A stretch of 63,493 nt of DNA, counting the filler, from Reticulomyxa filosa (taxonomy: Eukaryota > Protista > Foraminifera), in the NCBI GenBank assembly GCA_000512085.1. It is 13 parts of 13 records of this genome, joined end to end, with 100 filler letters (N's around TTAATTAATTAA, not from the genome) between each part and the next. Parts side by side here need not be neighbours in the genome. Positions count along the whole stretch, not along the records: positions 27,686 to 35,779 come from ASPP01022967.1; 12 more parts are not named here. One strand, 5' to 3'. Shown piece by piece: positions 1 through 63,493 of the stretch (the first letter of the stretch is position 1; each line of letters starts with the position of its first letter). Under the pieces are notes generated by a model. The model did no database searches. It was given only the letters and a program-made list of their open reading frames with translations, and had not been told where the DNA came from. The translations under genes were made by a program, and so were the position numbers.

Positions 1-87
1 AAAAAAAAAGAAACTAGGAAAAAAGGGGGGGAGGCACAGTGTAAGAACTTACAAGAGTTTTTTTTTTTTTTTTTTTTAAATAAAAAG

Positions 88-1246
88 GCGACAATTTTTA
101 TGAAGATGGTGTAACGAGCACCAAATCCAAAAGATTTGGTGTGGGATTTGAACAATTGTTTCCTTCTTCTTTGGGCAGCTTTTATTTGGTTTTGGGAAAC
201 CACGATGTGCGATTGAACCCAAAAGGTGTGTCTCGGTTAACTTTTGTGTTTTAATATGTCTGGAAAAGAAAGGAAGGGATTAATTGAATTATTTGAAATA
301 ATACACACAGCAATTGAATTGGATTTTTGATGTGACATTGTGATGCAATATAAATGGGGGGGGGGACTGATTAGCTCAGATTGAGTACAGCCAAATCTCG
401 AAGCGATGGCACATGCCGTATTGGTACTTTGTGCAAGACTTTAATCTTTCACATTGGAATGATGGCCAGAACAAATTTCAGCGCTTAAGAATTTTGTTTT
501 TAGATACCAATTCACTTTTGTGCAGTCACAACGAATGGGACAAACTCACTCCTTTGGAAAGATATGAGTGTCGTGAAATGTGGTACGGACTGCCAGATAA
601 ACACGTGGAAAATCCCTCGCATCTCAAGGATAATTATCCTCCTAGAGATACTCAATTAGGTTTTACTCTATATACATATATGTATATATTATTGTATACA
701 CAACATATATTATGTTTATATTTATAACGTACTTCACTCTCCGAGTGCATAGCCTGGTTCCGAGATAAGATTGTAGAAAGCGATAAAGACGATACTATTG
801 CCTGGGTTTTGGTGGTTGGCCATCACCCATTATTCAGTCGAGGACCTCATGGCACACCAAACATGTTAAATAAATATTTGCGACCATTGTTCCAAATGTC
901 TGCTAAAGTTGTGGCATATTTTGCAGGACACAACCACGGGTTGGAGCATTACATTTGGGATAGATATAATAACTGGGACCATGCTGAAAAAAAAATAAAT
1001 GATGTCCCATCTCATCCAAAAAAGAGCCTTTTTCATACTTTTTTAAGTGGAGCTTCTGGAGTTGCCTCTTTGCACGATATGAAAGGTGAGCCTCCTGAAC
1101 AAAAAGACTCGAGCTTACAGCTGGGATATCTTGGAAAACAAGTTTATGGTTTTATGAGTGTTTCTGCTTCTCCACAAAGTATTCTTGTGCAAACATGGGA
1201 TGAGTTTGCAAATGAGGTACATTCTGTTGTTATTTCTACACGATGA
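88..1246 (+). CDS. Purple acid phosphatase / ACP5-type metallophosphoesterase (5'-partial, at least 3 exons)
   Basis: Exon 88-225 encodes GDNFYEDGV...LVLGNHD. The next exon gives AQIEYS...WHMPYWY...LFLDT. The last exon gives VVGHHP and YFAGHNH...SGA. These are the metal-ligand motifs of PAP/TRAP enzymes, separated by GT-AG introns. Confidence 0.9.
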
Positions 1247-2019
1247 AGATCCTTCTTATTCTTATTTATTAGAATTCAACACTACCAGTTACATAGTCAA
1301 ACTGCTAATTTGACAAACTAAAGGCTTTTGTTTTTTGTTGGACGATGTGTTTGCTCACTTTTTTTGTTAGTTGATAAAGCTGAATGAACTAATTTATATT
1401 TTGTTTAGATTTATTAACTAACTCTTGCAAAAAACTTTGTTCAAGCGAATACCAAACTATAACTTTTATTTTGCGTAACTTGATTGAAATAATGGTAAAA
1501 ATAAAAAAAGGTTATCACTAGCAAAAATAGTACATCGATTACTAGTGTAGATATGTCTATATTTGGTTTTAGGCATCCCCACGAGACTATCGACAACACA
1601 TTGTTAAGATTTATTGTAACAAGGCTTAAAATACATAAAAAAAGACATCTATTTTGGGTAAAGACCTGACACGACATGGATTGAAGACAAACAAACGTGT
1701 AAACAAATAATAAAAAAAAGGGGGCGACCTGCTGTATAAATATATTCCCCCGACAACGATAAAGTGATATTATTTTTGAGAGTTTACTTACCTTTTGTGT
1801 GTTGAGACAATCATACACACTATACCATGAACAAGAGACCTTGCCTATACTAAGTATCAAATATCACCAACAAAAAAAAGGAAACACACAAGAAAAGGTC
1901 AAAAAAAAGGAAAGGAACATCACACACAAAAGTCAATCAAAACCAAAAAAACTAAAACAAAAACGAACTTCGTCATCATGCTGTTATGCACATAAAAAAG
2001 AAAAAGAGAGAGAAATAAA

Positions 2020-2659
2020 TTAATGAATATCTTCTTTGCTCGGTCTGGTTTTCATTTCCAATTGAGGAGTGGAAAAGGGTAGATTGTCGTCATTGTTATT
2101 ACAAACGTTTTGAAAAAACGGATGTTCAACGATCTCCTTAATAGTCGGACGAATATCTTGAGGAACAAAAATCATCAGCAACAGCTCTGTGATTGTTATT
2201 GAATATACAAATAAATTTTAGTGTATAAAATAAACAAACAAACAAAGGATTCTTGTCACAAACCAAGCAATTGAGCTAATTTGGTTTCGACAAATTCATG
2301 TCTGGCAACTCTTCTTTTTTTTTTTGGATTTGGAGTGGGACAATTTCTTTGGTAAATGGAAAACGCTTCGCAGTTCGTCCTCCAAATTGGCCATAATATA
2401 GGGGTAGTTGGGATCTTTGTCACCATCCGGCTTCATCCACAAAAAAGCGCATTCCCCAAATACCAATAACAGAATTACGCCAAAGGACCAAACGTCATTG
2501 CTCAGCGCATCAAAGTACTTTTGCGCATTTTTATTTTTATTTACCCGACAAGCATAGCATTCCGGAGACATATACGGAGTTTTACCGCACCAAATGTTCG
2601 TCTGACAATACAATTTTTTTATCTGGCTTCGTTTCGTTATTATTTTGCTGTTGTTGCAG

Positions 2660-2691
<32 letters not shown>

Positions 2692-4507
2692 GCAGTTGTT
2701 GTTGTTGCGGTTTGTCTTTGTCTTTGCCATCTTCATTAGAGGACAGACCCTCATTCACCTTGCCATGTTCACTGTCCATAAAAGATTGTCCGTTGCTGTT
2801 ATCATTATTGTTATTGTTATTGTTATTATTGCTATGATCACTGTTGTCAGTTTTATTGATGTTATTGTTAGCATTGGCATTATTACTGTTCTCAGCCTCA
2901 TCGACATCATGAAAGTCTCCAATTTGATTCAACAAATCGGGGAACAAATGCAGAATGGAGAGCGTGGACAGATTTTTGGTATGTGCTTTTCCATGCACCG
3001 CCAATCCAGTTTGAGCGTCTGAAGAGGAAGCCCCTGGGATCGACAATCTCGCCGATGAGTCTTGTCTTGGCGTGCTTTGCAATGTCTGCATCTGCATCTG
3101 CATCTGCGTCTGTGTCTGTGCTTGCGTTTGTGTCGTTGCTTTCGCATGTTCACCCTTCGAATCTAGACTGCCACCGCGTATTGTCGCTGTATCTGCACTT
3201 ACAGTCACATTCACAGACCCACCGATAACAGTGGAGTCACTGCCAGCATTGGCTCTAGAATGTGTGCTCGTGTCGGCATTCCCTCCAGTCGTATTCGCAT
3301 TCGCATTTGGAGCTGGAGTGGCTACAGACGCGGAAGCGGAAGCTGCAGATTGAGTGTCTTGGGAGTTGACAAAGAAGATCTCTACGCCGGCAAAGTCATG
3401 CAGCAAAAAATGATGAGTTTGATTTATCAGGATGTTTTCGCAGGACAAGTCTTTGTGCGCAATATGATTGCGATGCAACATTAGAAGCACTATTTGGAGG
3501 GGGAGGCAAACAATCAACGTGATTCAAAAAAGAAAAGTTTTATTTGTCTTTAGTCTTTTTCTTTTTTTTCATATTTATGCGGTTGGATAGGAACCTTGTG
3601 CAATTCGGTGCATTTCTTGTAAATAAAAAGAAAACACGGGGAGGGTCCATCGGTACTCAAATTCTTGTTGGATTAGCCACTGGAACAGGTCTCCATAGCA
3701 TGCGTGTTCGTAAATGACTAAACCTTCATAGCTGTCATCATAGTAGCCTAGCATTCTTACCACGGGGAATCCATTCGATTGTAAATAGTGATGGATCATT
3801 ATCTTAAAAAAAAAAAAAGGGGAGGGGTGGAGAACTGTCAAGCTTTTTAAAATGCCCTTTTTTTTTTTCCTCCTCCCCCTCCCCCCCCTTTCCTCTCATT
3901 GTTAAAAGAAGATTCTACAAAATTTTGATTGGGATGAATTTGCTACGTCAGCAGTTGTTTCTTTATGCAAACAAAACCAAAAAATTTGTTAGGACAAAAC
4001 TTCTTTTCGCAACGCTTTTCGATATTTCAAAACATTGTCTACTCGTTTCACTACAACGACCTCATTATGGTAGCTGGAAATGAATATGTTGTTGTTATGC
4101 GCGAATGGTGAGCACATCGACTTTTCCAAATCTTTGTCCAAAAAGAGCTGGTCCTTTTCTGTTTGTAAAAGTTGTAGTTTCATCAAGTTCGCATCCCCGG
4201 GCCAATCTCTGTCGTAAGATCTCTCAAATTCCACCTTCTGCGCGCGAGACTTCTTGCCTTTTCCACGTGCTCCGCCACCCTCATTGGAACCGGTTAACGA
4301 GTCACGACGACATAACGATCCTTTTGATGGGTTACTCGACGGCTGGTTCAACCCGCAAAAGCTTAGAAACGATTGACCCCCGCACGTGTTTTGGCCTTGT
4401 GATGACAGTAGAATCACGTGACTGTCTGTTGACGTTAATGTCAATGAGTCGTCTATTACTGTCGAACCTGTGCTCCTTCGTGATGGGACGCTGTTTATCG
4501 AGCCCAT
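2020..4507 (-). CDS. Ser/Thr protein kinase, multi-exon, with a very large low-complexity activation-segment insert
   Basis: VVVKR, YEHACYGDLF, HKDLSCENIL, DFA, CGKTPYMSPE, DVWSFGVIL and RPTIKEIVEHPFF, with stop TAA at 2020-2022. N-terminus is MGSINS. 1-nt frameshifts occur in A-runs near 2614-2620 and 2315-2325. Confidence 0.88.
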
Positions 4508-4894
4508 TATTTGTAATGCACTTATTTGTAAAGCTCAAATTTAAAGGAAAAAAAAATGAAAGGGGGAGACCAAATTTTTTAAAACTTTTTCTTTTTTTTT
4601 TTAAAAAAAGAAAAACAGAGAAAGCACGTTTTGGAGATATCTTGACGCCAATATGAAAAGAAAGTGCAAAATAAACACACGAGGGAATATCAAACTAAAA
4701 AAAAAAATTGGAGTGAATGATATGGCATAAAACTAATTTGACAAAACATATAACAAAGGGATGGTCAATGGTTGAGTCTTTTTTTTCCACTCAGGAGAAG
4801 ACATAATAATAATAATAAAAGAGAGAAGGGGGAGGGGAAGATTTGATTAAAAAGCTTGCCATCATAACATAAATAACAATAAAAATAAGTACAA

Positions 4895-6621
4895 TTATTC
4901 TGTAAACCCCGTCCGTTCGTCATAAGTAAATCCAGCAAACATGTCTTTAGCTTCCAACATAGATCCAGTGGGTTCCACGAGAGAGTCTTGAGCATTTTGC
5001 TGAATAAAATCCTCATCGATATTAGTCGTGTCCATATCGTCTTGCACTTCAGGTTTGAAAGGAGGCTCCAATTCTTTTCGCAGCAGTTTGTCGAAGTCGA
5101 TCAATACAAAAAAGGCGTGTTCTCTGATTTCGGCGCCGTCTTTAGGGCCCGCGCCCAAGCGTCTTTTGGGATCGCGATCGAGTAATGCAGAAAAAAGACT
5201 GCATGCGTCTCTGGGCAAATATTTGGGCAAAGTCACGGATGCGTTCAAGATTCGGTCATACATCGTGGGCAAATGTTGATGGTAAAACGGAGGCAATCCA
5301 GTCATCATTTCATATAGCAATGTACCAAAAACTCCACCAATCCACTGCTTTGGTATAACCTTTTCCCTATTGGCCATTACATTCACATACATATACATAT
5401 ATGTATATATATATGTATATGTGTGCGTGTGCGTACAGATGTAAAGAATAATAATACATTTAAAATTTCTGGAGCTATGTATTCCGGTGTTCCACAAAAA
5501 GTGTGAGTGATTGTATCCCCTCTCAAGCACTCTTTGGACAAGCCAAAGTCGGCAACTTTGACGTGTCCGTCGGCGTCCAGCAAGACATTTTCCGGCTTCA
5601 AGTCCCTGTACACTACCTCTTTCGAGTGCAAATACTCTAACGCCAAACAGATCTCCGCTGCATAAAACCTGCTGCGCCGTTCCGAAAAGCGCCCTTCCTT
5701 TTTCAAATGGAAAAACAATTCTCCACCATTGAAGAAGTCCAGTACCATGTACAACTTTCAGTTTGTTTTTTTTAACGTATACATTTTTGTGTATCTTTTA
5801 TAAAAACTGAGTTCCTTACATATGTTTCATACATATATGTCTACATATACACATATACATATATATATGTATATGTATATGTAAACATGTATGTATAAAC
5901 ATGTTTAAACTTTGGCGTCGGTTTGAAACGCATAACGCAATGATATAACAAATGGATGATCGATTTGACACAATATCTTTCGTTCCTACGTATGCAATGT
6001 CACGTATTTATGCATTTGCTTGTTTACTTATGTTTTGAGTTTGTTTCGGAAAAAATCATCTGATACATAGGTATACACAAGTATGAAATGGACACGTTTT
6101 GTTTGTTCCTCTAAACTGTTTGTGTGTGTTGCACTTGTCGTTTTTCCACCAAATTCTTTTTGTTCAGTACTTTGATTGCGTAGATTTTGCCATCGTCTTT
6201 TTTTTTTGCTTGAGTCACCTTTTCGTTTATTTTTTTTGTTTGTTTGCTTTGGTCTGCAATTGACCACCTTACATGTCTCTCACCTTTCCAAAACTGCCTT
6301 TGCCGACCTATGCACAATTCATCGTTAGTTGTGTGACAGCATTTATGACACTGTCTTTTTTTTTTGTCGTACCACTTTAAGGAAAATAAAATCATCCACT
6401 GTCATCTTCTTATTAATCGAAAAACCTAAATTCTGCTCACTCTCCTCGTTCAACGCCTCCAAACTTCTTTTCATATTCTTGTTCGGTGTTGTTGGAGACT
6501 TGGACTTTGCTCTCTCATGAGGTGAGGACAGATTGCCTTGGGCCTTGTTTCGCTTTGAAGGTGGAGAGATTGGCGAATGCGAACGATTAGAGGCTGTTGA
6601 GATTCCAGAAATATTTCCCAT
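4895..6621 (-). CDS. AGC-family kinase (Akt/SGK/PKBR1-like, no PH domain), about 6 exons
   Basis: [46 protein letters not shown] and DWWS, plus an AGC C-tail PPFKP...FAGFTY hydrophobic motif. N-terminus is MGNISG. Confidence 0.95.
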
Positions 6622-7032
6622 ACTTGAGAATTTTTATACTCATCAGGAACAAGTTCTGTCCCTCTTCACAGCTGACTCCACGTGTGCCAAAACTCGACAA
6701 GCTTTGTCCAAAATTTTAAAAATACTCTTCATTTTATCGAAGAGATGTTCTCAACGTACACCATTCCAACGTGATACCCAAACATATTGATTCTAGCGTT
6801 GCGCTATGTTCCTACTCAGTTCAAAAAAAGATTCATGAAAAAAGCTGTTTATTTTTTGCTAGTTCGCTAAACACTTTATTTTTTCTTATAAAACCAAAAA
6901 TACTGACATTGCAAACGCAAGAGAAAAACAAACTTTAGCACTTGAGTTCTCGGTTTGCTGCAGTTTTTTTTGTCTCGTTTTAATTTTCCCTTTTGTTGTT
7001 TTTTTGTCCTCCAAAAGAAACATTTTTTTAGT

Positions 7033-9403
7033 ATGTCAGGAGAACAACCGCATTACACGCAACAGCCACAAAACACGCAATACCAGCAGCCACAGTACGT
7101 TGGCCAGCCAGTGTACGTCCAACAGCCGTACGTTCAGCAGCAACCTTACGGTCAACCGGTCTACGGTCAGCAACCGGTTCAGTACGTTCAGCAGCAGCCG
7201 GTTCAGTACGTTCAACAACCAGTTCAGTACAACCAGCAACCAGTCCAGTATGCTCCGCAAACGACAGTCGTTCAAACGACAACAACTACCACCACCGGAG
7301 TTAACATTCTTTTTGCTACGTTAAAATTTTTTAAACACCTTTGGCTTTTTTGTTGGTTTGTGCTGCGGTTACACGTTATAGCAAAACGATTTCCTTGCCT
7401 TTCAAGTTTAGTGTAAAAACGAAATGTACAAAATTTTTTACGAATACGTCCAAAGGGGGTTGTTAGAAAAAAATTCCCTTTTTTATTTAAAAAAGTTATA
7501 TAAAAAGCGTGCACAAACAATTTTTTTTTATTATTTTGTGAAGAGTACAACGGTTCAAGGAGAACCTGGTGAATTTGGATGTGGGACCAGTACCTTCGGT
7601 TTGCGAATGGACTTTAAAGCGCGAGAATATCGTGATATCGGATTTTTAGTTGCCTGGTTGGCGTCGTTGCTGCTTTGGTTTATCTTGCTTATCGTCTTTG
7701 GCGCCTCTACAACCAGCAAGTCGACCCCAGCACCGACTTATTACCCTCAGACAACGAGTGAAGGATTGCCAGCCTCACAAGTTGCAGCTATTGTCGGTAA
7801 ATTAATTGGAGTCTTTCTTATCACTTGCACAATTGCAATCATTTGTGGATATTCTTGGATGCAAATTTTGTTCAGGTTTGTTTGACCTTTCAATGAACCT
7901 CTTTTTCGCTTCATATTTTTATTTCACACTCTTTTGAACATCTTTTTTTTGAAAAAAACAGATACGCTCACAACGTGTTGAGATTTTTGATCGGATTGAA
8001 ATGTTAAGTTTTTTTGTTCTTTTTCTGATGCAATACCGATAAAATAAAATGTTGCTTTGTGATGAAATTGACTACAGTGTTATTTACTCTCATTTTGGCA
8101 GTTGGTAAGTTTGTATTTGTTTGAATTTGTAGGATATACGTATTTGAAATGTGGCTTTTTTTTAAATAGTGTTCATTATTGTCGGTATTGCCTTGGGAAA
8201 TGAAGGAGGAGGCTTTTTGGCGTATGGTATCATTATTTTGATAATTTTCTTTTTCATGTGCTTGTACTATTGGTGTGTCCGCTACCGATTAAAATTGGCT
8301 GCGGCAATGATTGTTAAGCAGTTTTTTTTTTGTGAAAAGAGTTGGAATAAATTTATTTTGTTATTGTACAGCGCTTGGGCACGAAAGTCGTCCAAAACAA
8401 CCAAGCAACAATCTTGTTGCAATTTTTGACCAGCATTGGATTGGTAAGTTTTCTATTTAATTAAATTTTAATGACTAAAAAAAACATTGTTAAACCAATA
8501 GCTCGTATGGTGGGTATTGTGGATTGCGGTTATCGCTTTGTATAGCGCCAAATACAATGTAAATGGTTTTGTTGTATTTTTGATGATATTGATGCACTAT
8601 TGGACAATGGAAGGTATGTTGTTGTGTTTATGAGTTAAAAACTTTTTGTAAATGAATTAAATAATAATGATAAATAGTGTTAGCCAATATTGCGCACGTA
8701 ACAACTTGTGGAGTTACTGCAGTGTGGTGGTTCAACAAAAGATAAAATGAAAAACCCAACGTGGAACAGTCATCGATATGCCACAACCAAAGGATTAGGA
8801 AGCATTTGTTATGGTTCCTTTTTAGTTGCGCTTATCCGTACCCTTAAGGCATTTGCAAAATCAGCAGCACAGCGTGGTAATGCTTTGGGCTGCATTTGCT
8901 ATATTTGTTTGGCTTACTTGGAATGGCTTGCCCGATACTTTAGCGTGTATGCTTTTGTACAAGTGGCCATTTATGGTGTATCGTTCTGGCAAGCTGCTAA
9001 GAACACATGGCAATTGTTAACAACAAAAGGTTTTGACGCAATCATTAATGACGATTTAAGTAATTTGGTTTTGGCTGCTGGTGCTATTGCTGGTGGTGTG
9101 ATCACTTCTTTGATAGGAGGATTGCTTGGCTATTTATTCTTTGTCAATTATGGGCATTTCGTTGGAATAGTTTTTGGTGTCCTTCTGGCCATTGTTGGAC
9201 TTTACATTGGTTACTTTTTCACTCTTGAATTCATGTTTGCAATTGCTTCGGCAATTAAGGCCATTTTTGTCTGCTGGGCTGAAGACCCTGCTGCACTGAA
9301 AGAAACTCATCCTCTATGTTACGAATTAATGGCCCAAGCATGGAGAAAAGTATATAATATTGGAGGAGTGAATGAAATTAACACCCTCAGAGATTTAGAC
9401 TAA
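7033..9403 (+). CDS. Choline transporter-like protein (CTL/SLC44/PNS1 family), multi-exon
   Basis: YRDIGFL, GSICYGSFLVALI, YAFVQVAIYGVSFWQAAK, DAIINDDL and IFVCWAEDP motifs, many TM helices, and a Q/P/Y-rich N-terminus. Confidence 0.92.
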
Positions 9404-9649
9404 AATGAAGAAAAACTCCATTTTTTTAAACTAAAAAGGATGTCCTTAAAGGTTGTAAATTTTTAAGTGCGGAGAAAATTTAACAAGGACGAATAAACCT
9501 TGCAATTTTTTTTTATAACTTGAAACTGCAAATGCAAATATGTTTTTTTTGCAAACCTAAACTTTTTTGTTTCTCTAGAGATTTTTAATCTTTGTGTTTC
9601 TTTTTGAAATCATCTTTGACTTGATGTCAAAAAAAATATTTGCCATTCA

Positions 9650-9749
9650 NNNNNNNNNNNNNNNNNNNNNNNNNNNNNNNNNNNNNNNNNNNNTTAATTA
9701 ATTAANNNNNNNNNNNNNNNNNNNNNNNNNNNNNNNNNNNNNNNNNNNN
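9650..9749. other. Artificial contig-joining spacer N44-TTAATTAATTAA-N44 (first of 12)
   Basis: Identical 100-bp spacer with stops in all six frames, also at 12487-12586, 26083-26182, 27586-27685, 35780-35879, 37713-37812, 42648-42747, 51190-51289, 53122-53221, 55069-55168, 58307-58406 and 60104-60203. Adjacency across spacers is not biological. Confidence 0.98.
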
Positions 9750-9901
9750 ATATATATATATATATATATATGTATATGTATATATGTATATAATAAATAA
9801 TATATAATATACATATATGTCTATGTAATTAATTAATTAATTACTTAATTTTTTGTTTTGTTTTAATCCAACTCGAAAACAACAACAACAAAAACAGTTA
9901 T

Positions 9902-10314
9902 TTGAAAGAGCGTATCAAACAACTCTGCATTGCGGATGAAGAAGGGGACATTGACGACGACTTCCCACCGATGCAAGCGAACCAAGATATATCCAGAATG
10001 GGCGTGGGGCATTTTTACGTGGATTGCTTGTTTGATGATGACAGTGACGCCGGTGGCAATGACAAGTCTCGCAAAGACCAGGAGGATATGAGTGTGATCC
10101 GCGAAGAGGGCGGCGGCGTTGTCAGCTCGCCTTTCCCAGTTTCCAAAGATCAAAGTAATCGTCATCGAAACACTTTGGAACTGAACACCAGCCAGTTGGC
10201 GTTGCAATTGAACCAACAAAACGGCCAAGACCACAAACAGTTTTCCAATGTCGATCAATTCCATGACCAAAACAAATCGAGAATGAGTTTCTCGGAATCA
10301 TTGTCACAATCACT

Positions 10315-10353
<39 letters not shown>

Positions 10354-10882
10354 GCAACAACTTAATAGCAATGCCTATTATAATGGTCATAACAATAGTA
10401 TTGTGGGTAACAATAACAATAATGTCAATAATCGCAATAACACAAAAGGCGCAAGCATGTCAAAAAAAAAAAACTCACCTGTCCATGTTGAGTTGCAACC
10501 TAAATCGGCAAAAAACAGAGCTTCGCAACATACCTCGCCGACTCATCCCAAAAAAATTAAAACAAAGCGCAAACGGGGCTGCTGTGGCTTCCTCTTTTGC
10601 TGCTACAAGCGAGAAGAACAAGAAATGATGGAAGTGTTGGACGAAAGTGTGAGGGAGGAAGAAGAAGAAGATAACAACAACGATGACGAGGAAGAGAAGA
10701 GAGATAAAAAGACTCGAAATGATGGTCGTGACAGACATCTCTCTAGCAACAACAAAAACAAATCCATTCACGAACAAAAACGGACACAATATTATCCACC
10801 CAATTTTGATAACACACAAAAAGTGACTTCGAGACAAACTGCTGCATCACAGATTTCAAACAGACAATTTGACATGGTCTGA
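9902..10882 (+). CDS. Hypothetical low-complexity protein, 3' portion (polyQ/polyN, basic-Cys cluster KRKRGCCGFLFCC)
   Basis: 326-codon ORF, GC-richer than its flanks. No recognisable domain. Confidence 0.6.
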
Positions 10883-11289
10883 TTTTTACATATGATTATT
10901 TTTTATTTTTTTATTTTTTTTGTATATTTGTGTTCCCTGTTGAACGCAAACGCATCTCTTTTTTTTTTCGTTGTTTTGGAAAGTATTAATGTATCTATCA
11001 CATTTTTTTTTGTTTTTTTTTTCCCCCGCCCCTCCTTCATCATTTATAACATTTTTTTCTCAGAAAGAAATTGAAATGCGTTTGGGCTTATATTTTGTTT
11101 GCGTTTTTTTTTTTTTTCCTCCACCATTAATGTACGACATTGTCTCTTCTTGGACAGTTTTTTGGTTAATCATGTTTTGTGATGCTTGTACATCTCACGA
11201 ATTTAAAAAAAAATAATAATAATACAATTGGCCTGCCAATTGCACTTTAAAATGACAGTAATTTCACAATTTAAAAAAACAATTTTTTT

Positions 11290-12053
11290 TTACAATTGCA
11301 AGGCCATCAGACGCAGTTTATCATACAAAGGAAAGTTTGTCCATTTGGTCAAAGGAAATTTTCCACTGTGTTTTGGGTATTCCCAATCCTTGTAAAAAAA
11401 GAAGTTTTTGCATTTGAAGCCACATTTTTCAAAACAACGAAAAGAGATGTCGTTGGTGACTTCAGCGGCAGCACTTCTAAAACCGAGTTGCTTTGCTCGT
11501 GCACAACTTTGTTTGATCAATCCAGTACCAATGCCCTTGTTTAAATAGTGTCGATCCACAGCGATTTGGCAAATGTGGAACACCAAATTCTTTTCCATCG
11601 CGCTTGAAGTGTGGCTATTCGAAGCCTTGGACATCACTTCTGAGACCCATTCGTGTTCTAAGTCATCACAGAAGTCCATCACTCGGTCGATAATCGGTCT
11701 CTCTTTTTCAACATCGAGTAAAAACATGTGTAATCCATTGGCTCTGACATCAGCTGGTAGTCCTCATTGAAGGACACGCCAACTAATTTTCGATTATCGT
11801 ATTTGTGAACTGCGGCTATACCCACCTTGCATTCTGCGCTCCCACGTATCCAAAAACCATAAAAGTCATGAAATATTCGGTACGGAACATGTTCTGCAGA
11901 AGGGTCTTTTATATCTCGCAGCTGAAATGCGTCACAAACAATTTGAATTGCCTGAGAGACATAGTCCAGTGTTAACACTTGATACTGTACAAGACCTGTC
12001 TGGTCTACTTCCTCAAAAAGTTTATCAAGCTGAGTGAGAGCATACGAGCTCAT
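11290..12053 (-). CDS. GNAT-family N-acetyltransferase (AANAT/dopamine-NAT-like)
   Basis: Motif A IAVDRHYLNKGIGTGLI and motif B AEVTNDISFRCFEKCGF. Two ORFs are joined by one missing T in a T5 run near 11721-11725. Confidence 0.85.
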
Positions 12054-12453
12054 TTGAATAAATGGCTTTCTTGAGAGATTAATAATTGAATGAGCACAGC
12101 GCTCACAAATTTCAGTGAAACGTGAAAAAATTTGTTAAAATTTTTAAAACAAGTTCTTTTTATATGTCTGTTTGAAATCTAACGAAATAAAAATGCAACA
12201 TGTTTTAATTTTCTCTATTTTTGCTCTAGAATAGAAACAAACTTTCAATCTGTAACCAAAAGCAATAACTACTGCAACACTAAATAATGTAAAAATAATT
12301 CTTGTAATTTTTTAAGCAAAAAATAAATAAGAAAACAAAAATGCTTTGAAGAAACCAAATTCATTTCGAGATTTGAAGATATTTCATCGTTCGGTTCAAT
12401 GATTGTACATTTTTAAACTTTTCGCATACATATTGGTGGGTAGTTTCTTGCTA

Positions 12454-12485
<32 letters not shown>

Positions 12486-12586
12486 TNNNNNNNNNNNNNN
12501 NNNNNNNNNNNNNNNNNNNNNNNNNNNNNNTTAATTAATTAANNNNNNNNNNNNNNNNNNNNNNNNNNNNNNNNNNNNNNNNNNNN

Positions 12587-12733
12587 CTGAGCGAACAAGA
12601 CTTTGAATGCATAATATGTGGAAAGCACTTAAAAACGAAGCAGCCTTGCGGAACCACGAGAAATCCAAAAAACATATCAAACTGTTGCAATTGCTGGAGC
12701 AGCAACTGAACATGGAAGAAGAAAATGATAATG

Positions 12734-12770
<37 letters not shown>

Positions 12771-14311
12771 TGGTGATCATGATGACGGGCAATTGGATCA
12801 GATGCGAAGCAGCGGAAATGATGACAGCAACAAAGACAGTGGCAACACAAAAGAACACGTGCTGATAAAGCATGTCATTCGCGGAGGGGGCTCTTCTCTT
12901 GCTTTGAAAGAGGCCGTTCATACAATCAACTCGACTCAGAACAGAGGCGGAAGAGAAGGAGAAGGAGGGGGAACAAAGACAGAGTCTAGAGATGGAGTCA
13001 TCACGACGTCGAAGATGCGCTCCGCCAATAATGATGATGGTAATGAAGAGGAAGACGTCGACACTAGTCCAAAGGAACCACAGAAAGTTGAAGATGTCGT
13101 CGCCTTTGTCAATCAACTGAATATGGATGAACTGCTGGCACAACAATTGGCTGGAGAAAACTTGCCCTTGGTTGACGCTTCTTCTCTTCCTCCTGAGACA
13201 ACCAACACTTCCGTCGACAAAGAAGACTCTACTGTCATGGTAATGTCTTTATGTATTTATTTTATTTTATTGAAATTGAAATTGAAATATCTTTGTGTGA
13301 TGATAATGTTTGGAATTTGGAATGAAGGAATCAGCGGCAAACACTAATAGTAATGACAACGCAGAAACAGAACAAGATAAAGACACGACAGAAATGGACA
13401 TGGATCTCATCCTTGCAATGCAATTGGAAATCGAAGAGACTAATCAAATGCTAAATACAATGACAAATGAAGCCGGGTTTGACTATGGCGATGATGACAA
13501 TGAGAATGAGACCCCTTCTACTACTGAAAATGCAAATGGCAAACAATCATCAGGCAAAAAACAAAATCAAAATCAAAATCAAAAGCAAAAGCAAAAGCAA
13601 AAACAAAAACAAAAACAAAGAACCAATGGAACATCAGGACAAATGAATACAATGACGGAAAAAGACATGGATTATTTGTTGACTGACATTGGAGAAAAGG
13701 AATTGCACGAAATACTTCAACACAGTCATATCACCATTGACCAATTGTTGGATGACACAGGATGCATCGATCCACAAAAAATCAAGCAATACCAAAGAAA
13801 ATTAAAAAGACACAATACACAGAAAAAAAGACACGATAATGACACACAACCGAATGAAACCGATAAAAATCAAACCGAGGCTCAAAACAAAGCAAAGACA
13901 AATCGAATCGAAGATATTTTGAATCAATTTCAACAGCCTCCAAAGTTTTGTTTTTTTCTGTCAATTTGTTCACTCTTTTTTTTTTTTTTTATATAATTTA
14001 ATACAGTGCTCGTTTGTATATTATTTTTTTGTTACAAAAAAAGACAATACAATAGCAACGATAATAGTAATAATAAGCAAGATGGAAATACACAAGAAAA
14101 ATCCAAACGACGAAAACGTCGCCAAAGGGATCAGCGAAAAGCAAAACATGAGGGACAACAAATACAGAATGAAATCGATTTTCGACGTTGCAAAGCTTGC
14201 TATGCAAAGTTTGATTCCAAACATCAATTGCTTTCCCACCTAAAAGAGTATCCTGGACATAATCTTGTTCAAGATTCACATGATGATACTGTTGAAACCA
14301 CTGTATTTTGA
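12587..14311 (+). CDS. DNAJC21/Jjj1-like protein, C-terminal part with two C2H2 zinc fingers (5'-partial)
   Basis: FECIICGKH(F)KNEAALRNHEKSKKH (needs +1 T at about 12629) and terminal CKACYAKFDSKHQLLSHLKEYPGH match the two Zn fingers typical of Jjj1/DNAJC21. The J-domain would lie beyond the contig edge. Confidence 0.65.
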
Positions 14312-15088
14312 GCCAAAACAACTCAAAATCACATTTTTTACGGCGTTTCTCTGCCCCTTGATGAGCGTGTTTCGCAGAGTGGGAAGAAAAGACATAAAAA
14401 TTACTCTGATTAACATTTTGAAAGTATTTTTCAGTAATTTTTTTTTATTTGTTTGGTTTTTATTTTTATCTCATTTTATTTATTTTGTTGAAATATATAT
14501 TAAAGCTTTGTACATCTCGCTTACTCTTCCTGATTTTATTTTTCTTTCCTTTTTTCTCGATTTAAGTTCTTCAGAAAAATAAGCAGACGTAGATTGGGAA
14601 TGCATCACATTTCAACAACCAAAAAAAGGACCAACTAGCCGCGTGAAAATCAACACAACAAAAATCTGGTTCACACGTTAAATATATGATAAGTTTCTCT
14701 TTTGAAACGAGCCTCTGAAAACTATCCCTTTAAACTAAAAAAAAAATGGTATTACTTAAAGCTCATATGATACCTCTTAAACTTTAATAGAAGTGCTTCA
14801 ATGAAATTTTCAAAATTTAAAAAGGATTTTTGGAGTTAAAAACAAAATTTTGTCTTTTTTTTGCACAGTAATCAAATTGGTCTCTAAGAAAAGATCACAC
14901 ATTTTGCGATAGTATTTCGAATTATGCTGACGGGATAGTGAACCATCTTTTTTAGTATTTTGAGGCAACGAATTGCCACATAACACGCATGCATTTGTCA
15001 TCTTTAAAACAGCAAAACAAAAAAGAAAAAAACCCCCAAATTTCTCTCATGTTAATACATAATCTCTTTTGGCGCAACCCCAAAAAAT

Positions 15089-15797
15089 TTATTGGGTTTT
15101 TTCTGCTGGAGCAGTAGTTGCTGGTTTTGCTTGGTCTTTACCCTTGGCAGACAATCGTTGTTTTACCTCTACCAGCAATTCTCCAATGAGTTTTTTCTCT
15201 TTTCAAATCTTTCATTTCGTGCATTAATTTGTTTTCTAACATGTTTTCTGAATGCTCGTCTTGGTGGATATCGCTTGCCACTCTCTTTTTTGGCATGGAG
15301 GATAGCTTTTTGAATCAACTGAGGCAATGCATTAAAGACTCGGCGATTGTTTCTGCGTTTCAATGCACGCTTGTAATACGCCAAACGGCCTGTGCCAAGT
15401 CCTTTGCGTCGCAATACCTTGTGTGCCCAATTGTCTAAGCAATAGATTTATCAAACACAATTTTTTCCGAAATTGCGTAACACTCAACCACACATTTTAA
15501 TTTTTCGTCAAAAAAATGTTCCTAAAAAAAAGAAAAAGAACGTATGATGCGATTTTGCAGTTTTCATTAGTGACGATGTTTGTATGTGCCTACATTTTCT
15601 CGTTTTAGCATTTGGATACCCGCAAGCACCACATTTCTTCTTCTGGATGTGAAAAGCTCGATGACCGCAACGAACGCACAGGCAGTGTGATTTCGTGTGT
15701 CGTTTACCCTTACTTGATGTTCCTTTCGGCTATTTAAAAAAAATGAAACAAAATGGTCGAGACATGGCATCACACATTGAAAAATTTGTTTTACCAT
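15089..15797 (-). CDS. RPL37: 60S ribosomal protein eL37 with C-terminal extension (3 exons)
   Basis: ATG (15797-15795), intron, [45 protein letters not shown] (15729-15594), intron, [18 protein letters not shown] (from 15434). The C4 Zn finger and GTGR motif of eL37 are present. As written the stop is at 15169; with +1 A in the A-run near 15191 it is at 15089. Confidence 0.93.
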
Positions 15798-16688
15798 AGC
15801 TTTCTATGCTTTTTCTTCTAATTCTCCGAGACTTTTGATTGCAATGACCCGGGACAATCAAACAGGAATCACTTTTGAGCAAAAAAAATCTAGCTAGACC
15901 ACGTTTACTTTTAACGTCTAAAAGAAAAAAGAAGCGCTGGAATCTAATTTGGACACAAATTTTAAATAACTTCTTTTAATTTTGATATAATACACATAAT
16001 TTCAAATTTGACACGTTCGTTGGTTCATGTATTGCAAAACTAGCAATAACAGTATATTAAAATGTGTGCAAACAATTAGAAAAGGCTTTGTTTTTTCCAT
16101 TGCATTCAAAGTACTGCTATATTGCAAATATAGTGTTACTTGAGCAGATTGCTCTTGTTACAAATTGTTGGAAACTGAATGCTCAAGTTATAGTGATTTT
16201 TTTAAAGTGCCTAATTAAAAAAACACTATGTATATTAAGTTTTGTTATTTGCAAGAAATTTACAGAAATTTTGAGTCCTTATAATTATTGTTGGCATTGT
16301 GTTACTATTTAAATAAATTGACATAATATATAAAAAAAAGCGTATCTGCTGTCCAACTGTTCAATTTAAAAAAAGGTACCTGTCTAATATTGATGTTTAT
16401 TTTGCACTGATTGCAGTAATGACATTCAAGAATTAGGTTGATTTGAAGTAACAACCAGATAAAAAGTGTTCAAAATAAAAGTTACTCGGTCATAGAATGT
16501 TACAACAAGAAGATTTTTAATATATTTTCTTTATTTGTTGTAATCTTTTTGGGAATGCTTAAATGTTGACATTTTATCTTCTTCGTATTGGTGAGAAATA
16601 CAGGATAAAAATGCAATAAGAAACAAAGAAAAATGAAAGAATAAAAACTTTGGACAGATATCAAGATTAGCCATAACCTAAACATACA

Positions 16689-18181
16689 TTACATTTGCGT
16701 GAAAGAATGCAAAGAAGGCAGACCTTCAATGATGCTCTTGTGAAAAAATAAAGAGTCCAACCATCCGTCATTTGGAACAAAACAAAACGTTCCACCTTTT
16801 ACCGTGTCTTCATAGGCAGGATATTTTAACACTCCATTGGCGCCGCCAACCCGAATTTTAGTTCCCATGATCTCCAAATAAGATCCCTTGGGCATTACGA
16901 TAACTGGCAGGGAAGGATATTCTGTTTTTTTTTGATGGCATAACACAAAAATGGCTTACTGGGGAGGGACAAACAACAATAAAAAAAGGAGTTGTATTCC
17001 ATAGTAACCTTTTTGATAGAATTCAATTTGAAGCACTTCTTCCTCAGTCAAAAATTTTCTGACTTTGGTTTTTTTAGGATTCTCGGGTTTTGAGCAAAAC
17101 ATTGGCGCGTTGTCTGGAGTTTCGACTTCCTCTCCGCCAAAAGAGTGATACAATTGAAATGGTATCCACGACAGTCCATGCAAAAATGATGACAAAGTGT
17201 CAGTGGGCATTACGGGGATGGTAATGAAGTTACGACACATGGCCAGAGATGGACACATGATATCACAGGCCGCCTGTCCCAGAGCAATGCAGGGCACTTT
17301 GTCCACGTCGACACGTTGTTGTAACACTGACAGCATATTTGGAATCCTCTGCAGATGATACATTAGTTCAAACGCATTGCCCGAAGCGATGATGATCGCG
17401 TCGCATGTCTTTAAACATTTGATCGGTGGCCTTTCCTTTGAGGCAAAGACACGCCGTTGCTATGTGTTGTAACGAACAAACATTAACAAAAGACTGACAA
17501 AACTGTATGCAAAGGAGTGATCTTGTGATTAAATCCACAAAGGATTGGTTTCAATCTGTTAATTATTGCCTTTGTGTATTGCTCTCTTTCGTTATCCTTT
17601 TCGGTCTGTACATTTTTTTTTTTCATTTTTTAACAACAAAAAAACAATGCGCCATGACAACACCATAAGGAAACGTCATTTGCATACCATTCCATAGGCA
17701 ATCAACGCAATTGAAAGCACTTTGTCTTGTATAGTGCTGATCTGTTGAGTGGATTCGCTGTTATCTGACGGCGTCTGTTTCTTGAGATTCGGGTGACATT
17801 GAGTTATAAATTGATCAAGATCTCTTTGTAAGGTTGTAAAAATTGAAAATTGAAATAAGGTAATGTGTGAGAAATCAATAACAATCGACGTGTCGAAGAC
17901 GACGTGTGACGGTATAAATGTGATTTTTGCTCTTCCAAGTATTTGTTGTCTCGTTTTTTTCCACCGTTTTTGAATTTTGGATAGCTTTTCAAAGCTAGTC
18001 CCAAAGTCCAAGCAAAAAGCAAGCCAACACCAATGCCAACAAAAAATCCTCGATTCTTCAGGTACGACACGTTGTCGTTGGACGACGACTGGGTCTGGAT
18101 CATTGAAGAGCGTAAGGGTTTAATAACACCTGCGTTTGTTTCAGTCATTAGACCTGATAAATGCGAAAGTTGGGGGTTCAT
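16689..18181 (-). CDS. Peptidase S51 (dipeptidase E/PepE) homologue with an N-terminal TM helix, probably catalytically inactive
   Basis: RLLLISHT, DAIIIASGNAFELMYHL, VPCIALGQAACDIMCPSL, GLSWIPFQLYHSF and LPVIVMPKGSYLEI align in order with PepE segments LLLLSNS, IFVGGGNTF, YIGWSAGAN..CPTI, LxLxPxQINPH and VIGLPEG. TM segment is GFFVGIGVGLLFAWTLGLAL. Confidence 0.7.
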
Positions 18182-18656
18182 TTCTATTAAGATGCCAATT
18201 TATTTATAAAGGCGAATAAAAAAATTTTAAGGGGCCTTTAAATGTTGTTGTCAAAAACCAGTTTGAGGGTGTACAAAGTGCTACGCGAATATTTTAGAGG
18301 ACCTTTGCACTTTTCCAATTACAACATAGAGGAAATACAATTTTGAAAAGTCGCTCTGATGAATATTAAAGACAACTTGTTTATCAATTTAATTTCGTGA
18401 CATTTTGTGCACAATACAAGCTAGATCATTTTGATCTTGCAAAAGTCTTCAAAACTGAAAAGAAAAAATTTCCGTAATTTGAGACCATCTCTATAGACCT
18501 GCAGTCAAAAATAGAAAAAAAAGTGATGCTGAAAATATTGGCATTTTATAACAAGCAACAGAGGATGTGCCATTGTACTAAAAGCCTATGAATTGGACAA
18601 AGGAAGCTCAATACGTAAGCGTCTCAACTTCGTCTCTCATTTCTTTTCAATGCATT

Positions 18657-19550
18657 TCATTTGAGAAATTTGATTCGATGGATGACCCCATTGGTGAAAT
18701 AGACAATTTGAAGCAAGATATCTTTGTATAAGAAATCATCCAGACACTCGTTCAACACAGTGTAAATTTGATTATGCTGTTTGATCAAAGCAGCGCAACA
18801 ACTTAAGCACACAAAATGAATTTTATTTGAGCACGCAAATAAATAGTCCATATCGTGAATTTGAGCCGAGCAAATGTCACACGATATAAACGCATGGTCA
18901 AAGTCCTTTAAAATATGTTTGTAACACAGTTCTTTACACATGGTGGATGTCACCGCCTCTCTCTCGCAAAACAGACACTCGAATTTCCATTGATACTGCA
19001 GATCAACTAGAAAAGAGATGATTTCAAGACTTAAAAATTGTGCGATACAATGGGCACTGTTGATATTATATTTGGTCAAAGTCCAGCGTTGGTACCATTT
19101 GAGCCAGGAGGGACTATTCGTCTTTGTGATATAATGCACACTGACACACTCCGATAACGTTTGAAACAGCGTCTTCAAGTTCGTGTCGTCTTTGCTCATT
19201 CCAAACAATAAAACGTCGATCACATCTGCATTCTCCTCTGCGCTTCTATTCCCCGGAAGTGCTTCTGATGACAAGCGGACATCGAATGTTGCGAATGTCG
19301 ACTTCACGTACTCTTCCATGCACTTGTCGTAGTATTCAACTATGTAATCTCCATCACTTGTGATCTCGATTATTTTCGCTATTGTGGCCAAATTCGAGTT
19401 TGGAGGGATCACTCTTACCATGTCGTTTACTTTGAAGACGCCAAAGTTTCCATTCAAAAAGTTGGCACGGTTTTTGGCCAAGAGCTCGGGATTTGTACTT
19501 TTCGAAAAAAAAGTGATCTCATCTGTATTGTTTTCAAAATTATTATCCAT
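18657..19550 (-). CDS. Hypothetical protein: N-terminal Tudor/KOW-like beta-barrel and C-terminal Cys/His-rich Zn-binding region
   Basis: Intronless 297-aa ORF with FKVNDMVRV...AKIIEITSDGDYIVEYYD and CLFC...CYKH...CDIC...C...H..CLSC. Confidence 0.6.
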   Translation of the reverse strand: MDNNFENNTDEITFFSKSTNPELLAKNRANFLNGNFGVFKVNDMVRVIPPNSNLATIAKIIEITSDGDYIVEYYDKCMEEYVKSTFATFDVRLSSEALPGNRSAEENADVIDVLLFGMSKDDTNLKTLFQTLSECVSVHYITKTNSPSWLKWYQRWTLTKYNINSAHCIAQFLSLEIISFLVDLQYQWKFECLFCEREAVTSTMCKELCYKHILKDFDHAFISCDICSAQIHDMDYLFACSNKIHFVCLSCCAALIKQHNQIYTVLNECLDDFLYKDILLQIVYFTNGVIHRIKFLK

Positions 19551-19829
19551 TCAATTGCATGATTAAAGAAGAAAATTTTTTTTTTGTGGAACCACCTTTT
19601 TTCGAAAGCTTCAATTTGCTGTGTGCTTCACAGGAGCGTTTGCTGGACTTCAATTATGTTTTACTTTCCTTAAAAAATAATGTAATGTTTTTCTCTACTA
19701 AATTGCAACGAAGTGATGTCTTCTAAATTCTATTTGAATTTGCATTTTTTACTCTCTCACGCATTGCTAAAACAAAAAACGAGTGGTTTTAAGTGAAAGA
19801 AAGACTGAAAGGACAACAAAACTTGTAGT

Positions 19830-22800
19830 TTGAGACTCGAGTTGACGCGTAAACCATCTGCTTATATTTTCTTGAAAAAACTAGGCTTTAAGGCTGGTGT
19901 GATGCAGACCCGATTGCCTTTTATTGATCGCCCTTCAGGATTGTCTTTGCGCTTTGGGGCACAGAGCAAACTTGACACAAAGACAGTCTTTACAGACGGG
20001 TTGAAAATTCCACCAGAGCGATTTGAATACAGCTTACTATGGGCACGGTGGTCAAAGAAAAATGAGCAGTGGGACCTCGATGTGAGACTTCGGAGTTTGT
20101 TTGCGTATCTGCGTATCGTGTACAACTTTGTGCATTTTGAAACGACGAACCTGCTGACATTGGAAAGAGATAAATTGAAGTTTGATCCGTCGACACTGCA
20201 GCAAATTGGGATAGACTTGTTTGTAAAGACGACGCAGAGCAATAATAACTACGGAGATTGTGCGAATGAAACAGACGTGCACAACGAAAATAAAGAAAAA
20301 GAGGCATCGATACGCTACGAAATGAAGTGGAAAGATAGCGAAATGGGACGCAAAAGTGGAGCGATAAATGGAATGAAAAGTACCTGTTTGTATATGACAA
20401 ATGTTTCTACATTGTGATATTTACAGAGACAATGGAGCACGAGCTTATCCTTCGACTGCCATTTCATCATACGAGTGTGTAGTTTGTAGTTTATATTGTT
20501 TGTTAAAGATAAGTAATGCAATGTAAATATAATGCAATGTAAATATAATGCAATGTAAATATAATGCAATGCAAATATAATACAATACAAATACAACACA
20601 ATGTCACAATAGCGATCTACGAGACGTTCCATGCGGATTGGTGTTGGAAGTACAATCAAAGTAAGGACCCACGGGACAAACAGATGGTCGAATTGCTTCG
20701 AATGGATCTGAGAGCACCCCCTTATGTGTATAGTCTCATCCCCGTTTCCAACGACTCCTTTGGCCATTGGATTTGTCCGAGCTGTCAGTTTTTGAATGGT
20801 GATCTGGACGTGTGGAAAAGAGACTCTTCGTCCTCGACTCGGTCTTGCTTCAATTGTGATGCCCCACTATCGCAGACGACATTGAAGAAGTCAGAGCGCA
20901 CACCTCCGAGACTGGTACTCCTTGACTCCGATAACGTCCTTTTGTGGTTCCACGACGTCCGTCAATCGATCTTATACGTTCAGTTGTCAGCCTTTGAGTC
21001 CTGTCTTCGACACGAACGTATCCATTGTGTGCTTTTTGCTTGTCTTTGCAACTTTATTGTTCTGCCAAAGTTCTTTGCTTTGTATACGTTACTGTTCGCA
21101 ACACAAAATAAAACATGCACCAGCTAAAGAGAGCGGCAGACTGGTGCTGGACTTATTCAACAACTATTTGCAGGCGTGGCTGATCGAGAATAAGAACACG
21201 CCATTGACAGTGGAGGAATGGATAAGACTGTTGAGCGTGTCCAATTTGTACAATGTCCATGTGTTGCGACCTTGGAAGAGCAAAGACATGCGCAGCAATA
21301 GACCCGAGTTCGATTTCCTGCGCGCCGTTCCATGTATTCGCGCACTGCTCAAAGATCAATTCCAAAATGCACTGCGCATTTCAACAGCATTGTATCTATC
21401 CAATAACAACTCGAATTCCAATGTCCCGTCCTCAGCTCCGACTCTTGTTTATTTCGGATGTGACCACTACGTGCTCTCGCAAGACACCAAACGCCAAAGA
21501 ATTGATTGGTTGTGCAACTTAGTCATTTCGCCGATGCAATTAAAAATGCCTAATATTGCACTACTTGTCATGTCCAAATTTATCGTTACGTGTGTTTTTT
21601 TCTTTAATTGTCACAATGAGGCAAACATTGGATAAAATACACATTGGATATATCCAAAGGATTTTGCAAATCCTTGGCTATTGTTTGAAGAAGGTACCGA
21701 ACAATGGGATGCAGAATTCGAAGATATGGCTAGCGCTGCTCAGGAGAGTGACGTTACTAAGATGGGATTGGAAAGGGCATTGGCAATTGTTTCAACCAAA
21801 GTTGAGTAATGACGTTCTCTTTCTCGACATATGTATCTGTCAATATAATTGTGTCTATTAAACACACACCCATTGCAAAGGATGCACAATTATTAGCGCA
21901 ACTCGTAAGTGAATATTTGAACGAAGAATTGGAACCACTGTTCTTGGATGTGGTCCTTTCGCCAATGCAAATGAAAGTTCGTGTCGACGACTCATTGGTT
22001 GCCAACGATTTTAATTTCCGAAAAATTTGCAAAATCGCAATCAATCCCTATTATCTGTGTATAACCTTTGTCGATCGTGAAGTGTTTCCTTCGGAAGCCA
22101 CCCCGGAGGTTCCTCCGGATGAATCATCCGGCTGGCCACGTTATCTCAATTACAACGTCATGGAAAGATATCGCGTATTTATGAATCAGCATGGGTTCAA
22201 AATGGCCAGCACGCAACAATTTGAGCTGCTAATTCCGGTTTGCTCTGACTCATTGTCTTCTGACAAGCCTGCTTCGTATCAACAAAGGCTTTACGCTATT
22301 GCCAAACAAATGACGTCTTTTCAATTTTATGAGTTCTGTGTTTTATTTTTATCACTTCAATGTTATTGCTTATCCCAAATTCACACAAAATACGCTTCAG
22401 ATTGGTTGAAAAGATTAACCAAATTCGCGACGAAATGATCAGCGATGCAAGCGAAAATCTGGAGAACGAATTTAATCGCTTGTCTTTGAAGGGAGATCAC
22501 CGACACAAAGACCATTCACATCCATCAAATAGCAAACAACAACAACAAAGAAAGGGCGATGGCAATTTGCGTAGTCACAAAAATGAAAGTCCGATTCATG
22601 CCAATCGCACAGACGACAAGAACAAGAACAAGAACAACAAAAGCGCTGAGAACAAAGAGTCGATTCGCGATCCAGTCAAGCAGAAGCAATCTCATTCATG
22701 TACAACCACACAAACAAATAAAGAGATATTACAACGCCAAGACAAGCCTATTCCACCCTCAAAACTGCAACCAGATCAACAGCACAAGACTGAGGAACGA

Positions 22801-23832
22801 GTCATGAAAGGGACCAATTCGCCTGTTGTCTCGAGCCAAATGTCAAAAAAGATAAATGAAGACGCTCAGACAAATAAAAAAAAAAAGAGGAAACGTAAAA
22901 AAAATGCAAAAGAAAAGCAAGAACCAACAAAAATACAGCAGGAGCAGGAGAAGGAAGAACGAAAAGATCAAATAGACATCGATACTTCCAAAACGACGCA
23001 GTCGAACGTGAAAATAATAAACAATATAATTGATGCAAGCAACCAATTAGACGAAGAAAAAATTCCATATTTTACTGACAAATCAATTTCACACACTTCA
23101 TATGAAATTTGTGGTGTTAAACTCTATTCCAAAATATGCTCGGACATAATTCGAAAAGAATTAAGCGAAATTACACCTAAGTGGATGGAATATTTGGCTA
23201 CTCTGTCTCAAAAATTAATTCATTATGCGATCAAAAGGCCCACTATTAAATATTTGAAAAGTAAAAATGGAAAAGAAGTTGAACAACTTAAGGTTTTTTT
23301 ATTTGTTGATTAATGATTGATTGCGGCATACTTTGCTAATAAAAAAACAAAGGTGACTATAACAAGTTTTTTGTCTGAACCCGAACAATATCATACATAT
23401 CACTCAATTCGAGATAACATTACTAAATTACTGTTGCGATTAAATCGTCATTTGGAAAAATACCAACTGTCAGAGGTATTGAAGCAATATGATAGCACAA
23501 GTATATTAGCACACATGGGAACAAAAATAGCTCATTTTCTTGAGAAAAATCAGTCAAAGTTGAAACAACTAAAAGAAAAAGCTAAACCAAACAAAACGAG
23601 ACCAATCACTTTTGCAGACGAAAATGAAGCAAAAAAAGCATATAGGTTGGATTTATTATTTTCTTTCAACGGCATTGATAGGCAAAATCAAATTGACAAT
23701 GATCTTGTCAATGTATTAAATCAATTATTTGTCTACTTCAAAATGATTGAGATACACGAAACAATACTAAAAGAAGTGGAGCCTTGGCTTTCACCAGAAC
23801 TTGTTGAGGGTAGCAGCTTATCTTCATATTAA
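19830..23832 (+). CDS. Large multi-exon hypothetical protein with a RanBP2-type-like Zn finger
   Basis: Chain of co-directional ORFs separated by short introns or frameshifts, including WICPSCQFLN(x16)CFNC at about 20768-20860 and a charged low-complexity region at 22480-23000. Confidence 0.6.
20514..20585. repeat. 16-bp minisatellite (TAATGCAATGTAAATA) x about 4.5, probably intronic
   Basis: Directly visible tandem copies. Confidence 0.85.
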
Positions 23833-24799
23833 ATCAGTTGAAACACAATATTTATGTTTCATAATTAAACAAAAGGAACATAAATAGCTTTTATTTCATT
23901 CAACTTGATTACTTGAGAAATTATTAATGATTGAAAAGATATAAATACAAAAGCTAAAAATATAATGTATTGTGAGTTATTGAAATTCGATTATATAACA
24001 CCAATAATACATTTATTTTTATCAATTAAACATATATTAAAATAAATTAGTAAAATCTAGAAAGCAAGAAATAATATTACAATTGAAATCATATAATTAA
24101 TAAATGATATAACATATAAATAGTGAAAAAGTTATATAAGTATGATAAATATAAGTGAATAAAGTAAAATGACTATATAATACAAAAATTAATATATAAT
24201 ATATTTTGATTTTGCGTAAAATAAATATACAATAAATAAAAGAAAAAGCTTAAAATAAGAAGACGAAACAAAATGTAATTAACAAGTAAGAATATAGAAT
24301 TATTTTACAAAACAAACAAAATATCAATTTAACTTTAAATTCTTTTTTAAAAAGAAAAAACAATCATAATAATTGACAAAATAAAAGAGAGCAAGTAGAA
24401 AAACTAGCAAAATGTAATGTGAAAAAATTAAATACATTTACACAAGCGAAATGGCAAAAAAAAAATCAAAATATTATAATGATCAGATGCTGCATGCATA
24501 TGAGCTAACACAACGTAAAGAATGTTTATGCTTTCAAGTAATGTAAAGATATAATAACGAAAATTGAAAATATTGTTTTATTGATTACTTAGCAATAAAT
24601 CATAATATTGGCACTGTATTTAGGTTGATTGATGTGCTTGTTGATGTTTTGAATAAAATTTTCTATATTTGGGACGTCTGTTGATAGTATTTGTGCACTA
24701 ACTGTAATACGAGAGGTGTTTACTAAGAAGAGAATAGAGGTTTTCGTAAAATGAAAGTAGTTTAAATAATAAAACAAAATAACAAAAGGAAAGTAAGAA

Positions 24800-25500
24800 A
24801 GCAAGAAGTAGGTTTGTTGAGGAAGTTTAACATACTGTGGATTCCTCAGTTCCATTGACGTTCAGATACTTATAATAGGGACTTGACCTACATATTAAAA
24901 AAATAGTTTTTATGACAATAAGTATTTAAACTAATTTTTTTGTTTTATTTTCTTGGACTTTTTGGAATAATAGCATCTTATGAGACTTCAAGTCGAAAAC
25001 AAGGATCCAGATGATTCGATTGAGCAACTTTACTGTAATCACTAATGAGTTCCTTTTGGGATGTGGTGTTCTTTGTTTAGTATAGAGTTTTATTTCTTCT
25101 TAAAAAAAAGAAGGAAATATGTTAAAATAATTTTTTTACTTCATTCGTTATTAATATGTCAATTGCTGGTCCCAAATTTTTGACAATATCTACTTCTTAA
25201 ATTTGGTTATCATTCAAATGCAGATTCTTGGGATTGGATCTTGAGCTGAATGCGCAATATCATTGATATACAGCAGGAATAACAGTGGAGACGATGATCA
25301 TCATTTTGGTACACCAACTCAACATTTTTTTCACTGAAATTGATTATGCTCAATACACACTTGTACAATCCAATCTTTGAGGAAACTATACAATCACCAA
25401 TACATTATCCCTTTTAATTCAAATTCTTTTCTATATTGTGTATCCAATAACACTGCATATTGTTTGCCCCTTTTGTAAGAAGGAAAGAAGTAAAGCCAAT
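24800..25500 (-). mobile_element. Highly decayed non-LTR retrotransposon RT fragment
   Basis: The minus strand gives YAVLLD, GVPK**SSSPLLFLLYINDI (degenerate GVPQGSxLSPLLFxxYIND) and, further on, MELRNPQYVKL, which resembles PPLELRRQ of the element at 35880-37712. Confidence 0.6.
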
Positions 25501-25559
25501 ACTAACCCAACTGAAGAAGGAACTAAATATATCTTAAAAAACCGATATCTGGCGAAATA

Positions 25560-25800
25560 ACGGCCAGAACATATTTGCCCCCTTCAGAAATGTTTCCGAT
25601 TGGAGACAACAAGAAGAAAATCAAGATATCAGTTCCAGAATTTATATAACGAATTTTGGAGTGAAACAGGTATGTCGTCGATATTTACGTGCAACTCAAA
25701 GGATGTTTGAAATCAAACAAGATAAATTCCAAAGATCAGGTTGATTGAAATTAACACTCCAGGAGAAAGAAAGTCGATAATGTTTGTAGCTTTATAGGAA
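25560..25800 (+). mobile_element. Decayed APE-endonuclease fragment of the same LINE family as 35880-37712
   Basis: Clear nucleotide similarity to 35885-36146 (TTCCAGAATTTATATAA.GAATT.TGGAGTGAAACAGG; TTTGAAATCAAACAAGA.AAATTCCAAA), with small deletions. Confidence 0.85.
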
Positions 25801-27685
25801 TACAGTATATTGCAAAAAAACTGCCATACCTAAATGGCATGAATTATATGAAGAGAATCGATTTTCTCCACGAAAAATAAAAATTTAAACTAATTTTTTA
25901 AAATATATACTAATCTTGTAGTTTTTAAATATGAAATTTGTTTTATAATAAGTTTTTTCTATGTTGATCAAAAATATGATTTTTTAAATGATTTTTAAAA
26001 ATTTCGAAGAAGTTCATATAAATTGAACCTGTATTGAAAATAAGAAATTTTTAAATATTCAAGCCACGTAGATACTTTTTTTNNNNNNNNNNNNNNNNNN
26101 NNNNNNNNNNNNNNNNNNNNNNNNNNTTAATTAATTAANNNNNNNNNNNNNNNNNNNNNNNNNNNNNNNNNNNNNNNNNNNNAAAAATCATCCAGCTAAT
26201 GCTTACAACAACCAAATCTATTTATCTCAAGCAATACAATAAACTTTTTTTTTAGCCAGCCCCTCAGCTTAAACAAGACTCATTTGTAACTTTGATATGT
26301 ACTGGCATTTGAAACTTATTGGAAATGCTTGATGTAAATAAATTTAACATACCAAATTGGCAATGTTCAAAATGTATATTATTCAAAGATTTTTTAAACA
26401 AGTTAAAAAGGTCAAACAAACAACTTCCGTACTTTAACATTTCTTTTTTGCGATTCATGAAAAAAAAAAGAAAAATTTTTATAAGAATTTGGTTGGCTAA
26501 ATTTTACAAAAAAAATTTAAAAAGCTGAAAATAGGTTTATTTGTCGACACAAAAGAAAACAAGCTGTTTTAACCAAAAAGAGAAGCGTTTTGGAGTGATC
26601 CTTTTTTGTTGTAGTTGTCAAACGTTTTACTTTTATTTCGAATCATTCTTTTGAGATAATGTTGTTGTTTATTCACGCTTTGGGATAATGGGACACAATA
26701 AAGCAGGCTACAGTAGATCGGATCTAAACACGAGAACTTTGCTGTCCACCGTTTTCTCTGCTATTGACAATTGGGATTGCAAGAGTGCGCAATTTTTTCT
26801 TTTTTGCAAAAATAAATATCCAATACAAACTGAAGCTGTCTGGACTGTCTTTTTCTTGTGTCAAACTTCTGACATCAAAAAAATTATCAATTATTTATTA
26901 TTAAGATAAATTGTTTATTTATCAATAACAGTAGTAACTTTAATTAAAAAAGTGTTACACTGTTTCCGAAGTCATTATATCACTTGAAAGACATTTATTC
27001 CATTGAACTCTTGTTTAATCGAATGAACACTGAAATCATTTGTTCCAGATAGTATTGTATCCCCACCACATCAAACTCATTTCTCATATCTATTGAAAAA
27101 ATACAATTCCACAAACTTTTTGTATTCAATTGCTGAGTTTTCACTGCGTGATTTTAAAATTAAAAATAAAAACATATCAATTGTTGTTTTAACATTAGAT
27201 TGTAATTATTCATTTTTGACATTTCCTTACATATGATATTCAATTCATTAATTTGTTTTTTCGATGATTTTGCTTTGTAATACTTCCTTTCACAGACAAT
27301 CACAATTACAATCATCCAATTATCCTTGAAAGAGATTGAAATTATTTTAAAATAGGATTGATTTTCATAATCATAGTTTATATGAATTGTCAAAACTAAA
27401 TTCAATATATAGTTTATCCAACCTTTCAAACTTTAAAGCAAAGAATAAGAACAGCTCAAATGATCCACACGAACTGCTTTATTATTTGATCCACCCAATG
27501 CTAAATGATCCATACGTATAAAACATGGTTAAACTCTTTTGCTCAAATTGAATGAAGGACACTTTCAAAAATACTTTGAATTACANNNNNNNNNNNNNNN
27601 NNNNNNNNNNNNNNNNNNNNNNNNNNNNNTTAATTAATTAANNNNNNNNNNNNNNNNNNNNNNNNNNNNNNNNNNNNNNNNNNNN

Positions 27686-28368
27686 ATTGCATTGGAAGCG
27701 GAAATTGAAAAAGAGACGACGTTGGTGTATGATCAAATTTGCCCAACTCACTGAAGCGGCTTTGACTCCCGAAAACGTGTTGTTGACATTGATCCAAATT
27801 AAGCAAGTTCCACTCACTTTTTTTCTATCTCTATGCAACACTGCCCAAGAGATTGATTTTTACGCTGTTTTGTTTCTACCTCCCTCCATATCTAATCTTT
27901 TTTAATCTCTTTGCAAGAGACACTCCAGATTGGAAAATTCCATCTCCTTTCTGCAAAACGTATCGCCAGAAAAGAAGACTCGTGAAGCGTCGGTTCTCAG
28001 GCCACTGCTGACTCGGAAAAATTTTCAGGTTCATTGATCTTTTTTTTTTTTTTTGAGTCTTTATCTTTTTTAACAAAGAATAAATGCATGTTGTTTTTTT
28101 TTTTTGTAATGAAAAAAAAAAAAAAAAGTGGACGTGTGATCATGAGAAAAGATTTATACAGCCAACTCAAAAAATTTTCGGAGGTTGTAGATCGCACTGC
28201 ATTACATCCAGAATGGAGTCACATATTGAATCGCTTGCTGCGAGACTATAAAAGGTTCTTGTTTTGTTCATTTCGCTTACATTTCAGACAAAAACAAGCA
28301 AATAAATAAATAAAATGATAGAGCTAGCTTGGATTTGGAAGAAAAGGAGTTTGAAGAAAAATGAATAG
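27686..28368 (+). CDS. 3' exons of an unidentified gene (partial)
   Basis: Short GC-richer blocks (LTEAALTPENVLLTLIQIK; RKDLYSQLKKFSEVVDRTALHPEWSHILNRLLRDYK) separated by GT-AG AT-rich gaps. Confidence 0.4.
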
Positions 28369-28486
28369 GCAGAAAATGTATGTATACTCTTTGATTGAGA
28401 TGGATGAGTGATGAAGAAGTGTCAAGTGTTTGAAAATGATTTTTTTTTTAACAACATCTCAAAATTAAAGAGTTTATATGACATTG

Positions 28487-31400
28487 TCAGAATTTTCCAC
28501 CACGTTGTTCTACAAGTAATTTTTGTTGATATGTTAAACCTTCTGTATTTTTCCAAATACTATTCTTCATAAATAAACTAAAGTTTTGCATACCTACTCG
28601 CCAGATACATTTCATTTTACTACTCTCAGTTATTTCATTTATCTTACTATTTTCACAACCCCATAATCGTATTGTATTATCTCTTGAATACGATATCATT
28701 GTTGAATTATCTGGTGATAATTGTATACCTTCAATAGCTCCAGTATGTCCTTCTAATAATTGAATTTGTTGTCCTGAAGCTATATCCCATATTCGAATAG
28801 TATGATCGGATGAATAAGATATAATTTTTGAATAATCAGGTAAAAATTGCACACCAAGTACATCACCTGAATATCCCTCAAATACTCGAATTAGTTCTCC
28901 AGATAACACATCCCATAATTTCATTGTTGTATCTATCGAAGCAGATAATATTTTTGTATCATCTGGAGAAAATTTCATTCCATATTCTCTTGGGGAATGC
29001 CCTTTCAACAACAAAAGTTGTTTTCCAGATGATGTATCACATACATAAAGCATATAATCTGATGTGCAAAATACAATTTTTGATTCATCTGCTGAAATTC
29101 TAACACCACTTATAGAGACATTATCTCCTGATACATTCCATAATTGAAGTCGTTTTCCAGATAATACATCCCATAATCTAATTGTATTATCACCAGAATA
29201 AGATATAAGTTTGGAACCATTTGATGAAAATGTCACTCCACTTACATATTTTGAATGACCTTCTAACAATTGCACTTGTTTTCCAGATAATACATCCCAT
29301 ATTATAATTGTACCATTAGATGAATAAGATACAATTTTAGAATTATCAGGAGAAAATTGAATTTCATTGACTGGTTGCAAATGACCTTCTAATACATGAA
29401 GTTTTTTTCCAGATGATGCATCTAATATTTCAATTACACGATCATATGAACATGCAAGTTTAGACAGATCAAAGGAAAATCGTACATTAAACATATGGTC
29501 TATGTCCATTTCCAATGTTTGAATTAGTCTTCCTGATTGTACATCCCAAAATTGAATTTTTTTGTCTCTTGAACATGATACAATTTTGGAACCATTGAAT
29601 GAAAATTGTGCACATATTATAGTGCACAAGTGTTCATCTGTTAATTGAATTTTTCTTTCTAAAGCAGTATCCCATATTCGAATTATTCCATCTTTTGAAT
29701 ATGATAAAATTTTGGAATCTTTTGGAAAAAATTCCAAACTAGTCACCTGATCCGAATATCCTTCTATTATTTGAAGTTGTTTCCCGGATAATACATCCCA
29801 TATTCGAATTGTGGAATCATTTGAGCTAGATACAATTCTAGAACCATCAGGAGAAAACCTTGCTGCTGTTATATGCCATGTATGACCTTGTAATATTTGA
29901 ATTGGTTTTTCATTTAATAAATCCCATATTCGAATTATAGTATCCCATGAATATGACAATAACTTTGATTCATCTGGTGATAATTGTATCCCAACTATAT
30001 TTTGAGTGTGTGCTCCTTCCAACATTTGAATTTGTTGACCTGATAATACATCCCATATTCGAATGGTTCTATCCCATGAACATGATATAACTTTTGTTCC
30101 ATCGGATGTAATTTGCATTCCATCTATTTTTTCTAGATGTCCTTTCAATATATGAAGTTTCTCACCTGACAATGTATTGTGTATTTGAATTGTATTAGTT
30201 AAACATGCAGCGAATTTGGAACCATCAGGTAATAATTGTATTACTTTTGCACATTCTGAATATAATTCAATTATGTAGATTTGTTTTCCAGAGAATATAT
30301 CCCACAATCGAATTGTGCTGTCTTTTGAAGCGGATACAATCTTAGAGTCATCAGGTAATAATTGTATTGTTTCTATAGAAGCTGTATGCCCTTCCAATAT
30401 TTGAATTTGTTCACCTGATTCTATATTCCATATTCGAATTGTACTATCTGCTGAACATGACACAATTTTTGATTCATCAGAAAAAAAGTATGCAGCAGTT
30501 ACTGGTCGTTTATGTCCTTCTAATAATTGGATTTGTCTACTTGATAATATGTCCCATATACGAATATATTTCTCGTTTGACCATGATATGAGTGTTAATC
30601 CATCTTCTGAAAATCGAACACCCTTTACATTCTTTCCTTCTTCACCAAAGTATGCAAATTCTCCAAAGTAAATGTTATTCATCAGTGCATTTGTAAAATT
30701 TACTTTGTTTAAACATGTTTGATAAAAACTAACATTAGATAAATTAGCATTAGTAAAATTTGTTCCTTCAAAAAAAGCATGATCTAAAATTGCATGAGGA
30801 ATTTTGATATTATTCCAATTTCTATAATTCATGTTTATATTTGCTGAATTAAGTATTGTGATTGCATTTGCTGCTGCAATACTAACATTTTCATTATTTT
30901 TTGATGCTTCAATAATTCGAAATAATCTTGATTTTAAATTTGTATATATTGAATTTGTATCGTGAATTCTCTCAGCAATAAACTGAATAATCTCCAATTC
31001 TTCATTTAATAATTTAAAATTAATAGATAATTTTGCAATATCTACTTCAAATTGTTGTTGGAATTGTTGATTTGTAATATTACCAATAATATTTGGTTTC
31101 CATGAAATAATATCAAATATAATTTTTTGTGCTGCGTAATATTCTTGACATAATTTATGTAAAAATTGATATCTGTTATTACCAACTCTTCTTAATACAT
31201 ATTTAGCAATATTATCACCATCAAAATATTTTGCCCAAATATCTCTTTTATTTTCCATTAAAATATTCTCTATATCTTTTTTATTTTCATTTTCTATTTC
31301 TGGACCTAATTTACTTACAATTTCCTCTTCATTATTCTCAAATTCCGACTCAACTATAACCTGATTTCCTTCATAAAATATTTCAAAGCCTAAATCAAGA

Positions 31401-33965
31401 CAATATTGTTTTAGTGTAAATTTGATTTTATTGATATTCATTTGAATGCGTAATTCTGCCAATTTAGAAATAATATTTTGACAATGGATATCAATCCATT
31501 GATTAGTAAACACTTCATAAACTTGTGCTTTAGAAATCCTGCTTCCTATATCATATTGTTTTACCAATGATGGTAATACAGTTAAAATAAGTTGAAGGAG
31601 AAAAGGTTCTTCTATCATTTTTTGTAAATTTCGATAATTATTCAATGTTTCTTCATATTTTCGGGCTGTCCAGTCATCATTAGAATTATTGTTATTTTTA
31701 GATTTTATTTTTGCAAATTTTTCAATATAATAATGCATTTGTTGTTTTGTGAATGGCCATAAATATATCATTGATGTATTATTTCGATTTGTACCAATTA
31801 AATTAGTATTGATATCTTCATCATTTAATACATGACTTCGACAAGTAATAATTACTTTTGCATTCCATTGATTAAATTAAAACGGTTATAAAAATACTTA
31901 ACATTATTATTTTTATTATTTTTACTATATTTATCAAATATTTCATCAAAACCATCCATGATAAATACAAAAGATATTTTTTCACAAATTGCATTCATTA
32001 TTTCTTTATTAATATTTTTACTTTGTAATGTTTGTAAAATAATATCTTTTTCATTATTTTTGTTATAAACTTTAGGGAAAAAAATATAAACTGGCATTTC
32101 TTTTTTTGAATCTAACGTATAATTATTCCATAACATTTCTTCTAAATGACGACAAAATATGCTTTTTCCTGATCCTGATTTTCCTTGAATGGCCATTATT
32201 TTGTTTTCATTTTTCTTTTCTTCTTCTTTTCCTTTTTCTAGAAATTCAATCACATGTTGATAACCATCAAACGTATCGTTTTTTTCATTATCATCACCGT
32301 CTATATGTGGATAACGATTTGCTTGTAATGGAATATATGTTTCAAGTGCTTGTGAAATAGTTATATCTTCTTCCATTTCTTGCTTTCTTGATTCTTGTAA
32401 TAATAATGCAAAATCAGAACAACTTGCTGGATTTTTGTCTCCAATGATATATCTTTTATAATATTCATATAAAATTACATAAATAGCTTTTCCTTTTACT
32501 TTTTCTGGAGTGAAATTACAAAGTTGTTCATATACAAATTGTGCTATTTTTAATGATACAATACTATTGACTTCTAATTCACTTTTTTTTACCAATTGAG
32601 GTGCTTTCAATATCCCAATATCTAAATGTGATTTATAACGACCTACTAATTTTTGTATTCCTTTGTCATCAATCCATTCACAAATTACATCATTAATTTT
32701 AGTCAATGTTTCATCACTTGCTTGTTTTAAATCTTCTTCTTCTGGGTTATTAGGTTTCCATGCACGAATGTGTTCATAAAATAAATGACTTAATTTTGGA
32801 TTCTCTATTGAAGTGTATGCTGCCAATGTAGTATAATTTTTTAATGTTGCTTGCATTTCCACATATACATCATGTTTTGGAACATATAATTTAATATTAT
32901 GAAATCTATGATGTGTCTTTGATTGTCTTTCAAAAAAATTTTTATCTTCAGATACGATCAAATTAAATTGTTCCGCTTTCTTCATTACTGTCACTGCTGT
33001 TTGCAGTTTGATTTTGTTATCACACAAAATAGTAAATCTTCCAACATCAAATACTTGATTATAATCTCCTTTATAATCATGTTGAATCTTTTCCAATAAT
33101 CGCATACTATCTTTTACATTGGGTGGTTTTACAACTGTTATCAAATATTTTTGTAACTCAGACACTAAATTGATTATCTCATTGCTCATCATTGCTTTTT
33201 TACTTCGTGTAATTAAATCTTCCAAACTCGTTGCATGTTGTCTTATCTGTTCAGCTTTCAATTGATAAGATAATCCCGATTTAATTGGATAAAAACATTG
33301 ATAATGATTATCCTTCACAGAAGTTAAATTATTACTTGAACTGATGGAATGTTCTGAATTAAAAAGCATTGCCTTTACAATTGATGTGACAGTTGATTGT
33401 CTACAATCTGGACAACAATAGGATGTTTTATCCGCATGAAATGAGATATTCACAAAACCAAGACTCACCCATACCGGAAACTTTGCTTTTGAAGCTAAAC
33501 AATCTTGATTTGTACAATAACCTTGCAAATTAATCCCAGGATCAATGTGTCCAATCTCTGCCTTTTCATCTTCTTTTTGTAATTCTTCTGACTTCTGTTC
33601 CACTTCCATTGCGGTATTCTTCATGTTTGTATTTCCCAGTACAATAGAGTATGTATTGTTTGTGATAAAAAGAAAAAACATTCAACTTTATGTTCGATCT
33701 GTTCTGCAACATTTCGATTCATCAATGAATTTGTGATTTGTTCGATCACAACTGACATATTTCCGTCATTTTGTACGAGTTGTTTTCTCAACTCTTCTTC
33801 TTTAATCACGTCACCATATAATCTTATCAATGTTTTCATTTTTGCTTCATATTTCGCTGTTTTTAATTCGCTCTGCATACCTCCTATAAGTTTTATACGT
33901 TCGTTATAACTGTGGCTCAATGTTTTCGTATCAGCGTGAGCAAATACACGAAATATCTCTTGGGC
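28487..33965 (-). CDS. NLR-like STAND protein: CUE-like + Zn-ribbon + RelA/SpoT-like nucleotidyltransferase + NACHT + pentapeptide repeats + 16 WD40 repeats
   Basis: Walker A GKSGSGKS, Walker B FVFIMDGFDEI, VIITCRS, PFLL and YQFLHK..QEY motifs, pentapeptide tract AFFEGTNFTNANLSNVSF, and 16 countable WD40 units. One missing A at about 31872 joins ORFs 31852-33681 and 28487-31771. Further 5' exons may extend to about 34450. Confidence 0.9.
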
Positions 33966-35159
33966 CTAATCCAATAATATATTTCATATGTTCTTTTTGC
34001 TCAAAAACATGCACCTTTATCTAAACTTTAATAAATGAGCCGCTTTGCATTTTTGTTGAGACACGACTATTGATTTCAATATCGTCAGTATCGGGTGGTA
34101 GCACTGTTGGTTCACCGACAACTGTTTTTTTCGTTTACATATATATATAATTTTTCACTTCAAACAGTTATTTTTAGTTAAAAAAAAAGAGCTATATGTA
34201 TTGCAAACATGGTGGTGATGATTGCAAGTAGTAAATAAGATTGGGGTTTGCTCTTGAATTTAAAAAAGTTGTTCGCCGTATTCTTTTTCAAAAAAACTAT
34301 TGTGTATCGTCTGTATACAAGTTTTAATATAAAAGCGTTGACTATTTGTTATCTCCTTTAAATTAAAATTGTAAGTTTTTCATCGTTGCATACTTTTTTT
34401 TGATGAAACAAAATTAAATAATTACTTCATTGCTTGATGAGTAAGTCAATGACACAAAGATTATGTTCGCCACTCTTGTGTAAAAATATTTGAAATAATA
34501 TCATGTCCTTTATTGTTGCAATTATTTTAATGCGACTCTCTATTTGATAAATACTATTAAATTTTATAAATTGGCTGCTAAAAAGAAATGAATGCCCTTA
34601 AAATTTTAAGGATATTTGTTTTCTTCTTTTGCTTATGCGAATGGTAATCAACGTGCCAAATTGGTTTAATTGTAAAGCAGGATCAAGTACAAGAAGAAAA
34701 ACATAAATTTTGTTCATTAAAACATGAACAACAATTATAGCACAAGTGATATTTAAAAGACTGTAAATATTTAAAAATAAAGAGCCATTACAAAGATGCG
34801 GTGGTATTGAAACAAAAAACCATAAAAATGGAACAGAATTTCAAAAATAGCAAATGTGAAAAAAATTTGAAGAAATACAATATTGTATAACATTCAAAAT
34901 TACTTTGAACAAATGAAGTTTTGAGTTTTGAATGATAGGATGTCGTTAATATTTAATTTTTTACATGAGCTATTCAATATATTTTAAAACATAAGCAGCC
35001 ACGATTGAGTATTTACAGGTACATTTAATTACAATTTGTAAAATAAAAGTGAAACATGAGAAAGCAACATCTTTACTGTTAGTCTGAAAAAGGTGTCTCT
35101 TCTGAACTTTTTTTTTCCCAACAAAAAAAAACTTGAAATTATCATAATAATATTAAAAA

Positions 35160-35549
35160 ATGGTCGAGGCAGTTGTTACCTCAGTGCTTAATTCTGTACG
35201 TAAAATATCTCATCATATTATCTTTAACAAACTTGGCAAAAATAGCCAAGATGACGGCTGAACTTTAAAAAAACGACAATAAACGGGAATGTAATAGGTA
35301 TTGGGAACATATGTGAAAGAATTCGACAAATCAAATATTGATTTAAGTTTATGGCGAGGAGAAGCCAAATTAGCCAATGTGGAATTGAGACCAGATGCAT
35401 TAGATTTTCTGAACTTGCCATTGTCTATTCGATTGGGTTTTGTAGGGAAGATTGTAGTAGAAGCGGATTGGGCAAGATTATCATCAAAGCCCACACGAGT
35501 TGAATTGGAAGATTTGAGATTAGTGTGTGGTCCAAGATCAAAATTTAAA
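35160..35549 (+). CDS. VPS13: VPS13-family lipid-transfer protein, chorein-N domain (first two exons, 3'-truncated by contig end)
   Basis: MVEAVVTSVLNS|VLGTYVKEFDKSNIDLSLWRGEAKLANVELRPDALDFLNLPLSIRLGFVGKIVVEADWARLSSKPTRVELEDL is a classic chorein-N sequence. Intron at 35196-35297. Confidence 0.9.
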
Positions 35550-35879
35550 GTCAAAAAAAAAAAAAAAAAAAGCACAAAGCAAAATGTGACAATTGCATTG
35601 ATGTCATCATATTAATAATATGAAGATAGTTTTTGATAACTGTAATAAGTTGGTGATGACAGTAACAATAATGATAATAATGATGAAGATGTTGATCATT
35701 ATTGTTATTGTTATCACCTGTGTGTATGTGTGTGTATGTGTGTGTGTGTGTGTGTTTGCGTACATGAGTTTCTAATGTTNNNNNNNNNNNNNNNNNNNNN
35801 NNNNNNNNNNNNNNNNNNNNNNNTTAATTAATTAANNNNNNNNNNNNNNNNNNNNNNNNNNNNNNNNNNNNNNNNNNNN

Positions 35880-37712
35880 AGTTCAACCACATATTTGTCT
35901 CCTTCAGGAATGCTTCGGTCGGAGACATCAAGAAGAACATCAAGACATCAATTCCAGAATTTATATAATGAATTCTGGAGTGAAACAGGAAGAACAGGTA
36001 TCTTATGTCGTCGAGATCTCCATTCAACTCAAAGGATATTTGAAATCAAACAAGACAAATTCCAAAAATCAGGTTATGAGTCGTGTTGGATTGAAATTAG
36101 CATTCCAGGTGAAAGAAAATCGATAATGTTCTGCAGTTTTTATAGAAACACTCAAAAGATATCAACATACAGTCAAGATGAAGATGATCCACAATAGTTT
36201 GTTTTAATTTGGAAGAATTCGAAAAAGAATTGAAAGAAGCAAAAAAGATAACAGATTTTATTGTAATTGGTGGAGATTGGAATGCACACCATTCTGCTTG
36301 GCTAGACAAGAATATTGATGATATGGGTAAATCGTGATTGATTTTATCATTAACAACAATTACAAATAATGAATTCTAGTCCATTTGAGCATACCTATGA
36401 AAAAGATGGAGCTCAATCATCAATTGATATTCTTTGTGCTCTGGATCAATCTTAAGATGGTGCAATAATTGGAGGATAGACAATGATGAATTGGATTTAC
36501 ATTCAGATCATCTTCCAATCACATTCAATGTGTGGTGGAGCGATTCACTTCATAGGAAAAGAAAGCAAGTCCATCTAATGAAAGTATAGAAAATGCAGGA
36601 CTGAAGCAAATTACAAGAGATACAAGCGAGCAGCAATGCAATTAAAGAGAAAATGGGACATGAGAAACAAGAATATTTGATCAAGAGTATCGAATCATTG
36701 AATACAAGGAAATTATTTTCTCAATTCAAATCAATGAATTCGAACAGATTTCAATTATTCCTGCTTTGTTGGAATCGACAGGAAAGATTGCAAAGACAGA
36801 TAAAGAAAAAGCTGAAATGTTGGTATCGTGGTTCTCTCAGCCTCCACAACCACCAAGTTATTCTGAAGAAACAAAAGAACATTACCAATTAGTTGAAGAT
36901 GAAATTACAGCTTTGATTGATATGAACAAAGATGAAGAAATGAGTTGTTATCCGTTATGGGATGAGTATCAAATGGATATTACTGAAGAAGAAATAATTG
37001 AAGCATTGAGATATATTTCATCCCACAAGGCTCAAGGACCAGATAATATTCACAATCAAATGATCAAAAATGGTGGAAATTTTGAATTTGGAGTACCTCA
37101 GGGATCATCATTATGCTATTCCTATTATACATCAATGATCTAGCAAAGACAGTTGAAGATCCAATTCAATGTGGAATGTTTGCAAATGATGTTGCGCTGT
37201 GGACATCCATTTACACCAGATGAAAAAGAAATGAATGTCAATTAAATCAATTACAAAAGAGTTTGGACAATGTGAGTTTGTGGGCATCAAAATGGAAAAT
37301 GCTATTGGCTCCAGATAAGACACAATCGATCACGCTCAAGATGAAAAACAAAAAGAAATATCCAAAGACGAAATTAAAATTAGATTGTAGCAATATTGAA
37401 GAAGCAGATTATGTGAAATGATTGTGGATAAGCAAATTCCAACAACATATCAACTATGTTTATGGCAAAGCAGCAAAGAAACTTGGATATTTGTGTTCGT
37501 ACAAAGGGATTCGTCCAAATTTATCAGTGTATAATTTATTGTATACCACAGTTATTAGGCCATCCTTGTGCAGAATCCTTGGTGTTATGAAATCGACAGC
37601 GTACGACACAGTGAATGTAATCTCACAGACTCCACCATTGGAATTACGAAGACAAATGTATTCGATGGAGTAATAAATTTCCGGATCACAATTTGGCGAT
37701 GGCGTATCAATT
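35880..37712 (+). mobile_element. Degenerate non-LTR (LINE) retrotransposon, APE endonuclease + RT, internally deleted
   Basis: APE motifs LQE, GGDWNAHH, SSIDI and SDHLPI. RT motifs KAQGPDNIHN, GVPQGS, YIND, FAND (from FADD) and WASKWKM. Many frameshifts and stops. Confidence 0.9.
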
Positions 37713-37812
37713 NNNNNNNNNNNNNNNNNNNNNNNNNNNNNNNNNNNNNNNNNNNNTTAATTAATTAANNNNNNNNNNNNNNNNNNNNNNNNNNNNNNNN
37801 NNNNNNNNNNNN

Positions 37813-38368
37813 AAGAGATAATGAAAAATTTGATCTATTTTTGAATGAAGATGTTTGAAATAATGTAACACAATGATTTTTTTGTTCGTTTGTTTTTTTT
37901 ATAATAATATTTTCATGTTAACTACTTCTTCTATTCTTAAGTCAATAAAAGCAAATAACATTAACACTACAAATCTTGCATAATATATTTTTCTTTGTTT
38001 ATTCTATATGATCCAGTTGTTCGCAATAAAAAAAAAAATTTTAATTTAGTAGCTGGATTTGAAACTGCAATCTTATCAGTTCATGAGTCGCCATTTATAT
38101 TGGGCAACAGATAAGATTTTTTGAAATTATTATATTATAACAAATTATTATATGATATAAATGACTATCTTTATAATTTTTGTGCGAAAATTAAAATTTT
38201 ATTTGAAAAAATAAAAATGAAAGATTAAATATTTTTATCAAGTCGTTGGAAAAAAAATTAGAATATGCATAAAATGATATAGTAAAGTAAGGTAAATTTT
38301 TTTTTGTTTTTTGTGCTTATAAAAAAAAAGACAATGTAGTTAATGTTTTTTTTTTTACATAAATGTCT
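37813..38368 (+). repeat. About 560-bp direct segmental duplication, copy 1 (copy 2 at 40667-41245)
   Basis: Co-linear near-identity, e.g. AAGAGATAATGAA.AATTTGATCTATTTTTGAA, GATCCAGTTGTTCGCAATAAAA and TTTATCAAGTCGTTGGAAAAAAAATTAGAATA. Confidence 0.92.
38044..38113 (-). pseudogene. Degenerate tRNA-like sequence (more decayed copy)
   Basis: Paralogue of 40914-40984 with a mutated B-box (GTTTCAAATCC). Confidence 0.5.
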
Positions 38369-39860
38369 TCAAGTAGCAAAGAATTGCTACAACAACAAAT
38401 CAAATTACTGAAGACACAAAGAAAAGTTCTAGTCAAAGAAGTTTACTTGATTTTTTTTTTGTTGATCAAAATAAAAAGAAATTTGAACTGGTACATGTTG
38501 TTGATAAACAGATCAACGATTTACTGAAAAATATGATAGTTTTGTCCGTTTTGATAGGCTCTTTGCTAAGGTGTAAAAAAAAATAGTTTTTTGTTCTTGT
38601 AAACAAAAGTTATTAATTTTTTCTAAACAGCAATAAAAAAAACTTGGAAATGACGAAAGAACTAAAGCAAATAAAATTCGTCATTTACGTTTTTTATGAC
38701 GAAATAATTGTCAACTTCGTACATCAACATCACAATACTTTTGGATATTTTTATCATGCTTGTGTTTACTCTGTTAAAATTCTCGAAAAACTTTGATCAC
38801 AACATCTTGATTTATATCAATGTTATTATGACACAATACGATTGTGCATCGTTGGAATGAGTTTTATTTATTTTTTTTAATTAAAAAAGAGAGCTAATCT
38901 CATACAATAAAAATTTTTGTTTGTGTCTTTTATTCGAAGATAATTTTTTAAATAAAAAATTATATTGATTGAAGAAAATGAAGACATTTGATGATATTTG
39001 CGTAAATCGCTCAAACTAGTGATCAAACTAACTGTGATATCAAAAATAAAGATATAAGGGAAAAGACGTAAAAAAAAGATAAGAGCATATGACATCAGAG
39101 TAGAATGAAGAGCATTTTAACGGAGTGTAAAGAATAAAAAAAAACATCAGAAAGACTTTGAGTCAATTGAATGTAGAAAATGCATCATTGATGAGTTTTT
39201 ATCCAAATAGAGTTATCTCTTCCTATTGTCTCCCATCAAAAAAAAGACAGGAGTCCATATGTAACTCAAAAACAGTTATTCAAAATAATTATATTTAATC
39301 ACTATTTTCTTCAAAGCAAATTTTATAATAAAATCTTTTTTGTTGATAAATCTTTCCTCAATTTGAACGATTGGTTAAATTTATTATCAAAACAAACTAC
39401 TTGCAAGGGAATTAGCCAAGGATAATAGAAGAAAGTTCACATTAGCAATGTCTAATATGAAATCTTCAAGCCAGCATTTTGCACAGCCTTTACTTTTGAG
39501 TTAACATTATTCATTTTTATTGCCAAACTTTTCTTTTTTTTTTTTTACAAAGAGAGTGTTGTTGGACTAAAAGTAGGTCCTGAAGACAGTAAAGTTGATG
39601 ATTCTTCGAACTGTGAGCAGCATCCATGGAGAAAATGGGCATTAAAGAATGTATTGGCAACGACATTATGTCAATTTTGGATATTATTTTCCATTTTATG
39701 TAGCTCAATAGCGATTGCGGTTGGCTCTTTGTTTGATCAGTTAACAAAATCATGAAAAAGAGATAGGAGGGGAAGAAGAAGAAAGTGTGTTAAAAAAGCC
39801 ACTAACTCCCTTTTTATATCATCTGTTTGGAATGAGAAGAAAAATAAAAAAATAAAATAG

Positions 39861-40449
39861 ATCATTGAGGTTAATTCATATGATATTTCTAATAATCTTC
39901 ACATTGGAAATGGTATTAAAACTATTTTGTTTGGGTTTGTGGTACCCAATTGATAAGGACTTTATTCCATTCTTCAAACACCCTTGGCATATACTAGACT
40001 TGCTCATTGTCATAATGTCATGGATTTTATTTTATATTCAGGCAAATACTTTGGTGTCATGTCGTTTGTTGTTAGTCTTGTATTTCCTGCTGCTCACGAG
40101 TATGATTTTCTTTGTCCATATGTATATGTATATATTTCAACGATTATTGCAGTATTGGAGAGATTATAGCACATTCATACATCTTGTTTTTTTTTTGAGA
40201 AAAATATAGCTTCACACATTGTTGATTTCATGCTTTCAATCACTGAAAAAACTCGTAATCATGTTGGTCTTGTATGCAATATTTTATTTGGTCTTTTCAA
40301 TCTTTGGAGTCTATTTCATGAATGGGTACATTGCTTTAACACCAAACTCAAGTTTTTTGTTTGTTTTTTTCCCCTCAATCAATATGGTCGTGGGCAACTT
40401 CCAAAGAGTCTTTGAAAATTTGGAAGTTGGAGTTAATTGGAAATCGTAA
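39861..40449 (+). pseudogene. Voltage-gated Ca/Na-channel ion-transport domain fragment (S2-S5), probably decayed
   Basis: IFTLEMVLKLFCLG, FFKHPWHILDLLIV and LYAIFYLVFSIFGVYFMNG are present. No clear S4 or pore loop is recoverable. Confidence 0.6.
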
Positions 40450-40666
40450 GTTCGGTGCACTTGTCGTTGTTACAATTGGGTTTATGCGTTTATTGAGATT
40501 TCATCAGCTTATCATGATATATATTGCTATCACTTCAATCAGTTTGGCCCGAGCTTTTTCGTTTGTTTTGTATCCTCAAATATCTTCCATTTCATTGTTT
40601 TATGTGTTTGTGTGATGTATTCACTTTTATCCACGTCATCTGACATAATGTCCATCCAGGATTGGA

Positions 40667-41245
40667 AAGAGATAATGAAGAATTTGATCTATTTTTGAAG
40701 GAAGATGTTTGAATCAATGTAACATAATGATTTTTTGTTGTTGTTTATTTCGTTTGTTTTTTTATAATATTTTCATGTTCAATACTTCTTCTTGTATTCT
40801 TAAGTCAATAAAAGCAAATCATATTAACACTACAAATCTTTATTATCTAGTCACCACATTTATTTGTTTATTTTTCATAGATCCAGTTGTTCGCAATAAA
40901 AAAAAAATTTTTAATTCAGTAGCTGGATTTGAACCTGCAATCTTATCACTTAATGAGTCGCCGATTCTATTGGGCCACACAGATAAGATTTTTTGAAATT
41001 ATATATATTGTAATACATTATTATATAATATATAAATCATTATCTTTATAATTTTTGTGCGAAAATTAAAATTTTATTTGAAAAAATAAAAATAAAAGAT
41101 TAAATATTTTTATCAAGTCGTTGGAAAAAAAATTAGAATAGGTATAAACTGATCTCGTAAAGTAAGTTAAATTTTTTTGTTTTTTGTGCTTAGAAAAAAA
41201 AAGACAATGCAGTTAATATGTTGTTTTTTTTTACATATAATGTCT
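40667..41245 (+). repeat. About 580-bp direct segmental duplication, copy 2
   Basis: See copy 1 at 37813-38368. Confidence 0.92.
40914..40984 (-). pseudogene. tRNA pseudogene or tRNA-derived element (Arg-like D and T arms)
   Basis: Minus strand ATCTGTG-TGGCCCAATAGAATCGGCG...AAGATT-GCAGG-TTCAAAT-CCAGC-TACTGAA shows an A-box, a B-box, 4/5 T-stem and 5/7 acceptor-stem pairs, then a T10 run (Pol III terminator-like). The anticodon arm is damaged. Confidence 0.65.
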
Positions 41246-41578
41246 GTATTTGTTTATTTGCTATTTGTGATAATGTTGTATCTTGATCATCAAATCTTTT
41301 ATTACGCTCCAACTTGGCATATTAAGTCACATTACTGTCGTTCGAGAAAAAACTCGTTGGTATTTCGTCGTTATTTTTTTTAATATCCAGATTATTCCTT
41401 TGATTAAAGTTTTTTGGGAAAAAAGTTGCACTTGGAAGTTTTTTTGAAAAAGTTTCTAAAATTAAATAGAATTATTTATGTATAATATTGTGATTTTTTA
41501 TATTTCTTTGGATTTTTTCAACAAGTGCACGTACTTTAACGGTTTTTCCCTAAAATTGGAACCTTTTCGTAATTTTGA

Positions 41579-42384
41579 ATGATGCAAGCGCATGAACAAA
41601 AAATGCATCAACTATCTGACAAACTAAGAATACAAGAACATGTGCATTTTTTTTTTCCGATGAGAAGGGATAAAAAAGAGAAAGACCACAAAAAACACAC
41701 TCGGCACTATAATCATTAAAAAAAGTATATAAACACGTATATGAAAATGGACATATGAATTATAGAAATACAACGCATTAAAACAGCGATATGACACAAT
41801 GAAAGAAGACTTTAAATTTAATTTGAAATTGTTGGAAGAAAGAGATATCGAATTAGAAGTTACATTTTCTTGTTTTGTTTGTTTGTTTGTTTGTTGTTTG
41901 TTTGTTTTTTGTTTTTTTTTTTGAGAGTGTATATGTGTGTTTTTTTGAGTGGGTGTGCAAAGTAGAAATAATGAGGTACTATAGGCCTAACAGCAAGAAG
42001 CGCATAAGAACGCAACTTTGTATTGATCGAAATGTGTTGAAATTTATAGAAATATGATGAGCAATTTGAAGACTATGCCCAAGTATGCTTTTGCATATTG
42101 TATTTGAGTTTGAAGGAAGCAAAATCTCAAAAGACACAAATGTGTTCACTCCAACTTGAAACAATATATGTTGTGTGCATATTTACAAATGCAAATCCAA
42201 ATCTAAATAAATATGACATAAACGAAAAAGACTTTGAAAGCAAAGGATGGAAACGTGAAAGAAGTGTTATGCGAATTGGAAAAATGGAAGGCAAATAGTC
42301 AAACCCAACAAAACCAGTTCGACACGATCAAAAATCAAAACCAATTGTTACAAACGGAAGTTAATTCTTTCTTCATTTTTTGGA

Positions 42385-42432
<48 letters not shown>

Positions 42433-42647
42433 GAGAGACGGTAATGATGATATGAACATTGCGTACATATTGTAAAGATAAATCATTTGAAACAAACAAT
42501 GGAGACACAAATGAGCCAGTTGGAGGACGACAAACAGCAATTGAAAAAACAGCATTCCATTGAATTATTGTCGAGCCAGCAAACCCTGCAAGCCAAAATA
42601 AACTTGATTCGCGCTGAACATAACAAAGTTTGGCAAAAAAAAAAAAA
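41579..42647 (+). CDS. Coiled-coil protein, CCDC57-like N-terminal part (multi-exon, 3'-truncated)
   Basis: The exon at about 41766-41858 reads KYNALKQRYDTMKEDFKFNLKLLEERDIELE, resembling the conserved EDFxYNLxxLEERDxEL block of CCDC57. The other exons are heptad-rich. Confidence 0.55.
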
Positions 42648-42747
42648 NNNNNNNNNNNNNNNNNNNNNNNNNNNNNNNNNNNNNNNNNNNNTTAATTAAT
42701 TAANNNNNNNNNNNNNNNNNNNNNNNNNNNNNNNNNNNNNNNNNNNN

Positions 42748-42786
<39 letters not shown>

Positions 42787-45419
42787 CTCAGTCCAAGTGG
42801 AAATGAGAACGTAGAGAAGAGTGGGAAGAAGAGACAATTAAGCGCAATGGAGAAAGAATTCCCGGCGTTGTTTGCATTGCTATCGGATGACGAAGAGGAC
42901 AACAAAAGTGTGCAAACCGAACATGAGAGCAAAGACAACCAACCATTGCCATCCACACTACCAGCGGCGCCAGCTCCGCAGATCGTGATCATTGAAAAGA
43001 AAAACACTTTTCAATTGGAAATTAGTGAAAATGTTGCAACAATGAGCATTTACATACCACCAAAAGCCTCAGCTGCCACTACTGCCAATGCCAATATCAA
43101 TGTCAGTATCAATCCTGTTACTACCATTAGCAATAGTAATACCACATCCACTACCACCAACATCGTCACCGTTCCAAATAATAGCAACAACGAGGTTGTA
43201 CTTTCAAAAGATGCCGCCGATGAAAAGCAAAAAGAAGAAAAAGAAAAAGAAAAAGAAAAAGAAAAGATTAGTAATGACAACAACAATGTCAATGGAATTA
43301 ATAAAAATGAAATACCAAACAATCAGCCAGCCACAACAGTATCAGAAGCAGCACCAACCTCAGCACCAGTGTCAGTATCGGCATCAGTACAAATACCAAC
43401 ACCAGTACAAATACTAACACCAGTACAAATACTAACACCAGTACCAGAACCAGAGCCAGTATCAATACCAACATTAACATCGGCATCAGTACCAGTACCA
43501 GTACCAGCGCCAGCATCAGAATCAGTACCAATACTAACATCAGTGCTAATGCCAGTACCAGCACCAATATCAGTGCCAGCATCAATATTAGTACCAGCAC
43601 CAGCGCCAGCACCAGCACCAGCACCAGCACCAGTACCAGTACCAGCATCGGACTCACTACCAACAACAACCGTAATAGCAACAAAGACAATGGAAGAAAC
43701 AGCAAAGGAAGAAGTCAAAGTGATAAAGGAATTAGAAGAGAGTGGAATAGCAGCAACGTCAGCGGTGGAAGCGCCCGTGAAACATGTGAAAGAGCAAAGT
43801 TTAACAACGAAGAACGACATTCTCCCTTCTCTTGTCTCTTCCAATTCAAATTCGAGCAAGCCGCTTGCAGTGGTAAGCAAGCCTGAGACGCCCAGACTAC
43901 TCATGAAGCGAAGCACATCGACATTGACTATCGACTTCAACAGACTGCCGCCCATTCCTGGCGTCTTCACTTTGAAGAAGAGCATTTGTTCCAATTTGCC
44001 CAAAAAGTTAATTGGAACCGAGCAGTATTACTTGCGTATTTACGAAGGCACTCCTATTACTAGCGAATCCCAAAAAAAAAGTCGCAATCCATCCACCATT
44101 GGCAATGGAGCCGCCATTGGAAACGGAGCCACCATCGACACACCGTTACGTTTTGCAAAGCATGGAGCCGCTTCATCTAATTCCAACGTGGTTGTGGATG
44201 ACAGTACTGACACTGGTGCTGCCATCACTTCAATCAATAATCCAAACGACCTACCCAATCCCACTTCCGGCAATCGTGATCCAACAAGTCCAAAAGGTCT
44301 GGGCGGTGTCGCGAGTCCGCGAACTGATCGTCCATCTTTTGGTGGAAAGGGAGCACTCCAAATCAAACCCAAGGTGATGAATGAAAATATAACTGCTCGA
44401 GCATTGCCAGCGTTCCCGGTGATTAAATCCTATCCCTTGTTTTGCGAAGATGGGGAGTCGGTAATCGAATGGGCCAATCTGCCGAGCAGCAGCTGCAAAG
44501 ATGTCAAAAAATTACGATTGGCGATCTATGTCAAACGCGATGACGAAATTGTGCTAATTGCTCAAACCAAGCTAATCCATTCGTTGGAAGATATCATACC
44601 TGCGCCACGACAAGGCATGAAAACAATCGTGTTGAAACACTACCAACTTGAATGCGAATCGAAGTGGTCCGCTTGGAATGGTCGTGCTCATGTTCAATGC
44701 ACATATTCTTTCGTTCCAAAGCAGTTTGCTGTGGATCCTATTGTTTTATGTCGCACCAAATTGCCTCAGTATCCTTATGAAATACCTGTCATTGTGCAAA
44801 TGATCAAGTTGCATATTTTGCAAGACACACAAGAGTTGGAAGGAATGATTCTTTCCAACTCCAAAGATATGTCGGAGGAAGCAAAGAACAAAGTGGACGA
44901 ATTGGTGGGAAGTTTAAACAGCGGGCATTATAAATTTACCGGCATTGAAATCACCATTGCTTTCTTTGTTTTATTACGGTGGTTCATGTCTTTGCCAAAA
45001 CCTGTTTTGGATCCCACTTTTATCAATTGGATTGACATGGAGGCCTCTGTAAAGCAAGGAGTTATTGCTTTTTTTTTTTTTTTTTTGTTATTCCACACAT
45101 ACACGCATGTTATACATCATGGCCCACGCAAACAAATACGTTGGAACAACAACAACAGGAAGAGTCAATGGTCAAAGTACTACAAGAAATAGCCGAGCCA
45201 CAAAGGTCACTGCTGTTGTGGGTTTTAGACTTTTGCATTGAAATATGTCAATGGTTTCCAAATGCCAATGACCAGACTTTGGAACGCGTCATCGACGAGT
45301 TTGAGGATCCATTATTTGGAATTCGTAAAAAAGGTGCAAATTCAAAAAAACCAAATCATCCGCTTTCGTTCTTAACACAAATTGCTATTCTACGTAAGGA
45401 TGAACAGATCAAGTTTTGA
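42748..45419 (+). CDS. RhoGAP-fold protein with a Pro/Val/Ala-rich repeat region and possible C2-like domain (5'-partial)
   Basis: EIPVIVQMIK...ELEGMIL, LLRWFMSLPKPVL and LQEIAEPQRSLLLWVLDFC follow RhoGAP helices. Intron from about 45050 to 45160. Confidence 0.7.
43330..43650 (+). repeat. Coding 6-bp periodic repeat (CCAGTA/CCAGCA; PV/PA dipeptides)
   Basis: Visible tandem degenerate hexamers encoding PVPVPAPAPAP. Confidence 0.85.
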
Positions 45420-45704
45420 AAAATGTAAAAAGTTTTTTTTTTTTGTATACACTATTTTATATTAAAAAAAAAAAGCAATATTAGCACTTCGTTTGATCAT
45501 CCATCGCCTTTCTTTTTTTTTTTCTGTTTCATTCCCAGTGGCGTGGTAATTTGTAAAAAATTTTATATGTTTGAATATAATTGACACTCTTTTTTTCAGT
45601 TTTTTATAAAATGATCCAAATTATTTTGTTTTTTCTCCTTAAGAAGAAGACATGAATAAAAAAAAGATCTTGTGAATTGTTCAAAAATTGTATTTTTTTT
45701 TTAA

Positions 45705-47143
45705 TCAAATGTTTTGTAAAACGATGGCGGAAGCACCTCCTCCGCCATTACAAATTCCAGCGACGCCATATCTTCCTTTTTTAAGTTTTAAAGTAGTGAT
45801 GAGTGTACACAAAATTCGAGCACCACTGCAACCCAAAGGATGCCCCAAAGCAATGGCACCCCCAAGGGCATTAACACGTTCCATAGGGATTTTTAAAATA
45901 CGAGCATTTGCAACTCCAGCAACGCTGAAAGCTTCATTTATTTCAAACCAATCGTTTTCGTTTAAATCACTCACGTCATGAATTCCTGCGTGTTTCAAAG
46001 CCTTTGGAATGGCCAAAGATGGAGTTGCAGGAAAGCGAACAGGCTCTTGAGCGGCATCTGCGAAGCCAGCAATTTTCGCTAATAATTTGGAATGGCATTT
46101 CAATTCTTTTACTTTTTTGCCGTTGATCAAAACCAAAGCAGCCGCCCCATCAGACAAAGAGCTGCTATTGGCCGCAGTGACAGTATAAATGGGATGATTG
46201 TCTTTGTCTTTGGCAATATTGGGATGGCTTTTGTAGGCATCATTTGTGATTGGAAAAGCGCCTTTCAATTGGCGCATTTTCTCTTCATTCAATTTGGATA
46301 TCCCCTCGTCAATCGACACTATATCTTTTGTTTTGGTTTTGGGGTTCAAAATAGGGATCGGAAGGATCTCATTGTCAAATGCATGTTCTTTGTGTGCCAA
46401 CGCTGCTTTTTGAATGACAGCACCGCAAAATCGTCTTGTTCTTCGCGCGATATTTTATATTCTGCGGCACACCATTCTGCGCACATACCCATACTCATAT
46501 TCACCATACTGTCCCACAGTCCGTCTTTTGTAAGTCCATCCACCATCGTTTGATCACCAAAACGAACACCAAAGCGATAATTTCTTTTTTTTTTTTTTTT
46601 TTTTTTTAAAGTCATATTATTTGAATTGTAAAACATTTGACTAAGAGACCAAAAAAAAAAAAAAAAATTAAAAATGAGAAAGAAGAGACGAAAAGAGAAG
46701 GAGGGAATGATATTACAAAGATTTTTTTTTTTAACTTGCACATAATATGGTGCGTTGGACATGGATTCCATTCCTCCAGCGATACATATTTCATTTTGTT
46801 GAAGTGCTAAACTTTGAGCGGCTAAGGACACTGCTTTCATCCCACTTGCACATACCACATTCACTGTTGTTGCAGGCACTTTGTCGCTTATCCCGCTTTT
46901 TATACTTGCTTGTCTTGCCGGGTTCTGCCCCAAATTCGCTTGCAATACGTTGCCCATAAATACCTCATCCACTTGACTAGGCTTTATTTCGGCTTTTTCC
47001 AGGGCTCCTTTTATCGTTATTGCACCCAGTTCCACTGCACTTAAACTTGATAAACTCCCACCAAATGAACCCAAAGGCGTTCGAACCGCTGCGAGGATAA
47101 ATACATCGCTGTCTTTTATCTCAATTTGCTTTTCTTCAGACAT
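45705..47143 (-). CDS. Acetyl-CoA C-acetyltransferase (biosynthetic thiolase, ERG10/ACAT-like)
   Basis: VNVVCASGMKA (Cys), GGMESMSNAPY, NEAF, GHPLGCSGAR (His) and GICNGGGGASA (Cys). One intron at about 46584-46735 and a 1-nt indel in an A-run near 46410. Confidence 0.96.
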
Positions 47144-47557
47144 ACTAAAAGTATTGCAAGTTAAAAATTAAATTACAATAAGTATCCCCTTTAAGTTCAC
47201 TTTTTTGCTACAAAAAAATTGTATCCACAGCTTGCGTGAAACATTTATTTCCTATTCATTGCTCTTCAGTAACCCACAGAAAAGAGTTTTCGAAAAGATC
47301 CTCAATGAGTTTTAGTAAATAGGCTACGATGTGCTGTCTTTTTGTTAAGTGCAGCAAAAATATGAAAGTTATTTTAAGCACTGCTTTTTTTTTTTTCCGT
47401 TTGACTGTTTCGCAAGGAAATATATTATGAAAAGCTAAAAAAAAAAAACTCAATATGGAAAGAATGATAGGCATATTGACGTCTATTTTGTCTTGAATTT
47501 GGCAATTTGCGCATTTTTATGGACTCTAGAGTAGTGAGTCTTGCATCGTAATTTAGT

Positions 47558-50500
47558 ATGGAAGAGAGCGAATTAGAAAACAATGAGAAATATTCCTTAT
47601 CAAATGAAAAAATCAAATCTAAAAATGTGTTCACGATAACTCTTAGAAAAATCCGAACAGCCAATCAAAAGCCACAAGATGACCAAAATACAGTAATTTT
47701 TGTCTGTGCTCATCGTTGTTAATTCAAAATATATGCCAATACGTATTACACAAAAAAAGGAATACGAAAAAATGTCTTATGGGGTATCCCTGTAACTCAT
47801 CCATTTCGGTCAACTTGTATTCGGATAATAGAACGCAGGTCAAAGCGAGTTTTTCTTAGCATAAAAAATTGAGTGCAAAATTTTAAAAATGTCTTGGTGC
47901 TCATTAAAAAAAAATGACACAATTAACAGATGTTTCGAGAGATGGATTGCTAGTATTATTTTACTCAATATAATAGCAATGGCATTGCACAACAATACAA
48001 GTAACTTTTTTTATTACTTTTTTTCCATCTCTTGGGAAAAAATGGTAATACATTGCACATTGATTAGCCAAAAAAAAAAAAAAAACATTGGCTGTTTTGT
48101 AAATAATGTACGACAAAACAAACAGAAATAATTCGATACGTCGCATTCTTTGTCACAGTGTCGTGTCATATATTCTATTCTGTTGAAATATGTTTGAAAA
48201 TCATTGCCTTCGGGTTTTTTTGTGGTCCAAAAACCTATTTACGCAACTATTGGAATATTTTGGATTTTTTGGTGGTCATTTGTGGAATTGTCGATCTTCT
48301 TTTATATGCATCTGCATTGCATGCTTATGGCATCATCCGGTTCATCTCCCTTGGCAAATGTCTGAGACCGCTTAGGCTAATTTTCAGCGTTCATGAGTTA
48401 AAGATGCTTTTTAATAGTTTGATCCAGGTCATTCCTTCATTATTCAATACATTCATGTTATTATTCTGTCTTTTTCTTATCTGGGGATTGATTGGATTAC
48501 AATTATTCCGAGGAAAGTTTTCATATCGCTGTCAAAATGAAAAAACAAGTTGATGTCGAAAAAAGTCTTTCTTAAAAAATGACACAGATTTATTTCTTTG
48601 TTTTAAAGCATTGTGAGTGTCAAAACTTCAACTGTAAAACGTTTGTTTATTTGGTAAACATTGTTAAATTTTCAAACAATTTTTTCTTAAACATGACTAA
48701 AGATTGTACATCTGAATTGACATAGTGGCGTTTGATGAACTAAGTCAAATCCCTCTAAATTCCCAATTGACCTGTGGTTATCGTAAATGTCCAGAGGGAT
48801 ATTCATGTGTTCGAATAAAAGTAAATCCTTTTTATGACACAGTAAATTTTGATAATCTGCCTATGGCAATATTGACCATTTTCTGTATGGTAACAATGGA
48901 GCAGTGGGCAGACACAATGTACCGTGCACAAGATTCAGTGAATTTTTGGGTATGGCCTTATTTTGTGATAATAATTGTAGTAGGAGGTTTTCTAGTTATC
49001 AACCTGGCGTTAGTTGCTGTGAGCAGCTATCTTGTTCCTTTTGATAGTAATTCAAAGAAAGAAAAAGATAGTATCCATCTAAATGAAAACAAAAACAGCA
49101 ACGCATCCGTTGTACAACAACACAACGACCAAATCCAGAAAAACGTACTCTCTATAACAGAAAATGAGAGTAACAACATCAATAACGAATCTTCAGATCC
49201 TCAACAAACCCGATACAAAAATACCTCAGAGTTATTGACAAAAAAATGCGTATGTTTTTACAATTTAAAAAGTTATTGGAACAATAGAGCCACCAGCAAT
49301 CTCAAAATCAAAACGCAAAATTTTTGTAGTCATATCATTGTACACCCGCTCTTTAATGCATTTTTTGTTGTTAGAGTCGTTTATTTTTTTTATCTTTTAT
49401 AATTATATCTATATGTAAATATAGGTATTTTTTGTAAAAAAAGTTTGGAGCCAGTAGGGGGGAAAAAAAAAAAAAACCAAAACAATTTCAACTTTACAGA
49501 TATGCATAATAGTAAATACAATATTGTTGTCAAGTGAACACTACGGACAAAGTATGCAGCTGACGAATTTCTTTGCAAAAGGTAACATCGTATTGACAGC
49601 GTTATTTTCATTGGAAATGGTATTAAAAATTTGGGGTAAAGGTATAAGAGAGTACATGGCGGATCTTTTTGACTTATTTGATAGTATCATCGTGGTATCG
49701 TCTTTGACAGAAGTAATTTTACAAACTAAAGGGGATACTCCACAGTAGTCCTCGTAGTGAAATTGTTTCGTGTGTTTCGAGTAGCGCGAGTAATGAAATT
49801 GATAGGACACTCTAGTTCTTTGAAACGTCTTGCTGCGGTTGTACGAAAATCATTGCGCAGCATTTTTTTGGTCTCATTATTGCTTATGGTCTTTATAGTC
49901 GTATACGCTTTGTTTGGCATGTTTTTTTTTAAAAATAAATTCTATTTCCCGCAAGATGTCCAATTTGGAGATCCAGTTGTACCAAGGAGCAATTTCAATA
50001 GTTTGTATTGGGCGTTCATTACAGTTTATATTCCTTATTTCTTTCTGTGTATACGTAAATACGTATACGTTTACTATTTTTTTTTTTTTTGCTTAAGTAT
50101 GCTTGCAAAGTATGTGCAAGTGAACATGTAAAAACTGAGTAAAAGAAAAAAAAAGAAAAATGACCTTGCTTTTTTTTTTTTTTTTTTTTTGTTGTAGGTT
50201 TTTCAAATGATAACATTTGAGAATTGGACGGACGTAATGAACGACGGTATCCGCGCAACAAGTGAATGGGCAGCACTATATTTTGTGTCATGGTTGTTAT
50301 TAGGATCTTATGTTTTGTTAAACATGTTTTCAGCCATTGGCTTGAAAAATTTTGCTGAAGAGGAGCGCTTACGGCTAGAGCGAAAATTAAAAAGAAAAAG
50401 GATGGAGTCTATCATCTATCAAAAAAATGTAACATAATTAACAACTATATATATGTATATACATATATATGTATGTATATAAGCAGATAAACCTTTATTT

Positions 50501-51149
50501 ATATATGTACGTACACTCATATATGTATATATTTTTTTTTTGGTAGGAACAATCGTATACTAGTGCCAAATCGTTTAGCTTTAAAAGTATCTATCAAGCA
50601 AAGTGTTACTCTTGTTTGTCAGTGGAGATGCAAAAGCGTATTCGTTGCATATTGTCTTGTCGTAGAGTCGATATCAGCCCAACATCGACGAATAGTAGTG
50701 AGTGTGTGCATTTGCAGTCCTTCAATGACAAAAAAAAAAGCAAACGGAAGCGTTTGGAAAATATGTAGAAAATGATTCAGCAAATAATGCTCTCTCTTTG
50801 ATACTTCCAGTTTCTGCAAATATCATCGATCCATTTGTATTTCTTCAATCAAAAAAGACTCCAAGAGAGGCACAAGACAACTCCGTTTCTGACTTTCTCC
50901 CTCCTAATAGTAGTCCATATCGTAGGGAAACCACAATTTCTCCAAAGTATAGTCCGTGCGTTTGCGTGACGAATGAAGTTGTCAAAGAAAATGTACTAGC
51001 CAGTGCAGAGGATAAGAGCTTAACTCCAGTCAAATATCGGAAGAGTCCTTCAAATCCCGACAATACAGGTCTATCCAACAGCAGAAAAATTTCTTGTTCT
51101 GATGAATCAATGGCAAGACGCGAATCTCTTTTGTTATGCAAATACTCCA

Positions 51150-51189
<40 letters not shown>
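47558..51189 (+). CDS. Four-domain voltage-gated Ca2+ (Cav/Nav-superfamily) channel alpha subunit, domains I-II and linker (3'-truncated)
   Basis: YLRNYWNILDFLVV, S4-I KCLRPLRLI, pore-I NFDN...VTMEQWAD, S4-II KLFRVFRVARVMKL and pore-II ITFENWTD. An extra G in a G-run at about 49731. Confidence 0.92.
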
Positions 51190-51289
51190 NNNNNNNNNNN
51201 NNNNNNNNNNNNNNNNNNNNNNNNNNNNNNNNNTTAATTAATTAANNNNNNNNNNNNNNNNNNNNNNNNNNNNNNNNNNNNNNNNNNNN

Positions 51290-51517
51290 AGTTCAAATGT
51301 AATATGTTCTGGATCAAAAGATAATACAATTCGCTTTTGGGATATTCGAACAAATAAAAACCAATTGCATGTGATAAAGGGAGATAAGAAAGAAGATTAC
51401 GGGATATATTGTCTTAAACTTTTACAATTCAAAAAGAAAAGCAAAAATAATAATGGTGGTTATTATATGAATCTGTGTTATGGTACACGAAAGGGTCTTA
51501 TTCGTATTTGGGGATAG
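51290..51517 (+). CDS. WD40-repeat protein, C-terminal end (partial)
   Basis: SSNVICSGSKDNTIRFWDIRTNKNQLHVIKG...LCYGTRKGLIRIWG*. Confidence 0.85.
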   Translation, partial: SSNVICSGSKDNTIRFWDIRTNKNQLHVIKGDKKEDYGIYCLKLLQFKKKSKNNNGGYYMNLCYGTRKGLIRIWG

Positions 51518-52472
51518 TATCACTTTTCCGAAACAAAAATTTATTGAGTGCTTTGTTTCTTTTGGGTAATTAGATGAAGCAGTCAAAGTTGTACGCATAT
51601 CTAATATCAAAATGCTATTTGCACGTATTAAAATAATAAATGCTAAAGTAGATTTATTCAAACGCAATAACACTGGAAATATCAAAAACAAAATGTTTAA
51701 TGAAAGAAAATAAAACATTTTTGTATTAATTTGTCGCAGTTTGACTTTTCAAATTAATAGGAAATGAAGCAATTGTGTCTATGAAATCAACTTTTTACCG
51801 ATAGGACAATGCAATAACTTATGTACAGAGGATATAATCAGCAAATGAAGCCAAAGTACTCCAACGAATACTGGTAAAGTTTACACTTTCAAGATATAAA
51901 CAAATTTTGCCTTTATTAAACGAAAGTGAAGTTCAATATGGCCAGTACAGAGATTGTCTGTGTGACAAAAATTGGAAAGGGGATAAAACAAAACACTTTG
52001 TTCGATTTTTTTTTGTTGAACTTTTTACGCTAAAGGCTTTTCTTAGTTCAATAACTTGGATAGAAACACAAAGTTATCTCGTTCACCTAAATTTGTTCTC
52101 TGATATATAAATTTGGCCATCCCAACTTTGAACTTTACTCATTGATATTAGAGTAATAAAGTTATTGCCACAGTTCTGCACTCTTCGAAAGTTGAAATTT
52201 AATCCGACAAAAGGATTAATATATTAATATTATTTTTGAAAAAATAGTTTGTTAATATGCGGAGCAAAATGATTTTCGATTTTAATCAAAATGTATATGT
52301 GAGTCGCGTCTGGGGCAGTACGTTTACACGTCAACTATGTCAAAAAAAAGTGATTAAATAATAATAATAATAAGTAAAAAAAAAAGCTTGCAAAAACACA
52401 AAGAGTAAGACAAACAAGTTCAGAGGCTAGTATTCCTAGTGTTTTTGAAATTTGAACAAATCGCAATTGAAA

Positions 52473-52956
52473 ATGTTGTATTGTTGTTTCTGTCGCCGAA
52501 ATCGGAGCATCGAAGACAATGATTCGGAGTCAAAAAAAATAATAATGAAGAAGGAAACATTTTCAGACGAAGCAGATGATGAGATTGCAAACGCAGGCCC
52601 TCCAAAAGATATAAAAGCAGAGACAGCGAAAAGGTTTGCAGAAAGAGAAACCAAGGAATCGGTATGGATCGATGTGCCACGATTGATATGTCGTTTTTCG
52701 CTACACGAGATATTGGAATCGAGCAGTCCATATGCCCACATAACATCTGACTATTGGAACACGTTTACACGTCCATCTTTTGAGTCTGTGTTACGTGAAT
52801 TTGAGGAAAAGGAGGTAAAATGTGCAATCACTCCACCGAGTCAAGAGAGACTACCGGCAATCATCGAGTTGACAACCATTAACGCATTATCCGAGCCAAT
52901 AGAAGCAAAGTCACAAAAGAGTTTATCCCTTCCATTTTGCCACCCATCAAAAGCTG
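52473..52956 (+). CDS. Hypothetical protein, first exon (N-terminal MLYCCFCRR Cys cluster)
   Basis: Open frame of about 160 codons ending at a G|GTAAG donor. Confidence 0.5.
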
Positions 52957-53081
52957 GTAAGTAATTTATATTACCATATAAATGTAATATATACATATTG
53001 CATATGCATATAGTGAGGCTTTTATGTGTGTGTGTGTATGTGCATATGTATACGTGCATATGTGTACATTAAAAAAATACA

Positions 53082-53121
<40 letters not shown>

Positions 53122-53221
53122 NNNNNNNNNNNNNNNNNNNNNNNNNNNNNNNNNNNNNNNNNNNNTTAATTAATTAANNNNNNNNNNNNNNNNNNNNNNN
53201 NNNNNNNNNNNNNNNNNNNNN

Positions 53222-53286
53222 GGTTCGACGCGACGGTGCTGCCGCAACTGCACGTGCTCGCCTGGGGCAACGAACGCGGGGTTTGA
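53222..53286 (+). CDS. queE: Bacterial 7-carboxy-7-deazaguanine synthase, 3' end
   Basis: FDATVLPQLHVLAWGNERGV* matches the characteristic QueE C-terminus (PQLH..xWGN.RGV). Codons are high-GC. Confidence 0.8.
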
Positions 53287-53394
53287 GGACAGTTTATGGC
53301 GGCTCCCAGAAGAAGCTGCGTGGAGAGGACGCGATAGTGCGAGTGTGGCAAATCAAGATAGGGTTGATACCAAGCGAATGCGAGGCGCCGCACA

Positions 53395-54000
53395 ATGGCC
53401 AGTAAGCGAGGAATTTTTTGCATAGAAACATCGCATTGGAACGACGGAGATGCAGAGCAACCATCCGTTGAGCGGCTCTTGGGTCTTATTGAGAGCACTC
53501 AGCGGGTGCCTTACATCCATCGGGATTTTTCAACAAAGGACGAACTTGAGTTTCTGTTAACTCAGGCTACGCAAAAGAAATACGATGCGTTTCCGATAAT
53601 ATATTTGGCGTCCCATGGCGGAGATAGGCGTCTTTGGGTTCGTAAGAAAGTGAATACGAATTTGGTTTCAAGCTTTATCGAACTAGAGGAAATCGCCAAC
53701 ATATTACGAGGTCGAGGTCGTAATAGGATTTTGTTCATCTCGGCGTGTGGCGTGATGAATTGCCATGCAAGCCATCTGAAAAAGTTCGTTAAGGACACTG
53801 GGGTGAAGGCACTTATTGGTTATCGGCGTGATGTTTCGTGGATCGAATCTGCTCAGTTGGAATTGGGTTTGCTTTCTGAACTAGCGAATCGCTCGAACGC
53901 GCATCTACAGTCGATAAGGGCAGCATTTCGATCTATTGGCGACGCGAATCGATCTCTGATTAAGAGTCTGCGGCTTCGATCGATGCCTGATCTTCTTTAG
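53395..54000 (+). CDS. Bacterial caspase/CHAT-fold (clan CD) putative Cys protease, DUF6642-like
   Basis: Intronless 201 aa with IIYLASHG (His-Gly) and ILFISAC (Cys) after beta-strands, then ALIGY..DVSW, the typical CHAT-like spacing. N-terminal IFCIE..W. Confidence 0.7.
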   Translation: MASKRGIFCIETSHWNDGDAEQPSVERLLGLIESTQRVPYIHRDFSTKDELEFLLTQATQKKYDAFPIIYLASHGGDRRLWVRKKVNTNLVSSFIELEEIANILRGRGRNRILFISACGVMNCHASHLKKFVKDTGVKALIGYRRDVSWIESAQLELGLLSELANRSNAHLQSIRAAFRSIGDANRSLIKSLRLRSMPDLL

Positions 54001-54050
54001 TGAGAAGTGAGTTCTTCTTGGCATTGGTTCTTCAGGCTATGAAGTGCCTT

Positions 54051-54734
54051 TCATGGTAGATTCGCGCCCACATCCGATACAGCACGCGCAAAAGCCCTGA
54101 GAGTCCAAAGAAGATCACGAAATAGCGTGCGATCAATAATGATGGGATCGCCTACAGCCCAGCGAGGTTGTTGAGCGTTTTCACCGGCATTTTTTAGTCG
54201 ATTGAACGCAGTTTGGTTCCAACTTGATAGCCCATGGGCAACCAAGTTTCTGACAGTAAATGCTCGCACCAGCTCAAGCTTGCCTCCATCAACATCTGCC
54301 CAAGTTCGGCCTTCGAGAGCAAGATACATTTGTCCCCATACTTCAACGCTCGTTGATCGTATGTAAGCTTCGGCTGCTTCATCGGCGGGCGCTACTGGAT
54401 TAAGGCTTGGGAAATTCCCCCTAGGGACCTGACGAACTCCGATCGCATGCTCGATCAAGTTTCTACCATGCTCCTCCACGAGGCCAGTGTAGCTTGAAAG
54501 AAGCATAGAATATAAACGGTGATGATCTTGTAATGCGGCTTGGTAATTGAGTAACGAGCAATGGAATTCAGTTACTCCAGTCGGATCTACGATTACAACG
54601 TTGGCGGGATCTGCAATATGTAGTGTAGTCCAGCGAGTGTGCTCAGCTGCTAACGCGGCTTCTGCGGCAATCCAGAATCTCGTTAGTTCTCCCCATTTGT
54701 CCCAAACCGGAAATCTTGTCCAAGGCATGTTCAT
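54051..54734 (-). CDS. Bacterial HEPN-superfamily protein (putative RNase)
   Basis: Intronless 227 aa, mostly helical, with an Rx4H motif VRNLVAHG near the C-terminus and an upstream helix carrying Glu (YTGLVEEH). Confidence 0.65.
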   Translation of the reverse strand: MNMPWTRFPVWDKWGELTRFWIAAEAALAAEHTRWTTLHIADPANVVIVDPTGVTEFHCSLLNYQAALQDHHRLYSMLLSSYTGLVEEHGRNLIEHAIGVRQVPRGNFPSLNPVAPADEAAEAYIRSTSVEVWGQMYLALEGRTWADVDGGKLELVRAFTVRNLVAHGLSSWNQTAFNRLKNAGENAQQPRWAVGDPIIIDRTLFRDLLWTLRAFARAVSDVGANLP

Positions 54735-54870
54735 GCTTTCGTTGATTGTCGATGCGTCGAAGTGTGCCCACAGGGGATCCTAGCGAGTGTGAGGTTCCAG
54801 ACAAGAATAGTATTCGCCTCGTGGTGCTCGCCTTTAGTCGCTCCCGGCGATGCCACTCAGGGTTTGATGG

Positions 54871-54905
54871 AGCTTCAGAGCAAAACTTTTGAATCTGCTG
54901 AAGCT
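54871..54905 (-). terminator. Inverted repeat just downstream of the amidohydrolase stop (possible terminator)
   Basis: AGCTTCAG...CTGAAGCT 8-bp stem. No clear U-tract. Confidence 0.3.
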
Positions 54906-54910
54906 AAAGA

Positions 54911-55068
54911 CTACCCCCGCAACACCACCCCCGCCTTCGCGTCCGTGAGCCGCCCCTGTTCCCAGGTGATGGCGCCGTTCACCACCGTGTATTCGACGCC
55001 GCGGGAGGGCATGACGATGCGCTTGGCGCCGCCGGGGAGGTCGTGGCGGCGTTCGCCGTGGTTGCTGG
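54911..55068 (-). CDS. Bacterial N-acyl-D-amino-acid deacylase (amidohydrolase), 3' end
   Basis: HDLPGGAKRIVMPSRGVEYTVVNGAITWEQGRLTDAKAGVVLRG* is the typical D-aminoacylase C-terminus. Third codon positions are almost all G/C. Confidence 0.8.
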
Positions 55069-58000
55069 NNNNNNNNNNNNNNNNNNNNNNNNNNNNNNNN
55101 NNNNNNNNNNNNTTAATTAATTAANNNNNNNNNNNNNNNNNNNNNNNNNNNNNNNNNNNNNNNNNNNNAAAAAAAAAATAGAATAATAAAGAAAAAAAAA
55201 AGGGGACATAAAAAAGAAAAAGGAAAAAGAAAGAAAATAAGAAAATAGAAAAAAAAAATAGAAAAAAAAAAAGAATAATAGTTATAAGGAAAAAAAAAAA
55301 ATAAAATGAAAAAACAAATGAAAGAAAAAAAAGAAAAAAAGAATTACAATTGTATTTATTTTTTTGTAAAAATTATTGATATCCAGTTCGTGGATAGAAG
55401 AAGTTAAGTTTTATCTTTTTTTTGTTTGTGTTTGTTTAAGAAACAAGTCTTAAAATATACTTAACATTATAGATATTGGCTCGATGATTCAAAGGCAAGC
55501 TGGAATACTTTGGCGAATAACTTCAACAATGATCCAAAATTGCAATTCAATTTGTTTATGTTATTCTTCAATTTGCTGAGTTGATTATCAAGAATCATTT
55601 TTATTATAACATTCAATTTAGCTGCTGTTAACTATCCACCACTTTCGCCAACGCATGGAATATATTAATATAGATGAATAAATCGTTTGCAGATGGCTTC
55701 TATATACATGAATGCAATCCATCTTATTGTGTTTCAAGATATTAATAATACATCTGACATTCTCGAATGATGCACTAGACACGCAAGATATTACTGAAAG
55801 TGACATCGCAAAAAAAAAAAAGCACAATTACCGGTAACAACAGTATCACCATCCAGCTCAATTGTTTCAAAAATTCATCCTAATATTGGCTATCGAACAA
55901 AGGCGGTAGTGTGAACAATAACCTGCGCTTCCAATCCAGTTCTGGGATCGCCTTCAAATGACAATTAGCTTTTCCATGATGTCATAACGAAGCAACTCAA
56001 GCCGAATGACGCTATTCAAATCTATTGATTAAGAAAAAGGCCAGCCAATTGAAGTAAGTTATGAACAAGTAGCTACCTTCCTCTTTTTTAAATTGTCACC
56101 AATTAATGTGTTATTTCTGTATAGATTCAAAACAACCAAAAGTTTGTCCAAATGAAACAGTTAGTGATTACTAATATTTTGTTATGTGCGGAGTGTTATG
56201 TAATACGTATCCATCGTCGATTTTGTCTTGGATGAGTCGGCAGCAGATGATATTTGCACTATCTATGACCCCTCAAATTGATTATATTTGATTGTTCGTA
56301 GAAGCACAATTTGAAGATGAGACAATTGATATTTACACTGCCTCCAATTTATTAATACCATTGTCAAGCAAATGTACTTATTCCACTGGAAAAAAGCGTG
56401 AATATAAGATTATTTGATAATTTGTAAAAAACAAAAAATCAGGATCGCGCTCAACGACCTTGTGATCAGCTTTACAAATTTGCCAATTGATATACGAAAA
56501 GCAATCCACAATTACATTGCCGGTGTTAAAATACAATCTTCATCACGAGTGGCTGCCAAGGATAATATAGACTGTGTGCTCTATTTGAAGGTTATGTTGT
56601 TTTTATCATATTTTAAGTTGTTGTAATATATCTTACTCAAAACAATGTGAGCATTGATGTTTTCATTGTAGAATAATTTATTTTAGATTTGAAATGAAAG
56701 AAAGAGCAAAGAGGAAGAACAAGAAGAAAAATAACAAGAAGGACATGAAGAAAAACAAGAACAAGAAAAAAAATAAGAAGAAAAAGAAAAAGAAGAAATA
56801 ACGTGAAAAACAAGAACAACAAGAAAAATAACAAATGGCGATAAATCGCGCAAGAAGTATACTTACCAAGAGAAAAAAGGAGTAATGTGAGAATAGGGTC
56901 AATATAACAAATCCCTTATTAACATATGTTCATCAACACTATAAGTGATTATTGATGAATTTACGGAAATGAGACACAAATGGCAACGAATTATTATGTC
57001 CATTCAATTCACTCCAAATCAACAATGTATATAATCAGCCAAATATTGATCGTCTCCGTTTACGTATATTTGTGATTACGTTATTTGTGACCCTCCCCTC
57101 AGATGTCCACACAACAAAGATGCATCGAAGCAGTTCCAAGATACAATTGATGTCGATTTGGTAAATAAATAATAAAATCGTAGAATACTGCTGTCAACTA
57201 AGATTGATATGAAATGATTCGAATACTTTTGAAAGAAGATCGAAGTTAAAAACCATTGTGTCTTTGTTTCTAAACAATTTTCATTAATTTGTTGTTTATT
57301 TTTTTTTGTTTTGTTTTTACAACAACTAGAATATACTAAATTTCACAAACCGTGAAGATAATGGAGCCGCAAATGAAGAAGAAGGAGAAAACAAATATAA
57401 AAATGATGAAGCAAATACTGATGTCTTGGTGATAGTAGGAAGCGTCACAAAAACTGCAAAGAAGATTTGTTTGCAAACGATGTCCAAATAATAATAATAA
57501 TATAGTGACCCTTCCATGATAAACAATATCAATAACAGCGAATAATATCAATAAAAAAGACACATGAATAGATATGGACCGGGAAACAATATTGGGATTA
57601 TCCTTTACACTCAATCAAATACATATTGGTCGATCTTTTCCAAGGCGACATTTGAATCAAGAAAATAATTGTCGTCTTTCTCACAATGCACGTGCTATCA
57701 ATGCCATATCTCTTCCTTGTGGTAATGCCGATGTTTTCAATGGTCAATCGTCTCGCCAATACACGAACATTGTCCATCATTCCGTGTCGAAGCAATGTCG
57801 ATCCCATATTATGTCCAGAGACAAAGCGACAGCTCAACACATTATACAATGATCAAACCATTGTATTAAATGTGAATAAATACAAGACCACGAATACTGA
57901 CTGCCAATTGGTTGTCATTGCTATTGGCTCCATTCGTCGCTATTTCGTCATGGACACTTGAGATAAGGTTGATATCATTGTCTAATCTTGGAGTCACAAT

Positions 58001-58406
58001 TGTATCAACGTATCTCCTCTTTCTTCTTCTTCGCTTCTTGCATTGGTTGCTGAAAGACGCTTTCGATTGTATCATCATCATTGTCGTCATCATGAGATTC
58101 AATCTGTATTGCAAAGCGTGTTGCTGCACCAGTAGAAGCAAATCAAATGCACGTATTATGGACTCGGAATGCACACAGACAGCCCGGAAATGAAAAACAG
58201 CATTGCCACAATATACAAAATTGTACAATGTTGTCCGTCCAATCCCCTCGATAATGGACTACGATGCAACAAGGACACATTGGTTCTTTCATCTTTTGTT
58301 TTTTTTNNNNNNNNNNNNNNNNNNNNNNNNNNNNNNNNNNNNNNNNNNNNTTAATTAATTAANNNNNNNNNNNNNNNNNNNNNNNNNNNNNNNNNNNNNN
58401 NNNNNN

Positions 58407-59103
58407 TAATATGTATGTCAATAGCTTCTTGTTTCAATTGCTCAATACTTTGTTCCAATAAATTGATATGCCGGAGCAACAAATCCAAATGCTTTTGCCC
58501 ATGAGATTGTATATGCTGTTGGTAATTGTGTGCATGCAATGACACATGACATCCAAACCTTTTGAAAGGACAAGATATTACAGACAGCAAACATGATGTC
58601 CTCAAATGCTTTTCCAACACATCAATTTGTCCTCGAAACTCACAAACGCGATTGCATTTGCTCTCATTTTTAATGTCTCCTTCTCTTTCCAAATATTCAG
58701 AGTTTGTGAACATTATACTCCCTTTTCTTGTCTTCTCTTCTTCCTTCTCCAACATATATTGTCTCGGACAAATTACCAACAGCTGACTGATCTGTTGTCG
58801 AGCAAACTTACTTTTCATGAAATGGCATCCCTCATGCATGTGCGTTGGACAATTGTCATTGTTGCTTTGTAAATAACGCTTCAAACACTCTTCTCCAATC
58901 ACCAATGGCTCATTTGTATCTTGATGCTGCTCACATGTCAATTCCATTGCCTTGTTGGCCACTTGGTGACATAACAAACAAATGCAATTTTTGAGCCGTT
59001 TTTCTGTGTTCGACGACACTACCCAGTCTTTGTTGAAACAATCCCCATTCGAGAAATTTTCAAGATTATATTCTTCTTCTCCTTCTATATTTAGGAAATA
59101 CAT
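58407..59103 (-). CDS. TRAF-like protein (divergent RING + TRAF/SIAH-type Zn fingers + coiled coil; 3'-truncated)
   Basis: CLLCHQVANKAMELTCEQH...GEECL...CP, ISQLLVICP, CEFRGQIDVLEKHLRTSC, CPFKRFGC and HLDLL. Confidence 0.82.
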
Positions 59104-60203
59104 TCTAATGGTGCTTTCTTTGGGTATGGGGGTTACGAAATCGCGTTAGTGACAGTTTTCCAAACTAAAAAAATTTAAACTCTAAAATTCAATGTTAAGA
59201 AAAATTGCCAAACTCAGTCGAGACCAAAAAAAATGGAGAAGTGTCACATTTGACAATTTGAACGTTTGCAACTTCGGAATGGCCAACTTTTTGAAGCAAG
59301 ATAATTTATTTAATTTTTTATGATTATGCTCTAATACAATGGAGCTGTTAATTACCTATTTTCCGCGTATCGAAGTTTCATCATACTTTTTTGAGAGAAT
59401 TGTTCAACTTCAGTCCTTTCATGAATAAATTTATTGCTCTTACCTTGGTTTCAACAAAAAAAAAAACTGCAACCACCGTCATTTCGTTAAAGATTCTAAA
59501 ATGAAGAATTATGAAAAAGATATCTTGAACGCGTTTAGATTGCAGCCTGATGAAGAGAATACGAAAATACTAAAAGGTAAGTCAACAATATCTACCAAAT
59601 GAACCGCAACAAAACGCATTTTTTTTTTTTTTTACTTCAAACAAGTAAATAACAGTTTTTTTTTATTTGCACAATTAAAGAGATATTTAGAAACGCCTTC
59701 ATTGGGACATGGTCAGAGTTAAAGAATGTAAGGAGTGAATGGATTTTAAAACAAAACGAGGCAACCAAAACGAAAAAACAAGTTGATGAAAATCGTAATG
59801 GGAACAGGTGCAACACTTTTCTTTGCTTCGGCAAATTCTAAAAAATAAAGTATAATGTTATGTTATGAAATAGATTTTTGTTATGCAATTGCTATTTTGG
59901 GAAAACGTTGAAACAACCATTGTCCACTGCAATAACAAAAACAGTAAGGAAGCAAAAATGTATTGAAAGCATCAGAACCGAATCAGATGCAAGCAATGGT
60001 CGTATCGATTTTCAGAGAAGAAAGCTCTATGGAGGAATGAACACTGATGGCAAATCAATTCCACAAACTGATGGACCACGCTTAGTTCATTTTTTTTTTT
60101 TTTNNNNNNNNNNNNNNNNNNNNNNNNNNNNNNNNNNNNNNNNNNNNTTAATTAATTAANNNNNNNNNNNNNNNNNNNNNNNNNNNNNNNNNNNNNNNNN
60201 NNN

Positions 60204-61490
60204 AGTTTTGCTTTGTTGTCTTTATTTTTTATTAATTATAGCAGCGGGGTTTGGTTAACTATAGAATCTGGCATTGGAAACACCATTTCCAAGCAACGAC
60301 GTGTTCCCAACACGTTTCCATCAACCAACAAGTTTTGCTTTGTTATTATTTTTTTTATACAATTATTATAGCGGGGTTTTGGTTATTTTATACAGCAACG
60401 GCCGAAATCCACTACGCACCCAATCAAAATGGGCTCACACAAGTGCCCAAACAAAAAAAAAAAGTTTTGCTTTGTTGTTATTGTTTATTATAATAATAAT
60501 TATATGGGGTTTTATTATATATAGAATACCGGCCTATGAACACCGTTGCAAACAACAATGTGTTCCCACACAAAAAAAAAGTTTTGTTTGTTATTATCTT
60601 TTTAATACTATAATTACCAATTATTATAGCGGGGTTGTGATTATTTTACAGCAACGGCATCCGAGCTCTCCCCTCATCAACTACATTCGAGCAACAATGA
60701 GCTCGCACACATGCCAATCCAAAAAAAAGTTTTGCTTTATTATTATTATTATTATAATGTATTATTGTCACAACAGAGGTATTATTATTTTATAGAATGT
60801 GGCACCGAGCACATGAGTGCAAGCAACGATGGGTTCCCAGAATGTGCCAGCAAAAAAAAAAGTTTGCTTTATTGTTGTTATTTGTTATTATTATGATGGT
60901 CATAACTATAGAGTGGTTTAATATGTTACAGAACGCTGGTCTCGCAATCATCATTGCAAGCACCCACGTGTTCCAAATACATGCCACCCTCCAAAAGTTT
61001 TGCTTTGTTATTATTTTTTTGTACTATACTTACCAACTATTATAGTGGGGCTGTGATTGTTTTACAGCAATAGCCTCCGAGCTCTCCCCACTCTCATTCG
61101 AGTAACGATGGGTTCGCGTACATGCTAATCCAAAAAAAAGTTTCACTTTGTTATTATTTTATTATGAGATTATTATTGTGATGTTGTTTTGATTGTTTTA
61201 TAGATCACGGCCTCCAAACTCCATCTCAAGTGCAATGGGTCCATACAAGTGCCCACACAAAAAAAATTTGATATGTTGTTATTTATTATAATGATAATTA
61301 TATTGAGGTTTTGTATTATAGAATAATGGCACCAAACTCACATTGCCAAGCAGTATAGTGTTCCCAAAAAGTTTCCATCAAAAAAAAATTTTGCTTTGTT
61401 ATGATTTTTTATTAATCTACCTACTAATCATTATAGGGGGTTTATTGTATTATATAGCGACTGTATTCGAACACGTGTTCTAATAAAAAA
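60204..61490 (+). repeat. Tandem array of about 10 units (about 120-145 bp), each a GT-AG intron plus a 56-77 nt micro-exon
   Basis: Repeated AAA|GTTTTGCTTTGTT...TA(T/C)AG boundaries. Exon-like blocks at 60265-60331, 60396-60463, 60525-60580, 60652-60728, 60796-60861, 60932-60996, 61068-61139, from 61204 and from 61322. Confidence 0.75.
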
Positions 61491-61619
61491 GCTGAGTTAT
61501 TTTTTATTATTTGAAAAAAAAAATTACACAAATAAACAAATAATATTTAATTAAACAGATATCAATGAGGACGCAAGGAGGTGGCATGTATAATAAAAAA
61601 ATTTGCGCACCATGACACT

Positions 61620-63420
61620 ACAAACAAAGGGGCACAATGGAAACACACCACAACTAACATCACACATGCAATCCACACACTACAGTCATGATACCCCCAA
61701 CGCAGTCATGCCACCCCATCCCAGCCACAACACACATATCACAACAACACCACACCATCCTAATAACGGCACACTTACCACAGCCACCTACCCCTAACAC
61801 CACATATATACTAACAACTACAAACAGCGCACATAGATACAGCACTATTCCAGCCCTGCAATGATACAATGACAGCACCACCTCCACCACTACAACAGAC
61901 GTGCAACTATTCCAACTACCACAACACAATAACTATAGTTACACAAATCACACAACAGCCGCGCCGACATAACAGCCACCACAGCTACACTATCCCCACT
62001 ATAAACAAAATAAACACACTACAACAATTACAACAACTACGTTCAAGCCAATATACAACAACAACCTACACCACACCACAAACAAACAACACACATACAC
62101 CAACAGCTCCACAAATTACTTAAACTACCCCTGCAAACCTCCCCTACACCAGCATCACTCACACGCGCCACAACATCCCACATATACACCACATACCCCA
62201 CAAATACAACAGGCATCAATACTCATACACCAGCAATGCAATCAATGCACCAACTACATCACTACTATTCCAACACGCCATCACCACAACAGCCACCCAC
62301 CACTATCCGAGTCACACATACACCAGCAATTCCACCACCACTACACCCCCATAACAAACAAACAACAATCTACCACATCCACACCACATATATACCAATA
62401 GCTCCACCACACATATTTTAGCCATTACATCACTACCACGCATATATCACATCCACCAGCATCCCTCACATATCCACCAACATATTCCAAACATATAACA
62501 GCCACTACCAATACACCAGCAACGCCACTAGTGCACCAGCCACATCACCACTATTCCAACGCACCAATACTCCAACACACAATCACCACACCAGCCACTT
62601 CAGTCATGATACCCCCACCAGCCACACACATATCACAACAACCACACCATCCCAACAACAACAGCACAATCACCACCACAACCACTAACAAAGCCACCGC
62701 ACCCACACAACAACCACACCAACAACAACGTCTATCACCACAACCACGACACACATGCCCCAGCCACATTACACTAACAGCTCCACAATCACTTACATTT
62801 CCCTCTCCCCCCTCACCAGTATCACTCAAATATACCCCAATATACAACACATACCCCAACTACCACAACGCCCCGGCCACGGCACCACCACTGCCACGCC
62901 ATACCCACCCCCACTCCCCCTCCCCCCGGCAACGGCATTACTGCCACGCCCTACACACACCAGCAACGATACCACCATCCCAACAACCCATATACCAACT
63001 GCACCACCCCTACCCCATATACACCACCACAACTTTGCACCATAGACGCACCAATACCCCAGCCCTACATCAACACCACCGTCACTATCACTACTGCACC
63101 ACCCACATCCCATCCACGTCTCACCACCTCAACCAAGGCATTCCCACTACAGACATAATATTCCCACCCCAACCATCACTCCAGCCAATACTCCAATACA
63201 CCTACTATAACCACGCCATTATTATACCAGCTGCCACCCCCCACAACAACCAAACAACAACTATCACATCTACACCATCCCCACAAATACTAATATAACA
63301 GCAACGCCATTCATGCACCAACCACATTACCACAGCCACTACCACAACGTACACTAGCCCCCCCCCCCCCCCAGCATATGATATTCGACCATGTCGACCA
63401 CAATCACGCCTTCCACCAAC
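61620..63420 (+). repeat. C/A-rich, G-poor degenerate repeat region with internal duplications
   Basis: Extreme strand skew. Repeated blocks include CAGTCATGATACCCCCA (61683, 62601) and CACATATCACAACAAC. Confidence 0.75.
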
Positions 63421-63493
63421 AAAACAAACGGGTTCAAAACCCATCTCCAAAAAACAAGGTATATATTTATTTATTTAATGACCCATCTAAAAT

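What the first reader, a model, noticed from the sequence alone, without database searches (positions are those of the whole stretch)
28487..33965. Protist NLR-like receptor whose effector domain looks like a RelA/SpoT (alarmone-synthetase-fold) nucleotidyltransferase
Seen: N-terminal to the NACHT P-loop (about 32750-33250) is PPNVKDSMRLLEKIQHDYKGDYNQVFDVGRFTILCD...EDKNFF...KTHHRFHNIKL...VYVEMQAT...SHLFYEHIR. This follows the RelA/SpoT synthetase motif order: basic Syn1 K..R..EK, Syn2 D..R, a Syn3-like position, Syn4 ExQ, then H..Y. Both metal-binding acidic residues are intact. Established: this fold makes (p)ppGpp or (p)ppApp, or pyrophosphorylates tRNA in toxic small alarmone synthetases, and RelA_SpoT is a listed N-terminal domain of some fungal NLRs. 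Inference: a sensor (WD40) - switch (NACHT) - enzyme immune receptor in a rhizarian-like protist that makes a nucleotide signal or toxin on oligomerisation. I know of no characterised example in this lineage.
Basis: partly seen in the sequence, partly recalled or inferred. Interest (0 to 1): 0.9.

Follow-up and report, generated by a model that had tools for sequence, protein, structure and literature searches.

The report
Toxin-like alarmone enzyme on protist receptors
A giant freshwater amoeba (a foraminifer) carries about a hundred related genes built like immune receptors, whose front end is predicted to fold like a bacterial toxin that turns ATP into an alarm nucleotide, so it likely has an undescribed defence output that has not yet been tested.

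Summary
Observation confirmed. The locus is a Reticulomyxa filosa gene: CUE/UBA-like helices, a four-cysteine beta domain, an alarmone-synthetase-fold domain, a helical domain, NACHT, pentapeptide repeats and about 16 WD40 repeats. The synthetase model (pLDDT 93.5) matches the (p)ppApp toxin Tas1 first in both structure searches (Foldseek E 1e-7; Z 12.6, tied with RelQ). A published Tas1 profile search lists this very protein (E 1.2e-14) without comment. It has the Tas1-type DxxR motif. The family has 104 sequence clusters (102 named R. filosa). The synthetase is the best-conserved domain (78% median identity, NACHT 62%, WD40 47%), 70 of 77 copies keep nine core residues, and WD40 variability falls on the predicted binding face. 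The acceptor-stacking tyrosine is histidine in 80 of 94 copies, so product and activity are open. This copy has a one-base frameshift at 31872, probably a sequencing error; the database's 20-nt rescue intron looks artefactual. Alarmone-synthetase NLRs are already predicted in fungi and bacteria. New here are the Tas1-type clade, the large expansion, the altered acceptor site, and the same cassette on a predicted transmembrane protein. Verdict: new variant of a known kind.

The parts
33687..33878 (-). Annotated first exon (64 aa), CUE/UBA-like helices. The reading frame is open further upstream to 33965 and has a conserved GG directly before the Met.
   Evidence: Model P0057; Pfam CUE E 0.032, below cut-off; GGM in 19 of 21 models with enough upstream sequence
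33619..33686 (-). 68-nt GT-AG intron of the database gene model, not confirmed by RNA
33256..33552 (-). Unnamed beta-sandwich domain with four near-invariant cysteines (likely a Zn site); travels with the synthetase as one cassette
   Evidence: Cys kept in 82 of 83, 83 of 83, 81 of 81, 81 of 81 aligned homologues; model pLDDT 91.9; no Pfam hit; best Z 5.8
32668..33258 (-). Tas1/Apk-like alarmone-synthetase (nucleotide pyrophosphokinase) domain; K-R-K basic helix, D255, R258, E318, Q320, H342, Y345 (P0057 numbering); His301 at the G-loop Tyr site
32347..32667 (-). All-helical domain between synthetase and NACHT, no family match
   Evidence: model secondary structure; no Pfam hit
30860..32200 (-). 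NACHT (STAND) NTPase module: Walker A 32161-32184, Walker B 31942-31959, sensor-1 31835-31855, helical and winged-helix parts; split by the frameshift
   Evidence: Pfam NACHT E 3.7e-8, 33.8 bits, above cut-off; motif positions; motif names for the later parts are recalled
31872..31873 (-). One-base frameshift in a short A run; probably a sequencing error, possibly a recent loss-of-function change
   Evidence: Intact paralogue P0058 aligns 1-599 in one frame and 597-1680 in the next; paralogue comparison
30659..30835 (-). Pentapeptide repeats
   Evidence: Pfam Pentapeptide E 6.7e-7
28655..30643 (-). About 16 WD40 repeats (likely two propellers), the predicted sensor
   Evidence: Pfam WD40, 12-13 stretches; repeat count estimated from length; variable columns
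28487..28654 (-). Conserved C-terminal tail and stop codon
   Evidence: median 59% identity in 27 homologues

Best explanation
This is one gene of a roughly 100-member Reticulomyxa filosa family of NACHT-WD40 proteins, likely nonself receptors, whose N-terminal domain is predicted to be a Tas1-type nucleotide pyrophosphokinase that would be switched on when the receptor is triggered. Shown: architecture, family size, residue conservation. Predicted: the fold. Inferred steps: (1) the variable top face of the WD40 propellers binds a foreign or altered-self protein; (2) NACHT exchanges ADP for ATP and oligomerises, as STAND proteins do; (3) this frees or clusters the synthetase; (4) it moves pyrophosphate from ATP to the 3'-OH of a purine nucleotide, most likely an adenine nucleotide, giving (p)ppApp; (5) ATP drain shuts down or kills the affected part of the cytoplasmic network. 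The gene family is functional with high probability; this copy is probably intact in the organism (about 0.7).
For: Structure: Tas1 first in Foldseek (E 1e-7) and in VIA (Z 12.6, rmsd 3.5, 172 aligned). Sequence: this protein is row X6MD29_RETFI, E 1.2e-14, in the Tas1 profile output of PMC10083569. Strongly conserved positions of that profile that are matched: K, K, D, R, E, Q and H, Y, R. Nearest non-family hits are bacterial-type DUF4157/eCIS effector proteins and a TPR/ankyrin protein. Constraint: 70 of 77 homologues covering nine core positions keep all nine; synthetase median identity 78% (n 88), NACHT 62% (n 71), WD40 47% (n 46); Walker A Lys 78 of 78. Sensor: in 457 in-register repeats from 48 proteins the most variable columns are 5, 23, 7, 4, 8; their spacing fits HET-D/E diversifying positions 11, 12, 14, 30 (register offset inferred). 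The G-loop region is rich in basic residues, and nucleotide-making synthetases have a large positive acceptor patch. Precedent for such effectors on NLRs.
Against: The G-loop Tyr, whose change to Phe impairs FaRel2 catalysis, is His in 80 of 94 copies and Tyr in 12. The Tas1 profile's later Lys and C-terminal YY are not kept. The Apk1-like clade also holds ppGpp-only (VpEAS, AaEAS) and promiscuous (SaEAS) enzymes, so clade does not fix the product. RelQ ties with Tas1 within 1 Z unit. Pfam score of this copy is under the cut-off. The same cassette sits on a predicted transmembrane protein (P0043), which fits signalling at least as well as suicide. WD40 identity is lowered partly by repeat misregister, and entropy is not dN/dS. 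This copy is frameshifted in the assembly.
Confidence: 0.42

Rival explanations
1. Same receptor logic, but the enzyme makes a low-level second messenger (ppGpp, pGpp, or a new pyrophosphorylated nucleotide favoured by the His site) read by a downstream effector, much as TIR domains serve both surface and cytosolic receptors.
For: His-for-Tyr at the acceptor site in 80 of 94 copies. The cysteine domain plus synthetase cassette also ends a protein with a predicted signal peptide and one transmembrane helix (P0043). ppGpp-specific members exist in the Apk1-like clade. Tas1-profile hits are common in algae and protists, which suggests a tolerated signalling family.
Against: Nearest bacterial-type relatives look like secreted toxins. 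P0043 is a single unverified gene model.
Confidence: 0.3
2. The domain pyrophosphorylates an RNA 3' end (tRNA CCA), as FaRel2 and CapRel do, and blocks translation.
For: CapRel is a structural neighbour (Z 10.3) and is itself a sensor-fused synthetase. The acceptor site differs from nucleotide-making enzymes.
Against: Tas1 ranks above CapRel in both structure searches and is the only PDB sequence hit. The acceptor loop is basic, whereas tRNA-targeting FaRel2 has a small positive patch; surface charge was not computed here.
Confidence: 0.12
3. The domain is a catalytically weak or dead nucleotide-binding or adaptor module.
For: Loss of the G-loop Tyr; Pfam score below cut-off; degenerate copies exist, such as P0045 and the first cassette of P0002.
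Against: D kept in 88 of 90, E in 87 of 89, Q in 89 of 91, second K in 87 of 88 copies; it is the most conserved domain of the protein.
Confidence: 0.1
4. This particular copy is a pseudogene of a functional family (a separate question from the chemistry).
For: One-base frameshift inside NACHT. Other family models are also truncated or shifted, for example P0023.
Against: Both ORFs (609 and 1129 codons) are otherwise open with all core residues intact. The lesion is one base in an A run, the typical error of pyrosequencing (use of that method for this assembly is recalled, not checked).
Confidence: 0.3

Closest known systems
Tas1/Apk1 of Pseudomonas aeruginosa (PDB 6OX6) and Apk1-like exported alarmone synthetases (Apk2, SaEAS 8VX3, DUF4157/eCIS forms)
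   Same: Fold (E 1e-7; Z 12.6), D-x-x-R-x-T motif, K..K basic helix, ExQ, H..Y..R helix; listed in the Tas1 profile search
   Different: Eukaryotic nuclear gene; N-terminal part of a NACHT-WD40 protein, not the C-terminal tip of a secreted effector; His at the G-loop Tyr site; extra cysteine and helical domains; activity untested
Fungal RelA_SpoT-NACHT-WD40 NLRs (PMC4986451; PMC12258605)
   Same: Same three-part layout with a PF04607-type effector; proposed, not tested, in the passages read
   Different: Rare in fungi (under 1% of annotations; 14 T-NACHT cases, 82% of the RelA_SpoT NLRs, in a set of 4613 Sordariales NLRs) against about 100 copies in one genome here. No fungal protein among the named hits, and no Fusarium or Gaeumannomyces row in the held part of the Tas1 list, so probably an independent fusion (inferred)
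Bacterial NACHT anti-phage proteins with alarmone-synthetase effectors (bioRxiv 10.1101/2022.07.19.500537)
   Same: Alarmone synthetases are named among predicted N-terminal effectors
   Different: No close bacterial relative of this NACHT found; eukaryotic host; WD40 sensor with pentapeptide spacer
Podospora HET-D/HET-E (HNWD) receptors
   Same: NACHT plus double WD40 propeller with variable columns of matching spacing
   Different: Effector is a HET (TIR-like) domain there; repeats here are less homogenised (median 54% within-protein identity)
Small alarmone synthetases RelQ/RelP; CapRel and FaRel2 toxSAS
   Same: Same fold (Z 10-12)
   Different: Stand-alone or toxin-antitoxin proteins; FaRel2 has D-x-x-G-x-R and the G-loop Tyr

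Membership tests
RSH synthetase domain (PF04607) | Pfam score above gathering cut-off 27 | tested here: inconclusive
   This copy 20.9 bits; paralogue P0002 30.2 and P0046 27.0
RSH synthetase domain (PF04607) | SYNTH fold | tested here: met
   Foldseek E 1e-7 to 1e-3 against Tas1, RelP, RelQ, Rel, SpoT; VIA ranks 1-8
RSH synthetase domain (PF04607) | Catalytic Asp and ExQ Glu | tested here: met
   Aligned to the Tas1 profile D and E; kept in 88 of 90 and 87 of 89; distance in the model not measured
RSH synthetase domain (PF04607) | Basic residues for the donor ATP phosphates | tested here: met
   K233 86 of 90, R237 82 of 88, K241 87 of 88; compare FaRel2 K66, S70, K74
RSH synthetase domain (PF04607) | G-loop Tyr that stacks the acceptor base | tested here: not met
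   His in this copy and 80 of 94, Tyr in 12
RSH synthetase domain (PF04607) | Pyrophosphate transfer activity | not testable with these tools
   needs an enzyme assay
Tas1/Apk-like clade | Matches the Tas1 profile and has D-x-x-R-x-T | tested here: met
   E 1.2e-14 for this protein; R258 86 of 89, T260 86 of 88
Tas1/Apk-like clade | Makes (p)ppApp | not testable with these tools
   clade includes ppGpp-only enzymes
Tas1/Apk-like clade | Export domain or signal peptide | tested here: not met
   No hydrophobic segment in P0057 or P0058; no export domain among the Pfam hits shown
Tas1/Apk-like clade | Cognate Tis1-type immunity or hydrolase gene | not tested
NACHT STAND receptor (NLR-like) | NACHT with intact Walker A, Walker B and sensor-1 | tested here: met
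   Pfam above cut-off; Walker A K 78 of 78; sensor-1 kept in 59 of 62 models
NACHT STAND receptor (NLR-like) | Effector - NTPase - repeat sensor order | tested here: met
   42 of 104 homologues show synthetase motif, Walker A and at least 3 WD motifs; most others lack the later parts and many are annotated partial
NACHT STAND receptor (NLR-like) | Ligand-triggered oligomerisation and defence role | not testable with these tools
   inferred from the class
NLR in the strict sense | LRR sensor | tested here: not met
   WD40 sensor
Fungal RelA_SpoT NLRs | Common origin of the effector-NACHT fusion | tested here: inconclusive
   no fungal name among hits; searches have limited reach, the list was cut, and no tree was built

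The most novel reading that the evidence does not exclude
Foraminifera run an immune pathway in which about 100 cytosolic NACHT-WD40 sensors and at least one surface receptor share one output cassette taken from a bacterial Tas1-type toxin. The cassette makes a 3'-pyrophosphorylated nucleotide, possibly a new one set by its His acceptor site, as a eukaryotic death or alarm signal, a role parallel to TIR and cGAS-type enzymes.
Probability: 0.3. Interest if true: 0.87.

Novelty: new variant of a known kind. Interest (0 to 1): 0.63.

Why it matters
Alarmone-synthetase effectors on NLRs have been listed in fungi and bacteria; the passages read report no test of them. This family gives many natural, conserved copies in one eukaryote, a clear catalytic-mutant design and a distinctive acceptor-site change. 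That makes directly testable whether eukaryotes use (p)ppApp-type nucleotides in immunity. It also points to a repertoire of nonself receptors in a giant amoeboid protist, and to a wide protist and algal family of Tas1-like domains that sits unremarked in a published hit list.

Tried and rejected
No whole genome is held, so no genome-wide count and no search for hydrolases. No RNA holder listed; this says nothing on expression. The two DNA-labelled 'synthetic metagenome' runs (one study) contain a contig that skips exactly the annotated 20 nt and otherwise equals the window. I read this as simulated from the gene models and do not use it as support for the intron or the frameshift; a real spliced form is not strictly excluded. 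The 20-nt intron was rejected because it deletes sensor-1, which 59 of 62 models keep. Bacterial contamination was rejected: intron-bearing model, VPS13 neighbour on the same contig, about 100 R. filosa relatives. Dimer prediction of the synthetase-helical part gave no answer (score 0.00). No related loci in metagenome, viral or genome contigs, none by tblastn in plasmids or phages. No PADLOC or NCBIfam family for the domain. The profile search for long relatives returned 53 R. filosa proteins and one eCIS-type protein of 54. The cysteine domain has no fold match above background, and the Atlas look-up for it did not complete. P0130 and P0134 were dropped as repeat-driven false hits. A motif shuffle test (0 of 20,000) is post hoc and given no weight. 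My first WD register analysis was mis-indexed and redone. Literature searches without a describing paper. The Tas1 paper PMC6883173 was not held and the R. filosa genome paper was not seen.
Full report
Setting. The window is a chain of short contigs joined by N linkers; the finding lies in the contig at about 27698-35779. A database protein, P0057 (1767 aa, Reticulomyxa filosa, annotated only as NB-ARC domain protein), is 100% identical over the searched region. A VPS13 N-terminal exon lies head to head on the same contig, so the locus is eukaryotic.

Anatomy. On the minus strand: a 64-codon exon with CUE/UBA-like helices (Pfam CUE E 0.032), a 68-nt GT-AG intron of the model, a beta domain with four near-invariant cysteines, the synthetase-like domain, a helical domain, NACHT (E 3.7e-8), pentapeptide repeats, about 16 WD40 repeats and a short tail. 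Two ORFs, 31852-33681 and 28487-31876, overlap at a one-base shift in an A run at 31872-31873. An intact paralogue aligns across both without loss. The database bridges the shift with a 20-nt intron that removes sensor-1, which 59 of 62 models keep, so that intron is probably a gene-finder rescue. Whether the shift is an error or a recent mutation is open; I put 0.7 on error.

The enzyme domain. Pfam RelA_SpoT is weak for this copy (20.9 bits) and passes for two relatives. The only PDB sequence hit is Tas1. The Atlas returned RelA_SpoT-bearing clusters at 0.94, with a recognition value under its mark, so a lead only. A model from 43 aligned sequences has pLDDT 93.5. Foldseek ranks Tas1 first (E 1e-7), then RelP, RelQ, SaEAS, CapRel, Rel, SpoT. 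VIA gives Tas1 Z 12.6, rmsd 3.5, 172 residues, with RelQ tied at 11.7 and other nucleotidyltransferases from 8.1 down. The raw Tas1 jackhmmer list of PMC10083569 holds 118 R. filosa rows in the part stored, among them this protein at E 1.2e-14. That paper's main text uses 'eukaryot' once, about hydrolases. The search of 1.84 billion representatives gave 51 hits; beyond the family the real ones are two DUF4157/eCIS-type proteins and a TPR/ankyrin protein, and a third eCIS-type protein came (probability 95.6).

Residues. Of 103 homologues mapped on P0057, 77 cover nine core positions and 70 keep all nine. The motif is Tas1-type D-x-x-R-x-T, not the D-x-x-G-x-R of FaRel2. The G-loop Tyr site is His in 80 of 94 and Tyr in 12. 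Changing this Tyr to Phe impairs FaRel2, so this is the main caution and also the most distinctive feature.

Family. 55 + 49 clusters at 90% identity, 102 named R. filosa and two unnamed metagenomic proteins at 62% and 36%. These are gene models, many partial, so the count is approximate. 42 of 104 show all three modules. Median identity to P0057: synthetase 78%, NACHT core 62%, WD40 47%. In 457 repeats from 48 proteins the variable columns match the spacing of HET-D/E diversifying positions (offset inferred). The cysteine domain + synthetase + helical cassette is modular: tandem in P0002 and P0010, and at the end of P0043, which has a predicted signal peptide and one transmembrane helix.

Wider family. 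The same supplement lists 166 rows with a stramenopile code, 20 with a general eukaryote code and 4 dinoflagellate rows, including Chrysochromulina proteins named WD40-repeat or Het-e and the foraminifer Elphidium; no Fusarium or Gaeumannomyces rows (file cut). The algal and Elphidium rows I read keep the G-loop Tyr, so the His form marks this receptor family. Earlier notes of this scan report other protist fusions of such domains; they are leads only.

Mechanism. Shown: layout, conservation pattern. Predicted: fold. Inferred from STAND biology: ligand binding to WD40, nucleotide exchange, oligomerisation, release of the enzyme. Inferred from Tas1 likeness and a basic acceptor loop: 3'-pyrophosphorylation of a purine nucleotide, most likely (p)ppApp with ATP drain (0.42). 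Rivals: low-level messenger (0.30), tRNA modification (0.12), dead adaptor (0.10). The Apk1-like clade includes ppGpp-only enzymes, so the product cannot be read from kinship.

What is known. RelA_SpoT-NACHT-WD40 is tabulated for fungi (also 18), though a later survey found no N-terminal cluster matching it well, and alarmone synthetases are named among bacterial NACHT effectors. No paper on this family was found in searches; subscription papers are mostly not searched. bioRxiv supplements are closed, and that of the bacterial NLR preprint may list these proteins.

Papers seen. Passages: PMC4986451, PMC12258605, PMC11782079, PMC12222747, 10.1101/2022.07.19.500537, 10.1101/2022.03.16.484565. 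Passages, section 9 and a supplement search with no occurrences: PMC12691689. Passages, supplement searches and 4 of 387 parts of supplement 1: PMC10083569. Term search without occurrences: PMC7229694. All others: search listings only.

Verdict. Real, well supported as a fold and as a constrained receptor family; chemistry and role untested. New variant of a known kind; interest 0.63.

Noticed in passing
window 33879-33893 (-), and 28 paralogue models: A conserved GG directly precedes the annotated start Met (xxGG-MQ/MD/MS) while the upstream sequence varies; 19 of 21 models with enough upstream sequence have it. It recalls the polyubiquitin junction (recalled), so a cleavable ubiquitin-like pro-piece and a longer true N-terminus are possible. 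No ubiquitin Pfam hit in 11 models scanned.
   Followed up: partly
window 33256-33552 (-): Four-cysteine beta-sandwich domain with a confident model but no Pfam family and no fold match above background; from memory, similar domains follow ubiquitin-like domains in ciliates (not checked).
   Followed up: partly
P0043: R. filosa model with signal peptide, repeat ectodomain, one transmembrane helix and the same cysteine + synthetase cassette at its C-terminus: a candidate surface receptor.
   Followed up: partly
P0002, P0010: Tandem copies of the cassette; the first copy in P0002 has lost some motif residues.
   Followed up: partly
P0074, P0088: Two other models also lack sensor-1, probably through similar rescue introns.
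   Followed up: no
PMC10083569 Dataset S1: At least 190 rows from algae and protists besides R. filosa match the Tas1 profile, some named WD40-repeat or Het-e.
   Followed up: partly
window 35298-35615 (+): VPS13 N-terminal exon, divergent from the receptor gene.
   Followed up: yes
window 53234-55068: Short contig with compact bacterial-looking ORFs: DUF6642 at 53368-53997 (+), E 7.6e-13, and an unassigned 242-aa ORF at 54054-54779 (-); likely a contaminant or associated bacterium.
   Followed up: no
window 58408-59145 (-): ORF with a TRAF-type zinc finger.
   Followed up: no

Follow-up and report, generated by a model that had tools for sequence, protein, structure and literature searches.

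A low-GC islet with a DUF6642 caspase/CHAT-fold gene and a HEPN-type gene on a probable alphaproteobacterial contig in a Reticulomyxa filosa scaffold

The islet and its insertion site

The window analysed here is a stretch of 63,493 nucleotides from the assembly of the foraminiferan Reticulomyxa filosa (GCA_000512085.1), an AT-rich eukaryote pseudo-scaffold in which an artificial linker (N44-TTAATTAATTAA-N44) occurs in 12 copies. Positions 53222-55068 are a single isolated contig of 1,847 bp with linkers on both sides, and its GC content is 0.514 against 0.32 in the neighbouring contigs. The remainder of the window encodes eukaryote-type proteins, namely a NACHT-WD40 protein, a choline-transporter-like protein and an ion channel. 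The features of the contig and its two linkers are the following:

53122..53221, no strand: artificial linker joining the contig to the preceding AT-rich contig
53222..53286 (coding 53224-53286), plus strand: 3' end of queE (7-carboxy-7-deazaguanine synthase), last 20 codons and stop; TIGR03365 positions 219-238, E 4.3e-6
53287..53394, no strand: left islet edge and upstream region of ORF A, 108 bp, GC 0.565
53395..54000, plus strand: ORF A, 201 aa, DUF6642 (PF20347), minimal caspase/CHAT-fold predicted cysteine protease
54001..54050, no strand: spacer of 50 bp between the convergent stop codons
54051..54734, minus strand: ORF B, 227 aa, rare HEPN-type protein, predicted RNase; motif R162-N-L-V-A-H167-G, with E87 and H89
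54735..54910, no strand: upstream region of ORF B and right islet edge, 176 bp, GC 0.517
54911..55068 (coding 54911-55066), minus strand: 3' end of an Amidohydro_3 / D-aminoacylase-type amidohydrolase, 51 codons and stop, assigned by the identity of relatives
55069..55168, no strand: artificial linker to the next AT-rich contig

The two ORFs of the islet are convergent, with stop codons 50 bp apart, and beyond them the 1,624 bp contain no ORF of any size. The true start of ORF B may be the second ATG, at 54728. A promoter and terminator scan gave nothing above shuffle expectation, the 50-bp spacer has no terminator-like site, and an Rfam scan of the contig returned no match.

Both flanking gene ends closely resemble those of the Reyranella/Vineibacter family (the family of genome G002), with up to 97% nucleotide and 92-100% amino acid identity. 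In two relatives (L039 and L035), full-length QueE genes finish with 100% and 95% identity to the 20-residue queE end, and these genes reach 344 and 341 bits with TIGR03365 (cut-off 206). The amidohydrolase end shares 92-100% of its amino acids with 10 relatives, its Amidohydro_3 Pfam assignment being made via the orthologues L025 and L026, and 91 of the 101 genomes of the family contain its DNA, at 97% identity in the best case. An earlier sequence-only reading of this DNA had described features that are real at their coordinates, but the housekeeping genes which it assumed as their context are really just the truncated ends of two genes, 65 bp and 158 bp long, on a contig of foreign origin, since the contig is isolated between linkers and its GC is unlike that of its neighbours. 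That reading had overlooked that a stray bacterial contig lies inside the eukaryote scaffold.

The composition of the islet genes differs strongly from that of the flanks: GC is 0.464 in ORF A (GC3 0.46) and 0.494 in ORF B (GC3 0.41), against 0.677 in the queE end and 0.715 in the amidohydrolase end (GC3 0.81 and 0.94). DNA similarity to relatives ends exactly at both flanking stop codons (matching contig positions 1-61/66 and 1690-1847), which reproduces the interval 53287-54910 that had been proposed earlier, and the islet part of the DNA has no match in any of the 101 family genomes. In two of these genomes (G427 and G419), the queE and amidohydrolase genes converge as immediate neighbours, with 101 and 182 bp between their ends. 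Because two relatives have such empty sites, the 1,624 bp are, on these sequence comparisons, an acquired insert; the proposal of an acquired insert at a convergent-gene junction, for which a comparison of the queE-amidohydrolase interval across relatives had been suggested, is thus borne out by the empty sites together with the GC contrast. The empty sites surfaced only in the wider survey of the 101 genomes: the first four Reyranella-type genomes (G001-G004) have no match to TIGR03365 or to the 20-residue queE end, and other genes (a PLP decarboxylase, a DUF1835/DUF3658 protein) lie downstream of their amidohydrolase orthologue. No direct repeats flanking the islet were found. The islet would probably derive from a donor of lower GC, via one or two transfer events.

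The two predicted enzymes

ORF A matches DUF6642 (PF20347) over residues 6-157 with 49.1 bits (E 6.6e-13), above the gathering cut-off of 27, and the same model is matched by all 21 aligned relatives. Its two motifs are LASHG, with His74, and ISAC, with Cys118, and both residues are present in 21/21 sequences of the family alignment. Among the relatives, 11 of 21 also match CHAT (PF12770; best E 3.2e-5) and four of 21 weakly match Peptidase_C14 (best E 0.069), while the relative L001 reaches 20.6 bits against the CHAT/C14 models, where the cut-off is 24; ORF A itself matches neither CHAT nor Peptidase_C14 at E<=1. In the AF2 model (pLDDT 89.2, pTM 0.88), His74 follows the strand at 68-72 and Cys118 the strand at 112-115. 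Foldseek found 152 matches to this model at E<=1e-3, the best of which include SAVED-CHAT (8tl0; E 1.6e-6, TMq 0.62-0.65), CED-3, caspases 3, 4, 7 and 9, and Craspase. A PDB sequence search with the ORF A profile gave chance-level rows only, and our literature search found no paper on DUF6642.

As modelled, ORF A has the caspase/CHAT (clan CD, caspase-hemoglobinase) fold, and the earlier description of it as a caspase/CHAT-like protein with a His/Cys dyad is upheld by the Pfam match, the conservation of both residues, and the AF2 and Foldseek results. It is a predicted cysteine protease, which would act as a Cys/His endopeptidase without a fused sensor domain. With SAVED-CHAT (8tl0) and the TPR-CHAT of Craspase, it shares the caspase topology, in which strand 3 is followed by the His and strand 4 by the Cys; unlike them, its 201 residues amount to a protease core with a short helical tail, lacking SAVED, TPR and any other sensor domain. 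Nor does a CRISPR, CBASS, TIR or gasdermin gene adjoin it. Stand-alone bacterial caspase-like proteins serve in immunity, where after activation they cut many proteins, as one part of 10.1101/2024.10.24.620036 describes, and both the caspase-like effector of type IV Thoeris and PCaspase, from the same part, are stand-alone proteins like ORF A. However, these two are described there as having a TIR protein or a SAVED-CHAT activator for a partner and as carrying a C-terminal ligand-binding domain, whereas the islet has no TIR or SAVED-CHAT partner and ORF A matches no PADLOC model.

ORF B belongs to a very rare family: out of 5.8 billion proteins, searches brought up 6 and later 9 clusters of it. 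In its 14 sequences, which go down to 21% identity, E87, H89, R162, N163, H167 and G168 are invariant, and the family has a conserved N-terminal segment of its own (WxRFPxWDxW) in addition to the E87/H89 motif. ORF B itself matches no Pfam HEPN model, including HEPN_RiboL-PSP (PF18735); the relative L007 matches PF18735 with E 2.8e-5 and 24.6 bits, below the gathering cut-off of 28.4, the relative P0028 carries a precomputed PF18735 annotation, and the top Atlas cluster for ORF B (score 0.96) is named RiboL-PSP-HEPN. The AF2 model has a pLDDT of 93.2. HEPN proteins fill most of its top rows in a VIA comparison (Z 8.7-7.1; 3o10 at 8.7, 8oz7 at 8.4, 5yep at 7.9, 1ufb at 7.8), among them sacsin HEPN, an AbiA entry, HEPN toxins, Csm6, Csx1, LsoA and RnlA, although helical proteins may reach any Z below 13 by chance. 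Foldseek gave no match to the model at E<=1e-3, and a PDB sequence search with the ORF B profile gave chance-level rows only.

We describe ORF B as a member of a rare family of the RiboL-PSP-HEPN type and as a predicted RNase, and the RNLVAH-bearing HEPN protein of the sequence-only reading stands as HEPN-like with a conserved Rx4H motif. It would dimerise as other HEPN proteins do and would cut RNA via its R162/H167 motif, arresting growth. HEPN families with an Rx4-6H motif are largely RNases of conflict systems, according to a portion of PMC3710099, and the Ribo L-PSP-HEPN family is characterised in the same portion (Anantharaman et al. 2013) as bacterial, motif-bearing and distantly related to AbiF/AbiD, its members being fused to endoRNase L-PSP or sharing an operon with ParB (Table 1 there). 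ORF B shares the Rx4-6H motif, in the form RNxxxHG, but is a single 227-residue chain without the endoRNase L-PSP fusion and without a ParB neighbour; within the islet, nothing but ORF A and the amidohydrolase end lies next to it. The HEPN-MNT pairs (SO_3166/SO_3165; PDB 5yep, 7ae2, 8xdj) likewise have a small HEPN protein with Rx4H, at VIA Z values of 7.1-7.9 (again within the chance-reachable range), although no MNT nucleotidyltransferase or other small partner gene adjoins ORF B. We considered ORF B as a HEPN-MNT toxin and rejected it, the sole other ORF of the islet being the DUF6642 gene.

Mobile context, defence role and independence of the two genes

Relatives of ORF B occur in 12 plasmid records. 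On the Sphingomonas plasmid pSH, the relative lies between traD and the coupling-protein gene, and at the locus L005 it follows a TraG/VirD4 gene and an RHH protein gene; small genes downstream of the relatives on two plasmids are not related to each other. As its relatives ride on plasmids, some of them inside traD-traG transfer operons, ORF B probably serves in conflict (abortive infection, exclusion or addiction) as cargo of mobile elements. Copies of the ORF A family are patchily distributed in the host bacterial family, with a different locus for each, and the neighbours of its members include chemotaxis, kinase and metabolic genes. Taken over both families, the neighbours are mostly metabolic, signalling or conjugation genes and not defence islands. 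Several copies are no longer intact: the ORF A relative in L003 carries a frameshift, L006 and L008 have split ORF B relatives, the relative in L013 is cut by Tn3 and that in L016 is fragmented. Scans of viral contigs and tblastn against GenBank phages gave no relative of either gene.

Membership of the two genes in a known defence system found no support. Neither ORF A nor ORF B matches any family of PADLOC-DB 2.0 at E<=1; in the ORF A family the PADLOC matches are at chance level, and the model RTasHEPN is matched weakly by four of the 14 ORF B family members (best E 0.0022). The proximity of known defence genes, which had been proposed as a check together with PADLOC, was also looked at around the relatives: most have no known defence gene beside them, and one adjoins an Abi_C gene. 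A literature search found no paper joining the CHAT domain, HEPN and anti-phage activity. Both genes may serve in defence, and probably ORF A and ORF B are two independent mobile conflict genes.

It is unlikely, in our estimate, that the genes serve neither conflict nor defence, ORF B being an accessory of conjugative transfer (a traD-traG module) and ORF A a regulatory or housekeeping peptidase, both now stranded and perhaps decaying cargo. The position of ORF B relatives inside transfer operons, the chemotaxis, kinase and metabolic neighbours of ORF A relatives, the lack of PADLOC matches for both proteins and the broken relatives (L003, L006, L008, L013, L016) would all fit such a role. On the other hand, the catalytic-type motifs are invariant in both families and therefore argue for enzymes under selection, the HEPN families with Rx4-6H are largely conflict-system RNases in the cited portion of PMC3710099, and a patchy spread at low GC, at a new locus each time, is typical of accessory conflict genes.

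ORF A and ORF B likely work independently of each other. In HMM scans of six-frame translations, none of 10 loci with an ORF B relative contains the ORF A family and none of five distinct loci with an ORF A relative contains the ORF B family, these loci being those of relatives more distant than the closest ones, P0001 for ORF B and P0007 for ORF A (64-66% identity). At the level of whole genomes, the ORF B family is present in 0/4 genomes with an ORF A relative, and a survey of the 101 host-family genomes gave 6 with the ORF A family and none with the ORF B family. The protease-gated HEPN pair of the sequence-only reading, and the co-occurrence it called for, thus find no support, as the families were never together in the loci (0/10, 0/5) and genomes (0/6, 0/4) examined. 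The other possibility which that reading named, a variable site with two stand-alone genes, is the best fit. In sum, both of its family assignments and the insert stand, whereas the protease-HEPN pair and the membership in a known defence system do not.

We give rather little credence to a single functional module acquired together, that is, a two-gene abortive-infection or toxin system in which the DUF6642 protease would activate or inactivate the HEPN RNase by cleavage, or in which both would answer one trigger. The genes are adjacent, 50 bp apart in one insert of 1.6 kb, they have in common a low GC (0.46 and 0.49) foreign to the host, and the identical junction of the ORF A and ORF B ends was found in a soil metagenome; protease cascades are also known in bacterial immunity, as part of 10.1101/2024.10.24.620036 relates. 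A further hint at a protease-HEPN link comes from a Brevibacterium plasmid, on which a distant DUF6642 gene lies near the gene of an Abi_C protein with an Rx6H motif (RNDQGSGH), on the same strand and separated from it only by a 401-aa transposase ORF. Yet the convergent orientation in the islet means two transcription units, the families are apart elsewhere, and hhalign found no relation between the ORF B profile and the Brevibacterium HEPN-type protein (probability 0.15). More speculative still, and in our view quite doubtful, is that DUF6642 minimal caspases would be the proteolytic half of a new two-gene abortive-infection class with interchangeable HEPN RNases, of the RiboL-PSP type here and of the Abi_C type in Brevibacterium, the protease gating the RNase, or being itself gated along with it, when a phage or plasmid enters.

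Source of the contig and significance

Contigs of 151 nt from two soil metagenomes (two studies) cover positions 53986-54275 and 54782-54932 of the window with 1-2 differences each; the one over 54782-54932, in the upstream region of ORF B at the right islet edge, has 2 differences. The contig is most likely bacterial contamination or derives from an associated bacterium, because its flanks show 94-100% protein identity to Reyranella/Vineibacter-family genomes; this contamination reading rests on composition and similarity. A search of sequencing runs yielded none that contained at least half of the contig's words, and lesser shares in metagenomes count here only where contigs support them. 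It would have entered the eukaryote assembly by one of these two ways. That the contig is true eukaryotic DNA, a bacterial fragment recently transferred horizontally into the eukaryote genome, is hardly credible, for although the assemblers put it in the scaffold, both of its ends are bacterial gene ends with 92-100% amino acid identity to free-living relatives, its joints are artificial linkers with no eukaryotic sequence attached to it, soil metagenomes hold near-identical pieces, and its GC is 0.51 against 0.32 in the neighbours.

Our favoured reading, which we hold with moderate confidence, is accordingly that a low-GC islet of 1,624 bp lies where queE and an amidohydrolase gene meet at their convergent 3' ends, on an alphaproteobacterial contig of the Reyranella/Vineibacter family within a eukaryote scaffold, and that its two genes likely act independently. 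In practical terms, this contig, and perhaps other linker-joined ones too, is bacterial, and eukaryotic annotation should be kept off it. With its empty and filled sites, the islet is a clean natural case of a 1.6-kb insertion between two convergent genes.

ORF A and ORF B are not yet a new system; both are of known kinds, and the biological points are modest. DUF6642 is an uncharacterised caspase-fold protein of approx. 200 residues, sensorless and with its His/Cys pair intact, which makes it, among candidate bacterial caspase-like enzymes, one of the smallest. The family of ORF B, a HEPN branch, is very rare, and its site in plasmid transfer operons suggests a role in mobile-element conflicts.

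A stray bacterial contig and its insert

The window is made up of 13 contigs with 12 identical linkers between them (each 44 N, TTAATTAATTAA, 44 N) and is no single natural molecule; therefore, the order and neighbourhood of its pieces have no biological meaning.

Linkers of the window, each N44-TTAATTAATTAA-N44
Linkers 1-4: 9650-9749, 12487-12586, 26083-26182, 27586-27685
Linkers 5-8: 35780-35879, 37713-37812, 42648-42747, 51190-51289
Linkers 9-12: 53122-53221, 55069-55168, 58307-58406, 60104-60203

Most pieces have a GC of 0.28-0.41, with long open reading frames of eukaryote type (NACHT-WD40, choline-transporter-like, voltage-gated channel segment, protein-kinase C-terminal segment and thiolase). 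At 28490-33681 (minus strand, contig GC 0.29), abutting open frames of 609 and 1,129 aa carry a NACHT domain and, after it, many WD40 repeats, a predicted NLR/STAND-like protein of the eukaryote host. The thiolase at 45708-47167 (minus strand) is split over two overlapping frames (Thiolase_N 46349-47167, Thiolase_C 45708-46454), which could result from an intron, a frameshift or an assembly error.

The whole finding lies inside one piece, 53222-55068 (1,847 bp, GC 0.514), while the neighbouring pieces have a GC of 0.32.

Features of contig 53222-55068
Left 65 bp: queE 3' end, encoding the C-terminal 20 residues of a protein of QueE type (TIGR03365 positions 219-238, E 4.3e-6)
53395-54000, plus strand: ORF A, 201 aa, with LASHG (His74) and ISAC (Cys118)
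54051-54734, minus strand: ORF B, 227 aa, with RNLVAH (R162..H167)
Right 158 bp: amidohydrolase 3' end, final 51 residues encoded

The two ORFs are convergent, with 50 bp from stop to stop. Their GC is 0.464 (ORF A) and 0.494 (ORF B), with GC3 of 0.46 and 0.41, against flank values of 0.677 and 0.715 (GC3 0.81 and 0.94). All elements listed by the sequence-only reading (ORFs, motifs, convergence, flanking gene ends and GC contrast) were found, although it misread the genomic setting, which is a stray bacterial contig.

The amidohydrolase end (51 residues) is 88-92% identical to genes of three genomes reached via ORF A relatives, namely Rhodospirillales bacterium URHD0017, Reyranella sp. and Vineibacter terrae. 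When the whole contig was searched at DNA level against 101 genomes, a sample of the taxonomic family that includes the Reyranella genome, this end was found in 91 of them (up to 97% identity over 158 nt, and 92-100% in protein for the ten top family matches), and the islet part, i.e., the segment between the two flanking gene ends, had no DNA match in any of the 101. Two soil metagenomes, of different studies, contain contigs that span 53986-54275 and 54782-54932 and differ at 1-2 positions per 151 nt, so the same islet occurs at the same place in environmental bacteria, and the contig is no assembly chimera at these joints. No sequencing run containing most of the contig was found. From these sequence matches we conclude that the contig comes from an alphaproteobacterium of the Reyranella/Vineibacter family, a contaminant or associate of the sequenced eukaryote; we consider a transfer of the fragment into the eukaryote genome highly improbable, since the contig carries no attached eukaryotic DNA.

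Two relatives have an empty site, where the distance from queE to the amidohydrolase gene is 182 bp (G419, locus L039) and 101 bp (G427, locus L035). Their full upstream genes score 344 and 341 bits with TIGR03365 (cut-off 206), and in the final 20 residues they show 100% and 95% identity to the queE end of the window. In both relatives, similarity to the window breaks off exactly at the two stop codons; the foreign segment is therefore 53287-54910, which bears out both the boundaries and the acquired insert proposed earlier. The intergenic sequences of the empty sites are unlike each other and unlike the islet. The 101-bp spacer (L035 1658-1758) contains a 33-nt perfect inverted repeat that looks like a bidirectional terminator or repeat element, and the 182-bp spacer is unrelated to it. 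Of the 10 closest loci, the remaining 8 have no queE within 1.5 kb of the amidohydrolase gene, and different genes come after it (e.g., an IS1182 transposase fragment or an RraA-family gene), and thus the junction is variable in the host family. Flanking direct repeats, a tRNA-like element or an Rfam element were looked for at the contig and not found.

Two further observations concern queE in this family. Two copies of its 3' end lie about 790 bp apart in each of two genomes (G426:C1:5720995-5721843 and G428:C50:88554-89402), and either a duplication or queE-like genes in tandem may explain this. Four whole genomes carrying ORF A relatives (G001-G004) have no match to TIGR03365 (B. subtilis-type QueE), whereas other family members have the gene; the type or presence of QueE varies within the family.

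A caspase-like protein and a predicted HEPN-type protein

ORF A matches Pfam DUF6642 with 49.1 bits (cut-off 27), a family mentioned in no paper of the literature searched. Its relatives number 20 among 5.8 billion clusters. The Atlas places it closest to DUF6642 clusters, which are most frequent in Planctomycetota and Bacteroidota. None of the 21 aligned family sequences lacks His74 or Cys118; 11 of them match CHAT (best E 3.2e-5), and Peptidase_C14 is matched weakly by four. The AlphaFold model (pLDDT 89.2, pTM 0.88) has the strand and helix order of caspases, with His directly after strand 68-72 and Cys directly after strand 112-115. The best of its 152 Foldseek matches at E<=1e-3 is the SAVED-CHAT filament 8tl0 (E 1.6e-6, TMq 0.62-0.65), and CED-3, caspases 3, 4, 7 and 9 and the TPR-CHAT of Craspase are also among the best. 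The caspase/CHAT fold guessed from sequence is thus supported by the DUF6642 match, the invariant dyad and the Foldseek matches. The protein consists of a protease core and a helical tail only, with no sensor domain.

The ORF A subfamily is patchy in the host family (6 of 101 genomes); the flanks of the six copies differ each time, and GC is well below that of the flanks in three. PF20347 was above cut-off in one of 401 sampled Alphaproteobacteria genomes, the centre genome itself. The Vineibacter relative (L003/L030) is frameshifted.

ORF B had no match in Pfam, NCBIfam or PADLOC, and membership of a defence system, as proposed by the sequence-only reading, is unsupported. Only six relatives were obtained by single-sequence search and nine by profile. 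The residues invariant in 14 aligned family sequences (down to 21% identity) include E87, H89, R162, N163, H167 and G168, i.e., the HEPN-type RNxxxHG motif and an upstream acidic/His motif. One relative (L007) matches HEPN_RiboL-PSP below cut-off (E 2.8e-5), another has a precomputed PF18735, four of the 14 weakly match the PADLOC model RTasHEPN, and the top Atlas cluster is named RiboL-PSP-HEPN (score 0.96, 202 shared features). The confident AlphaFold model (pLDDT 93.2) is mostly helical and had no Foldseek match; a Foldseek-independent structure aligner placed HEPN proteins at the top, with Z values that helical proteins can also reach by chance.

Structure matches of ORF B (Z alone within the chance range for helical proteins)
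Sacsin HEPN: Z 8.7
AbiA entry: Z 8.4
SO_3166 HEPN toxin: Z 7.9
TT1696, AF_0298 and HEPN domain protein 4nqf: Z 7.8-7.6
Two further HEPN toxins: Z 7.1
Next after the HEPN toxins: Csm6, Csx1, HepS, LsoA, RnlA

We rest the assignment of ORF B as a predicted HEPN-type protein, which is also what was guessed earlier, on the motif combined with the profile hints and the fold list. Passages of Anantharaman et al. 2013 (PMC3710099) describe 'Ribo L-PSP-HEPN' as a bacterial family that has an Rx4-6H motif and is a distant relation of AbiF/AbiD; its members carry a fusion to endoRNase L-PSP or share an operon with ParB, and mRNAs are named there as the predicted target of such proteins. Unlike these, ORF B has neither the fusion nor the ParB neighbour.

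Genomic contexts and possible roles

With tblastn, ORF B relatives were found on 12 plasmid records (Sphingomonas, Sphingobium, Burkholderia, Paraburkholderia, Ralstonia and Rhizobium), and the family is present in one of 401 alphaproteobacterial and none of 101 host-family genomes. Searches of phage collections gave no member of either ORF family. In plasmid pSH of Sphingomonas the relative has two traD genes on one side and the coupling-protein gene on the other, in one direction and divergent from the relaxase gene traA. At 5428-8454 of this locus (L011), the relative (43% identity) and a 93-aa gene stand between traD and the type IV coupling-protein gene, a Ti-type transfer module with the HEPN-type gene within the Dtr operon. 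On a metagenome contig a TraG/VirD4 gene and an RHH gene precede the relative, and on Burkholderia, Paraburkholderia and Ralstonia replicons relatives lie amid small hypothetical genes and HTH regulators, once with a higB-2 toxin gene. Three relatives (L005, L006, L008) have a GC below that of their locus. In Sphingobium pYBL2-5 (L013) a Tn3 transposon interrupts the relative; the relatives in L006 and L008 are split, and the one in L016 is fragmented on a Rhizobium replicon. The small genes directly downstream on two plasmids are mutually unrelated, and therefore no conserved ORF B partner is seen.

Because relatives occur in transfer operons and on plasmids, a role of ORF B in mobile-element conflict (abortive infection, exclusion or addiction) is suggested. 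Roles outside conflict, with ORF B as a transfer accessory protein and ORF A as a regulatory peptidase, are a live but less probable alternative.

It seems quite improbable that ORF A and ORF B form a functional pair, as the sequence-only reading had also considered, even though they share one insert and one foreign composition. Convergent genes are separate transcription units, and HMMs of both families, run over six-frame translations of 17 loci (L005 with only about 400 bp downstream), detected the ORF A family in 0 of 10 loci with an ORF B relative and the ORF B family in 0 of 5 distinct loci with an ORF A relative, counts which leave out the loci of the closest homologues (64-66% identity). 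The ORF B family was likewise absent from four whole genomes with an ORF A relative and from the six ORF A carriers among the 101 host-family genomes. A Brevibacterium spongiae plasmid does carry a distant DUF6642 gene on the same strand as an Abi_C protein bearing an RNDQGSGH motif, but this protein shows no relation to ORF B. In that locus (L017 3618-6444) a 401-aa transposase ORF lies between Abi_C (PF14355) and the DUF6642 protein, which may be a disrupted HEPN-type plus caspase-like pair. Of the earlier interpretation, then, the two families and the insert hold, and the pair and the defence-system membership are not supported.

As a probably independent gene with a suggested role in mobile-element conflict, ORF B would form dimers, as HEPN proteins elsewhere do, and cleave RNA via R162/H167, so that growth stops. 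ORF A is a predicted Cys/His endopeptidase; known bacterial caspase-like proteases, in the passages of 10.1101/2024.10.24.620036 that treat them, become active on a signal from a partner, after which they cut many proteins or a particular effector, whereas ORF A has no visible sensor or partner. ORF A and ORF B are each newly added to a known superfamily.
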